A stretch of DNA of 64,000 nt, from positions 1 through 64,000 of the forward strand of contig CDROCS010006366.1 of the NCBI GenBank assembly GCA_977020255.1. Reading direction: 5' to 3'. Shown here in pieces: positions 1 to 64,000 of this stretch; positions within the stretch are counted from its first letter, which is position 1; every line of letters begins with the position of its first letter. This stretch comes from Obrimoposthia wandeli (lineage: Eukaryota). The notes beneath the pieces are model-generated. The model saw nothing but the letters and a program-made list of their open reading frames with translations, was not told the DNA's origin and searched no databases. The position numbers and the translations under genes were made by a program.

Positions 1-19
1 GATTACGCATTAATAATAG

Positions 20-205
20 ACTTAAAATTGTATTCTGTAAATTCTTCTTTATATATGTTGCAAAATGAACTGATACTAGTGATATATCCCTCCATTTCTG
101 TTGACTTTTTTCAGAAATTCTCACTCCACTCAAAGTAATAAAATTTCGCTCCATCATGTAATGAAATTTCACCTACCACACATGCACAGTTTTAAAGACA
201 GTGGT
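20..205. mobile_element. Small decayed remnant of a related Polinton end
   Basis: About 24-58 (AAATTGTATTCTGTAAATTCTTCTTTATATATG) matches the region upstream of the TBP-like gene in copy 2 (about 35737-35770). About 164-200 (TGAAATTTCACCTACCACACATGCACAGTTTTAAAGACA) matches the terminal-repeat unit at 2261-2300. Confidence 0.6.
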
Positions 206-414
206 ACTCCTGGAGTGAGGGGGCAAGAATGAACATATCCATCTACTGAGTTAATAGTCTAACGGTTAGACTTACTTTAGACTCTCAACTTCATTCGTAG
301 CTTTATATAAATTATGGAAAACTATGGAAATGGTATTGTAAAGAGTATTTGATATTGTCATAGATACTAATCTTCCTTTGAAAGAATTGAGTAAGAAGTA
401 ACGTTATTTCACGT

Positions 415-618
415 ACTCAAAGTTGCTGATTTGTGAGCGTCTAATAATAATTCCCACAATCATTTCCTGATCAAGCTGTATTAGAGATGTCTTGCTTAGA
501 AGATGCCGCAGTTACTCAAAGTTGATTTGTAGAGAGCGTCTTTGTGAATAATAATTCCCACAATCATCGATCAATCATGCTGTATTGTGAGATGTCTTGT
601 TTAGAAGATGCCGCAGTT
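415..618. repeat. Imperfect tandem duplication, two units of about 100 bp
   Basis: ACTCAAAGTTG...AGAAGATGCCGCAGTT occurs at 415-513 and 514-618. Confidence 0.7.
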
Positions 619-2225
619 TTCTACTCAGTTGCGCTCTAATAAATTAACGATTATTAAATATTTTTATGCTTTGTTTTGTTATTACATTTGCAGTGTTGAC
701 TGAAATGTATTTTAGGAATTGTGAGAAGAAATTGCAGGGGACCAAGGGGATAATAGGCGTCAGAAGTTTGCTGTTTCATTGATTATTAGATATACTGGAA
801 GTCTGCTGAACAGCGAGGTGCTAATTGACAGATCGCTGGTTTCTATAATCACTGGTGTTTATTGTGGCGGAGTTGAGGTTATTTATGAGTCCCCTAATCT
901 GGCACTGGCGTGAGGCGCTGCTCAAGTGGGGCGTGATTACTTGTTGACAACAATGTCTTCGCACCACGAGCGCGGGAATTACTTTGGTCGTGTGATTAAA
1001 TGGCTCACAACTGTAAAGCCTGATACAAAGTGTTTTGTCAGTCGCTGCTTTCTCCACTGTCCCTACTCAAACAGGAGCAGTAAGCAACAGCCTCTCAGGA
1101 TATTTTCCTAACATTTATTAGAGTTTTCTCCCAGTGCTTCTTCAGAAATTGTGACTAGCAGAACTTGCACTCCTCAGATTTGCCCTCTTTTGGCTTTCTG
1201 CCTCTGCTGACCAGTTATATGCCCACTGTGTAGCGGTTCCCTTTACCCATTTCCCTCTTCTAACTTGGACAACGTTCTTTGTCAAGCCCTCCAAAATTGA
1301 CTGTCACTTTCACTTAAGCTTTCGAATCAAATTGCACAAAACGACTGAAAAATGAATAACAAAGTAAATTCGCAGAAAATAACTTCCACGTAAGACTAGA
1401 ATCACGAAGGTCCAAAAACAGCAACTTTATTGGTGTTAGTTAATTTCGTAACAATTAAATTGCTAACGATTTTTCACTATATATTTTGTTTGGAGTTTAA
1501 ATTTCAAACTAAATGTATAACCATTTGACATATTGTGGGCTTTTCTACTTTCTGCTTAACCACGGCATTAACAACGTTTTCTTTTATTTGCAAATTTTCA
1601 CAGGCGCATCTGAAAGTTCCCCAATAATTTTTTTGTATTTCTAAATAAATATTATATCTAAAGTAATATTAAAATCATTTGCATAAATTTTTTTAATCTT
1701 ATAAAAATACGAGCTCAACATAATCTATTATCAAATATTAGATATATGGTCGATAATTTTGTCCTTGGCTTTGTATAAATAAAGTTTCCGTAATGTAATT
1801 TATCTCACACTCGTTAACTTGTAATTATTTTCATTTAATTGACTCGCTCTATTTCTATGTCGAGGAATAAAGTATTTTTAATTAATATTAAATTATATTT
1901 TGCACATATTACTAATAGAAACAAAAAAGGTTCAACATAACTTCAATGGACAGAGACAAATTTTGATCTTTTTGTTGTAATTCTTAGAATATAGTGCATT
2001 AAGAAAATTTTCTCTTCATTAAAAATAAATTTTTAGTGAAGAATTTTTCATCTTGTTTAACCTAAAAAAAGTTGTAATTGTGATTTTATGTGTTAAAAAG
2101 CGTTTTTAGAATTTATTTATCTTTAAATCGATTACATCATCTCTGTAATGTGTAAAATTTCTATATCGGTGAATACTGAAGAGATTATAAGAAAACGATA
2201 TTAGGGTTAAAGATAATTAAGGCAG

Positions 2226-2570
2226 GTGTGTGGAGTGAAATTTCGTGTAGGTGTGTGGAGTGAAATTTCACTCCACACACATGCACGGTTTTAAAGGACA
2301 AGGGGGGGGGGTAACCCCCCCCCTACAAATTTTTCGCGACTATCGGCGCGAAGGGCTCGGGACCGAGATTGGTCACAGATGTACGGATATATCTCGTTCT
2401 CATATAGGTCACAGACTAGCTTGGCGATGTACGGATATCTCGTTCTCATATAGGTCACAGACTAGCTTGGCGATGTACGGATATCTCGTTCTCATATAGG
2501 TCACAGACTAGCTTGGCGATGTACGGATATCTCGTTCTCATATAGGTCACAGACAAGCTTGGCGATGTAC
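2226..2570. repeat. Left terminal inverted repeat (outer 64 bp missing), with a 46-bp tandem array from about 2380 running into the gap
   Basis: Reverse complement of about 18470-18818. Unit GGATATCTCGTTCTCATATAGGTCACAGACTAGCTTGGCGATGTAC, period 46 (CATATAGGTC at 2401, 2447, 2493, 2539). Confidence 0.9.
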
Positions 2571-2990
2571 NNNNNNNNNNNNNNNNNNNNNNNNNNNNNN
2601 NNNNNNNNNNNNNNNNNNNNNNNNNNNNNNNNNNNNNNNNNNNNNNNNNNNNNNNNNNNNNNNNNNNNNNNNNNNNNNNNNNNNNNNNNNNNNNNNNNNN
2701 NNNNNNNNNNNNNNNNNNNNNNNNNNNNNNNNNNNNNNNNNNNNNNNNNNNNNNNNNNNNNNNNNNNNNNNNNNNNNNNNNNNNNNNNNNNNNNNNNNNN
2801 NNNNNNNNNNNNNNNNNNNNNNNNNNNNNNNNNNNNNNNNNNNNNNNNNACCCCACACNNNNNNNNNNNNNNNNNNNNNNNNNNNNNNNNNNNNNNNNNN
2901 NNNNNNNNNNNNNNNNNNNNNNNNNNNNNNNNNNNNNNNNNNNNNNNNNNNNNNNNNNNNNNNNNNNNNNNNNNNNNNNNNNNNNNNNNN
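2571..2990. other. Assembly gap or masked bases (N)
   Basis: N runs interrupted by ACCCCACAC. Probably hides the rest of the 46-bp array and the (CACAC)n tract seen in the right repeat (inference). Confidence 0.95.
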
Positions 2991-3132
2991 ACACTCCACC
3001 CTCACTTCCCGCCCGCCCCTTCGGGGCGGGCTTCATTCTTGATATAAAGGCACGAAAAAACATCGGTCAGATCTATATAATTTAGAAGAAAAAAAAACAA
3101 AAAACGAGACAAATTTTTTTTCAAAATATTTA

Positions 3133-3535
3133 TTAAACATAAAACAACATATTGGCTTCACTCAAAGTCCAGAGAGGCTGCATTTTCTCGTCATCAGCAA
3201 AATATCCATTCAGACGTATTGAGATATTCCATAGTTCTTCATCTAGAATTGGAGCAATCAAATATCCTAGATCATCTTTAAAATCCAGACTGGGATCAGT
3301 TTCAAGCTCGAAACAATTTCCTTCATATACATAATCAGGAATGTAAAATCCCAAAATATTTTCAGTTGATCAAAATCAGTTGTTGTTAAAATTTCGATGA
3401 GATATTTTTCTCAACTTTTGATATTTTCACAGGATTCATAACTCGTATAATTTGATGCCTCTTTAATATATTACACAGTTTTCCTTTTGAAATTCTTTCT
3501 GGATAATAAAAATTTGCTACACATATTTTATCCAT
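3133..3535 (-). pseudogene. Orphan ORF-A, frameshifted copy of 36590-36994
   Basis: C-terminal 73 aa nearly identical to the intact 134-aa copy-2 ORF; ATG at 3535. Confidence 0.8.
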
Positions 3536-3666
3536 TCTAAAATAAGGAAACTGATTAAAAAGCAATGTTTATAAAAAATACACAAGATACAAATAAGAAC
3601 AAATAAAACTGATTATTAAATGAAAGAAACATAGTAAAACCGATTACAATTTATTGCACACAAAAG

Positions 3667-4144
3667 TTAAAACATAGAAATATGAGCACGTTCAATTTTC
3701 CACATAGGCAACTTTGTTCCCATTTATCTTTCTTGTAACCATAAAGTCAATTGTTACAGTCCATTGCTTCTTTTTCGGAAACGCATCAATATCAACATAT
3801 CTTCCATAGTCATCTAGAAATGCTTCATCGGCTCCTCGGATATAAATTCGTTCTTATTGAAAGTAAAAAATTCGGAACTGCCTTTTCTATTTTCTGTTTT
3901 AGATATTGAAAATCAGGTTTTTGAATACCCATGATAGATAGTAGCTGAACTTTCTTCTTTCAATTGTCACAGGATTTACTAACGCAATCAGTTGAGCCTT
4001 CTTCAAGAATCTGACTTTGTATTTGAAATATTGTTTCACTTCTTCATACATATCCTTATCCGATTCTTCAAACATTTCTTCGTCATCGCTTAATACCCGT
4101 TGGCTATCGTCCATTGTTGATAATTGTCTTTGATATGAATGCAT
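3667..4144 (-). pseudogene. Orphan ORF-B, frameshifted copy of 35980-36456
   Basis: First 71 aa identical to the copy-2 158-aa ORF, followed by frameshifts. Confidence 0.8.
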
Positions 4145-4322
4145 TTACTGTGATTTGTCTTCCAATGGCGCATTCTTTTATACTAATTTCTAACAAAAAC
4201 ATGAATCTCATTGGTTAATATAACAAAAGCATTGAATTTGATTGGACTAAATATATCATCCAATTATAATAGGTTTGCAAGATAATTACAAGAAATGTGC
4301 AATAAAAAAGCAGGTTCAGACA

Positions 4323-4331
4323 TATATAAAG
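4323..4331 (+). promoter_or_regulatory. Canonical TATA box (TATATAAAG) of the TBP-like gene
   Basis: 38 nt upstream of the ATG at 4361. Conserved in copy 2 and in the remnant at about 49-57. Confidence 0.55.
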
Positions 4332-4360
4332 AAAATTTTACAGAATACAATTTCAGTCTA

Positions 4361-4875
4361 ATGAAACTCATAAATATAAATTATAAAGGTAGAACAGAAG
4401 ATGATGTTTTGTACTTACCATTCAATGAATGGAAGCCGAGACAATATGTAGAAAAGTTTGACAATTTCACAGTTGTTATTTTTCCTACAGGTTAGTTTTT
4501 TATTTTATTTTCATATTGAATTCTTTAGGAAATTGTCGTGTTATGGGATGCAAAATACCAATGCTTGGGTTCAATTTACCATTTGGAATTCAAATCACTG
4601 CAATACAATCAATCACGATTTCGGCTAATCTCGGGAAACAGATAAATCTTTTTAAAACTGCAGAGAAAATGAAAGAAGAATGCATGTTTGAACCATAAAT
4701 TTTTCCTACTCTCAGTTATTTGAAGTTTAAACCGCTATGTGTAAATTTATTTTCCAGTGGTAAAGTTATGATATTGGGATTGAAAAACTTTGATTATCCA
4801 GACATAGTTGATTTGATTTTAGAAAATATATCTTATTACATCTTGTTATCTTTTTCTATAAACAAACCCGTTTAA
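4361..4875 (+). pseudogene. TBP-like gene, copy 1 (exons 4361-4490 and 4529-end; premature TAA at 4696)
   Basis: Splicing GTTAG...TTTAG (4491-4528) gives VVIFPTG-NCRVMGCK (TBP repeat 1 motif IFxSGKxxxTGAK). It continues FEP*IFPTL...NIFSSGKVMILGLK (repeat 2 motif YEPELFPGL...LIFVSGKIVLTGAK). Confidence 0.85.
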
Positions 4876-4880
4876 ACTTA

Positions 4881-5162
4881 TTGTTTCAAATGAATAATAC
4901 TATAAATAGAGACAATGAAGTGGATCGGCTTGCCGATGAAATATTTTCTGGAAAAATTAGGGGTAAAGAAATTTTATCAGAATTAAAAAATAATGATATA
5001 ACAAGAGATAACATTGAAATATTGGTTAGATCACACGTTATTCGAGAATTTAGAAATCGTACACAAATAAATAAAATTATAGCCAAATATTCATTAATTA
5101 ATTTTTGTATTTCATCTACAATAGCTCTAACATTGTACATTTCAATAAGGAAACTTCTATGA
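4881..5162 (+). CDS. Small orphan protein with a C-terminal hydrophobic segment (likely ATG at 4890)
   Basis: Intact in both copies (one substitution). C-terminus YSLINFCISSTIALTLYISIRKLL; TATAAACA at 4857. Confidence 0.65.
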   Translation: MFQMNNTINRDNEVDRLADEIFSGKIRGKEILSELKNNDITRDNIEILVRSHVIREFRNRTQINKIIAKYSLINFCISSTIALTLYISIRKLL

Positions 5163-5165
5163 TAA

Positions 5166-5173
5166 TATAAACA
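5166..5173 (+). promoter_or_regulatory. TATAAACA motif upstream of the ATPase (representative of the recurring element motif)
   Basis: 34 nt upstream of the ATG at 5200. Also at 4857, 5988, 6353 (CATAAACA) and 9280 on +, and at 3573 and 16300 on -. Confidence 0.65.
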
Positions 5174-5199
5174 ATATTAAAAATGAAAGAGTATATGCA

Positions 5200-5846
5200 A
5201 TGGAGCTAAATAATAATGCTGTATTTCAAATAGTTGGCCCAAGTGGAAGTGGAAAGACACATTTTGTCTGTAAATTGTTGCAAAATGAATCTATTTTCAA
5301 ATCTAGTTTCAAAAATATTTATTGGCATCATGGTGGAGGAGCGGAAAGCGGGTTAACCAAAACAGAAGTTTGCAAGTTGAAGGGTATAAAATTTATTGAA
5401 GGATTTGATGCAAATTGGTGTGAAAGATTGAAAAAAGAAGATGTAATAATAATTGATGATTTGTATGAGGAGGCTAACAAGGAATCAGACTTTAATAATT
5501 TATTTACAAAGATTGCAAGACATCGTGAAGTTACAGTTATATTTATCACTCACAATCTGTTTCACCAAGGAGGTCACCATAGAACAAGAAATCTTAATGT
5601 ACATTACTTAGTTTTATTTAAAAATCTAGAGATCAAACAGTTGTAGATTTTGTGGCCAGACAGGCATTTCCTCAAAATAAGAACTTTCTAGTTGATTCAT
5701 TCCACGATGCTGCTAAACAAGCACATGGGTATATATTTATTGACTTTTTACAGCTTGCCAGATGATTTACGTGTTTTAACAGACATATTTAATTCTAAAG
5801 GGAGTAACTGTTTATAAACAAATAGAGAACAATTATAAAAAAATAA
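5200..5846 (+). pseudogene. ATPase: A32/FtsK-like packaging ATPase, frameshifted
   Basis: Walker A GPSGSGKT, Walker B IIIDD, and LNVHYLVLFKN. Frameshift near 5625 relative to copy 2. Confidence 0.9.
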
Positions 5847-6026
5847 ATTCGCAATACCTTTTACAAAGTTGATAGTAAAACGTAAAGTAAAATCTAAGAA
5901 ATCAAAAAAAGAATCATTAAGAAAAAAGAAGTGAAAAAAATTAATCAAATCTGTAGTTAAAAATAAAAAAACTTAAATGGTTTCGAATATAAACAATATT
6001 TAAATTGAACCTTTTTTTTTATTAAA

Positions 6027-6357
6027 ATGAAGAAAATACAAAGAAGCATACCCTATTTTAAAAGCTTTAGTCAAAGCCTCTTCTAATAAGAGAATGATTA
6101 TTCTTAAAGCATTCCCATCCTTTGTTGTCAGATGATTTATTGGAAGTTTTTATATAATATAGTTTTGGGTCGAGTAAAAGTTGGAAATCGGAAAAATATA
6201 TTAAAAAAAATATAGAAAAACTCTTCTAGATATTGCTAATGTAAAAAGTAAAAAAGGAAACGAAATATTATTCTTAAACAGAATGGTGGTTTCATAGGGG
6301 CTGTTATTCCAGTTGTTGCTTCAATTATCAGTAGTATTATAGCTGCGACGTTCATAA
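6027..6357 (+). pseudogene. Small basic core-type protein (KQNGGF motif), frameshifted
   Basis: Reconstructed from both copies as MKKIQRSIPYLKALVKASS...KRNIILKQNGGFIGAVIPVVASII. The basic stretch plus QxGG plus hydrophobic tail pattern is typical of Polinton small ORFs. Confidence 0.7.
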
Positions 6358-6385
6358 ACAATTATTTCTAAAATCAGCTAAAGAT

Positions 6386-6604
6386 ATGGGTGCTAGCCCT
6401 TCTTTACCTAAACTTAAATTTTCTTTCTATTCAAATTGTTGTAATGGAGAAGATATGGTTCAATCCAAAAGATCCAATTGGCTACACAGGAGTTTCAAAA
6501 TTAGCAAAAAGAACAAAACAAAATTACAAAAAAACGCAGAAATGGCTGAGCGATCAGTTAGCCTACAGTCTGAACAAGCAGATGAGAAGAAGGTTTCCAA
6601 CTAG
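6386..6604 (+). CDS. 72-aa putative acylated peptide overlapping the integrase start
   Basis: MGASPSLPKL...CC; homologous ORF in the same position in copies 2 and 3; CATAAACA 33 nt upstream. Confidence 0.55.
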   Translation: MGASPSLPKLKFSFYSNCCNGEDMVQSKRSNWLHRSFKISKKNKTKLQKNAEMAERSVSLQSEQADEKKVSN

Positions 6605-7914
6605 AGCTTACAAAACCAGCGGTCCTAATAATTGATGGCAAATGTATTTGATGGAGATGATCCCATATTCTTCCATTAATAAGGGATATCGATATATTTT
6701 AACATCTATTGATGTATTTAGCAGGTTTGCTCGTGCAATTCCAGTTAAAAGCAAAGTCTTCAATAGCTATACCAGCTTGAAGCCATTAAAGAAATATTAA
6801 AAGAGGACATTCCACAAAATGTGCAAACTGATTTAGGAAAAGAATTTTATAATAAGCAAGTTCAATCATTATTTAAACAAAATAATATAAATCATTACTC
6901 TGTGTTTTCACAATACAAAGCAGCAGTAGTAGAAAGATTTAATCGTACTCTAAGAGATCGATAAAAAAGTATTTCACAAAAAAATGGCTGAGCGATCAGT
7001 TAGCCTACAGTCTGAACAAGCCGATGAGAAGAAGGTTTCCAACTAGAGCTTACAAAACCAGCGGTCCTAATAATTTATGGCAAATGGATTTGATGGAGAT
7101 GATCCCATATTCTTCCATTAATAAGGGATATCGATATATTTTAACATCTATTGATGTATTTAGCAGGTTTGCTCGTGCAATTCCAGTTAAAGCAAAGTCT
7201 TCAATAGCTATGCTTGAAGCCATTAAAGAAATATTAAAAGAGGACATTCCACAAAATGTGCAAACTGATTTAGGAAAAGAATTTTATAATAAGCAAGTTC
7301 AATCATTATTTAAACAAAATAATATAAATCATTACTCTGTGTTTTCACAATACAAAGCAGCAGTAGTAGAAAGATTTAATCGTACTCTAAGAGATCGATA
7401 AAAAAGTATTTCACAAAAAAAGGAAATAAAAAATGGATCCAAGTTTTACCTAAAATAATACATGCATATAATCACTCTGAACATAGAGGTCTCAAAGGAA
7501 TGAGACCTGTTGATGTTACTAATAAAAACTCTATGGACATTTGGATGAACATGAATGAAAAAGATAAAATTAAAAAAGCTAAATATAAGAAAAACGAATA
7601 TGTTCGAATTTCGAAAAATTAGCTCTACTCCATTTATTAAAAACTTTGATCAGAATTGGAGCGATGAAATATTTTGTATAAGTAAAATTGATCAAAAGAG
7701 TAATCCAATAATGTATACTATTAAAGATGCTGACAATAATATCGTTCACGGTAAATTTTACGAGCAAGAACTACAAGTAATATCAAATAAACCTAGCGTT
7801 TTCCGTATTCAAAAAATATTAAAATCTAAGGGTACAGGTAAACATAAACAATACTTTGTTAAATGGCATGGTTATTCAGACCCAACTTGGATATCAGCAT
7901 CTAATATAATATGA
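6444..7914 (+). pseudogene. INT: RVE (retroviral-like) integrase with chromodomain, disrupted by a duplication and frameshifts
   Basis: WQMDL / VQTDLGKEF / VVERFNRTL DDE triad; C-terminal QYFVKWHGYSDPTW. Confidence 0.92.
6541..7424 (+). repeat. 442-bp tandem duplication inside the copy-1 integrase
   Basis: AATGGCTGAGCGATCAG at 6541 and 6983; absent from copy 2. Confidence 0.9.
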
Positions 7915-8970
7915 ATTCTATGTATATGGTTTTACCAAGTAACGGATGTCCGAAGACTCAACCAGATAATGACGCTAGTAGCTTTATTATCGATTGGGAA
8001 AATTCTATAAATCTCCAAGGAGAATGGGAAGCGGCTTTAACAGAATTTTCTTTTTTATTATTCTCCAATTACTATCAAAAAAAACTCACATATTTCGTTT
8101 ACAAAAGAAGTTGATCATGAAAAAACAACTGAAGTTGTGATCGGGTTTGATAGTAAAAGACAATTCTATTACAATTGTATAGATAAAGAAGTGAAAGTAA
8201 TATTTGAAAATAACAAAGTCAGATTTAAAAATCGATTAAAATTTCTTCAAGTTATTAAAATTAATTTTAAATCTAAAAAAGAAGCTCTTCAATTCAGTTT
8301 TGATAGTGAACAAACAGTAGCTCGTAATAAACGGGATATTATCTCATCTAATTCGGTTAGAAATGTTCCTGGTAGAGAAGCAAAAGTGTTTATACTTGAA
8401 ACGAGACCAAAGACTGTAGTGGAACTGAAAACGTTTTCAAAAGATTATAAAATAGATAGTGAAGTGAATTTCTGTAAATTAATACAGAAGGAATGTAGTG
8501 AATATTTGGATAAATGTGAAACATTAAATGGTAAATTAATGTTTACAGTAAAGAGCAATATAAAACGAGTTTCATTTGATGATAAACTCGCTAAAAACCT
8601 TGGGTTAAACAGAAATACCTTTGAAACCCATACAATAAAAACCATAAAAGCTAAAAATAAGGCAAAACTTTTAAATGCTGTTAATCATTTATATATTTAT
8701 ACTAATTTAATAGAACCAACACTTGTAGGAGGACAGCGAGTTCCACTTTTGAGAACAATATGGATATCTAAAAATGAAACTAGAGATGGGGACACTGTCG
8801 GTATGTGTATAGATCAACCAATGTATCTTCCAGTTTCTCTCTTTTCTATAAACAATATTGAAGTAAATATTAGAGATGATTCCGGACAACTAATAGATTT
8901 CACGTACGGGGCCAAGACAAGTTTAACAATACATTTAAGAAAACAAAATGGCGAATCCAGCAATAATTGA
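7911..8970 (+). pseudogene. mCP: Minor capsid protein (penton), net +1 frameshift
   Basis: N-terminal MYMVLPSN...LQGEWEAALTEF and C-terminal LYIYTNLIEP..VGG..VPLLR...YLPV...IEVNIRD motifs of Polinton minor capsid proteins. Confidence 0.85.
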
Positions 8971-9325
8971 AGCTTATAGTCAAAGCCAACAAGGTGGAGA
9001 ATTACCAAATTTTGTTAGTAAACAATATGGATCTGACTGGCTTAGAACATAAAGTATATTTGCTTGTCCTCTTTAGAAGAGACTTTAACGATTTATATCA
9101 AAATTAGGAAAGGATTACCTTTCATATAATGACAATAAACTAATACCAACTTTTAAGAAGCATGCGCTTGATGAACTTGATAATGTTTTACCTGAAGTTG
9201 CTAATTTGATTAGAAAACGTAAATCAAATAAAAGCCAAGGAGGTAGTGGATTTAAAAGTAAAAAGAAGCTAAAAATTAATATAAACAAACGTAAGAAAGT
9301 TGAAGGAACAATATTTGCAAAATGA
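8948..9325 (+). pseudogene. Small basic core/membrane-active protein (QQGG motif), premature stop
   Basis: Homologue of the intact ORF at 31214-31591; TAA after about 34 codons. Confidence 0.75.
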
Positions 9326-10550
9326 GTTGCGCCAAAACTGAATTATGTATTTTTGATAAACCGCTTCCACAAGTAGTTGTAGATAATGCTTCCTTTGAAG
9401 AAATATTCCTTGTTAACTCAGTTTCAGGAACCACTTTAACAGATTTAGAATTAATATTAATGGTTCCAATAGCGAGTATTTAGATTTGAATGATACTTTG
9501 CTTTATGTTCAAATAAAAGTATTAAATCGGGATGGTACTAATTTAGAGGAAAATGCCGATGTAACACCTGTAAATTATCTCTTTAATTCTTTATTTAATG
9601 ATGCCATTGTTACTCTTAATAATGTCAAAATGGAAGGTGGAAATTCTTCCTATGCTCATAAAGCTTTGATTGAAAGTCTTTTGAATTATAGTACTGATAC
9701 TCAAAATACTAATTTGGCAACCATTGGTTATGATAAAACTGATGCAACTCGCAAAGAATGGATAGCAGGTTCTAAAGCTTACGAAATGTTTGGGTCTTTG
9801 AGATTGAATTTCTTTGAACAACCGAAATATTTAATTCCCGGTGTTAATGTACATCTTCGTTTGAAACGTAATAAATGGAATTTTTCTTTGATAAGCACGG
9901 ACATTCTAAAACCTAGACTTGATATTTTGGATGCAAAATTGTATGTTCGAAGAGTTAAAACCGAGCAATCAGTTTTAATGGCACATAATATAGGAATGGA
10001 AAAAAACAATGCTTGTTATCCTATTAGAGAAACTAAACTTATATCTTATTCTTTAGGTACGGGTACACAAGCTTTTAATAAGGATTAAATATTTTGTGAT
10101 GTAAGATTACCGAAATTCATTTTAATTTCTTTTCAAAAAACTGCAAAGTTTCTAGGAAATTATACGACAGATGCAACTCAATTTGACAATCTTAATGTTG
10201 GTTCAGTGACACTTTCAAGAAATACTGATTATCGTGAAACATATAAAACAGATTTCGAAGGTAACGCTTATGCTTTGGCTTATACCCAATCTATTATTCG
10301 AAATTTGGGTCAACTAGATAAAAATATAAACAATGGTATTTCTTTCACTGACTTTAAAAACAGCTGCCCGTTCTTCACATTTGTTTTGGCACCAGACTTT
10401 GATATAAACCAATGCCAACTACCAAAGGATGGAAATTTACGACTAGAAATTAAGTTCAATGCAGCTTTAACAAATCCTACTACGGTGCTTATTTACGGAG
10501 TATTTGATTCGGAAATACAAATCAATAAAAACAGAACTGTCATATTATAG
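9322..10550 (+). pseudogene. MCP: Major capsid protein (double jelly-roll type), frameshift plus nonsense
   Basis: MSCAKTELCIFD start, YLDLNDT, NYLFNSLF, FFTFVLAPD, GNLRLEIKF; about 409 aa when reconstructed with copy 2; located between minor capsid and protease. Confidence 0.85.
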
Positions 10551-10551
10551 A

Positions 10552-10931
10552 ATGGAGTAAGACATATTTTAAATTTATATTTATTAATTTTTATTTAGTT
10601 CAAAACAAGTAAAAGAATCAGCAGAGAGGTCCTGGGTGATAAATTCAATGGAGTTTATCCTATTGATATGATTCCATTTTTTCAATCTGGAGGATACATT
10701 ATCAATACTTATACTTCGAATTTACCAGGAGAACATTGGATAGCTATTTATGTTAGAGAGTGGACAATACATGTATTTGATCCACTTGCAATGTATTATG
10801 CACACAAACTTGTTTCAACTATTCAAAAAGGACGAAGAAGAGTATTTTACAACAAGATACCATATCAGGATCCTGCGACGAGAAACTGTGGACATTTATG
10901 CATTTTATGGTTATCGTTGCAAAACGATTAG
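10552..10931 (+). pseudogene. PRO: Adenain/Ulp1-like maturation protease with intron 10557-10598; 1-nt deletion in exon 2
   Basis: GEHW (His), FDP (Asp), YQD (Gln), NCG (Cys) motifs; ATGGA|GTAAGA...TTTAG|T. Confidence 0.88.
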
Positions 10932-11205
10932 TGTGTTATAAAAATAAAAATTTTAAATGTTTTATTTTGAATTATTTTTAAAATTTCTAAAAATATAAAG
11001 GTAAAATAATAAAAGACATAAGACAATTTTTTTAATACATTTATTAATCAGAACATCACAATGAGATATGTCAGCAAAGATAAGGCATAATAAATAAGGT
11101 CCATCCTAAAAAAGTATTGAAATAACAAATAAGTTAGAGTCTAAGTGCCATAAGGATCTAAAATTTTAAAAAACTAAACTAAAAAAATCAAAAAATGAAA
11201 ACCGT

Positions 11206-14200
11206 TTAAATTTTGAAGTGTCCATAAGCCAGGCTAGCGTTCTTTTCTACCCAAAAGCGCTTGTCGTCATTACTACTCAAAGCGATTTTGGTTGATTTAT
11301 GGGAATACAGTTGATGGGCTCTTGAAATAAATCTAGTTTGCTCAACGCTTTCAATACACTCAGTATCATAAACTTTCCGGTAGGCCTCATGTGTAAGATT
11401 GTTTCTTCCCACACCCTTTGCTCTTATTGAACATGTATTATTAGATGCATGTAAACTGTAGCATTTAGGGCGTAGGAAAATACAATCATCATACGAAACA
11501 TGTCCCTCGCTTTCATCCTTAAATTTCCCGATAATGTCCTTTAAACTCATAGAGTGTAGAGGATGGTTAGCGGGATATTTATGGGTATCTAGTAAGTTGT
11601 CCCTAAACATTGCTGGTAATAATTGATTATTTAAACTAACATTCCTACATTCTAAAAGAAAGAGTCAGTGTCCCCAGCTGCGATTTTAATCTCACAATTA
11701 AATTCTTGTCGGTATTTCTCCAATTCTATGTATTGAAGCTCATACATTCTGAGTTTAGAAATGTCTAAAACCGTTTGACCTATATAACTCGGTCGATCGA
11801 GACAAATACTCTGTTTTCCTAATAACACTGCTACCAAGTCATCTGCAAATGTAAAACTACGCTTGAAGTTGTACTTGCTAGTATATGTTATTAGTTTACG
11901 CTCATCATTGCAAAACCGTAGACAAATACGTTTCCGCAAGTCCTCTACAGTTTTTCCAAAGAGACTATTACTTTTTAACTTGTAAAAATCTCGATCGAAT
12001 TTGCTAGTGGCCAAATTACGTTTTCTTGAATTCTTCTCAATATAGTCTTTAAACACAAAGTTTTGCTGAAGCTTATAGCACGATGAATTCGAGTAACTTT
12101 CGCTCCCAACTTTAAGTAGAATTGAAGAAGCCGCCAATGCACAACATAATTCAACTTGTCTTCATGGGTTAACAATAATTTATTAACCTTTGAATTAGGT
12201 GGGCATTGATGAACAGGCGCTACTGGAAGATTATCTAATTTATCATGCACATTGGGAGGGATTTTTATGTCCACCTCAACCAAATAGCCGACGTCGGATG
12301 AAACTGTATCAACATTAGCCAAATCTGTCATCAACTTATTCAACTGATCCACATCATAAACCCACTTAAAGTTGGCATGAGGTAGAGGTTGAGTAAGCGC
12401 CCACCCATACAAATTATTAATATCGATGTACAGAATCTCCTTGGATTGATTTTTGACAACATGATGTTTGTTGACAAAAGTCATTCTACCGCGTATACCA
12501 TAATCATACATTTGATACATCGCGGGTTCTTGCAGTAACTCGATATTAGTTTTAAGAGTTTTTATTGCTGTTGCCCATGAAAGACCAGGTAAACTAAAGA
12601 AATGCATGGGATCTAGCCCATCTTCTGCTAAAGACTTTACACGAAATGACTCAAAAACATCAGCTAAAAGATAAATGTCTAACTTCATATAATAAAGCAT
12701 ATATTCGAGAAGATTTTGACAATTATTCACCCAAAATGTACGGGCCTCATTATAGTCTTGAAGACTTACACCCTCAAATTCAGTTATGGGTGGGATTTCA
12801 GTTGTATTTTCTAAATCTGCGAAAGTTTTCGCAAATTTATACGGAAAAATCCCCTTATCGTTAACCGAAGCTGGGAACACTGACTGTGTAATTGGCCATG
12901 CATTTAAAGATGCCGTTAAATTTTTTAAAGACCCGCTCAAAAACTGCAGAGAATCTATGAATCTTAAACTGCAGAATTCAGTATATGCAGTTAAAGATAA
13001 ATATTTCTCTGAAGTTTGAGGTATACATGAAATTTCCCAAGAGCTTAATGTACCCAACGCGTATTTAAGTATATGATGCAAATCATATCCTTTTAGGTTA
13101 TGAAACACGATGGGAATGCGTGGTTTTTTAGGGAGACGACGGCCAAGGTTACAAAGGTTGCACGCCGCTCCCAAGTATCGCCCCGTAACATGATCGTGAT
13201 CTCTGACTAACTTTGACTGGGTTCCATACAAATAACATAATCTACAAGAATTAAAATTAACCCAGTCTATGCCTGTCATGATCATTGCTTGATGAGCATT
13301 GAGATCATACCACGGTTTGACAATTGTTGTTTCTAATTCCTCTAATTTTAACATAAAATCTAAAATACAATTTGGACCGGAAAATTTATGATACTGGGTA
13401 ATATTGGGGCCTAAGAATAGTAGTCCTGCTGAAGCCGGTAGGTGAATACTCTCATACTGGTCATGCAATGCTAAAATTGACTCAAAATCTGCATACACCC
13501 TGAATTCCACGGGTATGCATTTTGCCCAATCCCTGAATTTTAAATCCTTATCCTTAGGCATGCTATATAGCGTATTGTCATCAGGATTCAGTGAACATAA
13601 TGTCAGATGTTTGCTGTAAGAGAGCTCGGATCGGAACCCATGCAAACATCTATGACACCACTTACACCTTATCCTAACCGGTAAGGCTCCATTATCTAAA
13701 TTTAGAAGACGATCTAAACTGGGAATTGCAGCATAATGGAATTTATTATTCTGTTCGAGCAAAAATTAAGTTGACCTGAGTCTCCTCATTTTTGCTCCTA
13801 TAAATTACATCTACAAAAGGATTTTTTCTGCATCTGTTACATTAACTGGGATATCAGTATTATATTTGAATACATTAATACTCAAGTTATTAAGATGTTC
13901 AAATCTTGATATCGCAGTTAATTTAACAGGAAAATCTATTCCATGATACTGCAATTCATTTAAAAAAGGGGTATATTTACTGACACGCTCTCTATGCTCA
14001 GTAATTACATCCCTTTTGAGGATGGCCAACACGCTATACAGAAAGCAAAGGTTATCACTGTTTTGTACGTTAACAATGGAACGTGAAAGTTGAAGAGATC
14101 TAGGTGAAGGAATGTATGAACTCCCCGAAAGATATATCATGTCAGTGAACTTTGTTAGAACAAAGCTAACATCGTGAATTCTAACTAGAGTCCATCCACT

Positions 14201-14599
14201 ACTTAACTCGCTATAATTAGCAATTTTTTCATCTAGGTTTCTTCCAATTTCAGTTACAAAATTATCATAAAAAACAGTTGCTTTATGTGAAATTACCCAA
14301 GTTTTAGTTTCCTCATTGACATTTTTAAACTGCACTGTTGCGCAAAATTGTACCTTAGCCTGTCCTAATTTAGTCACTTCTGATTTTAAAAGATTTTCAA
14401 TATTTGAATCTACACCTACGTTTAATAAAATTTCATTTCCTAATGGCACCTTAACTATAACATATTTATTATTTAGGTGATACTCTATAGTAGCACCGTT
14501 TTCTCTACGTTTTTTGGGTGGGACCTTATTAAGAAATTGGCCTCGCCTCTTTCTTCCGTTTGTCGCTGACAAACCTCTCCTAATTGAACGGGAAGACAA
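11206..14599 (-). pseudogene. pPolB: Protein-primed family B DNA polymerase, several frameshifts
   Basis: Exo motifs YADFES and FHNLKGYD; pol motifs YIDINNLYG, KLKSNSLFGK, AGDTDS; endonuclease-VII-like C..C...RDHDH.TG...C..CN insert. Confidence 0.95.
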
Positions 14600-15577
14600 C
14601 TATTTATATTAATAGTTGACACAATCGCAGCTGAGGTTGAAGGTGCTGCCATTGGACATGCTGTCGATGTTGAGGTAATCGCAGCTGGTGTAGACGATGC
14701 TGCTGGAATAGATGCTGCCGCAGATGTAGAGGCTGCATTTGAAGCTGACCTTGCCGATGAAGAAGCGGCTGTTATAGAGGTTAGTGCTGCTGAAATAAAT
14801 ATATTAAAAAATAAATATATTTTTAAAAATTACCTCTAAGGCGTGCTAACATCGATGTAGGCACTCGAGATGGGGGAGGCATAGCTGTCCTATCGGATGA
14901 CGGCTGTATCATGGTACTTTCTGAATAAAAAACAAAAAATAAAAAATAAATAATAAAAATAAAATATATAATTTAAAAATAATAATAAAAAATACCTAAT
15001 GAAGGCAATCCAAGTTGAGCTGGAATGAAGTCCTCTTCATTGACGAAATCCATCCAGCTATCGTCCGACATCTCGACGAAATCGGATTCCTCGATGGTCT
15101 CCAACCATGAGTTATCGCTCCACTGCTCTATCTTGAAATCTGACTGGGATATGTCATTCATCCACTCATCCTTAGACATTTGAGTGGATGGGTCAGAATC
15201 AGGAGCCGGGAGACCAATCGCAGGACCGTAAAAGGGTTGATCGACTGTAACTGGAATTGGAGGTGGAGCGACCTGTGAATCGCGCACCAATTGCATGATA
15301 TCCCTCTTCTTGTTGTTGGCTGTGAAACACGATAGATGAGCTCGATGTTCACTGAAGAAGTCTCGAAACTCCTTCTCCTCCATTGTTCTGCAGAAGGGGC
15401 AGACAAAGAAGTGAAGCCCGCGAGACTTTGTCCGGTAGTATGCAGACATTGTCTCCATGCAGGACTCTCCTCCATGCGGAGCCGAAGCACCGCAATACGC
15501 AGGGAATAGGTTACAAGTAATCTGAAATAAGAAATATTAATAAGGAAATAATAAAAATAAATTCTTACCATAGGCAT
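14600..15577 (-). CDS. Spliced 4-exon leader: Zn-finger-like domain, acidic Trp repeats and Ala/Ser/Thr linker, probably the 5' part of the pPolB gene
   Basis: Exons 15577-15569, 15521-14996, 14920-14834 and 14789 onward. Three AT-rich GT-AG introns (47, 75, 44 nt), all frame-preserving. CPFC...HRAHLSC motif conserved in copy 3. Confidence 0.7.
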
Positions 15578-15777
15578 TATTTCAAATTGTCGGGGATTTA
15601 AATGAAGAAAGTGTTTGCTTATATACTAAAATTTATGCACACATGCTCTTTTCCTATTGGATTAAAAAATTTAGAAGGTTTGTTTATCTGTTAAATGGTC
15701 GAAAAAAATATTTTTTTATTCCTCCAATCAAAAGATTTAATTGTAATTGAATGAAAATTATGAATTAGAAGAATTGT

Positions 15778-16264
15778 TTATCTACATGTCAAGTAATAAT
15801 AAGAAAGACTTAAACATTTTTTATATGCGCAATGGTCACCATGATTACGATATGGACAGCAAATATTTCGTGGAATTTTTAATAGATGATCACGTGAAAT
15901 ATTTAAAGTATTCAACCTCAATTTAGGAAAATATTTTTTTAAAGTCATATATTTTTGCCATCCATGTCATCTAAAACATAAAAATTCCATTTTCAATTTC
16001 AAAATTAAATTTAATAGTATCGAAAATACATATTTCACAAAAAGCCTTATGTCCTTCTTTCCATTTTAATAAATAGAAATATTTAGTTAGATATAAATTA
16101 GTAAATTTTTTCTTATAATCTAAACTTTTAAATGGGATATCTATATGAAATATGAAATGCAAAGGATGAAAAACGTCGCATACATCCATAATACATAATT
16201 CTTTTATAATATAATCCCCATTTTTGTTAATGAAAGCCTCAAAATCTATGATATATTCCTGCAT
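15778..16264 (-). pseudogene. DEDD-like 3'-5' exonuclease-type accessory protein, frameshifted
   Basis: IIDFEAF...KELC (DxE motif I-like). After the frameshift near 15975 it continues CPYRNHGDHCAYK, matching copy-3 CPYNEHGQHCAYK. Confidence 0.6.
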
Positions 16265-16344
16265 AATTATCTAAATTTGTAGCAAATCCCGTTGTTTATA
16301 ACGAAGTACTTTCATGTTAAGATTGGAATATTTTGTCAATTCTC

Positions 16345-16707
16345 CTATGTAACATAATCAATAAAGACAAAATAATAATCAAAAATGTATTTTTTTGTAG
16401 AAGGACCCTCTTCCGGTTTAATCTGGAGGATTCTCTTTCTTGCTGCTCGCCGAACATCCTCCATCTCTTCTCTTCTTTTTTCATCAACCTTCCTTTTTTC
16501 CAATTCGATCTTCTTATTCCACTCCACGATTCGACGGCGTTCTGCTAGCCTCCTATCCTGTATCTCCACCCTATGATTCCACTCTGTCGCGACAGCAGTA
16601 TACAAATTTTGATTGAGGACCCTCTTTCTTAAGTCCCCTTTCTTCTCATTTATTCTGATGTTTGCTTCAATCTTCGTCACCAGACTCTTCATTTTAATGA
16701 ATTCCAT
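16345..16707 (-). CDS. 120-aa charged coiled-coil protein with a possible SERTA-like N-terminus
   Basis: Intact ATG ORF; E/K/R-rich helix; SLVTKI...DLRKRVLNQN; TATATATA about 42 nt upstream. Confidence 0.55.
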   Translation of the reverse strand: MEFIKMKSLVTKIEANIRINEKKGDLRKRVLNQNLYTAVATEWNHRVEIQDRRLAERRRIVEWNKKIELEKRKVDEKRREEMEDVRRAARKRILQIKPEEGPSTKKYIFDYYFVFIDYVT

Positions 16708-16900
16708 TTTTTAATTATGAAAAGGTTAATAAATTTGAACCTATATATATAAATTAAAGATATTTTTTAATCCAATTAAATGATATATTTTATTTTATCA
16801 AATGAGTGTTTAATAAATCTATAACTTATCATTGCAAATAAACTTAAAGATAGTATTTCTACATTTAAAAAAATAAATATTAAGAAGAAAACATATGAAA

Positions 16901-18385
16901 CTAATGTTTATAAATTATATTTTTAAACATCTTTACGAAGTCATCATTGGGATCATTCGGGTCGTAATCCCTCCGACTAAGTATTATAGGAGAAAGCGGT
17001 ACTGGTTCCTTCTTCTTTGGCCGGCCCGGTTTCTTTTTCGGCTTCACCGGTTGCTTTGTAACAATTGTCCTTCCCTCAGGTTTTGGCAATAGTTGCCGCA
17101 ACTTTTTGGGAGGAGGTGCAGCCGATGTTGATGGTTCCGACGTAGAAGTCCTCTTCCGTGGAGCTTTCTTCTGTTTCTCCTCCTTCTCACGCTGAAGCTG
17201 GCGTGAGACGGCATCCTGTTGCCCACGCGAATCTGAAAGCATTGCCGGTGAATCCAGTTCCGCCAGGAATTCATCCAATCCAGCGTCATCCCAGGCCCTC
17301 TTCAAGTTCTGGCTGGTTGTTGGACGAGGAGAAGCAGTCTCCTGCAGGCGTCGTTGACTTGAGGGCGGACTTATCTCAATCGGCGAGACTGGGATCCTCT
17401 CATATAGGATTGGTCCGTCGTCCACTGGAGATTGGAGAATCTCCTGCTGGCCAATCACTGTCTCAGAATAATGACCAATTGAGGTTTAACATTTTCTCGA
17501 GCGCCTCGTCTTCTTCACCTCTGCCCTCTTCGTCCGTTTCAGCGAGAAAGGAGTAACTTCACCCCAAGTCTCCTCAAATATCTGGACGGGTTCCTGCAAA
17601 ATATTAATAAAATTTAAACATATAAATAATTTACCTCAATGATGGGCAGGTTAGCCTGTTTCACCAACTTGGCCTTCTTCCGCGTGAGGGTTTTGACCCT
17701 ATGGCGTTGCGGTTTCTTAACTGCCGCTTGCTTCCTATCCACCGGTTGAATAGACGTCGCCTCTTCGTGAATGTTCTCCATCTATGTGAATTATTAAATT
17801 AAATATCTAAATAATTTACCTTAAAATTATCTGGAGACGCTAGGTATCGGAGCTGACTCCTTGGCAGCTCCTGGCTGCATTGACTCGCCAAGTACTGCGG
17901 TTCAATTAGCCTCTCCACCATGGTCACTGACGGTGCCAAATCCAGTTGAAGTTTCTGAAAATGAAATTAAAAAACATTTAAAATAAATGATGTCTAACCT
18001 CATTCGTCGGTTTTATTCTCCTAACAGGAGATGTTGGCCTTTTGAATGGTTCAGGCATTGTATTATCTGCTTTCGGAGTAGCAGAGGGAGTGAGACCATC
18101 CCAATCGTCGGTGAACAGGTGCCACTCGTCCTCGTCCAATTCTGCTACCATCGACTCGTTGGCTTCAGGGGCTCCGATACTTGGCTGTATCCATTCGTCG
18201 ATGAATGGAGTCAAGTCCTCCTGGTGTGGTGCGGTGTGGTGTGGTGTGGCGTGGTGTAGTGTGGTGTGGCGTGGTGTGGTGTGGTGTGGCGTGGTGTAGT
18301 GTGGTGTGGCGTGGTGTGGCGTGGTGTGGCGTGGTGTGGTGTGGTGTGGTGTGGTGTTGTGTGGTGTGGTGTGAGAGCGAGACAT
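16901..18385 (-). CDS. 4-exon disordered regulator-like protein (acidic patches, basic NLS-like stretches, AT-hook-like KPGRPKK); one in-frame TAA at 17488
   Basis: Phase-0 introns 17998-17955, 17819-17782 and 17634-17594. Internal exons of 135 and 147 nt are stop-free and join the 185-aa ORF frame. Start codon uncertain. Confidence 0.65.
18223..18372. repeat. (GTGTG)n pentanucleotide microsatellite, about 30 units
   Basis: Directly visible; it explains the VVWCG and HTTPH repeat ORFs. Confidence 0.95.
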
Positions 18386-18670
18386 CCGTACATCGCCAAG
18401 CTAGTCTGTGACCTATATGAGATCGAGATATCCGTACATCGCCAAGCTAGTCTGTGACCTATATGAGATCGAGATATCCGTACATCGCCAAGCTAGTCTG
18501 TGACCTATATGAGAACGAGATATCTGTACATCGCCAAGCTAGTCTGTGACCTATATGAGAACGAGATATCCGTACATCGCCAAGCTAGTCTGTGACCTAT
18601 ATGAGAGCGAGATATCCGTACATCGCCAAGCTAATCTGTGACCTATATGAGAACGAGATATCCGTACATC
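18373..18670. repeat. 46-bp tandem array (about 6.5 units) in the right terminal repeat
   Basis: Units start at 18373, 18419, 18465, 18511, 18557, 18603 and 18649; reverse complement of the left array. Confidence 0.95.
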
Positions 18671-18882
18671 TGTGACCAATGTCGGACCCGAGCCCTTCGC
18701 GCCGAAAGGCGCGAAAAATTGTTAGGAGGGGGTACCCCCCCCTTGTCTTTTAAAACCGTGCATGTGTGTGGAGTGAAATTTCACTCCACACACCTACACG
18801 AAATTTCACTCCACACACATACACGGTTTTAAAGGACAGGGGGGGAGGGGTGTGTGGATTAGACCGGTCACATCCACCTACT
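18671..18882. repeat. Outer right terminal repeat with hairpins and 25-bp repeats
   Basis: TTCGCGCC-GAAA-GGCGCGAA (18696-18715); perfect 30-bp palindrome at 18764-18793; terminus ACT at 18880-18882. Confidence 0.85.
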
Positions 18883-19214
18883 GGTAGGGTCAACTAAATC
18901 ACCTTGTAAAATATTTGAATCTCTCTTGGAATACTTGGCTCTCGTTTGCAACAAGGGTATCTATTAGAAATCAATACAAACATTTCCTGTTTAGGTAACA
19001 GATCATACCTTTTAATTAATTGCTATAACTAAAAATAATGTTTCATATTGACGTCAAGTCGTTATTGTGTATAAAAATGGCAGATTTTGATGAATGCAGT
19101 GCTTTGATCAGAGAGAAACAGTTTAATTCTTTTGTCACTAGCGCTCTGTTTTGTACTTAATTTGTTAACAGTCGATTCTTCAACATTTGATGAATGAGAG
19201 ATAACTTACAGGGT

Positions 19215-19400
19215 TTGACACGGCTCTTCTTCAAGTAATTACCGTCTCAAAAACAATCGTTTTAAATTGTTGAAACCAATTTCTAAAACTTCCTTCGGAT
19301 GGAGCATTGTCAACATAAATTCTGACGAGCAATCGATGAATTTCAGCACAACCTTTTTTTCAAAAAAAACTAATGAAGAAAACTTCTTGGATATTTTGTT
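19215..19400 (-). mobile_element. Mariner transposase N-terminal (HTH) remnant
   Basis: The - strand reads KKGCAEIHRLLVRIYVDNAPSEGSFRNWFQQFK, resembling the mariner pattern KKxAAExHRLLVxxYGxxALSExTCxxWFxRFK. Confidence 0.7.
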
Positions 19401-22400
19401 TTGTTGGTGCAAAATTCAACATTTTAGATGTAATGAAAGTAAATCCTTCTAAATATATAATCAAACGGTAAATAATCTCTCTTCATTGGACAATCTTAAA
19501 GATGGCTATTGACGTAAATTGCAAGTATATCTCATGTAATATAATATATTTTCCTAAACGACAGACCCTTTGTCAAGTATCCAATTTTATATAATTTTAG
19601 AGTTTGTCTTGCTTATATTTTTAGGTACACCCTAGTTGTTTAATCGATGCTTTTTGAGGTTCCAAACGACTTTGATATTAATGAGAATATTTCTGATCGT
19701 GTAATCGAGGATTGATAGAAATTAAATTGACCCCACTAAATATGGCTTTTTGTCGATGAATTTAATACAACGTGGAAATTGAATTGCATCGTATTATTAC
19801 AATTTTACTATCCGAAAGTGTGGGTCCTATTTTAATATGAAATCGCTTTGTAATCAATTTTGCAGAAGTAATGAGTACATATTATCTGGGACACTAAGTA
19901 AGAGGAGACTGGCTGGCCAATGCGGATACGGCATCGTCTCATTGGTTGACCTTGAGTCTGGCAATTGTATCCTTCATTTGATGGAGTTTACCGCCGGCCC
20001 AGAAGTTCGTCATCATGGACTGTAGCCGATTTCGCGGTGAGTGACTCTTCACACACAGCCTACCGTACATCACACGACCTCGCAACTGCAGTAGCCTTAG
20101 AAAGCCCACTCGACAAAGTAGTTATTAATCTCGGGTGTGGGAAATGGTTCTTTCGTCATCGTCTGCGCCCTTGCAACAGTTATCTGCAGGGTCACCATAA
20201 ATTAGGCCCTCATATGACCTACACATAATTTTTAGGCTTAAGCACAGGAAAATTATGCTATTGTAAATTACGGAGTTTAATTTTCTCTAACATTGTAAAC
20301 TCTTTGTGACGTTATTTTTTGATGTTCTTTAAAACAGATAGCCATTTATAAATTTCACAAAATTGATAAAATTTAGAGGAGACTTTGTTTATGTTGAAGC
20401 GCGTCCTTTTGCTTTTTGAATAGACAGACAAGTTTTCGCGTTTCATAATTATCAGATGATATCTCATTGTTAAATGTTTTAAAAAGGATAAATTAAGCAA
20501 AAATATATATTTCATTCAAATGTTTTATTGATATTTGGAGTTTGTGAAACAATTTATCTAGGGAACAAAAAATGTAACAATTAAATATCAGGTACGATCT
20601 GTTTCGAAAACCGGAAATGGTCGAAATGTAAATTTTACAATTACAACTATAAATTATTCGTCTTCCTAATATTGCATATTTTCAATAGAGGGGAAATATT
20701 CATGTAATGCTTTGTTTTCACACATTGATATTAATAAACTTTATTTATTTGCCCAGTTGTTTAAATATTTTGATAAATTAATTTTTTTATTATTAGTTGT
20801 TTCAATAAAACAATGCGCTTACAAAGATATTCTGTGCTCTGAGTTTCATTAGCTAAATAATGTCAACGTCGTTCAGCATAATAACAATGGACAATTTGGA
20901 ACTGTGGTCAGTTGAAACGTGAATAAGGATAGCAGAAGGAAGGGTGAATATTTATTATAAATTAGCGGTATATTAAATATATTACTGTTCTAATTTTTTA
21001 TTGTTGTTGCTGTTGTAACGATGATCTTTGCAAATTTGAACTGGATTTGTAATTAATTATCGAATATTTTAAAGCAATATTTTAATTAAATCAAATCCAG
21101 TAATTTTCAACTTTTAATAATTATTTTATTAATTTTTTACATTTGGGGCGGTGTGTAAGAGCGATAAATCAGGAGAAAATAACGGGGAACACAAATCGGG
21201 AGTGTACCGACCTTGGTCAGACTGACCAGTACCAATTGACCTTGGGGATTTGCGGGATTAGGTCACGGTGAGGGACGACTTACGGGAATCTAATTACAGA
21301 ACAGTCGCGGTGGAATGACTCAAGAGACACTGCTTAGCAACATCGATGGCATAACAACGACCGGGATATTAATTACGGCTAATACTGCATACATCACTAC
21401 ACACAACAAGATGATGTATATATTAATTTCTTCAAGTAATCATTCCAAGCGTCCATCGGTGTGGGGGAATTTTATCCGGACTGTTTACAACTGAAAATTT
21501 AAGTTATTTTTGTCAAGAAATTGACCCTTATGATTCTATTTTACTAAAAGAAGTTAAAGTGATATTATTTGGTTATAGTCACAAGGAGAGGCTTCTAATT
21601 TGAACGCTTGTAGTTCATGACGATTTCCATAAAGGTAGATTATTGCTCGTATTATTCTCGTATTTTTTTAGACTACAAAAAACACTACAAAATATAAAAA
21701 GTAATTCTTGAAAATATTAAAGAATTCATAATTTAATTTGTAACTTTAAAAAATATATACTGAAAAAATTAAAATATTTTTATTAGATATAAATATATAT
21801 ATTAACATCAAAATAAATGTTTTAAAATTTGTCTAAGATACAATAAATAATTTTGTAATTATTAAAAATTTAATTTTTGAATGATTTTTATCCTTTTTAA
21901 ATGATTAAAGTTGCAGATGTTTATTTTATGTTACCCCTTTTCGTAATTATAAAATTCAAAATACAAAACTTAAGATAAAATAAATAACGGAAGAAGCAAA
22001 TTGAAACAATAAAAAGTAAACCTTAAAATAATATCATGTGAAATTCACCATATAATTTTGAAAGGCTCTTTTATTTTGAATAAATTTGGTAATATTAAAC
22101 TGACACATAAACTCTTATACACGTTTTATGTACATATAAAGTTTCAAATTTCGAATTAAAATTTAATTTAAATTAATTTTAGAAAATAAATCCTTTTTAG
22201 GTAAATGTTGTTAAACTTTTAGAATTTTCCAAACTTATCTTCTTTGTATGCAATAGCAAGATTCATCGTTCCAACTAATTTACATATAATTTGCGACTGC
22301 TGGTACTGCTTTGAAAATTGAATGGAAACATGGGAGGATTTGTGGCGAATAGAAAAGTAGGATGAAGTCACAAAACTATTTCAATTTTTGTTATTAAAAC

Positions 22401-23946
22401 GATACTACCTGATTGTATCCATTTCTCTTCAACTTATTTATGCATTGTTTTCCCAAAAAGTTGAATTTCGCACTGAATCGGAACAGCCGTGTTTTTAAGT
22501 TTTGAAATTTAGAATTAAACATTTGAAATACTTATGCAAAATTCCTACCTTTGATACAACATCCCGGCGCCATTTATCATCTCACAGATGCCGGTCTCAA
22601 TTTTCTGTAACTTAGCAAATAAATGACAAATGCAAAATTGACATTTGATCTTGATGAACGATCTCTTTTTGATATCGAATTCACTTAAAAATTTGATTGT
22701 GAAAACGTAAAGACAAAATAAATTATTGTAAAAGGCAAACATGTATTTTCAAAACAGAACATTTAGCTACTAAAATTACATGTATATCAATACACTAATT
22801 TGATGGTGTTGTAAACGACAAGTCTTTACGTTTTTAAACTGAAACCTAAAATTTGTTATTTGAAAGAGCAAATTTTGATTAATTGCAATGGTACTTACTT
22901 TGGAGGAATATAGAATTGAGAGGTTTTCTAATTTGGTGAAAAGAAGACATTCAGTGGGATATGAAAGATGCAGCACAAAAATTGCAGATTTCCACCATGA
23001 ACATTTGAGTGTTTTTATTTTAATAATTGTCACTCGCATATTTTGCCTCATAATTGATTTCGAGTCGGAAAACTGAAGAAAGGAAAAGTTCTACTTTTTA
23101 CAGAAATGGACTTATCTTTGCAAAACTCCGATTTATAAGCACGCCGAGTCACTGGCCATACTGTTAACTAAAAGTACTTATCAAAAAATATTTCAACTCG
23201 CCACTTTCTAAAAGTTAATATTATATAGATACAATAATTTGTTCGAAGTTAAATAAATTTACATAGAACTGCGTTTTAAATTATTGTGCTTTTCAAACTC
23301 GTTTCAAAATTTCTTTTTGTAAATATACAAACCCTTTCATATCTTGAAATTTGCTATTATTGAGTTTGACATAATTTAAAGAAGTTGATTGATGTAATTA
23401 AATGTAAAAATATTATTTATAATTACGTGTGAATTTAGAGTTTTGAACGAGGTTTGAGGTCAAATTTATTTAGGTTTCTTTCTTCCGATTTTCAAGGTTT
23501 TTGTACTACGAAATGAGAAAATATTTCTACCTGTATTTTTAAAGAAGAATTGTAAGTACGTGTATATTCAGAATGATACAGGATCATTCCACGTCACGTA
23601 AATGACCGATATTTTACCTTTTTCATGATATTTAACCATCTAGATGAACACCAAACTTAAAATTTCAATATGTTTTGATGTCAGGGCAAAATTGAAACTA
23701 TAAGTAAAAGTTATCAACCATATAGTTTATTTCAAAGTGATCTGTTCACATATTTTAAAGCTCTCAAAGTTCCGTCAAGTAATGGAATCAGAGAAATTCA
23801 GTCATTTTTTAGTTTCAATTCATACTCAATTTTCTCTGAATGTAGCAATAGTTATTCAAAACCTTTACTACTTCGAAATTTCAATGAATATTCGCAACAT
23901 TTAATATAAGTCTAGTTTTACTAAATGGTATTTAATATAGTGCATG

Positions 23947-26333
23947 GGCCATTTCATGTGAGGAAGTGATGTCACGTAACTGACCTCCGCAATTCTGTTC
24001 AGAATTTGTTCATAATTCCTGGTAGAGTTGTAATATTACTTAATTTAAGGTTCCTAACTTCAAAATACGCATTTTCAACCGTCATGGTGATGTTCAAATA
24101 TATAACGTCATTAGGTATAAAGCCTCACAATAATAGTTCAAATAGGCCTTTTGTCAATATTTATCCAGGATATAATCAAGTACGACTCATTGTTTGGAAA
24201 CCCTCATTGGCTGCTATTTTAGATATAACGTAGTTAGTTTTCTTAGAATTAACAGCCACGAAGATGTTAGAAAATACGGATCAAACGATTTGGAATAAAG
24301 GATCATCATCAAAAAGTAAGTTCCTCTATCTTGACGCTTATTTTAAAATTATAAGATATATTTATTTTTATTAGCAGAACATTTATTAATCACATTTGAT
24401 TCCAACTACATCTGCCCAATGAATGAAAGCCTTGCGGGCAAGAAAAATGAAGAGTGATCCTTACTTCAAGAAAAAAGATAGTGAGAGAATTAGTGCACTT
24501 CTAAAAGCAAAGCGATCTTCGATGACACCCATGGATATAGTTGAAAAACTGAGAAGAGAGCGAGAGTACAAGGCCAAGTCACGGCGAAGAGCCAAAGAAA
24601 ATAAAAATAGCAGATCCCATGGTTTCCAAATGCCACAAAGCTTCGGTAAAGCAAATAAGCGTTTACAGGACATCCTTCCAAGATCACCATTGAAGCGAAA
24701 GGGACTAGCGGAATCTGTGGGTATCAGTATTGCTAATAGAATGGATAAAGAATTAACTCAATGTGGCTAAAGGGAGGTGAGTGATGTTATTGCTAATAGA
24801 ATAGATAAAGAATTAACTCAATGTGGCCAAAGGGAGGTGAGTGATGTTATTGCTAATAGAATGGATAAAGAATTAACTCAATGTGGCCAAAGTGAGGGGA
24901 GTGATGTTATTGCTAATAGAATAGATAAAGAATTAACTCAATGTGGCCAAAGTGAGGTGAGTGATGTTATTGCTAATAGAATGGATAAAGAATTAACTCA
25001 ATGTGGCTAAAGGGAGGTGAGTGATGTTATTGCTAATAGAATAGATAAAGAATTAACTCAATGTGGCTAAAGGGAGGTGAGTGATGTTATTGCTAATATA
25101 ATGGATAAAGAATTAACTCAATGTGGCCAAAGGGAGGGGAGTGATGTTATTGCTAATAGAATGGATAAAGAATTAACTCAATGTGGCCAAAGGGAGGTGA
25201 GTGATGTTATTGCTAATAGAATGGATAAAGAATTAACTCAATGTGGCCAAAGTGAGGTGAGTGATGTTATTGCTAATAGAATGGATAAAGAATTAACTCA
25301 ATGTGGCCAAAGTGAGGGGAGTGATGTTATTGCTAATAGAATGGATAAAGAATTAACTCAATGTGGCTAAAGGGAGGGGAGTGATGTTATTGCTAGTTTT
25401 TACATTAGAGAATACATTTCGTACACAGCTCCTGGAATGCGCGATGAGATGACGGTGTGAAAGAGAAAATATTACTTGTTGATGTATCTAAAGGAAGTTT
25501 TGTCATTTTCAAACTTAAGCATCCATCTTTTGCGATAGGTTCCAGTACATTCGCATCTTTAAGACCCAAAAATGTGTATATTTTGCGAGATAGTCCTTCT
25601 GATCAATGTAAGTGTGCAGTGCATGAGAACGTTTTGATGAAACTTATCTTGGACTCAAATATGATAATCAAATTTGGATTGAGTTGTCCGATTTGAATGG
25701 TCCTTGTTGGAAAGAAGATTGTCATCAATGTGTGTCAGGTACAAAGTTCATTAGCATGAGAGAGAACAATGATAAGGAAAAATATGTAACTTGGAAGGAA
25801 TGGGCCAAAGACTGTAGCGGTTGGTGATCTGTCAAAATAAGAGAGGGATACGGTGGAGAGTTAGAGGAGGAAGTTGTCGGATCGTTTGATCAATTCAGAG
25901 AACACGTTAGGGTTCAGAGAATACAAAGTGATTATTTCCCAGTACTGAAAGGAGATAAACGAGGAAGCATGCTGCAAGTTGATTTTGCAATGGGTCATGT
26001 TTGGGAATTTCAAAACGAATTTCAAAGTGCCCTTTGGTCTCGACAGTGCGTCAATCTGTTTACTGCATCATATACCCAAAGAGGCGTGTTTAACAAATCA
26101 TTTTGTTTCCTACACGGTCTTGGCTTGTTTGAGAAAGTTTTTGGCCCAATTAACATAAGTGAAATCGGCCAGTGTTTTACAATATTTTCTGATGGACCAA
26201 GTTCTGAGTTTAAAAACAATTTTTGCGTAAAAATGCCTCACATTTTGAAGCATCAAATCAATCTCACATGTGATATTCAGTGGTCTTGCTCAGCCACATC
26301 ACGTGGCAAGGGTGTAGTTGACAGGATCGGCGG
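23947..26333 (+). mobile_element. Decayed DNA transposon, 5' part (Sola2-like, superfamily tentative)
   Basis: Fragments PQSFGKA..LPRSPLKRK, FASLRPK, LQVDFA...QSALW, FSDGPSSEFKN, ATSRGKGVVDRIGG; subterminal GTCACGTAACTGAC at 23971. Confidence 0.7.
24728..25395 (+). repeat. 60-bp tandem array (11 units) inside the transposase coding region
   Basis: The unit encodes IANRMDKELTQCGQREVSDV; four units carry TAA instead of CAA. Confidence 0.95.
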
Positions 26334-26387
26334 TGGACTCTAGTTAGAATTCACGATGTTAGCTTTGATCTAACAAAGTTCACTGAC

Positions 26388-29330
26388 ATGATATATCTTT
26401 CGGGGAGTTCATACATTCCTTCACCTAGATCTCTTCAACTTTCACGTTCCATTGTTAACATACAAAACAGTGATAACCTTTGGTTTCTGTATAGCGTGTT
26501 GGCCATCCTCAAAAGGGATGTAATTACTGAGCATAGAGAGCGTGTCAGTAAATATGCCCCTTTTATAAATGAATTGCAGTATCATGGAATAGATTTTCCT
26601 GTTAAATTAACTGCGATATCAAGATTTGAACATCTTAATAACTTGAGTATTAATGTATTCAAATATAATACTGACATCCCAGTTAATGTAACAGATGAAG
26701 AAATTTTTAAAAATCCTTTTGTAGATGTAATTTATAGGAGCAAAAATGAGGGGACTCAGGTCAACTTCATTTTGCTCGAACAGAATAATAAATTCCATTA
26801 TGCTGCAATTCCCTGTTTAGATCGTCTTCTCAATTTAGATAATGGAGCCTTACCGGTTAGGATAAGGTGTAAGTGGTGTCATATATGTTTGCATGGGTTC
26901 CGATCCGAGCTCTCTTACAGCAAACATCTGACATTATGTTCACTGAATCCTGATGACAATACGCTATATAGCATGCCTAAGGATAAGGATTTAAAATTCA
27001 GGGATTGGGCAAAATGCATACCCGTGGAATTCAGGGTGTATGCAGATTTTGAGTCAATTTTAGCATTGCACGACCAGTATGAGAGTATTCACCTACCGGC
27101 TTCAGCAGGACTACTATTCTTAGGCCCCAATATTACCCAGTATCATAAATTTTCCGATTCAAATTGTATTTTAGATTTTATGTTAAAATTAGAGGAATTA
27201 GGAACAACAATTGTCAAACCGTGGTATGATCTCAATGCTCATCAAGCAATGATCATGACAGGCATAGACTGGGTTAATTTTAATTCTTGTAGATTATGTT
27301 ATTTGTGTGGAACCCAGTCTAAGTTAGTCAGAGATCACGATCATGTTACGGGGCGATACTTGGGAGCGGCGTGCAACCTTTGTAATCTTGGCCGTCGTCT
27401 CCCTAAAAAACCACGCATTCCCATCGTGTTTCATAACCTCAAAGGATATGATTTGCATCATAAACTTAAATACGCGTTGGGTACATTAAGCTCTTGGGAA
27501 ATTTCATGTATACCTCAAACTTCAGAGAAATATTTATCTTTAACTGCATATACTGAATTCTGCAGTTTAAGATTCATAGATTCTCTGCAGTTTTTGAGCG
27601 GGTCTTTAAAAAATTTAACGGCATCTTTAAATGCATGGCCAATTACACAGTCAGTGTTTCCAGCTTCGGTTAACGATAAGGGGATATTTCCGTATAAATT
27701 TGCGAAAACTTTCGCAGATTTAGAAAATACAACTGAAATCCCACCCATAACTGAATTTGAGGGTGTAAGTCTTCAAGACTATAATGAGGCCCGTACATTT
27801 TGGGTGAATAATTGTCAAAATCTTCTCGAATATATGCTTTATTATATGAAGTTAGACATTTATCTTTTAGCTGATGTTTTTGAGTCCTTTCGTGTAAAGT
27901 CTTTAGCAGAAGATGGGCTAGATCCCATGCATTTCTTTAGTTTACCTGGTCTTTCATGGGCAACAGCAATAAAAACTCTTAAAATTAATATCGAGTTACT
28001 GCAAGATCCCGCGATGTATCAAATGTATGATTATGGTATACGCGGTGGAATGACTTTTGTCAACAAACATCATGTTGTCAAAAATCAATCCACGGAGATT
28101 CTGTACATCGATATTAATAATTTGTATGGGTGGGCGCTTACTCAACCTCTACCTCATGCCAACTTTAAGTGGGTTTATGATGTGGATCAGTTGAATAAGT
28201 TGATGACAGATTTGGCTACTGTTGATACAGTTTCATCCGACGTCGGCTATTTGGTTGAGGTGGACATAAAAATCCCTCCCAATGTGCATGATAAATTAGA
28301 TGATCTTCCAGTAGCGCCTGTTCATCAATGCCCACCTAATTCAAAGGTTAAGAAATTATTGTTAACCCGTGAAGACAAGTTGAATTATGTTATGCATTGG
28401 CGGCTTCTTCAATTCTACTTAAAGTTGGGAGCGAAAGTTACTCGAATTCATCGTGCTATAAGTTTCAGTCAAAACTTTGTGTTTAAAGACTATATGGAGA
28501 AGAATTCAAGAAAACGTAATTTGGCCACTAGCAAATTCGATCGAGATTTTTACAAGTTAAAAAGTAATAGTATCCTTGGAAAAACTGTAGAGGACTTGCG
28601 GAAACGTATTTGTCTACGGTTTTGCAATGATGAGCGTAAACTAATAACATATACTAGCAAGTACAACTTCAATCGTAGTTTTACAATTGCAGATGACTTG
28701 GTAGCAGTGTTATTAGGAAAACAGAGTATTTGTCTCGATCGACCGAGTTATATAGGTCAAACGGTTTTAGACATTTCTAAACTCAGAATGTATGAGCTTC
28801 AATACATAGAATTGGAGAAATACCGACAAGAATTTAATTGTGAGATTAAAATCGCAGCTGGGGACACTGACTCTTTCTTTTTAGAATGTAGGAATGTTAG
28901 TTTAAATAATCAATTATTACCAGCAATGTTTAGGGACAACTTACTAGATACCCATAAATATCCCGCTAACCATCCTCTACACTCTATGAGTTTAAAGGAC
29001 ATTATCGGGAAATTTAAGGATGAAAGCGAGGGACAGGTTTCGTATGATGATTGTAATTTCCTACGCCCGAAATGCTACAGTTTACATGCATATAATAATA
29101 CATGTTCAATGAGAGCAAAGGGTGTGAGAAGAAACAATCTTACACATGAGGCCTACCGGAAAGTTTATGATACTGGGTGTATTGAAAGCGTTGAGCAAAC
29201 TAGATTTATTTCAAGAGCCCATCAACTGTATTCCCATAAATCAACCAAAATCGCGTTGAGTAGTAATGACGACAAGCGCTTTTGGGTAGAAAAGAACGCT
29301 AGCCTGGCTTATGGACACTTCAAAATTTAA
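26388..29330 (+). CDS. pPolB: Protein-primed DNA polymerase B, 980-aa open frame, 5'-truncated
   Basis: All exo and pol motifs are present in one frame (motif B reads NSILGK versus NSLFGK in copy 1). Homology begins at 26334; the native promoter and N-terminus are lost. Confidence 0.92.
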   Translation: MIYLSGSSYIPSPRSLQLSRSIVNIQNSDNLWFLYSVLAILKRDVITEHRERVSKYAPFINELQYHGIDFPVKLTAISRFEHLNNLSINVFKYNTDIPVNVTDEEIFKNPFVDVIYRSKNEGTQVNFILLEQNNKFHYAAIPCLDRLLNLDNGALPVRIRCKWCHICLHGFRSELSYSKHLTLCSLNPDDNTLYSMPKDKDLKFRDWAKCIPVEFRVYADFESILALHDQYESIHLPASAGLLFLGPNITQYHKFSDSNCILDFMLKLEELGTTIVKPWYDLNAHQAMIMTGIDWVNFNSCRLCYLCGTQSKLVRDHDHVTGRYLGAACNLCNLGRRLPKKPRIPIVFHNLKGYDLHHKLKYALGTLSSWEISCIPQTSEKYLSLTAYTEFCSLRFIDSLQFLSGSLKNLTASLNAWPITQSVFPASVNDKGIFPYKFAKTFADLENTTEIPPITEFEGVSLQDYNEARTFWVNNCQNLLEYMLYYMKLDIYLLADVFESFRVKSLAEDGLDPMHFFSLPGLSWATAIKTLKINIELLQDPAMYQMYDYGIRGGMTFVNKHHVVKNQSTEILYIDINNLYGWALTQPLPHANFKWVYDVDQLNKLMTDLATVDTVSSDVGYLVEVDIKIPPNVHDKLDDLPVAPVHQCPPNSKVKKLLLTREDKLNYVMHWRLLQFYLKLGAKVTRIHRAISFSQNFVFKDYMEKNSRKRNLATSKFDRDFYKLKSNSILGKTVEDLRKRICLRFCNDERKLITYTSKYNFNRSFTIADDLVAVLLGKQSICLDRPSYIGQTVLDISKLRMYELQYIELEKYRQEFNCEIKIAAGDTDSFFLECRNVSLNNQLLPAMFRDNLLDTHKYPANHPLHSMSLKDIIGKFKDESEGQVSYDDCNFLRPKCYSLHAYNNTCSMRAKGVRRNNLTHEAYRKVYDTGCIESVEQTRFISRAHQLYSHKSTKIALSSNDDKRFWVEKNASLAYGHFKI

Positions 29331-29589
29331 ACGGTTTCCATTTTTTGATTTTTTTAGTTTAGTTTTTTAAAATTTTAGATCCTTATGGCACCTAGACTCT
29401 AACTTATTTGTTATTTCAATACTTTTTTAGGATGGACCTTATTTATTATGCCTTATCTTTGCTGACATATATCATTGTGATGTTGTGATTAATAAATGTA
29501 TTAAAAAAAATTGTCTTATGTCTTTTATTATTTTACCCTTAAATTTTTAGAGATTTAAAAGATAATTCAAAATAAAACATTTAAAATTT

Positions 29590-29985
29590 TTATTTTTTAA
29601 CACACTTATCGTTTTGCAACGATAACCATAAAATACATAAATGTCCACAGTTTCTCGTCGCAGGATCCTGATATTGTATCTTGTTGTAAAATACTCTTCT
29701 TCGTCCTTTTTGAATAGTTGAAACAAGTTTGTGTGGATAATACATTGCAAGTGGATCAAATACATGTATTGTCCACTCTCTAACATAAATAGCTATCCAA
29801 TGTTCTCCTGGTAAATTCGAAGTATAAGTATTGATAATGTAACCTCCAGATTGAAAAAATGGAATCATATCAATAGGATAAACTCCATTGAATTTATCAC
29901 CCAGGACCTTCTCTGCTGATTCTTTTACTTGTTTTGAACTAAATAAAAATTAATAAATATAAATTTAAAATATGACTTACTCCAT
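29590..29985 (-). CDS. PRO: Maturation protease, 117 aa, two exons (29985-29981, 29938-29590)
   Basis: ATGGA|GTAAGT...TTTAG|T yields MDSKQVKESAEKVLGDKFNGVYPIDMIP...GEHW...FDP...YQD...NCG; 354 nt in frame. Confidence 0.9.
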
Positions 29986-29986
29986 T

Positions 29987-31217
29987 CTATAATATGACAG
30001 TTCTGTTTTTATTGATTTGTATTTCCGAATCAAATACTCCGTAAATAAGCACCGTAGTAGGATTTGTTAAAGTTGCATTGAACTTAATTTCTAGTCGTAA
30101 ATTTCCATCCTTTGGTAGTTGGCATTGGTTTATATCAAAGTCTGGTGCCAAAACAAATGTGAAGAACGGGCAGCTGATTTTAAAGTCAGTGAAAGAAATA
30201 CTATTGTTTATATTTTTATCTAGTTGACCCAAATTTCGAATAATAGATAGGGTATAAGCCAAAGCATAAGCGTTACCTTCGAAATCTGTTTTATATGTTT
30301 CACGATAATCAGTATTTCTTGAAAGTGTCACTGAACCAACATTAAGATTGTCAAATTGAGTTGCATCTGTCGTATAATTTCCTAGAAACTTTACAGTTTT
30401 TTGAAAAGAAATTAAAATGAATTTCGGTAATCTTACATCACCAAAAATTTGATCCTTATTAAAAGCTTGTGTACCCGTACCTAAAGAATAAGATATAAGT
30501 TTAGTTTCTCTAATATGATAACAAGCATTGTTTTTTTCCATTCCTATATTATGTGCCATTAAAACTGATTGCTCGGTTTTAACTCTTCGAACATACAATT
30601 TTGCATCCAAAATATCAAGTCTAGGTTTTTTGAACGTCTGTGCTTATCAAAGAAAAATTCCATTTATTACGTTTCAAACGAAGATGTACATTAACACTGG
30701 GAATTAAATATTTCGGTTGTTCAAAGAAATTCAATCTCAAAGACCCACACATTTCGTAAGCTTTAGAACCTGCAATCCATTCTTTGCGAGTTGAATCAGT
30801 TTTATCATAACCAATGGTTGCCAAATTAGTATTTTGAGTATCAGTACTATAATTCAAAAGACTTTCAATCAAAGCTTTATGAGCATAGGAAGAATTTCCA
30901 CCTTCAATTTTGACATTATTAAGAGTAACAATGGCATCATTAAATAAAGAATTAAATAGATAATTTACAGGTGTTACATCGGCATTTTCATCTAAATTAG
31001 TACCATCCCGATTTAATAATTTTATTTGAACATAAATCAAAGTATCATTCAAATCTAAATACTCGCTATTGGAACCAATTATATTAAATTCTAAATCGGT
31101 TAAAGTGGTTCCTGAAACTGAGTTAACAAGGAATATTTCTTCAAAGGAAGCATTATCTACAACTACTTGTGGAAGCGGTTTATCAAAAATACATAATTCA
31201 GTTTTGGCGCAACTCAT
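29987..31217 (-). pseudogene. MCP: Major capsid protein, single frameshift near 30625
   Basis: Two ORF halves (198 and 207 aa) are colinear with copy 1. Confidence 0.85.
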
Positions 31218-31591
31218 TTTGCAAATATTGTTCCTTCAACTTTCTTACGTTTGTTTATATTAATTTTTAGCTTCTTTTTACTTTTAAATCCACTACCTCC
31301 TTGGCTTTTATTTGATTTACGTTTTCTAATCAAATTAGCAACTTCAGGTAAAACATTATCAAGTTCATCAAGCGCATGCTTCTTAAAAGTTGGTATTGGT
31401 TTATTGTCATTAGATGAAAGGTAATCCTTTCCTAATTTTGATATAAATCGCCCGAGTCTCTTTAAAAGAGGATAGGCAAATCTACCTAATGTTCTAAGCC
31501 AGCAAGATCCGTATTGTTTACCAACAAAATATGGTAATTCTCCACCTTGTTGGCTTTGACTATAAGCTTCAATTATTGCTGGATTCACCAT
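31214..31591 (-). CDS. 125-aa small basic protein with QxGG/QxGS motifs and an amphipathic helix
   Basis: QQGGELPYFVGKQYGS-WLRTLGRFAYPLLKRLGRFISKLGK; basic C-terminus; overlaps the mCP stop and MCP start. Confidence 0.8.
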   Translation of the reverse strand: MVNPAIIEAYSQSQQGGELPYFVGKQYGSCWLRTLGRFAYPLLKRLGRFISKLGKDYLSSNDNKPIPTFKKHALDELDNVLPEVANLIRKRKSNKSQGGSGFKSKKKLKININKRKKVEGTIFAK

Positions 31592-32626
31592 TTTGTTTTC
31601 TTAAATGTATTGTTAAACTTGTCTTGGCCTCGTACGTCAAATCTATTAGTTGTCCGGAATCATATCTAATATTTACTTCGATATTGCTTATAGAAAAGAG
31701 AGAAACTGGAAGATACATTGGTTGATCTATACACATACCGACAGTGTCCTCATCTCTAGTTTCATTTTTAGATATCCATATTGTTCTCAAAAGTGGAACT
31801 CGCTGTCCTCCTACAAGCAATGGTTCTATTAAAATAGTATAAATATATAAATGATTAACAACATTTAAAAGTTTTGCCTTATTTTTAGCTTTTATGGTTT
31901 TTATTGTATGGGTTTCAAAGGTATTTCTGTTTAAACCAAGGTTTTTAGCGAGTTTATCATCAAATGAAACTCGTTTTATATTGCTCTTTACTGTAAACGT
32001 TAATTTACCATTTAATGTTTCACATTTATCCAAATATTCACTACATTCCTTCTGTATTAATTTACACAAATTCACTTCACTATCTATTTTATAATCTTTT
32101 GAAAACGTTTTCAGTTCCACTACAGTCTTTGTTCTCGTTTCAAGTAACAACACTTTTGCTACTCTACCAGGAACATTTCTAACCGCATTAGATGAGATAA
32201 TATCCCGTTTATTACGAGCTACTGTTTGTTCACTATCAAAACTGAATTGAAGAGCTTCTTTTTTAGATTAAAATTAATTTTAATAACTTAAAGAAATTTT
32301 AATCGATTTTTAAATCTGACTTTGTTATTTTCAAATATTACTTTCACTTCTTTATCTATACAATTGTAATAGAATTGTCCTTTACTATCAAACCCGATCA
32401 CAACTTCAGTTGTTTTTTCATGATCAACTTCTTTTGTAAACGAAATATGTGAGTTTTTTTTGATAGTAATTGGAGAATAATAAAAAGAAAATTCTGTTAA
32501 AGCCGCTTCCCATTCTCCTTGGAGATTTATAGAATTTTCCCAATCGATAATAAAGCTACTAGCGTCATTATCTGATTGAGTCTTCGGACATCCGTTACTT
32601 GGTAAAACCATATACATAGAATTCAT
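31569..32626 (-). pseudogene. mCP: Minor capsid protein, nonsense plus 1-nt deletion near 32270-32290
   Basis: Colinear with copy 1; CAA>TAA at 32290. Confidence 0.85.
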
Positions 32627-33651
32627 ATTATATTAGATGCTGATATCCAAGTTGGGTCTGAATAACCATGCCATTTAACAAAGTATTGTTTATGTTTACC
32701 TGTACCCTTAGATTTTAATATTTTTTGAATACGGAAAACGCTAGGTTTATTTGATATTACTTGTAGTTCTTGCTCGTAAAATTTACCGTGAACGATATTA
32801 TTGTCAGCATCTTTAATAGTATACATTATTGGATTACTCTTTTGATCAAATTTACTTATACAAAATATTTCATCGCTCCAATTCTGATCAAAGTTTTTAA
32901 TAAATGGAGTAGAGCTAATTTTCGAAATTCGAACATATTCGTTTTTCTTATATTTAGCTTTTTTAATTTTATCTTTTTTATTCTTGTTCATCCAAATGTC
33001 CATAGAGTTTTTATTAGTAACATCAACAGGTCTCATTCCCTTGAGACCTCTATGTTCAGAGTGATTATATGCATGTATTATTTTAGGTAAAACTTGGATC
33101 CATTTTTTATTTCCTTCTTTTGTGAAATACTTTTTTATTCGATCTCTTAGAGTACGATTAAATCTTTCTACTACTGCTGCTTTGTATTGTGAAAACACAG
33201 AGTAATGATTTATATTATTTTGTTTAAATAATGATTTAACTTGCTTATTATAAAATTCTTTTCCTAAATCTGTTTGCACATTTTGTGGAATGTCCTCTTT
33301 TAATATTTCTTTAATGGCTTCAATCATAGCTATTGAAGACTTTGCTTTAACTGGAATTGCACGAGCAAACCTGCTAAATACATCAATACATGTTAAAATA
33401 TATCGATATCCCTTATTAATGGAAGAATATGGAATCATCTCCATCAAATCCATTTGCCATAAATTATTAGGACCGCTGGTTTTGTAAACTCTAGTTGGAA
33501 ACCTTCTTCTCATCGGCTTGTTCAGACTGTAGGCTAACTGGTCGCTCAGCCATTTCTGTGTTTTCTTGTAATTTTGTTTTGTTCTTTTTGTTAATTTTGA
33601 AACTCCTGTGTAGCCAATTGGATCTTTTGGATTGAACCATATCTTCTCCAT
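32623..33651 (-). CDS. INT: Intact RVE integrase with chromodomain (likely start MEKIWF at 33651)
   Basis: DDE motifs and chromodomain in one frame. The copy-3 homologue also starts at the equivalent Met. Confidence 0.93.
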   Translation of the reverse strand: MEKIWFNPKDPIGYTGVSKLTKRTKQNYKKTQKWLSDQLAYSLNKPMRRRFPTRVYKTSGPNNLWQMDLMEMIPYSSINKGYRYILTCIDVFSRFARAIPVKAKSSIAMIEAIKEILKEDIPQNVQTDLGKEFYNKQVKSLFKQNNINHYSVFSQYKAAVVERFNRTLRDRIKKYFTKEGNKKWIQVLPKIIHAYNHSEHRGLKGMRPVDVTNKNSMDIWMNKNKKDKIKKAKYKKNEYVRISKISSTPFIKNFDQNWSDEIFCISKFDQKSNPIMYTIKDADNNIVHGKFYEQELQVISNKPSVFRIQKILKSKGTGKHKQYFVKWHGYSDPTWISASNII

Positions 33652-33709
33652 TACAACAATTTGAATAGAAAGAAAATTTAAGTTTAGGTAAAGAAGGGCT
33701 AGCACCCAT
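33491..33709 (-). CDS. 72-aa putative acylated peptide overlapping the integrase start
   Basis: Intact homologue of 6386-6604. Confidence 0.55.
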   Translation of the reverse strand: MGASPSLPKLKFSFYSNCCNGEDMVQSKRSNWLHRSFKINKKNKTKLQENTEMAERPVSLQSEQADEKKVSN

Positions 33710-33737
33710 ATCTTTAGCTGATTTTAGAAATAATTGT

Positions 33738-34066
33738 TTATGAACGTGTCACAGCTATAATACTACTGATAATTGAAGCAACAACTGGAATAACAGCCCC
33801 TATGAAACCACCATTCTGTTTAAGAATAATATTTCGTTTCCTTTTTTTACTTTTTACATTAGCAATATCTAGAAGAGTTTTTCTATATTTCTTTAATATA
33901 TTTTTCCGATTTCCAACTTTTACTCGACCCAAAACTATATTATATAAAACTTCCAATAAATCATCTACAACAAAGGATGGAAATGCTTTAAGAATAATAA
34001 TTCTCTTATTAGAAGAGGCTTTGACTAAAGCTTTAAATAGGGTATGCTTCTTTGTATTTTCTTCAT
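33738..34066 (-). pseudogene. Small basic core-type protein (KQNGGF), -1 frameshift near the start
   Basis: ATG at 34066; the frame shifts after about 11 codons; TATAAACA 36 nt upstream. Confidence 0.7.
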
Positions 34067-34243
34067 TTTAATAAAAAAGGTTCAATTTAAATATTGTTTA
34101 TATTCGAAGCCATTTAAGTTTTTTTTATTTTAACTACAGATTTGATTAATTTTTTCACTTCTTTTTTCTTAATGATTCTTTTTTTTGATTTCTTAGATTT
34201 TACTTTACGTTTTACTATCAACTTTGTAAAAGGCATTGCGAAT

Positions 34244-34891
34244 TTAATTTTTATAATTGTTCTCTATTTGTTTATAAACAGTTACTCCCTTAGAATTAAA
34301 TATGTCTGTTAAAACACGTAAATCATCTGGGCAAGCTTGTGTAAAGTCAATATATATATACCCATGTGCTTGTTTAGCAGCATCGTGGAATGAATCAACT
34401 AGAAAGTTCTTATTTTGAGGAAATGTCTGTCTGGCCACAAAATCAACAACTGTTTGATCTCTAGGATTTTTAAATAAAACTAAGTAATGTACATTAAGAT
34501 TTCTTGTTCTATGGTGACCTCCTTGGTGAAACAGATTTTGAGTGATAAATATAACTGTTACTTCACGATGTCTTGCAATCTTTGTAAATAAAATATTAAA
34601 GTCCGATTCCTTGTTAGCCTCCTCATACAAATCATCAATTATTATTACATCTTCTTTTTTCAATCTTTCACACCAATTTGCATCAAATCCTTCAATAAAT
34701 TGTATACCCTTCAACTTGCAAACTTCTGTTTTGGTTAACCCGCTTTCCCCTCCTCCACCATGATGCCAATAAATATTTTTGAAACAAGATTTGAAAAGAG
34801 ATTCATTTTGCAACAATTTACAGACGAAATGTGTCTTTCCACTTCCACTTGGGCCAACTATTTGAAATACAGCATTATTATTTAGCTCCAT
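34244..34891 (-). CDS. ATPase: Intact packaging ATPase, 215 aa
   Basis: GPSGSGKT, IIIDD, ITQNLF, LNVHYLVLFKNPRD. Confidence 0.93.
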   Translation of the reverse strand: MELNNNAVFQIVGPSGSGKTHFVCKLLQNESLFKSCFKNIYWHHGGGGESGLTKTEVCKLKGIQFIEGFDANWCERLKKEDVIIIDDLYEEANKESDFNILFTKIARHREVTVIFITQNLFHQGGHHRTRNLNVHYLVLFKNPRDQTVVDFVARQTFPQNKNFLVDSFHDAAKQAHGYIYIDFTQACPDDLRVLTDIFNSKGVTVYKQIENNYKN

Positions 34892-34929
34892 TGCATATAC
34901 TCTTTCATTTTTTAATATTGTTTATATTA

Positions 34930-35211
34930 TCATAGAAGTTTCCTTATTGAAATGTACAATGTTAGAGCTATTGTAGATGAAATACAAAAATTAATTAATG
35001 AATATTTGGCTATAATTTTATTTATTTGTGTACGATTTCTAAATTCTCGAATAACGTGTGATCTAACCAATATTTCAATGTTATCTCTTGTTATATCATT
35101 ATTTTTTAATTCTGATAAAATTTCTTTACTCCTAATTTTTCCAGAAAATATTTCGTCGGCAAGACGATCCACTTCATTGTCTCTATTTATAGTATTATTC
35201 ATTTGAAACAA
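34930..35211 (-). CDS. Small orphan protein with a C-terminal hydrophobic segment
   Basis: Intact; one substitution versus copy 1. Confidence 0.65.
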   Translation of the reverse strand: MFQMNNTINRDNEVDRLADEIFSGKIRSKEILSELKNNDITRDNIEILVRSHVIREFRNRTQINKIIAKYSLINFCISSTIALTLYISIRKLL

Positions 35212-35230
35212 TAAGTTTAAACGGGTTTGT

Positions 35231-35730
35231 TTATAGAAAAGATAACATGATATAATAAGATATATTTTCTAAAATCAAATCAACTATGTCTGGATAATCA
35301 AAATTTTTCAATCCCAATATCATAACTTTACCACTGGAAAATATATTTACACATAGCGGTTTAAACTTCAAATAACTGAGAGCAGGAAAAATTTCTGATT
35401 CAAACATGCATTCTTCTTTCATTTTCTCTGCAGTTTTAAAAAGATTTATCTGTTTCCCGAGATTAGCCGAAATCGTGATTGATTGTATTGCAGTGATTTG
35501 AATTCCAAATGGTAAATTGAACCCAAGCATTGGTATTTTGCATCCCATAACACGACAATTTCCTAAAGAATTCAATATGAAAATAAAATAAAAAACTAAC
35601 CTGTAGGAAAAATAACAACTGTGAAATTGTGAAACTTTTCTACATATTGTCTCGGCTTCCATTCATTGAATGGTAAGTACGAAACATCATCTTCTGTTCT
35701 ACCTTTATAATTTATATTTACGAGTTTCAT
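35231..35730 (-). CDS. Intact TBP-like protein, 153 aa, two exons (35730-35601, 35562-35231)
   Basis: 38-nt GT-AG intron; 130+332=462 nt in frame. MKLVNINY...TVVIFPTGNCRVMGCK...IQSITISANLGKQINL...FESEIFPALSY...VNIFSSGKVMILGLK aligns to both TBP repeats. Confidence 0.88.
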
Positions 35731-35979
35731 TAGACTGAAATTGTATTCTGTAAAATCTTCTTTATATATGTCTGAACCTGCTTTTTTATTGCACGTTTCT
35801 TGTAATTATCTTGCAAACCTATTATAATTGGATGATATATTTCTTCCAATCAATTTTGATTTTTAATATAGATTTAGTCCAATCAAATTCAATGCTTTAG
35901 TTATATTAACCAATGAGATTCATGTCTTTGTTAGAAATTAGTATAAAAGAATGCGCCATTGGAGGACAAATCACAGTAA

Positions 35980-36456
35980 ATGCATTCATATCAAAGACAA
36001 TTATCAACAATGGATGATAGCCAACGGGTATTAAGCGATGACGAAGAAATGTTTGAAGAATCGGATAAGGATATGTATGAAGAAGTGAAACAATATTTCA
36101 AATACAAAGTCAGATTCTTGAAGAAGGCTCAACTGATTGCTTTAGTAAATCCTGTGACAATTGAAAGAAGAAAGTTCAGCTACTATCTATCAGGTATTCA
36201 AAAACCTGATTTTCAATATCTGAAACAGAAAATAGAAAAGGCAGTTCCGAATTTTACTTTCAATAAGAACGAATTTTATATCCGAGGAGCTGATGAAGCA
36301 TTTCTAGATGACTATGGAAGATATGTTGATATTGATGCGTTTCCGAAAAAGAAGCAATGGACTGTAACAATTCGACTTTATGGTTACAAGAAAGATGAAA
36401 TGGGAACAAAGTTGCCTATGTGGAAAATTGAATGTGCTCATATTTCTATATTTTAA
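35980..36456 (+). CDS. Orphan ORF-B, 158 aa (paralogue of ORF-A)
   Basis: Intact; TATAAAAG about 38 nt upstream. Confidence 0.8.
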   Translation: MHSYQRQLSTMDDSQRVLSDDEEMFEESDKDMYEEVKQYFKYKVRFLKKAQLIALVNPVTIERRKFSYYLSGIQKPDFQYLKQKIEKAVPNFTFNKNEFYIRGADEAFLDDYGRYVDIDAFPKKKQWTVTIRLYGYKKDEMGTKLPMWKIECAHISIF

Positions 36457-36589
36457 CTTTTGTGTGTAATAAATTGTAATCGGTTTTACTATGTTTCTTT
36501 CATTTAATAATCAGTTTTATTTGTATATTATTTGAATCTTATGTGTATTTTTTATAAACATTGTTTTTAATCAGTTTCCTTATTTTAGA

Positions 36590-36994
36590 ATGGATAAGAG
36601 ATGTGTAGCAAATTTTTATTATTCAGAAATAATTTCAAAAGGAAAACTATATAATATATTAAAGAGGCATCAAATTATACGAATTATGAATCCTGTGAAA
36701 ATATCAAAAGTGGAGAAAAAATATCTCATCGAAATTTTAACAACAACTGATTTTGATGAACTGAAAAATATTTTGCGATTTTACATTCCTGATTATGTAT
36801 ATGATGGAAATTGTTTCGAGCTTGAAACTGATCCCAGTCTGGATTTTAAAGATGATCTAGGATATTTGATTGCTCCAATTCTAGATGAAGAACTATGGAA
36901 TATCTCAATACGTCTGAATGGATATTTTGCTGATGACGGGAAAATGCAGCCTCTCTGGACTTTGAGTGAAGCCAATATGTTGTTTTATGTTTAA
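36590..36994 (+). CDS. Orphan ORF-A, 134 aa (paralogue of ORF-B)
   Basis: Intact; TATAAACA at 36553. Confidence 0.8.
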   Translation: MDKRCVANFYYSEIISKGKLYNILKRHQIIRIMNPVKISKVEKKYLIEILTTTDFDELKNILRFYIPDYVYDGNCFELETDPSLDFKDDLGYLIAPILDEELWNISIRLNGYFADDGKMQPLWTLSEANMLFYV

Positions 36995-37249
36995 TAAATA
37001 TTTTGAAAAATAATTTTGTCTCGTATTTTGTTTTTGCTCCTCTAAATTATATAGATCTGACCGATTTTTCTCCTCTAAATTCTAAAACTGACATAGATAT
37101 TTAACATGTAGTAATTTATTAATCTAAAATCTTTCTTAAAAATAGTAGTAATATTTGAAATCTCGTCTGTGAAAAGCCGTCGGGGTCAATATGGATTCTC
37201 GTGGTCTTCTCTAACCACTTTGGAGATTCATGGTAAAAGTTTAACAAAT

Positions 37250-37443
37250 ATGTGGGGGGTACCCCTTCCTTCCCCCCCCTTTGGGTGGAATGGAGACACA
37301 CATACACGAAATTTCACTCCTCACACCTACACGAAATTTCACTCCACACACCTACACAAAATTTCACTCCACACACCTACACGGTTTTAAAGAACAAGGG
37401 GGGCGGGAGGGGGTGTGGATTAGACCGGACACATCCACATACT
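37250..37443. repeat. Terminal repeat of copy 2 with three direct 25-bp units
   Basis: AAATTTCACTCCACACACCTACACG x3 (about 37309-37383), then the shared outer terminus. Confidence 0.85.
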
Positions 37444-38280
37444 GCAGTTAAAATTAGTTAGGCAGAAAAATCGATAGAGGATGCAGTCATTTCTTCTGTG
37501 TTATCTTCTACTTCGCGGGTACTTTTCCTACCGCGAAGCACAAGATAAAACTGGATATCACTGACAAAATCGCTGTTCGACTTAGGCAGTTCGATAAATT
37601 GATTTAAATTTAAATTGGAATATTTTTATTCCCAACACATACATGTCGTGAAAAACAAACTCGAAAGAGAGTCCATCCGTTCAATTACGTACAGCCCTGT
37701 TGTGAAAAATCATGATTACCAAGACAATGAGTGGGTTGTGGTAAAGTATGATGAGAAAAAGTATCGCGGAATAGTAAGAAGTGTTGAGGAGGGTGAAGTT
37801 GAAGTGAGTGTGATGATTGAATGGCTGTTTCAAATGGACCAATAGAGAGGACAAAGTCTTCTACACAGTGGACAACGTTCGCAAGACTCTAGCTCCTGTA
37901 CCAGCAGGCTCTCGATCTTTCCGCTTTGATGACTGAAATATATTCATTTTGTAATATGGCTGAGGTTGTGTAAGCCATGTTTTGTAAATTTTAAAAATAT
38001 ACGTTTTCTACAACAACTATTTAGTTTTGATTTACAAGGGTATATTTAATTTCACAAACGTTACTACTAATGTCACGTAACTGACCATCGTCAGCTTATT
38101 GACCAATGTCACGTAACTGACATATCTGGTACTATAAGTTATAATTCATTATGAACTTTCATATTGCATATTATGTTTACTTATATTGTAATAACATTGA
38201 AAAAAAATGTATGTTCATTTAAATTGCATACGTACTTTATAATATAATAAAATGTCATTTTCTGTCCCGTAACTGACATT
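37444..38280 (+). mobile_element. 3' part of the same decayed DNA transposon
   Basis: AVKIS*AEKSIEDA followed by NEWVVVKYDEKKYRGIV...EVSVM (Tudor-like tail seen in such transposases); GTCACGTAACTGAC repeats at 38072, 38108 and 38264 match 23971. Confidence 0.6.
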
Positions 38281-40944
38281 GAAAACAGTTTCAAATAACT
38301 GTCTGATATTTCGATAATGCGTTTTTTTTCGTAGAAAGTTAAACTACAATATGTTCATTCTAGAGTCATTGGCCGAAGCCTTCTAAAAGACTTGGTTTGA
38401 AAGTTACGTTTTTCGTATCAGTTGAAGCCTATGCAAGTTCATCATAAATACAAATATTAAATTATGTAACTATATACTTAATTTTGCGTATCATAGACTA
38501 ACATGAATTTGTAATTCATTTAAAATTCAATCAGAACCTAAGATTATGAACATTTTCCTTCATATATAAAGTATAGTTTCGATCTAAATATTGATTTAAT
38601 TTTTTTTTGGAAAAATTGATTCTCTGAATGGAATGGTTTTACGCGATTCTTATTGAAAACTATTTTAAACAGTCAGCCTTTTTACAGCCATTTGACTTAG
38701 TTTCCACTACTCTGAGTTTTATCAGTGGTAGAATTTCTGGTCACCTACTCTTTTAACTTTACTTTTCTATAGGTTATATATTTTTAAAGTAGTTAGAGAT
38801 GTGGTGCTTTCATCATCATGCATTATTGAATGAATTATTCTACAAATGTGCATGTTTGAATATTCGAGTGCGGCAGTCGAAATAGAAAGTTGAATAAGCG
38901 TTTGTCTTGTTCTCTACATTGGGGCCTGACAGCGAAGTTTACTTCGGCTAACCTCCACGTCCTTGATGGATAAGAGACTGCGAGCTACATCCAAGGAGCT
39001 GCAGCATCAGCAAGAAAACAGGTCGACTCAGACTATCTGACAGTTGACCCGATCTGCCTAATCAAACTGGTCGACTCGCTGACCACGACCTGATCAGGCA
39101 GCTCAAAGTCGACTCGTATGTTAGGTAGTTCTTATGATGATCGCTGATGATGTTGTTGGTGAACAACAACATGACAACCGTTGATTATATGCTTGGCTGT
39201 CTCTAAATAGCCACCCATCCAGTTCTGAGACACTATCCACTCCGAGGAGCTGCAACAATAACCCACACAAGTTTTGCCAATATTTCTTCCATTTTGGCAA
39301 ATACTTTAAAACAATGAATAAAATTGAATAATTTGCTTCTCTTTAAATTTGTTTAAAATATTAAATTGAGTGATATTTGTAGGATATCGAATTGATACAA
39401 GTAAAATAAATTCGTGAAGCACTTATATGTTGATGAAAATGCAACAAAATCAGTTTCCCCAACAAGCTAGTGAAATTTTTACAATTATCATAATTTTTCT
39501 TCCTTTCATTTTTATTGTATTTTTATCTCTCTGAATCTCTGATGAAATTCTTGGAACAAAACAATTGCACGAATACTTTCTTCTCGATAACGATAAAATT
39601 CTCTTTGAACATTGGGATTAAATTTTATTTTTTACTTTCCAAATCCCAATTTCTTTGGAAATATTCGCCACTGCAGATAAGCCCAGAAGCATATCACATG
39701 ATCTGCATTTTCAGTTCGTTTTCCATATCAGCTTTTGAAAGTTTAATTGAAAACTTTTCATCTCGATAACTTGTAAATAGCATGACGACGCTACAACGCA
39801 GCGGCCCAACAAATTTGTCGGGTTCTCGTTGGTAGTTATTTTTAGATTCATGGACTGTAAGACTTTTAGACATTTTAAATAAATAATAAAATGGATAGTT
39901 ATAGGTATTTTTCTCTTTAATTTAGGAGGGTTGAAAATAAATTTATTTCAAAGAAGTCGAGATCAGGCGGGAAAATACTCTTAGATGCATATTTACAAAT
40001 ATCAGATCAAAAGCAAGTCTTAGACCAAAATTGACTAGTACAAATGAAACAACGGATAATTTGTCAGAAAATCATTGAAAAATAGTACCATTTGAAGGGA
40101 GGAAGAGAGTTTTGAAATAGAGTTTCAGATGGTTACTTTAAATAGTCCATTTTTAATTATTTGGAATTCGAAATTTGCACAGAAAACATAGCATACATGT
40201 TAATACGATAAATAATTAATGTAACCGTGTTTCTTTGTTGAAACGGAGAAACCAAAAACAAACGGCAAGACTTCTTGAAAAGAGAGATCCAAAAACCAAA
40301 CAGCGTATTATTAATTTTAAAATCAAATTGCTGAATCAAATAGTAATTGGGAAAGTTTACTAAATAATAGTCTTTTAATTTGTCAGATAATTGGGGAAAG
40401 TGATAATCCCAAAAATATAATATACCACCAAAATCTGCAAACAATGCAGTTAAATAGTCTGCATTCCGATCGATCCCAACAACCAGGGAGATGTCGACAC
40501 AGCCCACAGCGACCGTCGGTATGATGTGAGGAAGCATGGAGATTTTCAACCGTACTGTTGTTGAAGGAGTGGTACATCAGCTGGTAGACCGCGGGTACGA
40601 AGAGGCCTGGAGAGAGGAGCGGGCTTTGGCAGGTGCAGGGATGTCAGAGCGGCTGGATAAGCGGTAGTCAGTACAGAAAAATTAAAATGCCAAAGTGCAT
40701 TCGTCAATCATTCGATTGCAGCTGTCCAGAAGAATAACTGCACACACACACCTGCATAGAAACAGACTATATAAGTCTCAAATCAAACGTGCAACAAGAC
40801 AGCACACAACCCCCAAAAAAGAGAAGAATCCATATTGCACCAGGAGAAGAAATAGACGAGACGAATCAAAGGTAAGAGGAGAAAAAAACATCGTCACCAA
40901 GTTAACACAATACGCGCAGGTCTTGCAGCTCAATCTCATAAGTT

Positions 40945-41585
40945 GCCCGCTGCTCAATTCACAGTTGCAGCCAAGCTCTCGAATTCGCCGCTGCTCAATC
41001 CACAGTTGCAGCCAAGCTCTCGAATTCGCCGCTGCTCAATCCACAGTTGCAGCCAAGCTCTCGAATTCGCCGCTGCTCAATTCACAGTCGCAGCCAAGCT
41101 CTCGAATTCGCCGCTGCTCAATCCACAGTTGCAGCCAAGCTCTCGAATTCGCCGCTGCTCAATTCACAGTTGCAGCCAAGCTCTCAACTTTGCCGCTGCT
41201 CAATTCACAGTTGCAGCCAAGCTCTCGAATTCGCCGCTGCTCAATCCACAGTTGCAGCCAAGCTCTCGAATTCGCCGCTGCTCAATCCACAGTTGCAGCC
41301 AAGCTCTCGAATTCGCCGCTGCTCAATTCACAGTTGCAGCCAAGCTCTCAACTTCGCCGCTGCTCAATCCACAGTTGCAGCCAAGCTCTCGAATTCGCCG
41401 CTGCTCAATTCACAGTTGCAGCCAAGCTCTCGAATTCGCCGCTGCTCAATCCACAGTTGCAGCCAAGCTCTCGAATTCGCCGCTGCTCAATTCACAGTCG
41501 CAGCCAAGCTCTCGAATTCGCCGCTGCTCAATTCACAGTTGCAGCCCAAGCTCTCAAATTCGCCGTTGTTCAATTCCACGGTTGC
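40945..41585. repeat. 41-bp GC-rich minisatellite, about 15 units
   Basis: ACAGTTGCAGCCAAGCTCTCGAATTCGCCGCTGCTCAATYC, period 41. Confidence 0.95.
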
Positions 41586-41701
41586 TGTCCAGTAGTTCTT
41601 TCCGCCTCACCAGTTCAGGAGATTAAGCAGGAAGGAGGATTCATAAACCAGTAAAAAAATTAAAGGTATAATTACCCACGAATTTGACTAGTGTAAGTGG
41701 A

Positions 41702-42445
41702 GTTGTGAATTATAAATCGAAGGAAATTTTGTAAACAAATATTTGATATTTTTTGAGTTATAAATCGGAGGAAATTTTGTAAACAAATATTTGATATTTT
41801 GTGAGTTATAAATCAAAGGAAATTTTGTAAACAAATATTTGATATTTTGAATTGTGAGTTATAAATCGAAGGAAATTTTGTAAACAAATATTTGATATTT
41901 TTTGAGTTATAAATCGAAGGAAATTTTGTAAACAAATATTTGATATTTTGAATTGTGAGTTATAAATCGAAGGAAATTTTGTAAACAAATATTTGATATT
42001 TTTTGAGTTATAAATCGGAGGAAATTTTGTAAACAAATATTTGATATTTTGTGAGTTATAAATCAAAGGAAATTTTGTAAACAAATATTTGATATTTTGA
42101 ATTGTGAGTTATAAATCGAGGGAAATTTTGTAAACAAATATTTGATATTTTGTGAGTTATAAATCAAAGGAAATTTTGTAAACAAATATTTGATATTTTG
42201 AATTGTGAGTTATAAATCAAAGGAAATTTTGTAAACAAATATTTGATATTTTGAATTGTGAGTTATAAATCGAAGGAAATTTTGTAAACAAATATTTGAT
42301 ATTTTAAATTGTGAGTTATAAATCGAAAGAAATTTTGTAAACAAATAATTGATATTTGGAATTTTGAGTTGCAAATCGAAAGAAATTTTGTAACATTTGA
42401 TATTTTGAATTGTGAATTATAAATCGAAAAGAAACTTTGAATTAT
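41702..42445. repeat. AT-rich minisatellite of mixed 48- and 53-bp units, about 15 units
   Basis: TATAAATC anchors at 41711, 41759, 41807, 41860, 41908, 41961, 42009, 42057, 42110, 42158, 42211, 42264, 42317. Confidence 0.95.
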
Positions 42446-45400
42446 AAAATAATCTGTTTTATCAAAAAGATCTAAACTACCCATAATTTTGAACGACCAG
42501 CTATAAATTCGTTCCCTATATTAGAGCAACCAGCTCTTCAAAATCTGTGCCCTGAGTTTATTCACAAGTTAGAGTAAAGACTCAAATAAGCTAACCGACC
42601 TTAACGTAAAATCGATACGTGGTTCATCCCCACTTGTGTAGAGACTTACAGAAGTCTTAGGAATTTTTACTGTAACTTTTTAGAGAATACGTACGTAAAC
42701 GTATTGTTGTGTTAAATCTAGTGTGTTAACAATAAACGATTTCCTACATTAGAAAGCATTGTTTTAAACCCTTCAGATTAAGAGACATCAAAACAAACAC
42801 CTTCAGATAAGCATTTGAGACAGGCAACCATAACATTAAGTAGGCCACGACCATTTTTAAGACCTGCTTCTATTCGAACTCACGTTGGGGCCCTCCGCAC
42901 ACAAGAGGATCTATACAAGTTTCGTATAGAAACCCCAACATATTTGAAGAGTTTATTTCCAGGCTTTATCCCGAAGAAGGCTTCATAAATATATCTGCCA
43001 ATTCTTGAATAGGGGGTGGAGTAATTTGCCTCTGCATAATGCAAAATTCGTCAGACGTCGTTGTTGACAGCGATTGTAAGTAGCGAGCTTTGTTGTGAAC
43101 TAATCAACCCTCGGTCCAAATCTCTGAAACCTCTTGGACAATTTTAATCTCCAATTCACCATCACGATAAGCTTGTAAGACACAAAGCGGTTCTTTTGGA
43201 TTTTAGACAGAATATTCCCAACTCAAGGCCGCGAAATCAGGTATCAAAGTTGATGAAATACTTATTAGAACTTGAAAGTTTTGCAGAATATATCAGATGT
43301 GTAGTTGATTCAACACTCTTACCATGGATGCACAAATAGAGAAAACAGTAAAGACTGAATGAACTAAGAATTGCTTTTAAATACTCCAAAATGTTGCTCA
43401 AAAACGCTGCTCATTACAAAAATGTGAAGTATTACTAATAAACGAGAGATCTTGGTAGGCTTAATACAAAGCTGTATAGCACACTGTTGAAATAATTTCG
43501 TGAAATTAAAATATACGAAACTTCTTGGTGCACGTTAAATCACTTTTTAGCAAGTGTTATCAGTGACTTGATAAATTATAAGAAGATGGCTTGCTCGAGT
43601 AACAGTGTGTGCAGATGTTAGATTTATGCTTATTTACTGACTATCGATTCTATTATTTCATATCACTTAAATAAAAGAATCGGACTTTTTATAAACTAAG
43701 CTTGATGGTTTTCTCATGTTCAATACCAAAGACTGGTAAACGTATATTCCACTGGAGGAAGAACATCAGATTGCAGTACTGGCTATTTCTGTGTGGTCGG
43801 TATCCGGGGTACCCAGTGGGTCTGTATCTGCGTACACTGCTTCCCCACACGATAGCAAGATGATCTGCCGCGATAGAGACTGCAAGTCCGGATGTGACTG
43901 TTTATCCGCTCATCTGAACCTCGCTGACCCTCACGCCCATTTCCGGCCCCATCTTCCACTGTCCCCGCACACTGCCATTTCCACCACTGCCAGGGAGAGA
44001 GGCCATCGGGCATCTCCCCAGATCCTTGGCAGTAGGTAGATATCTCGGTCTAGACATATCCACAAGCGACTTCCTGGCTAACAAACCTGGTTGAATCACT
44101 TGCTGCTCCCTGACACATGATTTCCATTCCCCTACACTGGACAACGGGTTTGATTGAAATTTAAATTGTCATTTTGCACAATTATTTATTAATATTATTA
44201 TCGTATTAACATAAAATATTAGATACTTAAATTTTGACCGTACTTAATATGACAAACTTTATCCCATTGTTGTTTTGTATTAGTAAGTTCTTTTATTAAG
44301 TATTTCTAATTTTGATATTTCTCTATATTATTTCTAATAATTATTTGTTTTACTACATAAAATCCGCGCAATAATTGTAAACATATTTATTCTAAATGAC
44401 AAAGACGCCTAAATAAATAAGTAAGATAAGATAAGTAAATGTTGATCAAAGTAACATTTTGCACCCGAACAAAGGATTACAATAAAACATTTGCACTTAC
44501 TAACACTGTAAATCTAAAGAGATATTCTCTTTAAAGTACGGAATGAACATATTTTGACCTATAATATATTTAGTTTTCCTAATTATTATCCGGGTTCAAC
44601 GACTGAGTTAGATTCCATTTGTCTTATTCGGAGCCGTCGGTGGCGCATGGATATCTGTGTTCCTCCACCGCTCCAAAAATTATCGTTATGTTGAGTCTTT
44701 TTACAAAGCTTAAAAGTCTACTTCGTAATTCTGGGCAATTGCGATTTCTGATTTTGCAGTCCTGCTATCTTCTTCTTTACATTCTTCCAAATGTATTCCT
44801 GTAACCGTTGTCGCTCTCGAGTTGAGCAGAGCCAATAGACGCAACGATTGTGTTTTGAATATAGACGAATCGCCAACTGCTAAAACAATCACCCAAAGAC
44901 AAAGTTTAAATAATTTATTTACATAGCTTATTATATATGAAGGTCTCGCCAATCGCATTAGAGTGATGCGACCGACAAGGTTATCATACAAGACATAGAG
45001 AAAATTAGGACTTCCCAATCGAATTTTACCATGCTCCAGAGATAAACAGTCGAAGGGGTATGCTGGAGTGAGTCGTGAGGTCTCCAAACGACTCAAATAT
45101 CTATGAAATCTATTTAAAATCATTTTCTTGATCGACCTTCTTGACCCCACTCGGTTCTGGCTCGGGACTATTCGGTACCGACTGGATTGTGGCGCTTAGA
45201 GAATAAAATCTGTGTTGTGGTCGTTGCTCCATGTCGCGGGGATGTCCGGGGTTTCTTCGTCCTGGCTCGATTTCTCATCGAAGAGGTACACCCCTGGACT
45301 CGTGATCTCTCCTGGCTCCAGATCTACTGAACTCCCAGACTGAATGGGAACGGGAAAACTAATAAATTGTGGTTGAAAATATAAATGAAAGCAAGTGATA

Positions 45401-48400
45401 TCGAATCTAATTGGTTCTATCATAAATAATGATTTTATAATTGTAATCTCAAAAGTTACGTATTATATCGTGTCTTTGAATTGTTGAGAAACTTATATTT
45501 ATATCTGGATGCCTGAATGACACTGAGACATTTTGTCACTTCTATTTATTTTAAATCCAATTTGCGGTAACTTAAAAATAAAAAATATCTTCTTTTCATC
45601 ATTCCGTTAAACAGATTGAAAGAATTTCTAAGCTTCTATATGTACCTATTTAGAACTACATAAAAAGAAAATTAAATCACCGTAATAAAATTGAACTGGT
45701 GCTATAGTTTTAAATCAAAAATTAAATACAGAAAAGATATTCGTTATCTATAAAAATATAACTTAATAGGATGTAAAATAAATTTTGTGGTAAGATTACA
45801 CAATCAGGGTGATATTTGTACCTTTCTTAATGGGAAAATTGGTACGTGAATTGCTTTATAAATTAATTTAGTCGTACTAAAGTTTGAAGTAACATGGAAC
45901 ATTACTAGTCCTTTAATATTTTCATAAGACACATTTTCTCATTTTAGTTGGCGAAATTTTCTCCGCATTTCTCCATTCAATACGATATCAATATGCTAAT
46001 TTAGTTATATTCTTGTAAACAGAAAATCTTGTTACCAATAAATTTTATCTCTTTCTAATGTTTTATCGAATCGATAAAAATTGTTTTTTACACATAATTA
46101 ATCTTCAAACAAACATTTTGAAGGTCATGGGAAAGTTAAGTATTTTGCTTTATAAATTTATATTTATGGTGTGAAAAACCTTTTGAGAAAAGTGGAATTT
46201 TAATTGAAATAATAAATGAAATCCATATTAAAAATATTCATGCACAAAGAGGAACGAATGCGAACTTTTATATACATAGGGCTTTCGAAGTGGTTTAAGA
46301 AAGCAAATATCTGACACTCTAAGTGCTCGATTTTCATTATAAAACGAGGAATGTGTTACCAAAGTTTAAGTATGCAGCGAGTTTTCTCCAAGTTAACTAT
46401 TCGAATTGTGGAAGAAATCACAGGAAAATTGCTATTTTCTAGAATGAATGAAATTTGACCTTAAATAGCTATTTAAAATAAACATATTTAGCTAACCACA
46501 AAAACTCCACTACTGGTTTTTGGCTCAAGAAAATATCGTAATGGATTGAATAAAGTCTACATGTATATACATCATATATCGTTTGGGAATGTTCCATTGC
46601 AAATTAAAATATTAATTTAAATTTAATAAGTTTTGTCGGTTTCTTCCAGTTTTCTTTTGTATGTAAATCTCTATCATTAACAATTCTGATACTACCGAGA
46701 TTGCTGTTTGATCTCGATTAGGGTCGTTAGTGGCAATCTCGATTTGTCCGCTTGTAGGTTGAAGATCATACGTTCAGTACAAGTGATTGTAAGAAAAGTT
46801 TAATTTCTCCGGATAGGTTGACTTATTCGAATACATCAAAATTTTGGGATCTCAGCAGGGTCAGAAATCACACAAAATAACAATTTAGCATCAATATGAA
46901 ACAGAATATTTAGTTACAACAATTAATTATTAACTACGAACTGTATTGGTTTTGGCAGACTTCCTTGTTGCAGACGTGAGCCAAGTATTTCAGGTTGCAC
47001 TTAGAAAGATTCAAATCTCTCACTATTAATAAACGTTCTATAGACATCGAAAATTCATATTCTGTATCCTTAATATCGGTATCCCCAATAAACTCTTCAA
47101 TATTCACCTCCGATATAGCAAATTTTACAAATTACAGTGATAATTTAAGAACAAAAAGTTAACAATATAAAAAAATATTAAAATATCTGTCAGAGTAATA
47201 ATAATATTTTCTTCTAAAAGAATGTAAATAATTGTGATGAAATTTTCCGGATATGACCACAAGGCTATGGTAGACGTTGGCCGGTGAAAGAAACATTTGA
47301 AAAATTATCATGATGATTTCAAAACCTTTTAATAGTCATTCTCAATAATAGTGCAAACGATTTAAAAAATGTCTTTGAAAGAGTTTGTAATTTTTATATT
47401 TTAAGATACTTTTAGACAAGGGTAAGTTAGAGTGACTGATATAATTTGAGAGTTAAATATTATACTATGGGACAAAAATGAAATTTTTATTAAAGTCAAA
47501 ATCTTTATATTTTTTCTTTGAGTCACTATACAAACTTCATGCCGCATCAAGGCTAATTTCTGTATAAAAATGAATGCAAAAAGACAAGGAAAGGTTTCAT
47601 AAAGATTTCCCACAAACAAACGCTTCATTGACATAATTTTAAAAAATCCTTATATTTATATTATTAGGAAGCAAATCGGTCATTCAACAGCAGAAGTAGA
47701 ACCGTTTATGAGAAGTGCTCCTCAAGTTGTGTTTTTTCTAATTTTCAGTTAAATAATGTTAAATATAGTTAAAGAGAGATAAAATCATTGACCCCTAAAC
47801 GGTTAAAATGAGATAAATTTGTCACCAATCGTGTTTTAAAGAAATTTCATTAATATTCGATAATTGTGCAATTTTTTCTACGGTGTGTATTTCGGTAAAC
47901 TAATTAATCTAATTTACCTACATCCTGTCTAAAATGATTCAAATTTTGTTAAAACAATTATGCATAATTTTTAATTATTTGTTAAATGGATCGGAGAAAA
48001 AAATACAGTATAAATAATAGGGATACATTAATGAAATATTAATTCATCGTCAACATCTGTGAATAGCAGGTTCCCAGAAAGATCAATTGGGGTATTAATT
48101 TAGAACAATTTTATTAAAAATTTATATCTATTTTTTATTATTTAAAATTTATTTTTCTTTTATTGCTTTTTTAGTGTCAATCGGATTTCTAAACCCTCTC
48201 ATCATAATTAATTATTTATTAACAGTATCGCAGGCCACAAAAAGAAATAATGTTTCTTTGAAAAGGGATGTAAAATAAATTTATAATCCACAACTAACTT
48301 TAAATTTTCTATATCTAACTCAATTACAATTTTCATAATTATTTGTCATTATTATTATAATTAGACAAATGTTAATGAATTAGACAAAAATTCATTGTGA

Positions 48401-51400
48401 AATTGGCAGATCTGATCGTTGAAAAATGATAAGTTTGAAAGTTAATGACATAGTAAATTTTAAAATATTCCATAATTAATTTAAATTATTCAAAATTCGA
48501 AAGGAAAGATAAAATACAAAATTTGTATCAACGGAAGTTTTTATATATTATATTTGTCATACGATATTTATTTGAACGTTTGAGTACATTCTTAAAAAAC
48601 ATTCAACGATTCTAAGGTAAAAATAAGAAGATTTAGAAATCAATGGCACCGATTTGATCCAAAAAGCATTTTCATTAAATAATCCGAAAAATGTTTAGAG
48701 TTTTATATTATTTTAAAAATGTAATCATGTTAAGTAACTTTTCTTACATTAGTCGCTTTAATAAATTAATTATTTTCTTTTAGGGATTTAAAATATTTTC
48801 TTCCATTTTCTTTAGACAGGATAGAAAACTAAAATATTCAGTAAAAATGCGAAACTCTAACCTGTAAATGTCCAGACCCAAAATAATTGATTTTCGTAAC
48901 TCTTTCAGAGTTTCAATATTCATATTAATTATATTAAAATGCAATTGGTAAATGATTGAGCCATTAACAATTCCTTTAAAATTCAATATCTATTTATAGT
49001 ATATTTCCAGATATGTTTTAATAATTTTGTATTCTTGAAATTATGCTTAAATGATTATTTGTAAATTACATACCTTATTATTTAGCTCTCATATTGACTT
49101 AGAAAATTTAATCCATTGAATGAATTTGAGATTAAGTTAGAATTTCATAATTATCTAAACAACTACAAACATCTAAAATACTCCAGAAACGTAAAACCGA
49201 ATTTAGATGACTTCATAAAATTGTTTTCTATTTCTCTTTAAAGTTGAACCCTCTTTGAACCTCAATTTTAGATCAACTTATATTTCTGTCATAAATACTC
49301 AAAATTTCATTCTAAACTAATAATATTAATTAATAGAAATTGGTGGAACTTTTGAAAAATGAAAAATGGGAAAAGATAATAAAATAATATTGTAAACAAA
49401 GAAACATTAACCCGAGAAAATCAAAACTCAACGGGTGAAAAATCAGTATAAATAGGCCGAATTTTGAGTCAAAAGTTTTATAAATAGAAAGGCGTTAAAA
49501 CGGGTGTGGGTATCCGCAGTCCTCCTTAAAGGAATTATAACAAATTACAACAAAGATACTATTTTTAAGGTAACTTTTGACTTCTACGTAAGGCTGAGCA
49601 TTTAAGTAAAATATGTTAAGAACCATATGGAAATAATTTTAGATATGAAAATTTTATAACTTTTAATTAAATTTGTCTTTAATTTTTCTAATATTTAAAT
49701 GTTAATGTTAAATATTTTTCGTTCAAAATCATTTTTCGTGTATTATTTTAATTTTTCGAAATAATTTTTTAAACATTTTAAAATTATATATTTCATAGAA
49801 ACAATTAATAACTATCAATTTTAACAATTCACATAGTTCACATTTTTTAAAATTTGAATGATATTCATTCTACAGTTTTTTGTCTAGTATTTCAGTTTTC
49901 TATACGAAATTTCAAAACGGATTTTATCGTTTTTGCTAAAGATTATTTATCATACACTTCAGGAATCAATTACATGTAAGCCTGATTCTCGGGTAAAGAT
50001 TTTGGGAAAAGATAGCTTTCATCATTAACTAGAACTGTATAAAATCCTTTAAGCGCAATAAAGAGCCAATTGCACGATCATATGTGTGCTCTCTATATAC
50101 AAACACACGCTCTAACAAAAGGAGTCAAACACCCAATCCCACTTTAAATTATAATTCTGCTCGAAATAGAAAATAAACATATATTAGTATTCCTGTACTT
50201 CTTTCGTCGTAGTGTACACATACCACCAATATTTCTGCAGCTTTACCTTTCAGCAACTTCAATAGTTAAATAATTTTACGGAAAAATTATTAAAAAAAAT
50301 TACAATAATTAAATTTCTCATTAATTTGATTTATTTTTTATCTATTCTTTATTTTAAATGATGAAATTAAATAATTTAGAGCAATGTTTTGGTACACAAT
50401 TTCATAATCCAATTTGTGTTTGTGTACATCAATTTTATGTAATCTTTTAAATAAAGTGGTTTAAAAAAATAAATTTTCATATTTACTTCTAGAACAGCAG
50501 ACTTATTAAATAAAGACGGATTAAATACATTAACTATATTTAGAAGTGTACGATATCAAAAGAAATACTGCCTTTATTGTGTTTTACATTTTTGCGATTC
50601 TCATAGCGTCACTGGTCAGATTAAAAAGACAAAAAATATTATGTAACACGCAGAGAGAAAAAATTAGTGCTTATATGATATTACTTTTGCTGTTAATGCT
50701 GTTGTTTTATTTATATAGTCAGAATTAAAATTATTTCTGTAGATCAACAATGACGCAGTGGGAATTGATGTGACAAAATCACCAGGAGTTGCTGTAATGC
50801 AACTGATTGGGCAGAAAATATTCCCTTATCAACATGAGACATTTTTCTCCTAAACGTATTTGCAAAGAAAAATGCGATTTACAAATTATTTATCATATGA
50901 GATGATGAACACGCTGGTTGGTTTTTCGAACATGAAAGCGACTAGACGAAGATAAAATACATTTGTATAATCATCCTAAATAATTTTGTGAATCTTATTA
51001 TTTGAGGGAGATTTTAACTACAACTTCTAAACATAATCAAAATTAGTTATATGTTTATAATTATTTCTGAAATTTAATTTATTATGAACTTAATGTCATT
51101 TGAAATATATTATTAAATGAAAAGTTATTAAATGTATTCAATACTTTATTATCTAAATAATGTGGTGAAAAAAATTCTAAAATTATTTCTAATGTAAAAT
51201 TAACATAACCAATTAATAATCTATACTTAAATTTGTACATTAATAACTTTTAACTCAATACAGATGGGTCGATAAAAACTGTACAGAAGTTCTTATAGCA
51301 TTTACATAATTGTATGGATACAATTTAAATTGATCGGTTCGAGTCGAAAATGTCCTCTTGTAAGACTAAGAATTATTAAATTTTCAATTTTTTTTATTGT

Positions 51401-52939
51401 TTGACATTGTATGACTTAAATTTTATATTTTGCTCTTTAATTTATTATCACCCCAATATCATTTCACCATAATGCCGAATGATTAGAAGCCCAGTGCTTG
51501 TATCCTTGCAACTGGACAGTCCCATCTCGCAAGTGCGTGTTCATTCTACACCGCAATCTCGTCTTGCTTGTCGTCACTGTATATGTCACGTTCGAAAAGA
51601 AACGGAGCTTGTAGCGCTTTGTGGCGATGTCAAAATATGGTGCCTTGACTTTATTCAAAATGATAGGAGATTTGAAGTTATTTGGGAAAACCTATAAATT
51701 CACCATAATTTGCGTTCTCAACAAGCTGATCTTCTTTCAGCCGAGTTGGAATCGATTTATAAATGGTTTGCCGGATCGAGTTATTCATTTCCTGTGGTTT
51801 CTGTGTGGTTGGGAAGCAATGCTCAAACCACCTGGCTGAACGAAGACGCGAGCTCCGTCTCTTCCATTATCCCTGCCTATTTATAAACACGTCGAAATTT
51901 CCTCAGTCCACATAATTACAGTTTGACCTTGAATGCAGCGACCTCATCTGCCAACTTAAACAGTTGTCATTTTCCTTCAAGGTGAGCGAATGAGTTCGTT
52001 GAACAGATTGAATATGTCACACAGGTAAGCTACGTTTGGAATCCCTTCGGTGAAACATTTAGTGTGGGTCCTCTGTCATCAATGACTCTGTCACGGAGTC
52101 GTCCTTATATTTGCCAACCAGCTGCTAGATGGTTCGATTAGTCTTTTGTCACATAATGCATGTGTGACGATCGATGTGCAGTTAATAAATCCGTAAGAAA
52201 TCATTCCAATGTTCTATGATTCCTATATTTTAAACTGATGTTAAATGCATTTAGGAAGGTGTGAAATTGTTTATAAATTTGTCCCAACTTCTACTTTTTA
52301 ATTTGAAACTCTGTACCGCATGTGGAACCTGTTATTTAGCAATTTACAGCACATGTATTCTTCAATAAATAGAGTCTTAACAAGTCTTGAAAATGCAGTT
52401 GATTGTTTCTGTCCTTGACACAACTGATCTCAAGTCACCGATGTTCTGGGAGAATCGATAACTCCATGGTTTCTTAAGTGGGTTATAAAATATTTTTTCC
52501 TTTTATATTTCCGACAGAGCCGGTTCTATAGTGAAACATGAATTTTGAATAGGCAACTGTGGGTTTCTTTAAAGAATTTATGATTTTATTTTAATTATTT
52601 TTTGCATTGTTTTATTGAATATGAACTCCTTATTACAAAAATTCACAAATAAGTTCAGTACCTGTTATTTTAAGATAATGTAATAAATAAACCACATCAG
52701 CAGTGAAAGCTGGCGGAATGATAAGTGTGAATTGCCGGAGGAGATCAACAATGAAGGTATAGGAATTTTGTGTACCTGGATCCCAACCAATGCGATATGA
52801 TAGGGAATGAGTGGATATACATCGCCGCAGCTCAATGTTCACTGAGGTCCTAGGAAGGAAAAGTGTGGTTATTTGATGTTGCAAAAGCCAGTATCAGGAA
52901 CATGCACAGAAAGATGATAATTGGTAACGACAGAACTAA

Positions 52940-53300
52940 GCAATTTAGGGAAAGGGGAGTAATAGAGAAGTTCCATGAGCTCCCACAAGAAGCGTTGCTC
53001 TTTCCCTATTTATTTGGTTTATATCAATGACACACTGGATGGATGAGTCCGTGTAGATGTTCAGAATGTCTTCAGATGATCTGACCTTCTGAGGATGGGG
53101 CAAAAGAGTCAATGATGATACCAGGAAAGTCCAAGAGACAACTGACAACGTGAATGAGGGACACCGGGAGTGGTTGATGATGCTGAAGGCCGAACAGTCG
53201 GAAATGTTCTCTATGGCCAGCTGAAACGCAAAATCCTAATCTGAGGTGCAAATCAACGGAGTGGCATCCAAGCTTCAGAAGTTCTCAGCACTTCTAGAAA
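52940..53300 (+). mobile_element. CR1-like LINE reverse transcriptase remnant
   Basis: PQEALLFPIYLVYINDTLDG...RMSSDDL...KVQETTD...EWLMML resembles PQGSVLGPxLFxxYINDL...MFADD...LQxDLD...W.M.F. Confidence 0.55.
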
Positions 53301-53479
53301 TCACCTATGAGAAGATAATTAAAACACACAACACAAAATTTGAACATATATACATTATATTTTATTCACATTCGTTATAATATAATACTTAATTAATATA
53401 CTACTACTAAACTTAATTAAAAAAATATGTTTAATAATACTATTTATCATGTGCTACAAATTTTAAATGATCAATAACA

Positions 53480-53990
53480 TTGGCATTTTTATCTTAAGAT
53501 GTTAATAGTTTTCTGTGCGTTGAGCGCAGTTTCGATACATATTTTTCTGCTTCTCCGACTCTTCTCCACTTAAATATCGCTCTGTTCATATTTCATTGAT
53601 ACTTCGTCATTGTTGGTACTGTTAATAAAAATCCAAATGTTGGGATTTTGAGCTGCAACTTGTTCCTCAAATCCTCAATGACACCCTTCAACGGAATTGT
53701 TCGTTCGTGGTATTCTTTGAAGAACAACACGGTGTATCTTCCACACTCAATGAGAAAAGGCTGGTGTCGATATAGATCTCTTCTGTCTGGGCGTCCGATC
53801 CAAGTATCTTCGAAATAGTCCACAACCTCCTGAGGAAATATAAAGTTCTCACATACTTGTTCAAAAACGTCCGTCACTGTTGGTATTAGCGCGAATGCGA
53901 TTGCTGTCAACATCATCATGTTTAATGAAAAGTTAGCTTCAGATTTACATCGTTGTTTCAATCCCTTATTTTGTATTCGGGTCGGGAAAT
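53480..53990 (-). mobile_element. MULE (Mutator-like) transposase remnant
   Basis: LTAIAF...VVDYFEDTWIGRPDRR resembles the MULE C-terminal ALAFVP...LDYFExTWIG motif. Confidence 0.75.
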
Positions 53991-54329
53991 AAGTGGTAAG
54001 CTTCCCTAGCGAAGCAGTGCTGGAGGAGGCAAAACATGTACAACAGAGCTAGAGCAAGGGCAGCTGCTGTCATCGCCCACAATGGAAGCTGAGGGTTTGA
54101 CCTCAACAACCAACGAATGAAAGTTGTCGAGAACAACGCAAGTTCTAAAGTGAAGCCGTGTGGATGGAGAAAAGACGCAAATAATGGTTGGGGGACTATC
54201 TTTAGAGAGGTTACAGATAAGTTAAGTGCTTTTGGAAAGACTGTTGGGAAAAGCTGCTATGTAGATTATTCTGATCAGTTTGTTTTAGAAATTCCGTTTC
54301 TAGGTTGAGTTCTCTTATGTATGTTGATG

Positions 54330-54900
54330 ATAAACATTCCAGATAAGACATGTACAGAATATTTCCCCAAAAAGCATGTTTATCGGCAACACAAGGCCTT
54401 CAATTACGATTGGTTGAGTACTCGTATCTGACGAAGAAGACGGTGCATATTGTATCCCTTGTGAATTTTACGAAATATAAGCTGATAAACAGTAACAAAC
54501 TGTAGCGACTCATGGGTAAACCTTTGGGAGTGCGGACATCAGCAAGTAGAAAGATCAGAGTCTGAATCCCAATCATAAGTGCATAAGTCGGCTGTAAGAA
54601 CAGCACACGAATGTCAGAAGTCAATGGAGAACCAATGCACCAATTCTACACCACAATCACTCTGGTGGCATATTGAAACAAGAAAACAGGAAGAAAATGT
54701 ACCCTCTTTTGAAGATATCCCTACTCTGTGACCGACAAAACTTACCACTAAGAGACCACATATGTCAGGAAAGGTAATTTTCACAAACCTTTGGAATTTG
54801 ACTTTGACACTGCAGATGAGACCTTACAAACCAATTTTGTTAACATCCCCCACAGAAGGGATTTTCCCGCTGCAACATTGCCTGATAGCATTGGGTGAAC
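54330..54900 (+). mobile_element. hAT-type (ZMYM1-like) transposase remnant
   Basis: DGAYCIPC (TTF-type Zn finger) and DRQNLPLRDH (RQxxxLRGH motif). Confidence 0.6.
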
Positions 54901-56289
54901 TAGAAACCCAATGGCGAGAGTTGTCTAGTCTGTATCAAGAGGAACAACTGCTGTCGTAACACCAGCACAAATGACCAAGAACAATGACTGGCGTGTGAAG
55001 TTCTGGAAAGTGGCAAATCCCTACCTCGATGATCGTCCTAATGACGAGTGGTCACCAGCAGAATTAGAGTTGCGGAAACCTTGGAGCAACGGAAGACTGA
55101 TTTACCAGACTCCACTCAATCTAATTTGCAGGCCTTGGATAATATTTCCCCCCCCCAAAAAAATAAATCTGTGAAATAACATACAGAATTCCAGTGGAAA
55201 CGCGCAAATGCGAGCGTCCTGTATCTGGTCTTCGGTGTGTGAAATCGTACATCAGTACTACAAAGAGGCAGAATGGTCTAATCAGCCCTTCCACATGTTC
55301 CTCTTGGAAATCACTCTGGACGGAATGGTTAACATTTCTTCACGTCGGAATCCTTGTCGATCGACAATTATGACATGTTGCTGACATTCTGAATGTTGAT
55401 GCTGACTATTATAATCTTTGTAAAGTTATTTACATAAAAAGTTTCGTTAGTCATTTGACAGTTTCCATATTTCAAACTCTAATGCTGAAACTATGTAAAT
55501 CTTTAGCTGTGATCTACGCAAAACGAACCATACATAATCCACACAGCACATTTCCCTTTATACAATCTCTATTATAAATCATCAAAATAAACAAATCTTT
55601 CAAAATGCTTGATCTTCTGTTGCTAGTTGGATCCGCGCTGTAAATAACGATTAGAGAAAAAGGTATTTTCAATCACTGAGATTAATTTTGTTCATATTAT
55701 CTAGGGAATTTTGTGAAACAAAAATTTGATCGACAGTTTGATTAGCAATGGCTAAGTGAATTTTGAAATCATTTTCTATTTGTGGGAATCCAAAGAAAAC
55801 TGTTCCGAATCAAGGGAACTCCACTGCGATTGTATCTGAGGTTGATGAAAGCTAACCTGTCAAATTGTCTGGATTGGAGTCTGCGTATGGCTGGGAAGAA
55901 GCGGTGAAGTCGTGTTCCCGCCATATCTGATTGATTGTCTTATCGCTATTGTTCAGACAACCGAGAAATCTGGTCCAGAAGCAGTACGCGCTTGCTTTGT
56001 TGCTCCTGCTGAGTCCTCGGTGGCAACACCCCACAATGGAACTCTTCCGACGAGTGACCCAGACTTGGATTCTATTGATAGCTAATCTTCCATCTTCTCA
56101 CATTCTTCAGTCCATTATTTTAATCAAGATTTTGCCATTACAATTGTGCGATGATGTCGCTGTTTAAATACACATTTTATAGACTACAAATGCTACCGTT
56201 TCTTCAGCATGATCAGAAAAGGAAAATTCTCCAATACAGAACTTGCATTTTGCTCCGAATTTATCCTGACAAAGCATGATCAGTGGCAT

Positions 56290-56760
56290 GTTATTCCCCC
56301 TTTCTATGGGTGAAATTTATATGAAGGCTGCTTAATAAATTCAACAATTCCAAAACGTTAGCGTAATCGGTCTTTTGTTGTTGAAATAAATAAAGTAATT
56401 GCATTTTGATCTGATCTGAGAGTGAAGCTTATTCCATATAAATGGTGTTTGAAATTCTGAGTAAAATAGCAACTGCTAGTAATTCTTTTCTCGTAATGCG
56501 GTATCCCATGTCTTCTCCATTTTCATTGAAAGGACTTAAAACTGCACCTTTGCTGTCAAAATAAAACCAGCGTTACATTTTTTTGAAAGAATTGTCAAAT
56601 TTATCCGTCCAAAATATGTATTTATTTTTATTTGTTCTTCTAGTGGTCTTGTTAATCCAGAAACCATTTCAATAGAACCACGCAGATCCGTACACATTTT
56701 GGTGGGTGAGAAACCCTAAATCAGCATTTTCATGCTCATCAGTTCTAATGCAGTCGGTAT
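56290..56760 (-). mobile_element. Ty3/Gypsy pol (RT tether/RNase H) remnant
   Basis: GAVLS...TRKELLAVA and YFTQNFKHHLYGISFTLRSDQ, with frameshifts. Confidence 0.5.
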
Positions 56761-56822
56761 TTAGTACATAACCTAAACATTTTTTTTCTTTGTCTAAAAA
56801 ATTACATTTGTTGTGTTTTGAT

Positions 56823-59050
56823 TTAAAATTTGGTTAATATAAGGCGTTCGAAAACATGTTGCAATTTTAATACGGGCTCTTTCGTGTTTCTAACACCACT
56901 CTGATAGACGACTAAGTAATTAGAGTGCCTAATACTTGTCTGCCGGAGAAAAATACCTTTGGCTCTCATCTGAGATTCACCTTCTGTAGTCTCTAGGCTA
57001 TATGATTTTGGAAGTAGAAAAATCCCTTGCCTATAGCTAAATAATCCTTTGCTCTCATCTTTAAATTTGCCAATCGCTGTATTAAGCGTCGTATAAAGCG
57101 GATGGGTTTTTGGAAATTCCGAGGTATCCAACAGTCCATCAGCAATCATAGCAGGTAACAGTGATTCTTGAACATTTACATTATTGCACTTCAAGAAAAA
57201 GCTATCAGTGTCACCCGCTATAATTCTAATGTCACAGTTAAATTGAGCTCGATATTTCTCCAACTGCTCATATTGTAGCTCATACATACGAAGTTTGCTA
57301 GAGTCCAGACCATCTTCGCCATCTCATATTGTGCTGGCTTGATCTTCTCATCCCACTTTGGCGGTAACCTGGTGATTGCGCAAAATCTGATACTGCCATA
57401 TTAAATGGAAAGATGCCCTTAGCGCTCACGAGATGTTGCGGAAAGACGAATGTGTTAGAGGAGTCACACCTAGAGGTTTTCCACAAGTTTTTCAAGTCTG
57501 ATGTTCAAAAATTGCAAGGAATCTTTAAAGCGAATACAGACTCTTCCAATATGCACCATCATAGCCTGAAATTTCTCTGTTGATTGAGGTATAATTCAGT
57601 CAGGAAACTTGCATAGTGCGTGTTTCAGTATGTGATGCATGTCATAACCCATCAAATTATGAAAAATGACGGGAAAAGGGCGATTCAGTCACACTTGATA
57701 AGTTGCATTTCGTATGCGCTGCTCCGAGGTATTCGGCCGTCATGAGATCGTGATCTTGAACTTTGTTTGTCAGTTTCGTCTTATACAGGTAACAGATTCT
57801 TGCAGCATTGAAACTTGATACCTGTTCCTGTGTGAGTTGTCGCATCACCTCGATTGCATGCTTTTTGTACCATGGGAGTACAACCTCTTTCGCCAAGTCC
57901 TCTAATTTCAGCAAAAAGAATATCACATAAGATTCCCCTGTAAAGACCGAGTATTCATGTGTGTACCCTGTCGTAGCTGCAACGGGAGACATGAGCATAC
58001 CGGTCGAGATTGGAAGCTGACTCTGATGATGGATTCCATGCGGTGGCAGCACAGCCTCAAAGTCCGCGTAAACAGCAAAAGGCGGAGAAATCGTTTTTGA
58101 AAAGTCCTTAAACTCAATATGCTTCTCTGTAGGCATAGAATAAAGTGTTGTATGATCTAAATTCATCCTACAGAGTAACTTATTGCTCTCTGGAACCCAT
58201 GAATACATTTATGGCACCAAGTACACCGAATGCAATTAGATACACCTTTGTTCCTATAATTATGCAGCCTATTGAGTTTAGGAATACCGACATAATGAAA
58301 ATTATCATTATTTTCTAAAAGGAGAAGATTTATTGGGGTAGCGTCCGGGTTTTTTGTTCTTTAAAATACATCCACATAGGGATTTTTAAAGATATCCCTA
58401 TCCGTTTGCACATTAGAAAACTTATTGAATGTAAATACATTGATTGAGAGAGATGGATTATTTCTCTCAAATCGCTGTATATTACATAGACGCATCGGCA
58501 TCTCATTCTCGTCAAAAACTAATTGACTCAACAGGGTATCATATTGATTAACCCGATGAGGATTAGAGCGAAATACGTCGCAGAAAAGTACAGCTAAGAT
58601 ACTGTAAAGGAAACAAAAAGGGTTAGAATTCTGCACATTGATAATGCAATGTGATAGTGCTAACTCAGATGGAGTAGGTATATAACTACTCCCCTGGAGA
58701 TAGTTCATTGTTGTTGTTTTAGTCACAACAAACGAAATCTCCAGGAAGCGGTTCACTACCCAATTACTGCTACTCTGGGAATAATTCTAAATCTTCTTAT
58801 TGATCCCATCTACTCCCGCATCTATAAACCCATCATCCATGGGGAGCCCTTTATTGGAAAAATGCCAAGTACGTGTTTCTCCAATATTGGAAAATTCAAC
58901 ACGCACCCCGAATTGCACCTTACAAGTCGCGAACCTGCTGGCTGTATACTTTAAGCTAGTCAAAAGTAAATCGGGAACTTGTAAATCAATTACATTGTCA
59001 TTAGAAACATATAATGACAATGTCGCAATCGTGCCCCGAAGACTAGTCTT
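56823..59050 (-). pseudogene. pPolB: pPolB remnants with an internal deletion of motifs A and B
   Basis: SSYIPTP, VYADFEA, VQDHDLMTAEYLG, AGDTDS, GKFKDES. The junction EDGLD|SSKLRMYELQY lies near 57305. Confidence 0.9.
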
Positions 59051-59347
59051 TCACTTAACACGATCAACCCTGGCAACTTCGCAACAGAGCTACCTGAAGT
59101 GGACATAACACTTCTCTTGCGGGTAGATGCTGGTAACAGCGCAGTGATCATACCAACTGTTGATGAAGGAGGCATAACTGGAAGCACAGTAGAGGGGACA
59201 GAAGATGCAGGATATGGCATTGGATTTGGAGCTGGCAACGGGATTGGATTTGGTGAATTGCTTGATGCTGCTATGGGAGATGTTGCAGACACGGGAGCAC
59301 GAGTTGTGGATGAAGTTGAGGGCTGCTACTTGGATGGAAACCCGATA

Positions 59348-59512
59348 CTATTCTGAGGAGAAGCTAGGAAGATTGCCTTCTTCCCTCAAGCATACAAATA
59401 GATGCTCCCGGTGCTGGTCCACGAAGTCGGTCCACTCATCCTCTTGAACGCTCTCACATTGTGGACAGATGAAATACTGTCCCCGGTTGAAAATTATTTG
59501 ACTTGCATGCAT
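59348..59512 (-). pseudogene. Zn-finger-like leader homologue, followed by a Ser/Pro/Ala linker to about 59050
   Basis: MHASQIIFNRGQYFICPQCESVQEDEWTDFVDQHREHLFVC aligns with copy-1 RGLHFFVCPFCRTMEEKEFRDFFSEHRAHLSC; TATAAACA 35 nt upstream. Confidence 0.7.
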
Positions 59513-59734
59513 GATGGCGAACAATAAAGCATAGCTTATTGTTTATATTGCAAATATAAATATTAAAATTAATAAATTTTAAATTAATAATGAAAATTTT
59601 TAAGTTTGACATAATTGAAATTTGAAAAGGAGTTAGTTACTGTTTATTCTTTATTATATAGCAAAATCTAGAAATAATATTTACAAAAGGCTTGACAAAT
59701 CAGAAAATTCGAATTAAATTTATTCGAATTTTAA

Positions 59735-60262
59735 TTATCTTAAGTTGAAAGTAGTTAATTTTAAACTAAATAAGTTTATTTTAAATTTAAATAATCCAAA
59801 CACGCAGACAGGCATTTTATAAGCGCAATGTTGTCCATGCTCATTATATGGACAATTAATGTTTTGGGGAATAGAGGATAGCTGTTTCAACGATTTAGAG
59901 TAATTTGTGACTCTAAATTCGGGGAAATATTTATTGATTGTCTTTATTTTAGCACCATCATATTCATCCAAAACAAAGAAAATTGATTTGGATACATCAC
60001 AACAACGTTTTATTTCCTCAGTTATTTCTTTTATCCTAAAATAACTATTCCAATCAGCTAGATTTAATCGATGGTGATCCTTAATGAGATATCTATTTAT
60101 TTTTCTAGATTTTCCACTCATGATAGACCATATAGGAAGCATTTTAAAAACATAATGTTCGGAAAATAAAATATTATCCACATTCATTTTGCACAATTCC
60201 TTCATAAGGAATTCATTATTTGACCCGATGAAAGCTTCAAAATCAATAAAATAAACATACAT
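59735..60262 (-). CDS. DEDD-like exonuclease-type accessory protein (3' end probably frameshifted)
   Basis: FIDFEAF...KELC...HHRL..W...CPYNEHGQHCAYK; homologous to 15778-16264. Confidence 0.6.
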   Translation of the reverse strand: MYVYFIDFEAFIGSNNEFLMKELCKMNVDNILFSEHYVFKMLPIWSIMSGKSRKINRYLIKDHHRLNLADWNSYFRIKEITEEIKRCCDVSKSIFFVLDEYDGAKIKTINKYFPEFRVTNYSKSLKQLSSIPQNINCPYNEHGQHCAYKMPVCVFGLFKFKINLFSLKLTTFNLR

Positions 60263-60282
60263 TTTTAATCAATTCGTTTTAT

Positions 60283-60663
60283 TTAAGATTGTTTATGCTT
60301 TAATAATAATAAACAGAGTTGTCCACATGACTGTGTTTAAGCATTCTGATAATATTTCTTACTAAACTGTACTTTCTTTCCAGAGTCAAGTACTGTAGAT
60401 GCTAATTTAGATGGGTAATATATCCCAAAGGGGTCAAAAACAAAGATTTCTTTTTCTTTAACATGTATTGCACTCCAATGTTCTCCGTGCAAATTAGATG
60501 AATGTGAATTGATCACATGCCCACCTGGACGAGTCAATGAGGGGATATGATCGAGACTGTAGACTCCATTGAAACGCGAACCGAGTAGTTTTCTCCCGCT
60601 TTTTGCTATCTCGATCGAACTAGATTATAGATTAATTGATTATTTCAAACGGACTTACTTCAT
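60283..60663 (-). pseudogene. PRO: Maturation protease with intron 60658-60620; one in-frame stop
   Basis: ATGAA|GTAAGT...TCTAG|T gives MNSIEIAKSGRKLLGSRFNGVYSLD...GEHW...FDP...YQ...SCG. Confidence 0.85.
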
Positions 60664-60787
60664 TTATGTCTTCTTGCTATTGTCATTATGTTTACACTAG
60701 TATGGTACCCACATTGGTAGCACTATCTATCACCACCTGAGATATAGGTTTATCAAATATACACAATTCTGTTTTAGTACAACTCAT
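60664..60787 (-). pseudogene. MCP: MCP stub (first 23 codons only)
   Basis: MSCTKTELCIFDKPISQVVIDSA; the protease ATG follows about 55 nt later. Confidence 0.85.
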
Positions 60788-60789
60788 TA

Positions 60790-61150
60790 CTTAAAATTGT
60801 TTCACCTGGTTTCAGACGTTTGTTTATACTCAAGACTTTAGAAGTTTCTTACGTTTATAACCACTTCCCTTTTGAGTTTTCTTTATAAAATATTTAGCTA
60901 GATTGGGTGAAATTTCATTCACCTGGTCAATGGCTGCACTTTTGAGCGTTGAAAGTAATTTCTCGTCATCGGATAAGTATTTTGATCTGGCATTACCTAT
61001 AAATTTCCCAAGTCGTTGGAGTAGAGGGAAAGCAAAACGTTCAAAAACTTTCATCAATCCAGATCCATACTGTTTCCTGACAAAATAAGGCAAATCACCT
61101 CATTGCATAGGTTTACTATATGCATTGATTATACTTGAATCAATCCAAAT
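60790..61150 (-). pseudogene. Small basic QxGG/QxGS protein homologue
   Basis: LPYFVRKQYGSGLMKVFERFAFPLLQRLGKF...TQKGSGYKRK. Confidence 0.8.
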
Positions 61151-62165
61151 TTTCGAAAATGAATTGTTAAACTTGTTTTAGCACCGTAAGCAAATGTTAT
61201 TAATCTTCCAGAATCATTGCGTATGTTAACTTCAATATTGTTTATAGAAGAATAACTCACTGGAATGTACATTGGATTCTCAATTGGGATATGTATGATA
61301 TCCCCATACTTGTGCTTTTTCTGATGTACCCAAATTGTTTTTATTAATGGAAGTTTAGTTCCTCCGACGAATATTGGTTCAGTAATACTCGTGTAAATAT
61401 AAATCTGATTATATGCATTAGTTATTTTAGGAATAATCTTTGCTTTGAAAACAATATTTTTATTTTCAAATTCATTTTCATTTTCATCAAAACCGATAAT
61501 TGTGGCTAATGATTTATCCATGATAACTTTATCCATATTTGCTTCCAATTTGAATGAATCAATTTATTGACTAGTTTAAAGTTTTCAAATACATCTGGTA
61601 ACATGTTTTTAAACGTTTACACATGCTTTCACTATCCGGAAAAAGAAAATCATTGTGAACTGAATATATTTTCCTCTTGCGCTTAGTGATATTGTTTTTT
61701 ATCTTGAAAGTAAGTATTGGGTAATTAATATGATTATCCATAATTCCTGAAACTAAAAATATTTCTTTATTAGGTTTAGTGGAAAATCCATATTGTTCTG
61801 CAATAATCTCATCATTAAAAACTATTTCAAAATTATCTTCTTGTCCCGAAATTTGAATTCGATTCTTTTTATTTAAAAAGATTGTAAAATCATTTCCTGC
61901 CTTAATACGTCTCAAATCCATTTGCCCTATATAAAATAGTAAAGTCACATTAATTACTTTCTCAACTTCTTGTTTAGAAATATATTCAATCTAAGTTCCA
62001 CTTTGAATTGATAGAAGCGAGTAATTGAAAGAAAATTCAGTAAGAGCAGCCTCTCATTGACCAGGTAAATTGATTGAGCTCTGATAATCAATACTAAAAT
62101 GATTAGCAGTATTATTAAGTTAATGGAGATCCGTTAGTCGGTAATACAAAATGCATTGAATTCAT
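61129..62165 (-). pseudogene. mCP: Minor capsid protein
   Basis: MNSMHFVLPTNG start; C-terminal IYIYTSITEPIFVGGTKLPL...IEVNIRNDSG. Confidence 0.85.
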
Positions 62166-63190
62166 TCTATTTTAGAAGCTAATATCCAACTAGGTTCACT
62201 ATATCCATGCCACTTAACATGATATTGTTTATGCTTTCCTCTACCTTTTGTCTCTAAAATTTCTTGGATTCTATATACATTCGGTTTCTCAGGCAAGACT
62301 TGTAATTCCTCATGATAAAATTTACCCGTGATTACTTTATTGGTTTCATCCTCAATGAAATACATTACCGGTACACGTTTATTATCAATTTTAGTTATAC
62401 GAAATACTTCATCGCTCCAATTCTCTTTGAAATTCTTTATAAAAAGAGTAGTACTAATTTGAGATATACGTACATAATCACCAACTTTATACTTGGGTTT
62501 CTTTACAACTTGACTTTGGTTACGACGTAGCCAATTTTCCATAGCATTCTTATTCGTAACATCAATAGGTTTCTTCTCATCTAAAGAAGAGTGCTCGCTA
62601 TGGTTGTATGCATTAATTATTTTCGGTAAAACTTTGATCCAGATCTTATTTCCCTGCTTAGTGAAATACTTTTTTAATCGATCTTTCAATGTCCGATTAA
62701 AACATTCAACTAAGGCGGCTTTATATTGTGAAAACACTGAGTAATGATTAATATTATGTTTTTTCAATAAAGCACCAACATGTTTATTATAAAACTCCTT
62801 TTCACTATCCGTTTGGAAATTTATTGGTTTTATTTCTTTAATCATTTGTTTCATCGCCTCTAAATCATCAGTAGCGGTCTTTGACTTTAATGGAATAGCT
62901 CATACAAATCTATTAAAGACATCAACACAAGTTAAAATATATCTATATCCATCGTTAATACTTACATACAGAATCATTTCCATCAAATCAGCTTGCCATA
63001 AATCATTCGGGCCACTTGTTTTGTATGATCTCGTTAGAAACCGGCGTCTCATCGGTTTGTTTAAGCTGTACGCTAATTGTTTTTTCAATCACGCCTGAGT
63101 TTCCTTTTCCCTTTTCCTTGCCTCTCTTGCCAATTTTGAAACTCAGGTGTAACCAACAGGATGACTTGGATCGAACCATACTTTCTCCAT
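62162..63190 (-). pseudogene. INT: RVE integrase with chromodomain, with stops
   Basis: WQADL, FQTDSEKEF, LVECFNRTL, QYHVKWHGY. Confidence 0.9.
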
Positions 63191-63248
63191 TACAACAAGA
63201 TGATTTGATTTTTATATTTAATTTAGGAATAGTTGGAAGCGATCCCAT
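63003..63248 (-). CDS. 81-aa putative acylated peptide overlapping the integrase start
   Basis: MGSLPTIPKL...CC; TATAAACA 36 nt upstream. Confidence 0.5.
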   Translation of the reverse strand: MGSLPTIPKLNIKIKSSCCNGESMVRSKSSCWLHLSFKIGKRGKEKGKGNSGVIEKTISVQLKQTDETPVSNEIIQNKWPE

Positions 63249-63279
63249 AAAAATTCGTTTTATTGATTAAAATTCATGT

Positions 63280-63540
63280 TTATAATAATCCTTTCATTAA
63301 TCTGCTAGTGAGTGCACCAATTATTGGGCTAACAATCGGTACTAGAAATCCTAAAAATCCCCCGCTTTGCTTATACAGCAACTTACGTTTACCGGCTTGT
63401 GTTTTAGCTTGATACAAGGCAAGTAGAGGTTTCTTTTGCCGATTCATTTTAGTCTTAACGGATACCTTACCGGAAACTATTTTCTGAACCATATTAAGTA
63501 AATCATCTATTACAAAAGTAGGAAATGATTTAAGAATAGT
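63280..63540 (-). pseudogene. Small basic core-type protein (KQSGGF), 5'-truncated
   Basis: ILKSFPTFVIDDLL matches ILKAFPSFVVDDLL; the upstream sequence is unrelated. Confidence 0.75.
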
Positions 63541-63578
63541 AAAAATACAATAACAATACAAACAGTATGTAAACTTAC

Positions 63579-64000
63579 ATAATGACCACATACTAGAACT
63601 TTCCCTTCAATTTTGATGGTTTCTTTAATTATATTATTAATCTGTTTATAATATTGTAATATTGTTTCTCCTAATTTCGTATTTACAAAGATTGATGTAT
63701 ACTTTAATTCCCTGTAAGATATCTTATCCACTGGATATGTATTGATTACATGTGTGAATTTCGATTTTAGAAGCTCAGTTTCATCAAACCCATCGCGATA
63801 ATTTCCAATATATAATTGATTTACTAAAATCTCACTCATCGCTGTTTTTTTTAATCTTTCCACACTAAGTTGGTTAAATCTAGCTCTAAACAAACTATCA
63901 AAAAGGTGGGTCATATTAGACATTTCCATACTGGAAGCATTTGCTATTATGGGTTCCATAAAGCCAAAGCATTTAAGAAAACCGATCGCTTGTTTTCTTC
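63579..64000 (-). CDS. Exon of a dual-specificity-phosphatase-fold pseudophosphatase (MK-STYX/STYXL1-like), open to the window edge
   Basis: SEILVNQLYIGNYRD...FTHVIN...GKVLVCGHY matches the DSP fold but lacks HCx5R; GTAAGT donor at 63578. Confidence 0.65.

Follow-up and report, generated by a model that had tools for sequence, protein, structure and literature searches.

A predicted intron inside codon 2 of the adenain-like protease gene is conserved across one clade of Polinton-type elements

Introduction

A 64,000-nucleotide stretch of Obrimoposthia wandeli DNA, referred to here as the window, carries three Polinton-type elements in which the ATG of the putative maturation protease gene (PRO) stands apart from the rest of its reading frame. 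Is the DNA in between an intron, how old and how widely shared is it, and does its removal control protease output? From the sequences compared here, the feature appears to be real, older and wider than first seen, and limited to one clade, whereas the case for a regulatory role is weaker.

In the literature consulted, the core genes of nematode Mavericks are described as intronless, with introns in cargo genes (10.1101/2022.07.12.499685), the core genes of virophage EMALEs are intronless as well (PMC8547959), and Polinton surveys take intronless core genes as a working assumption (PMC10120064; PMC9356565). Two further sources describe introners in Polinton-type elements of dinoflagellates (PMC12166617) and report group I introns (PMC12220804). 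The literature listings and texts consulted, which also took in PMC8502044, PMC11296320, 10.1101/2023.08.22.554363 and 10.64898/2026.10.13.758929, contained no report of an intron at the PRO start.

Results

Three Polinton-type elements in the window

Each of the three elements has breaks. Copy 1 (about 2.2-18.9 kb) and the inverted copy 2 (about 26.3-37.4 kb) belong to one family and are about 98% identical (94-100% over most matched blocks), whereas copy 3, which extends from about 56.8 kb to the window end, represents a second family with about 70% DNA identity to the first where the two can be aligned and 48% identity in the protease. Copy 2 encodes an rve integrase with a chromodomain (Pfam rve E 1.6e-12), an A32-like ATPase (Pfam Pox_A32 E 2.8e-6), a TBP-like gene also recognized by Pfam, and a PolB-like ORF of 1002 codons in which PolB motifs were recognized by eye; a Pfam match to PolB was weak and seen in copy 3 only. 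The combination of type B DNA polymerase, rve integrase and packaging ATPase that marks Polintons/Mavericks is present. Copies 1 and 2 share a 112-nt terminus (90% identical), placed at opposite ends of the two elements, and no copy has two intact ends.

Several further features of the elements were recorded. PolB runs in the same direction as PRO in copy 3 and converges on PRO in copies 1 and 2, and the PolB-like ORF at 26322-29330 (+) contains an endonuclease VII-like insert (Pfam E 8e-5). An ORF of copy 3 (63513-63998, -) is dual-specificity phosphatase-like (Pfam DSPc E 8e-6) and is not found in the annotated part of copy 2, while near the left end of copy 2 (35980-36994, +) there are two neighbouring paralogous ORFs, about 29% identical and without a Pfam match. 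One ORF is common to both families (15971-16270, -, and 59735-60268, -; 32% identical) and starts with a DFE motif, which we take to resemble that of DEDD exonucleases. Tandem arrays occupy 24608-25507, 40808-41669, 41652-42450, 2389-3100 and 18326-18693, with units of 60, 41, 48/53 and 46 nt; copy 1 carries the 46-nt array inside each of its two ends, and assembly gaps (N 2571-2849, 2859-2990) fall within the left one.

A putative intron separates the PRO start codon from its frame

In copy 1 (+ strand), PRO coding exon 1 occupies 10552-10556, 1 nt past the stop codon of the major capsid protein (MCP) gene at 10548-10550, and is followed by a 42-nt phase 2 intron (10557-10598) with a GTAAGA donor and a TAG acceptor, then by exon 2 (10599-10931), which has a frameshift near 10627. 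Copy 2 (- strand) has the same layout: exon 1 at 29981-29985 consists of the ATG plus 2 nt, the intron at 29939-29980 (42 nt, phase 2, GTAAGT...TAG) is 10% GC with TTAAT at -15, and exon 2 at 29590-29938 has 115 open codons, the adenain fold and the His/Asp/Cys residues. In copy 3 (- strand), an exon 1 of ATG plus 2 nt (60659-60663) precedes a 39-nt phase 2 intron (60620-60658, GTAAGT...TAG, TTAAT at -16) and an exon 2 (60283-60619) that is 48% identical to that of copy 2 and carries a premature stop at 60339-60337. Exon 2 is open in copy 2 only, and no window copy is fully intact.

The first-pass annotation had described this structure, and its coordinates, its lengths of 42, 42 and 39 nt, its three donors, the phase after ATG plus 2 nt and the single nucleotide between MCP stop and ATG in copies 1 and 2 all proved correct. 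Its count of three copies holds for the structure but overstates independence: because copies 1 and 2 are near-identical, there are two independent cases, not three. The intron interiors had been called unrelated between families; they are indeed alike only weakly (2.9% of shuffles score as high), but they have TTAAT at -15/-16 in common. This motif occurs at -14 to -19 in six of the seven introns checked and is common in AT-rich DNA.

In every copy, the first AG found 20 nt or more past the donor is the proposed acceptor, and using it yields the protease frame; the distance from acceptor to a conserved Phe is 16 residues in both families. The sequence ATGNNGTAAG occurs three times in the window on both strands, once per PRO gene, where 1.3 occurrences would be expected anywhere; none of 30 simulated windows contained it together with an acceptor and 60 open codons. 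With a donor near GTRAGT, a YAG acceptor, and frame and N-terminal length restored on removal, the segment has the features expected of a U2-type spliceosomal intron, and we regard it as a putative one. The PRO exon ends lack the consensus -1 G.

The protein encoded by PRO

Exon 2 of copy 2 was modelled with a mean pLDDT of 94, giving a helix (residues 2-15), a strand (16-21) and then the catalytic core. Its best structural match in Foldseek is the adenovirus proteinase 1nln (E 1.4e-6, TM 0.76), and the family profile aligns with adenain 1avp from position 4 (E 2.1e-7). The catalytic His is invariant and Asp is present in at least 90% of 27 rows, as is Cys in at least 90% of 11 close rows. Catalytic residues and modelled fold identify the product as a likely adenain-like (C5) cysteine protease; as single sequences, the protease and capsid ORFs of copy 2 went unrecognized in a direct Pfam search. 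The predicted gene structure and fold can be read from the sequence itself.

Exon 2 of copy 2 has no in-frame Met before residue 24, so that a start on unspliced RNA is predicted to lose the first helix and strand of the fold; copy 3 has no Met before its premature stop. If the intron stayed in, translation from the PRO ATG would stop after Met and one further residue (most relatives would instead shift frame), and initiation at the next in-frame Met would give a protease without those two elements. The host spliceosome would thus have to remove the intron for the full enzyme to be made. We hold with high confidence, from the sequence comparisons, that the intron is spliced and required.

Relatives carry a probable trace of the same intron

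If such an intron is general, ORF-called homologues should often be mis-started, as the first-pass annotation supposed for Polinton proteases. The homologue set comprised 260 ORF-called proteins, of which one of 1415 aa was dropped, leaving 259. The start lies 16-27 residues before a conserved Gly, and is in that sense normal, in 202 of these; 25 are extended without such a Met, 19 are truncated, 8 are extended with such a Met and 5 are unanchored. Starts 18 and 19 residues before the Gly are commonest (69 and 49 of the 259), with residue 2 there mostly Asn, Tyr or Asp. The spliced start of the window genes lies 19 residues before this Gly, bearing out the claim that splicing restores a typical N-terminus.

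The 25 extended proteins fall into 13 with at least 44% identity to copy 2 and 12 distant ones. All 13 close proteins have Ser at the acceptor position (11 of them) or close by, as an in-frame reading of AG|T would give, and F/I/L/Y/N make up 81% of their leaders versus 34% in the other 12. Where the leader is long enough to span the intron, eight of eight proteins are compatible with ATG-NN|GTA[AT] 35-47 nt upstream of the acceptor in one of three frames, against 0.45 of 8 expected from shuffles and 0 of the 12 distant proteins; these figures come from back-translated proteins and express compatibility, not the DNA sequence, and sight of the sequences preceded the choice of pattern, of a 30-60-nt search range and of the 44% cut-off, but the margin is wide. 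The eight are 44-72% identical to one another. Their implied intron lengths (37, 47, 38, 35, 38, 40, 42 and 41 nt in P0004, P0005, P0143, P0153, P0156, P0164, P0173 and P0196) spread over all three frames, as expected of removed DNA, and one of them, P0173, implies an open 42-nt in-frame intron. Scans of genome contigs returned 11 pattern matches with the protease alignment and 27 with the MCP alignment, no true relative among them, and a scan of the phage collection gave no match.

A tree was built from the protease core only (98 rows, 101 columns), its rows being proteins that scored 80 bits or more against copy 2, together with Ser-leader rows labelled by hand; P0143 was left out as too short. 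One 30-row clade (UFBoot 100, SH-aLRT 92; bootstrap not fully settled, at 0.967) contains both window families and all Ser-leader proteins in the tree. By a label-free rule, a Met 17-22 residues before the Gly occurs in 5 of 28 proteins in the clade versus 64 of 68 outside it (Fisher p 1.5e-13), and Ser occupies the acceptor position in 14 of 19 (P0143 counted) versus 6 of 64 (p 1.1e-7), both tests taking related proteins as independent. The other members of the clade are truncated or begin with a leader that resembles an intron and ends in Ser (AG|T). P0014 and P0017, two members of the clade, seem to have no intron, and P0017 is flagged as a long branch; they are intron losses or misplacements.

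The contrast between clade and outside, in normal starts and in Ser leaders alike, points to an intron that is ancestral to one Polinton clade rather than general and that appears to be absent from most relatives examined. The proposed conservation across families is seen in both window families, and the pattern extends to relatives beyond the window. As to mis-started proteases, the supposition is right for one clade, where 23 of 28 database proteins are affected, but not for Polintons at large, given the 202 normal homologues.

The same evidence bears on the alternative that no intron exists, AT-rich DNA mimicking one while translation starts downstream or at a non-AUG codon, or that separate introns were gained in each host after insertion. 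AT-rich sequence and decayed copies would suit mimicry, and introners invade such elements in dinoflagellates (PMC12166617), but position and phase are identical in two families at 48% identity, the signature of donor, ATG and acceptor recurs in the diverged long-leader relatives, and a downstream start would delete elements of the modelled fold. We consider this alternative very improbable. From the aligned proteins and the window DNA, we are highly confident that splicing is real and that the intron is conserved across the clade. The intron would have been gained once, in the ancestor of that clade, and preserved as protease identity fell to about 50%.

PRO comes last in a gap-free capsid block

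In copy 2 the order is integrase, minor capsid, core-like protein, MCP and PRO, with PRO last and no spacers; the first three fill 31214-33723 (-), the upstream part of a gap-free block, and MCP lies at 29987-31217 (-), with a frameshift near 30630 and its stop codon at 29989-29987. The MCP and minor capsid labels are putative, drawn from gene order, size and 75 unnamed homologues, with no named match among them. A single nucleotide separates the MCP stop from the PRO ATG, and the exon junction follows that stop by 6 nt. In copy 3 an MCP remnant (60692-60787, -), its N-terminus joined in frame to its C-terminus by a large deletion, has its stop (60694-60692) 28 nt before the PRO ATG; this 28-nt gap contains a short ATG-started frame ending on a TGA that overlaps the PRO ATG. 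Stops and starts overlap as ATGA between integrase and minor capsid (copies 2 and 3) and between core-like protein and MCP (copy 2), the minor capsid and core-like genes overlap, and MCP and PRO are arranged as stop, 1 nt, ATG (copy 2), so overlap or adjacency is found at four of four junctions of the copy 2 block.

Since stops and starts are packed in this way throughout the block, we favour termination-reinitiation: ribosomes would terminate at the capsid stop and reinitiate at low frequency on PRO, the last cistron, giving the low ratio needed of a maturation enzyme. This is our preferred route to the PRO ATG on a capsid message, held at a little under even confidence. The exon junction falls 6 or 33 nt past the capsid stop. 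Junctions trigger decay of a message when they lie beyond a limit of 50-55 nt after the stop. With the junction below that limit, the capsid message could be spliced without being destroyed, and the short distance may explain why an intron is tolerated only at this position. Against coupling, the stop and the ATG are 1 nt apart in one family but 28 nt apart in the other, where the copy is decayed, and tight packing of genes also occurs uncoupled in compact genomes.

An AATAAA overlaps the PRO stop of copy 2 (29589-29594, -), a candidate poly(A) signal of the block, and copy 3 has one at its PRO stop too, a weak sign given 16 AATAAA in this AT-rich 5.6 kb. Another AATAAA (30008-30013, -), within the final codons of MCP and some 20 nt ahead of its stop, precedes the U-rich intron and could be an MCP-only poly(A) site competing with the splice, though such hexamers are frequent in this DNA. 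Scans for AATAAA and TATA-like motifs gave no informative signal in such AT-rich DNA.

The main rival to reinitiation is that PRO has its own mRNA, made from a promoter within the MCP 3' end or by splicing of a cis or trans leader just before the ATG, the intron then being an ordinary start-proximal one that aids export or expression. Adomavirus late genes have alternative acceptors a short way upstream of intact ATGs (10.1101/341131), the MCP stop TAG of copies 1 and 2 could itself serve as an acceptor 1 nt before the ATG, and the gene upstream of PolB likewise has an intron after three codons. But one pattern tried on the sense strand of the copy 2 block found no strong T-rich acceptor, copy 3 has no AG directly before the ATG, and there is no intergenic room for a promoter, though coding DNA could hold one. 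We judge an own mRNA unlikely, if worth keeping in mind.

A fusion of capsid and protease ('Hexain'), by frameshifting or by splicing from a donor inside MCP, has a precedent in the potential Hexon-Adenain fusions by -1 frameshift proposed for adintoviruses in section 16 of a preprint (10.1101/2024.03.25.586562). In copy 2, by contrast, the MCP and PRO frames do not overlap and the PRO frame stops about 35 nt past the MCP stop, while the last 260 nt of MCP contain three donor-like sites, all weak and none in phase 2. Among MCP relatives, searched up to 2000 aa, all 75 consist of one ORF of 392-426 aa, share a fixed C-terminus and show no fusion. A fusion is scarcely credible here. MCP C-termini running into the PRO ATG are not seen among these relatives, and a genomic MCP-PRO fusion is rejected on the non-overlapping frames and the absence of fused proteins among the 75.

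Intron candidates are not confined to PRO

Besides the one in PRO, element 1 contains seven short, AT-rich candidates for GT-AG introns: the TBP-like gene has one, and the right-end gene and the gene upstream of PolB have three each. The TBP-like gene (35231-35800, -, and about 4290-4854, +; Pfam TBP E 8e-11) has a 38-nt internal candidate at 35600-35563 / 4491-4528. In copy 1 the gene upstream of PolB (14485-15577, -) has introns at 15568-15522, 14995-14921 and 14833-14790, the first after three codons; its four exons are stop-free in the frames implied by their consistent phases, an instance of intron use elsewhere in the family. One exon upstream of PolB is zinc-finger-like and matches a segment of copy 3 near 59400-59510 (41% over 39 aa); a protein atlas search with this exon gave leads under 0.9 only. 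The PolB frame is conserved from codon 36 while its first Met is codon 154, and PolB may take its start from spliced upstream exons.

The right-end gene of copy 1 (16901-18200, -) encodes an acidic, Pro/Lys-rich product and has phase-0 introns of 38-44 nt at 17998-17955, 17819-17782 and 17634-17594; its largest ORF had no match in a Pfam search. A second split start at 17998-17955 was considered and rejected, since the preceding ATG is out of the gene's frame and the intron is internal. Among the repeats displayed, at a length of at least 30 nt, the introns form no introner family, and those listed differ in sequence. Many similar copies at unrelated sites, as expected of introners, are therefore not seen, though old introners would have decayed.

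Regulated retention of the PRO intron in the capsid transcript would keep the protease off until late or fix a low ratio. Retention breaks the frame in all three window copies and in seven of the eight long-leader relatives, the PRO intron is the sole candidate in the ATPase-to-PRO block, where the MCP relatives are single ORFs throughout, and the missing -1 G at exon ends could weaken the donor. Yet any phase-2 GTAA donor creates an in-frame TAA as a by-product, the splice sites come close to consensus with no conserved interior motif beyond TTAAT, P0173 implies an intron that is open and in frame, and the seven other candidates make splicing routine in element 1. We regard regulated retention as improbable, and the earlier proposal that splicing gates protease output is not sustained on these same four counts. 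Instead, removal of the intron is probably efficient and constitutive rather than a regulated switch.

Discussion

The locus is best read as an obligatory, probably constitutive intron in the gene that ends a gap-free capsid block. It would be a short spliceosomal intron of the U2 type, inside codon 2 of a putative adenain-like maturation protease. Taken together, a codon-2 intron gained once, removed constitutively and followed by a protease reached through reinitiation is the overall explanation that we find fairly probable.

The elements resemble known Polintons/Mavericks (adintoviruses, Eupolintoviridae) in their PolB, integrase and ATPase genes and in the position of PRO after MCP; the putative capsid genes and the candidate terminal repeat would fit as well. 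They differ in that core genes are described there as intronless, whereas here a core virion gene has a predicted clade-wide intron; the putative PRO intron and a PolB frame without an early Met both depart from the intronless-core-gene description. Spliceosomal introns within Polinton-type elements are in themselves familiar from intron-bearing cargo genes and introners in Mavericks and PLVs, but those belong to host-derived cargo or are mobile, and the present one occupies a single, fixed, old position in a hallmark viral gene.

The tiny first exon has parallels elsewhere. Adenovirus E2B pTP and Pol and the parvovirus MVM VP1 take their start codons from a tiny upstream exon. In these cases and in AAV, as here, a splice decides whether an ATG joins its reading frame, but they use alternative sites or distant exons, as in the A1/A2 acceptor choice of AAV (PMC12298888), whereas PRO has a single intron of roughly 40 nt and no alternative was found.

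The likeness to adenovirus late processing, suggested by the first-pass annotation, is loose. The L3 unit (pVI-hexon-23K) has the same order of core protein, major capsid and protease, the same protease fold and recourse to host splicing. However, L3 mRNAs arise from alternative 3' splice sites (PMC7851563), and in adenovirus and adomavirus such sites choose the gene, whereas the present intron lies inside the coding sequence, in codon 2, with no leader or alternative acceptor evident. Alternative acceptors before intact starts, the adenovirus-type late arrangement, were not found by an acceptor scan of the copy 2 block that used one pattern.

The literature consulted held no report of a clade-wide intron in the core virion protease gene; introns in Polinton cargo genes and introners are known from the sources cited. 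Surveys presume that Polinton virion genes have no introns. In practical terms, about four in five of the clade's database proteases have a wrong start, with consequences for telling intact from decayed elements and for any attempt at expressing the enzyme. For classification the intron offers a shared derived character, the implied intron lengths of 35-47 nt hint at hosts, and junction reads would be a cheap marker of element activity.

A more speculative, and on balance doubtful, reading is that the clade runs a nuclear, spliceosome-dependent late programme in which the mini-intron and stop-start coupling together set the timing or ratio of the protease. If true, this would be the first handle on Polinton virion gene expression, and an independent answer to a problem for which adenoviruses use alternative acceptors. 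The persistence of so old an intron in a hallmark virion gene implies that accurate splicing, and with it an active protease, has been selected for; such selection would support a real nuclear, particle-forming cycle in this clade.
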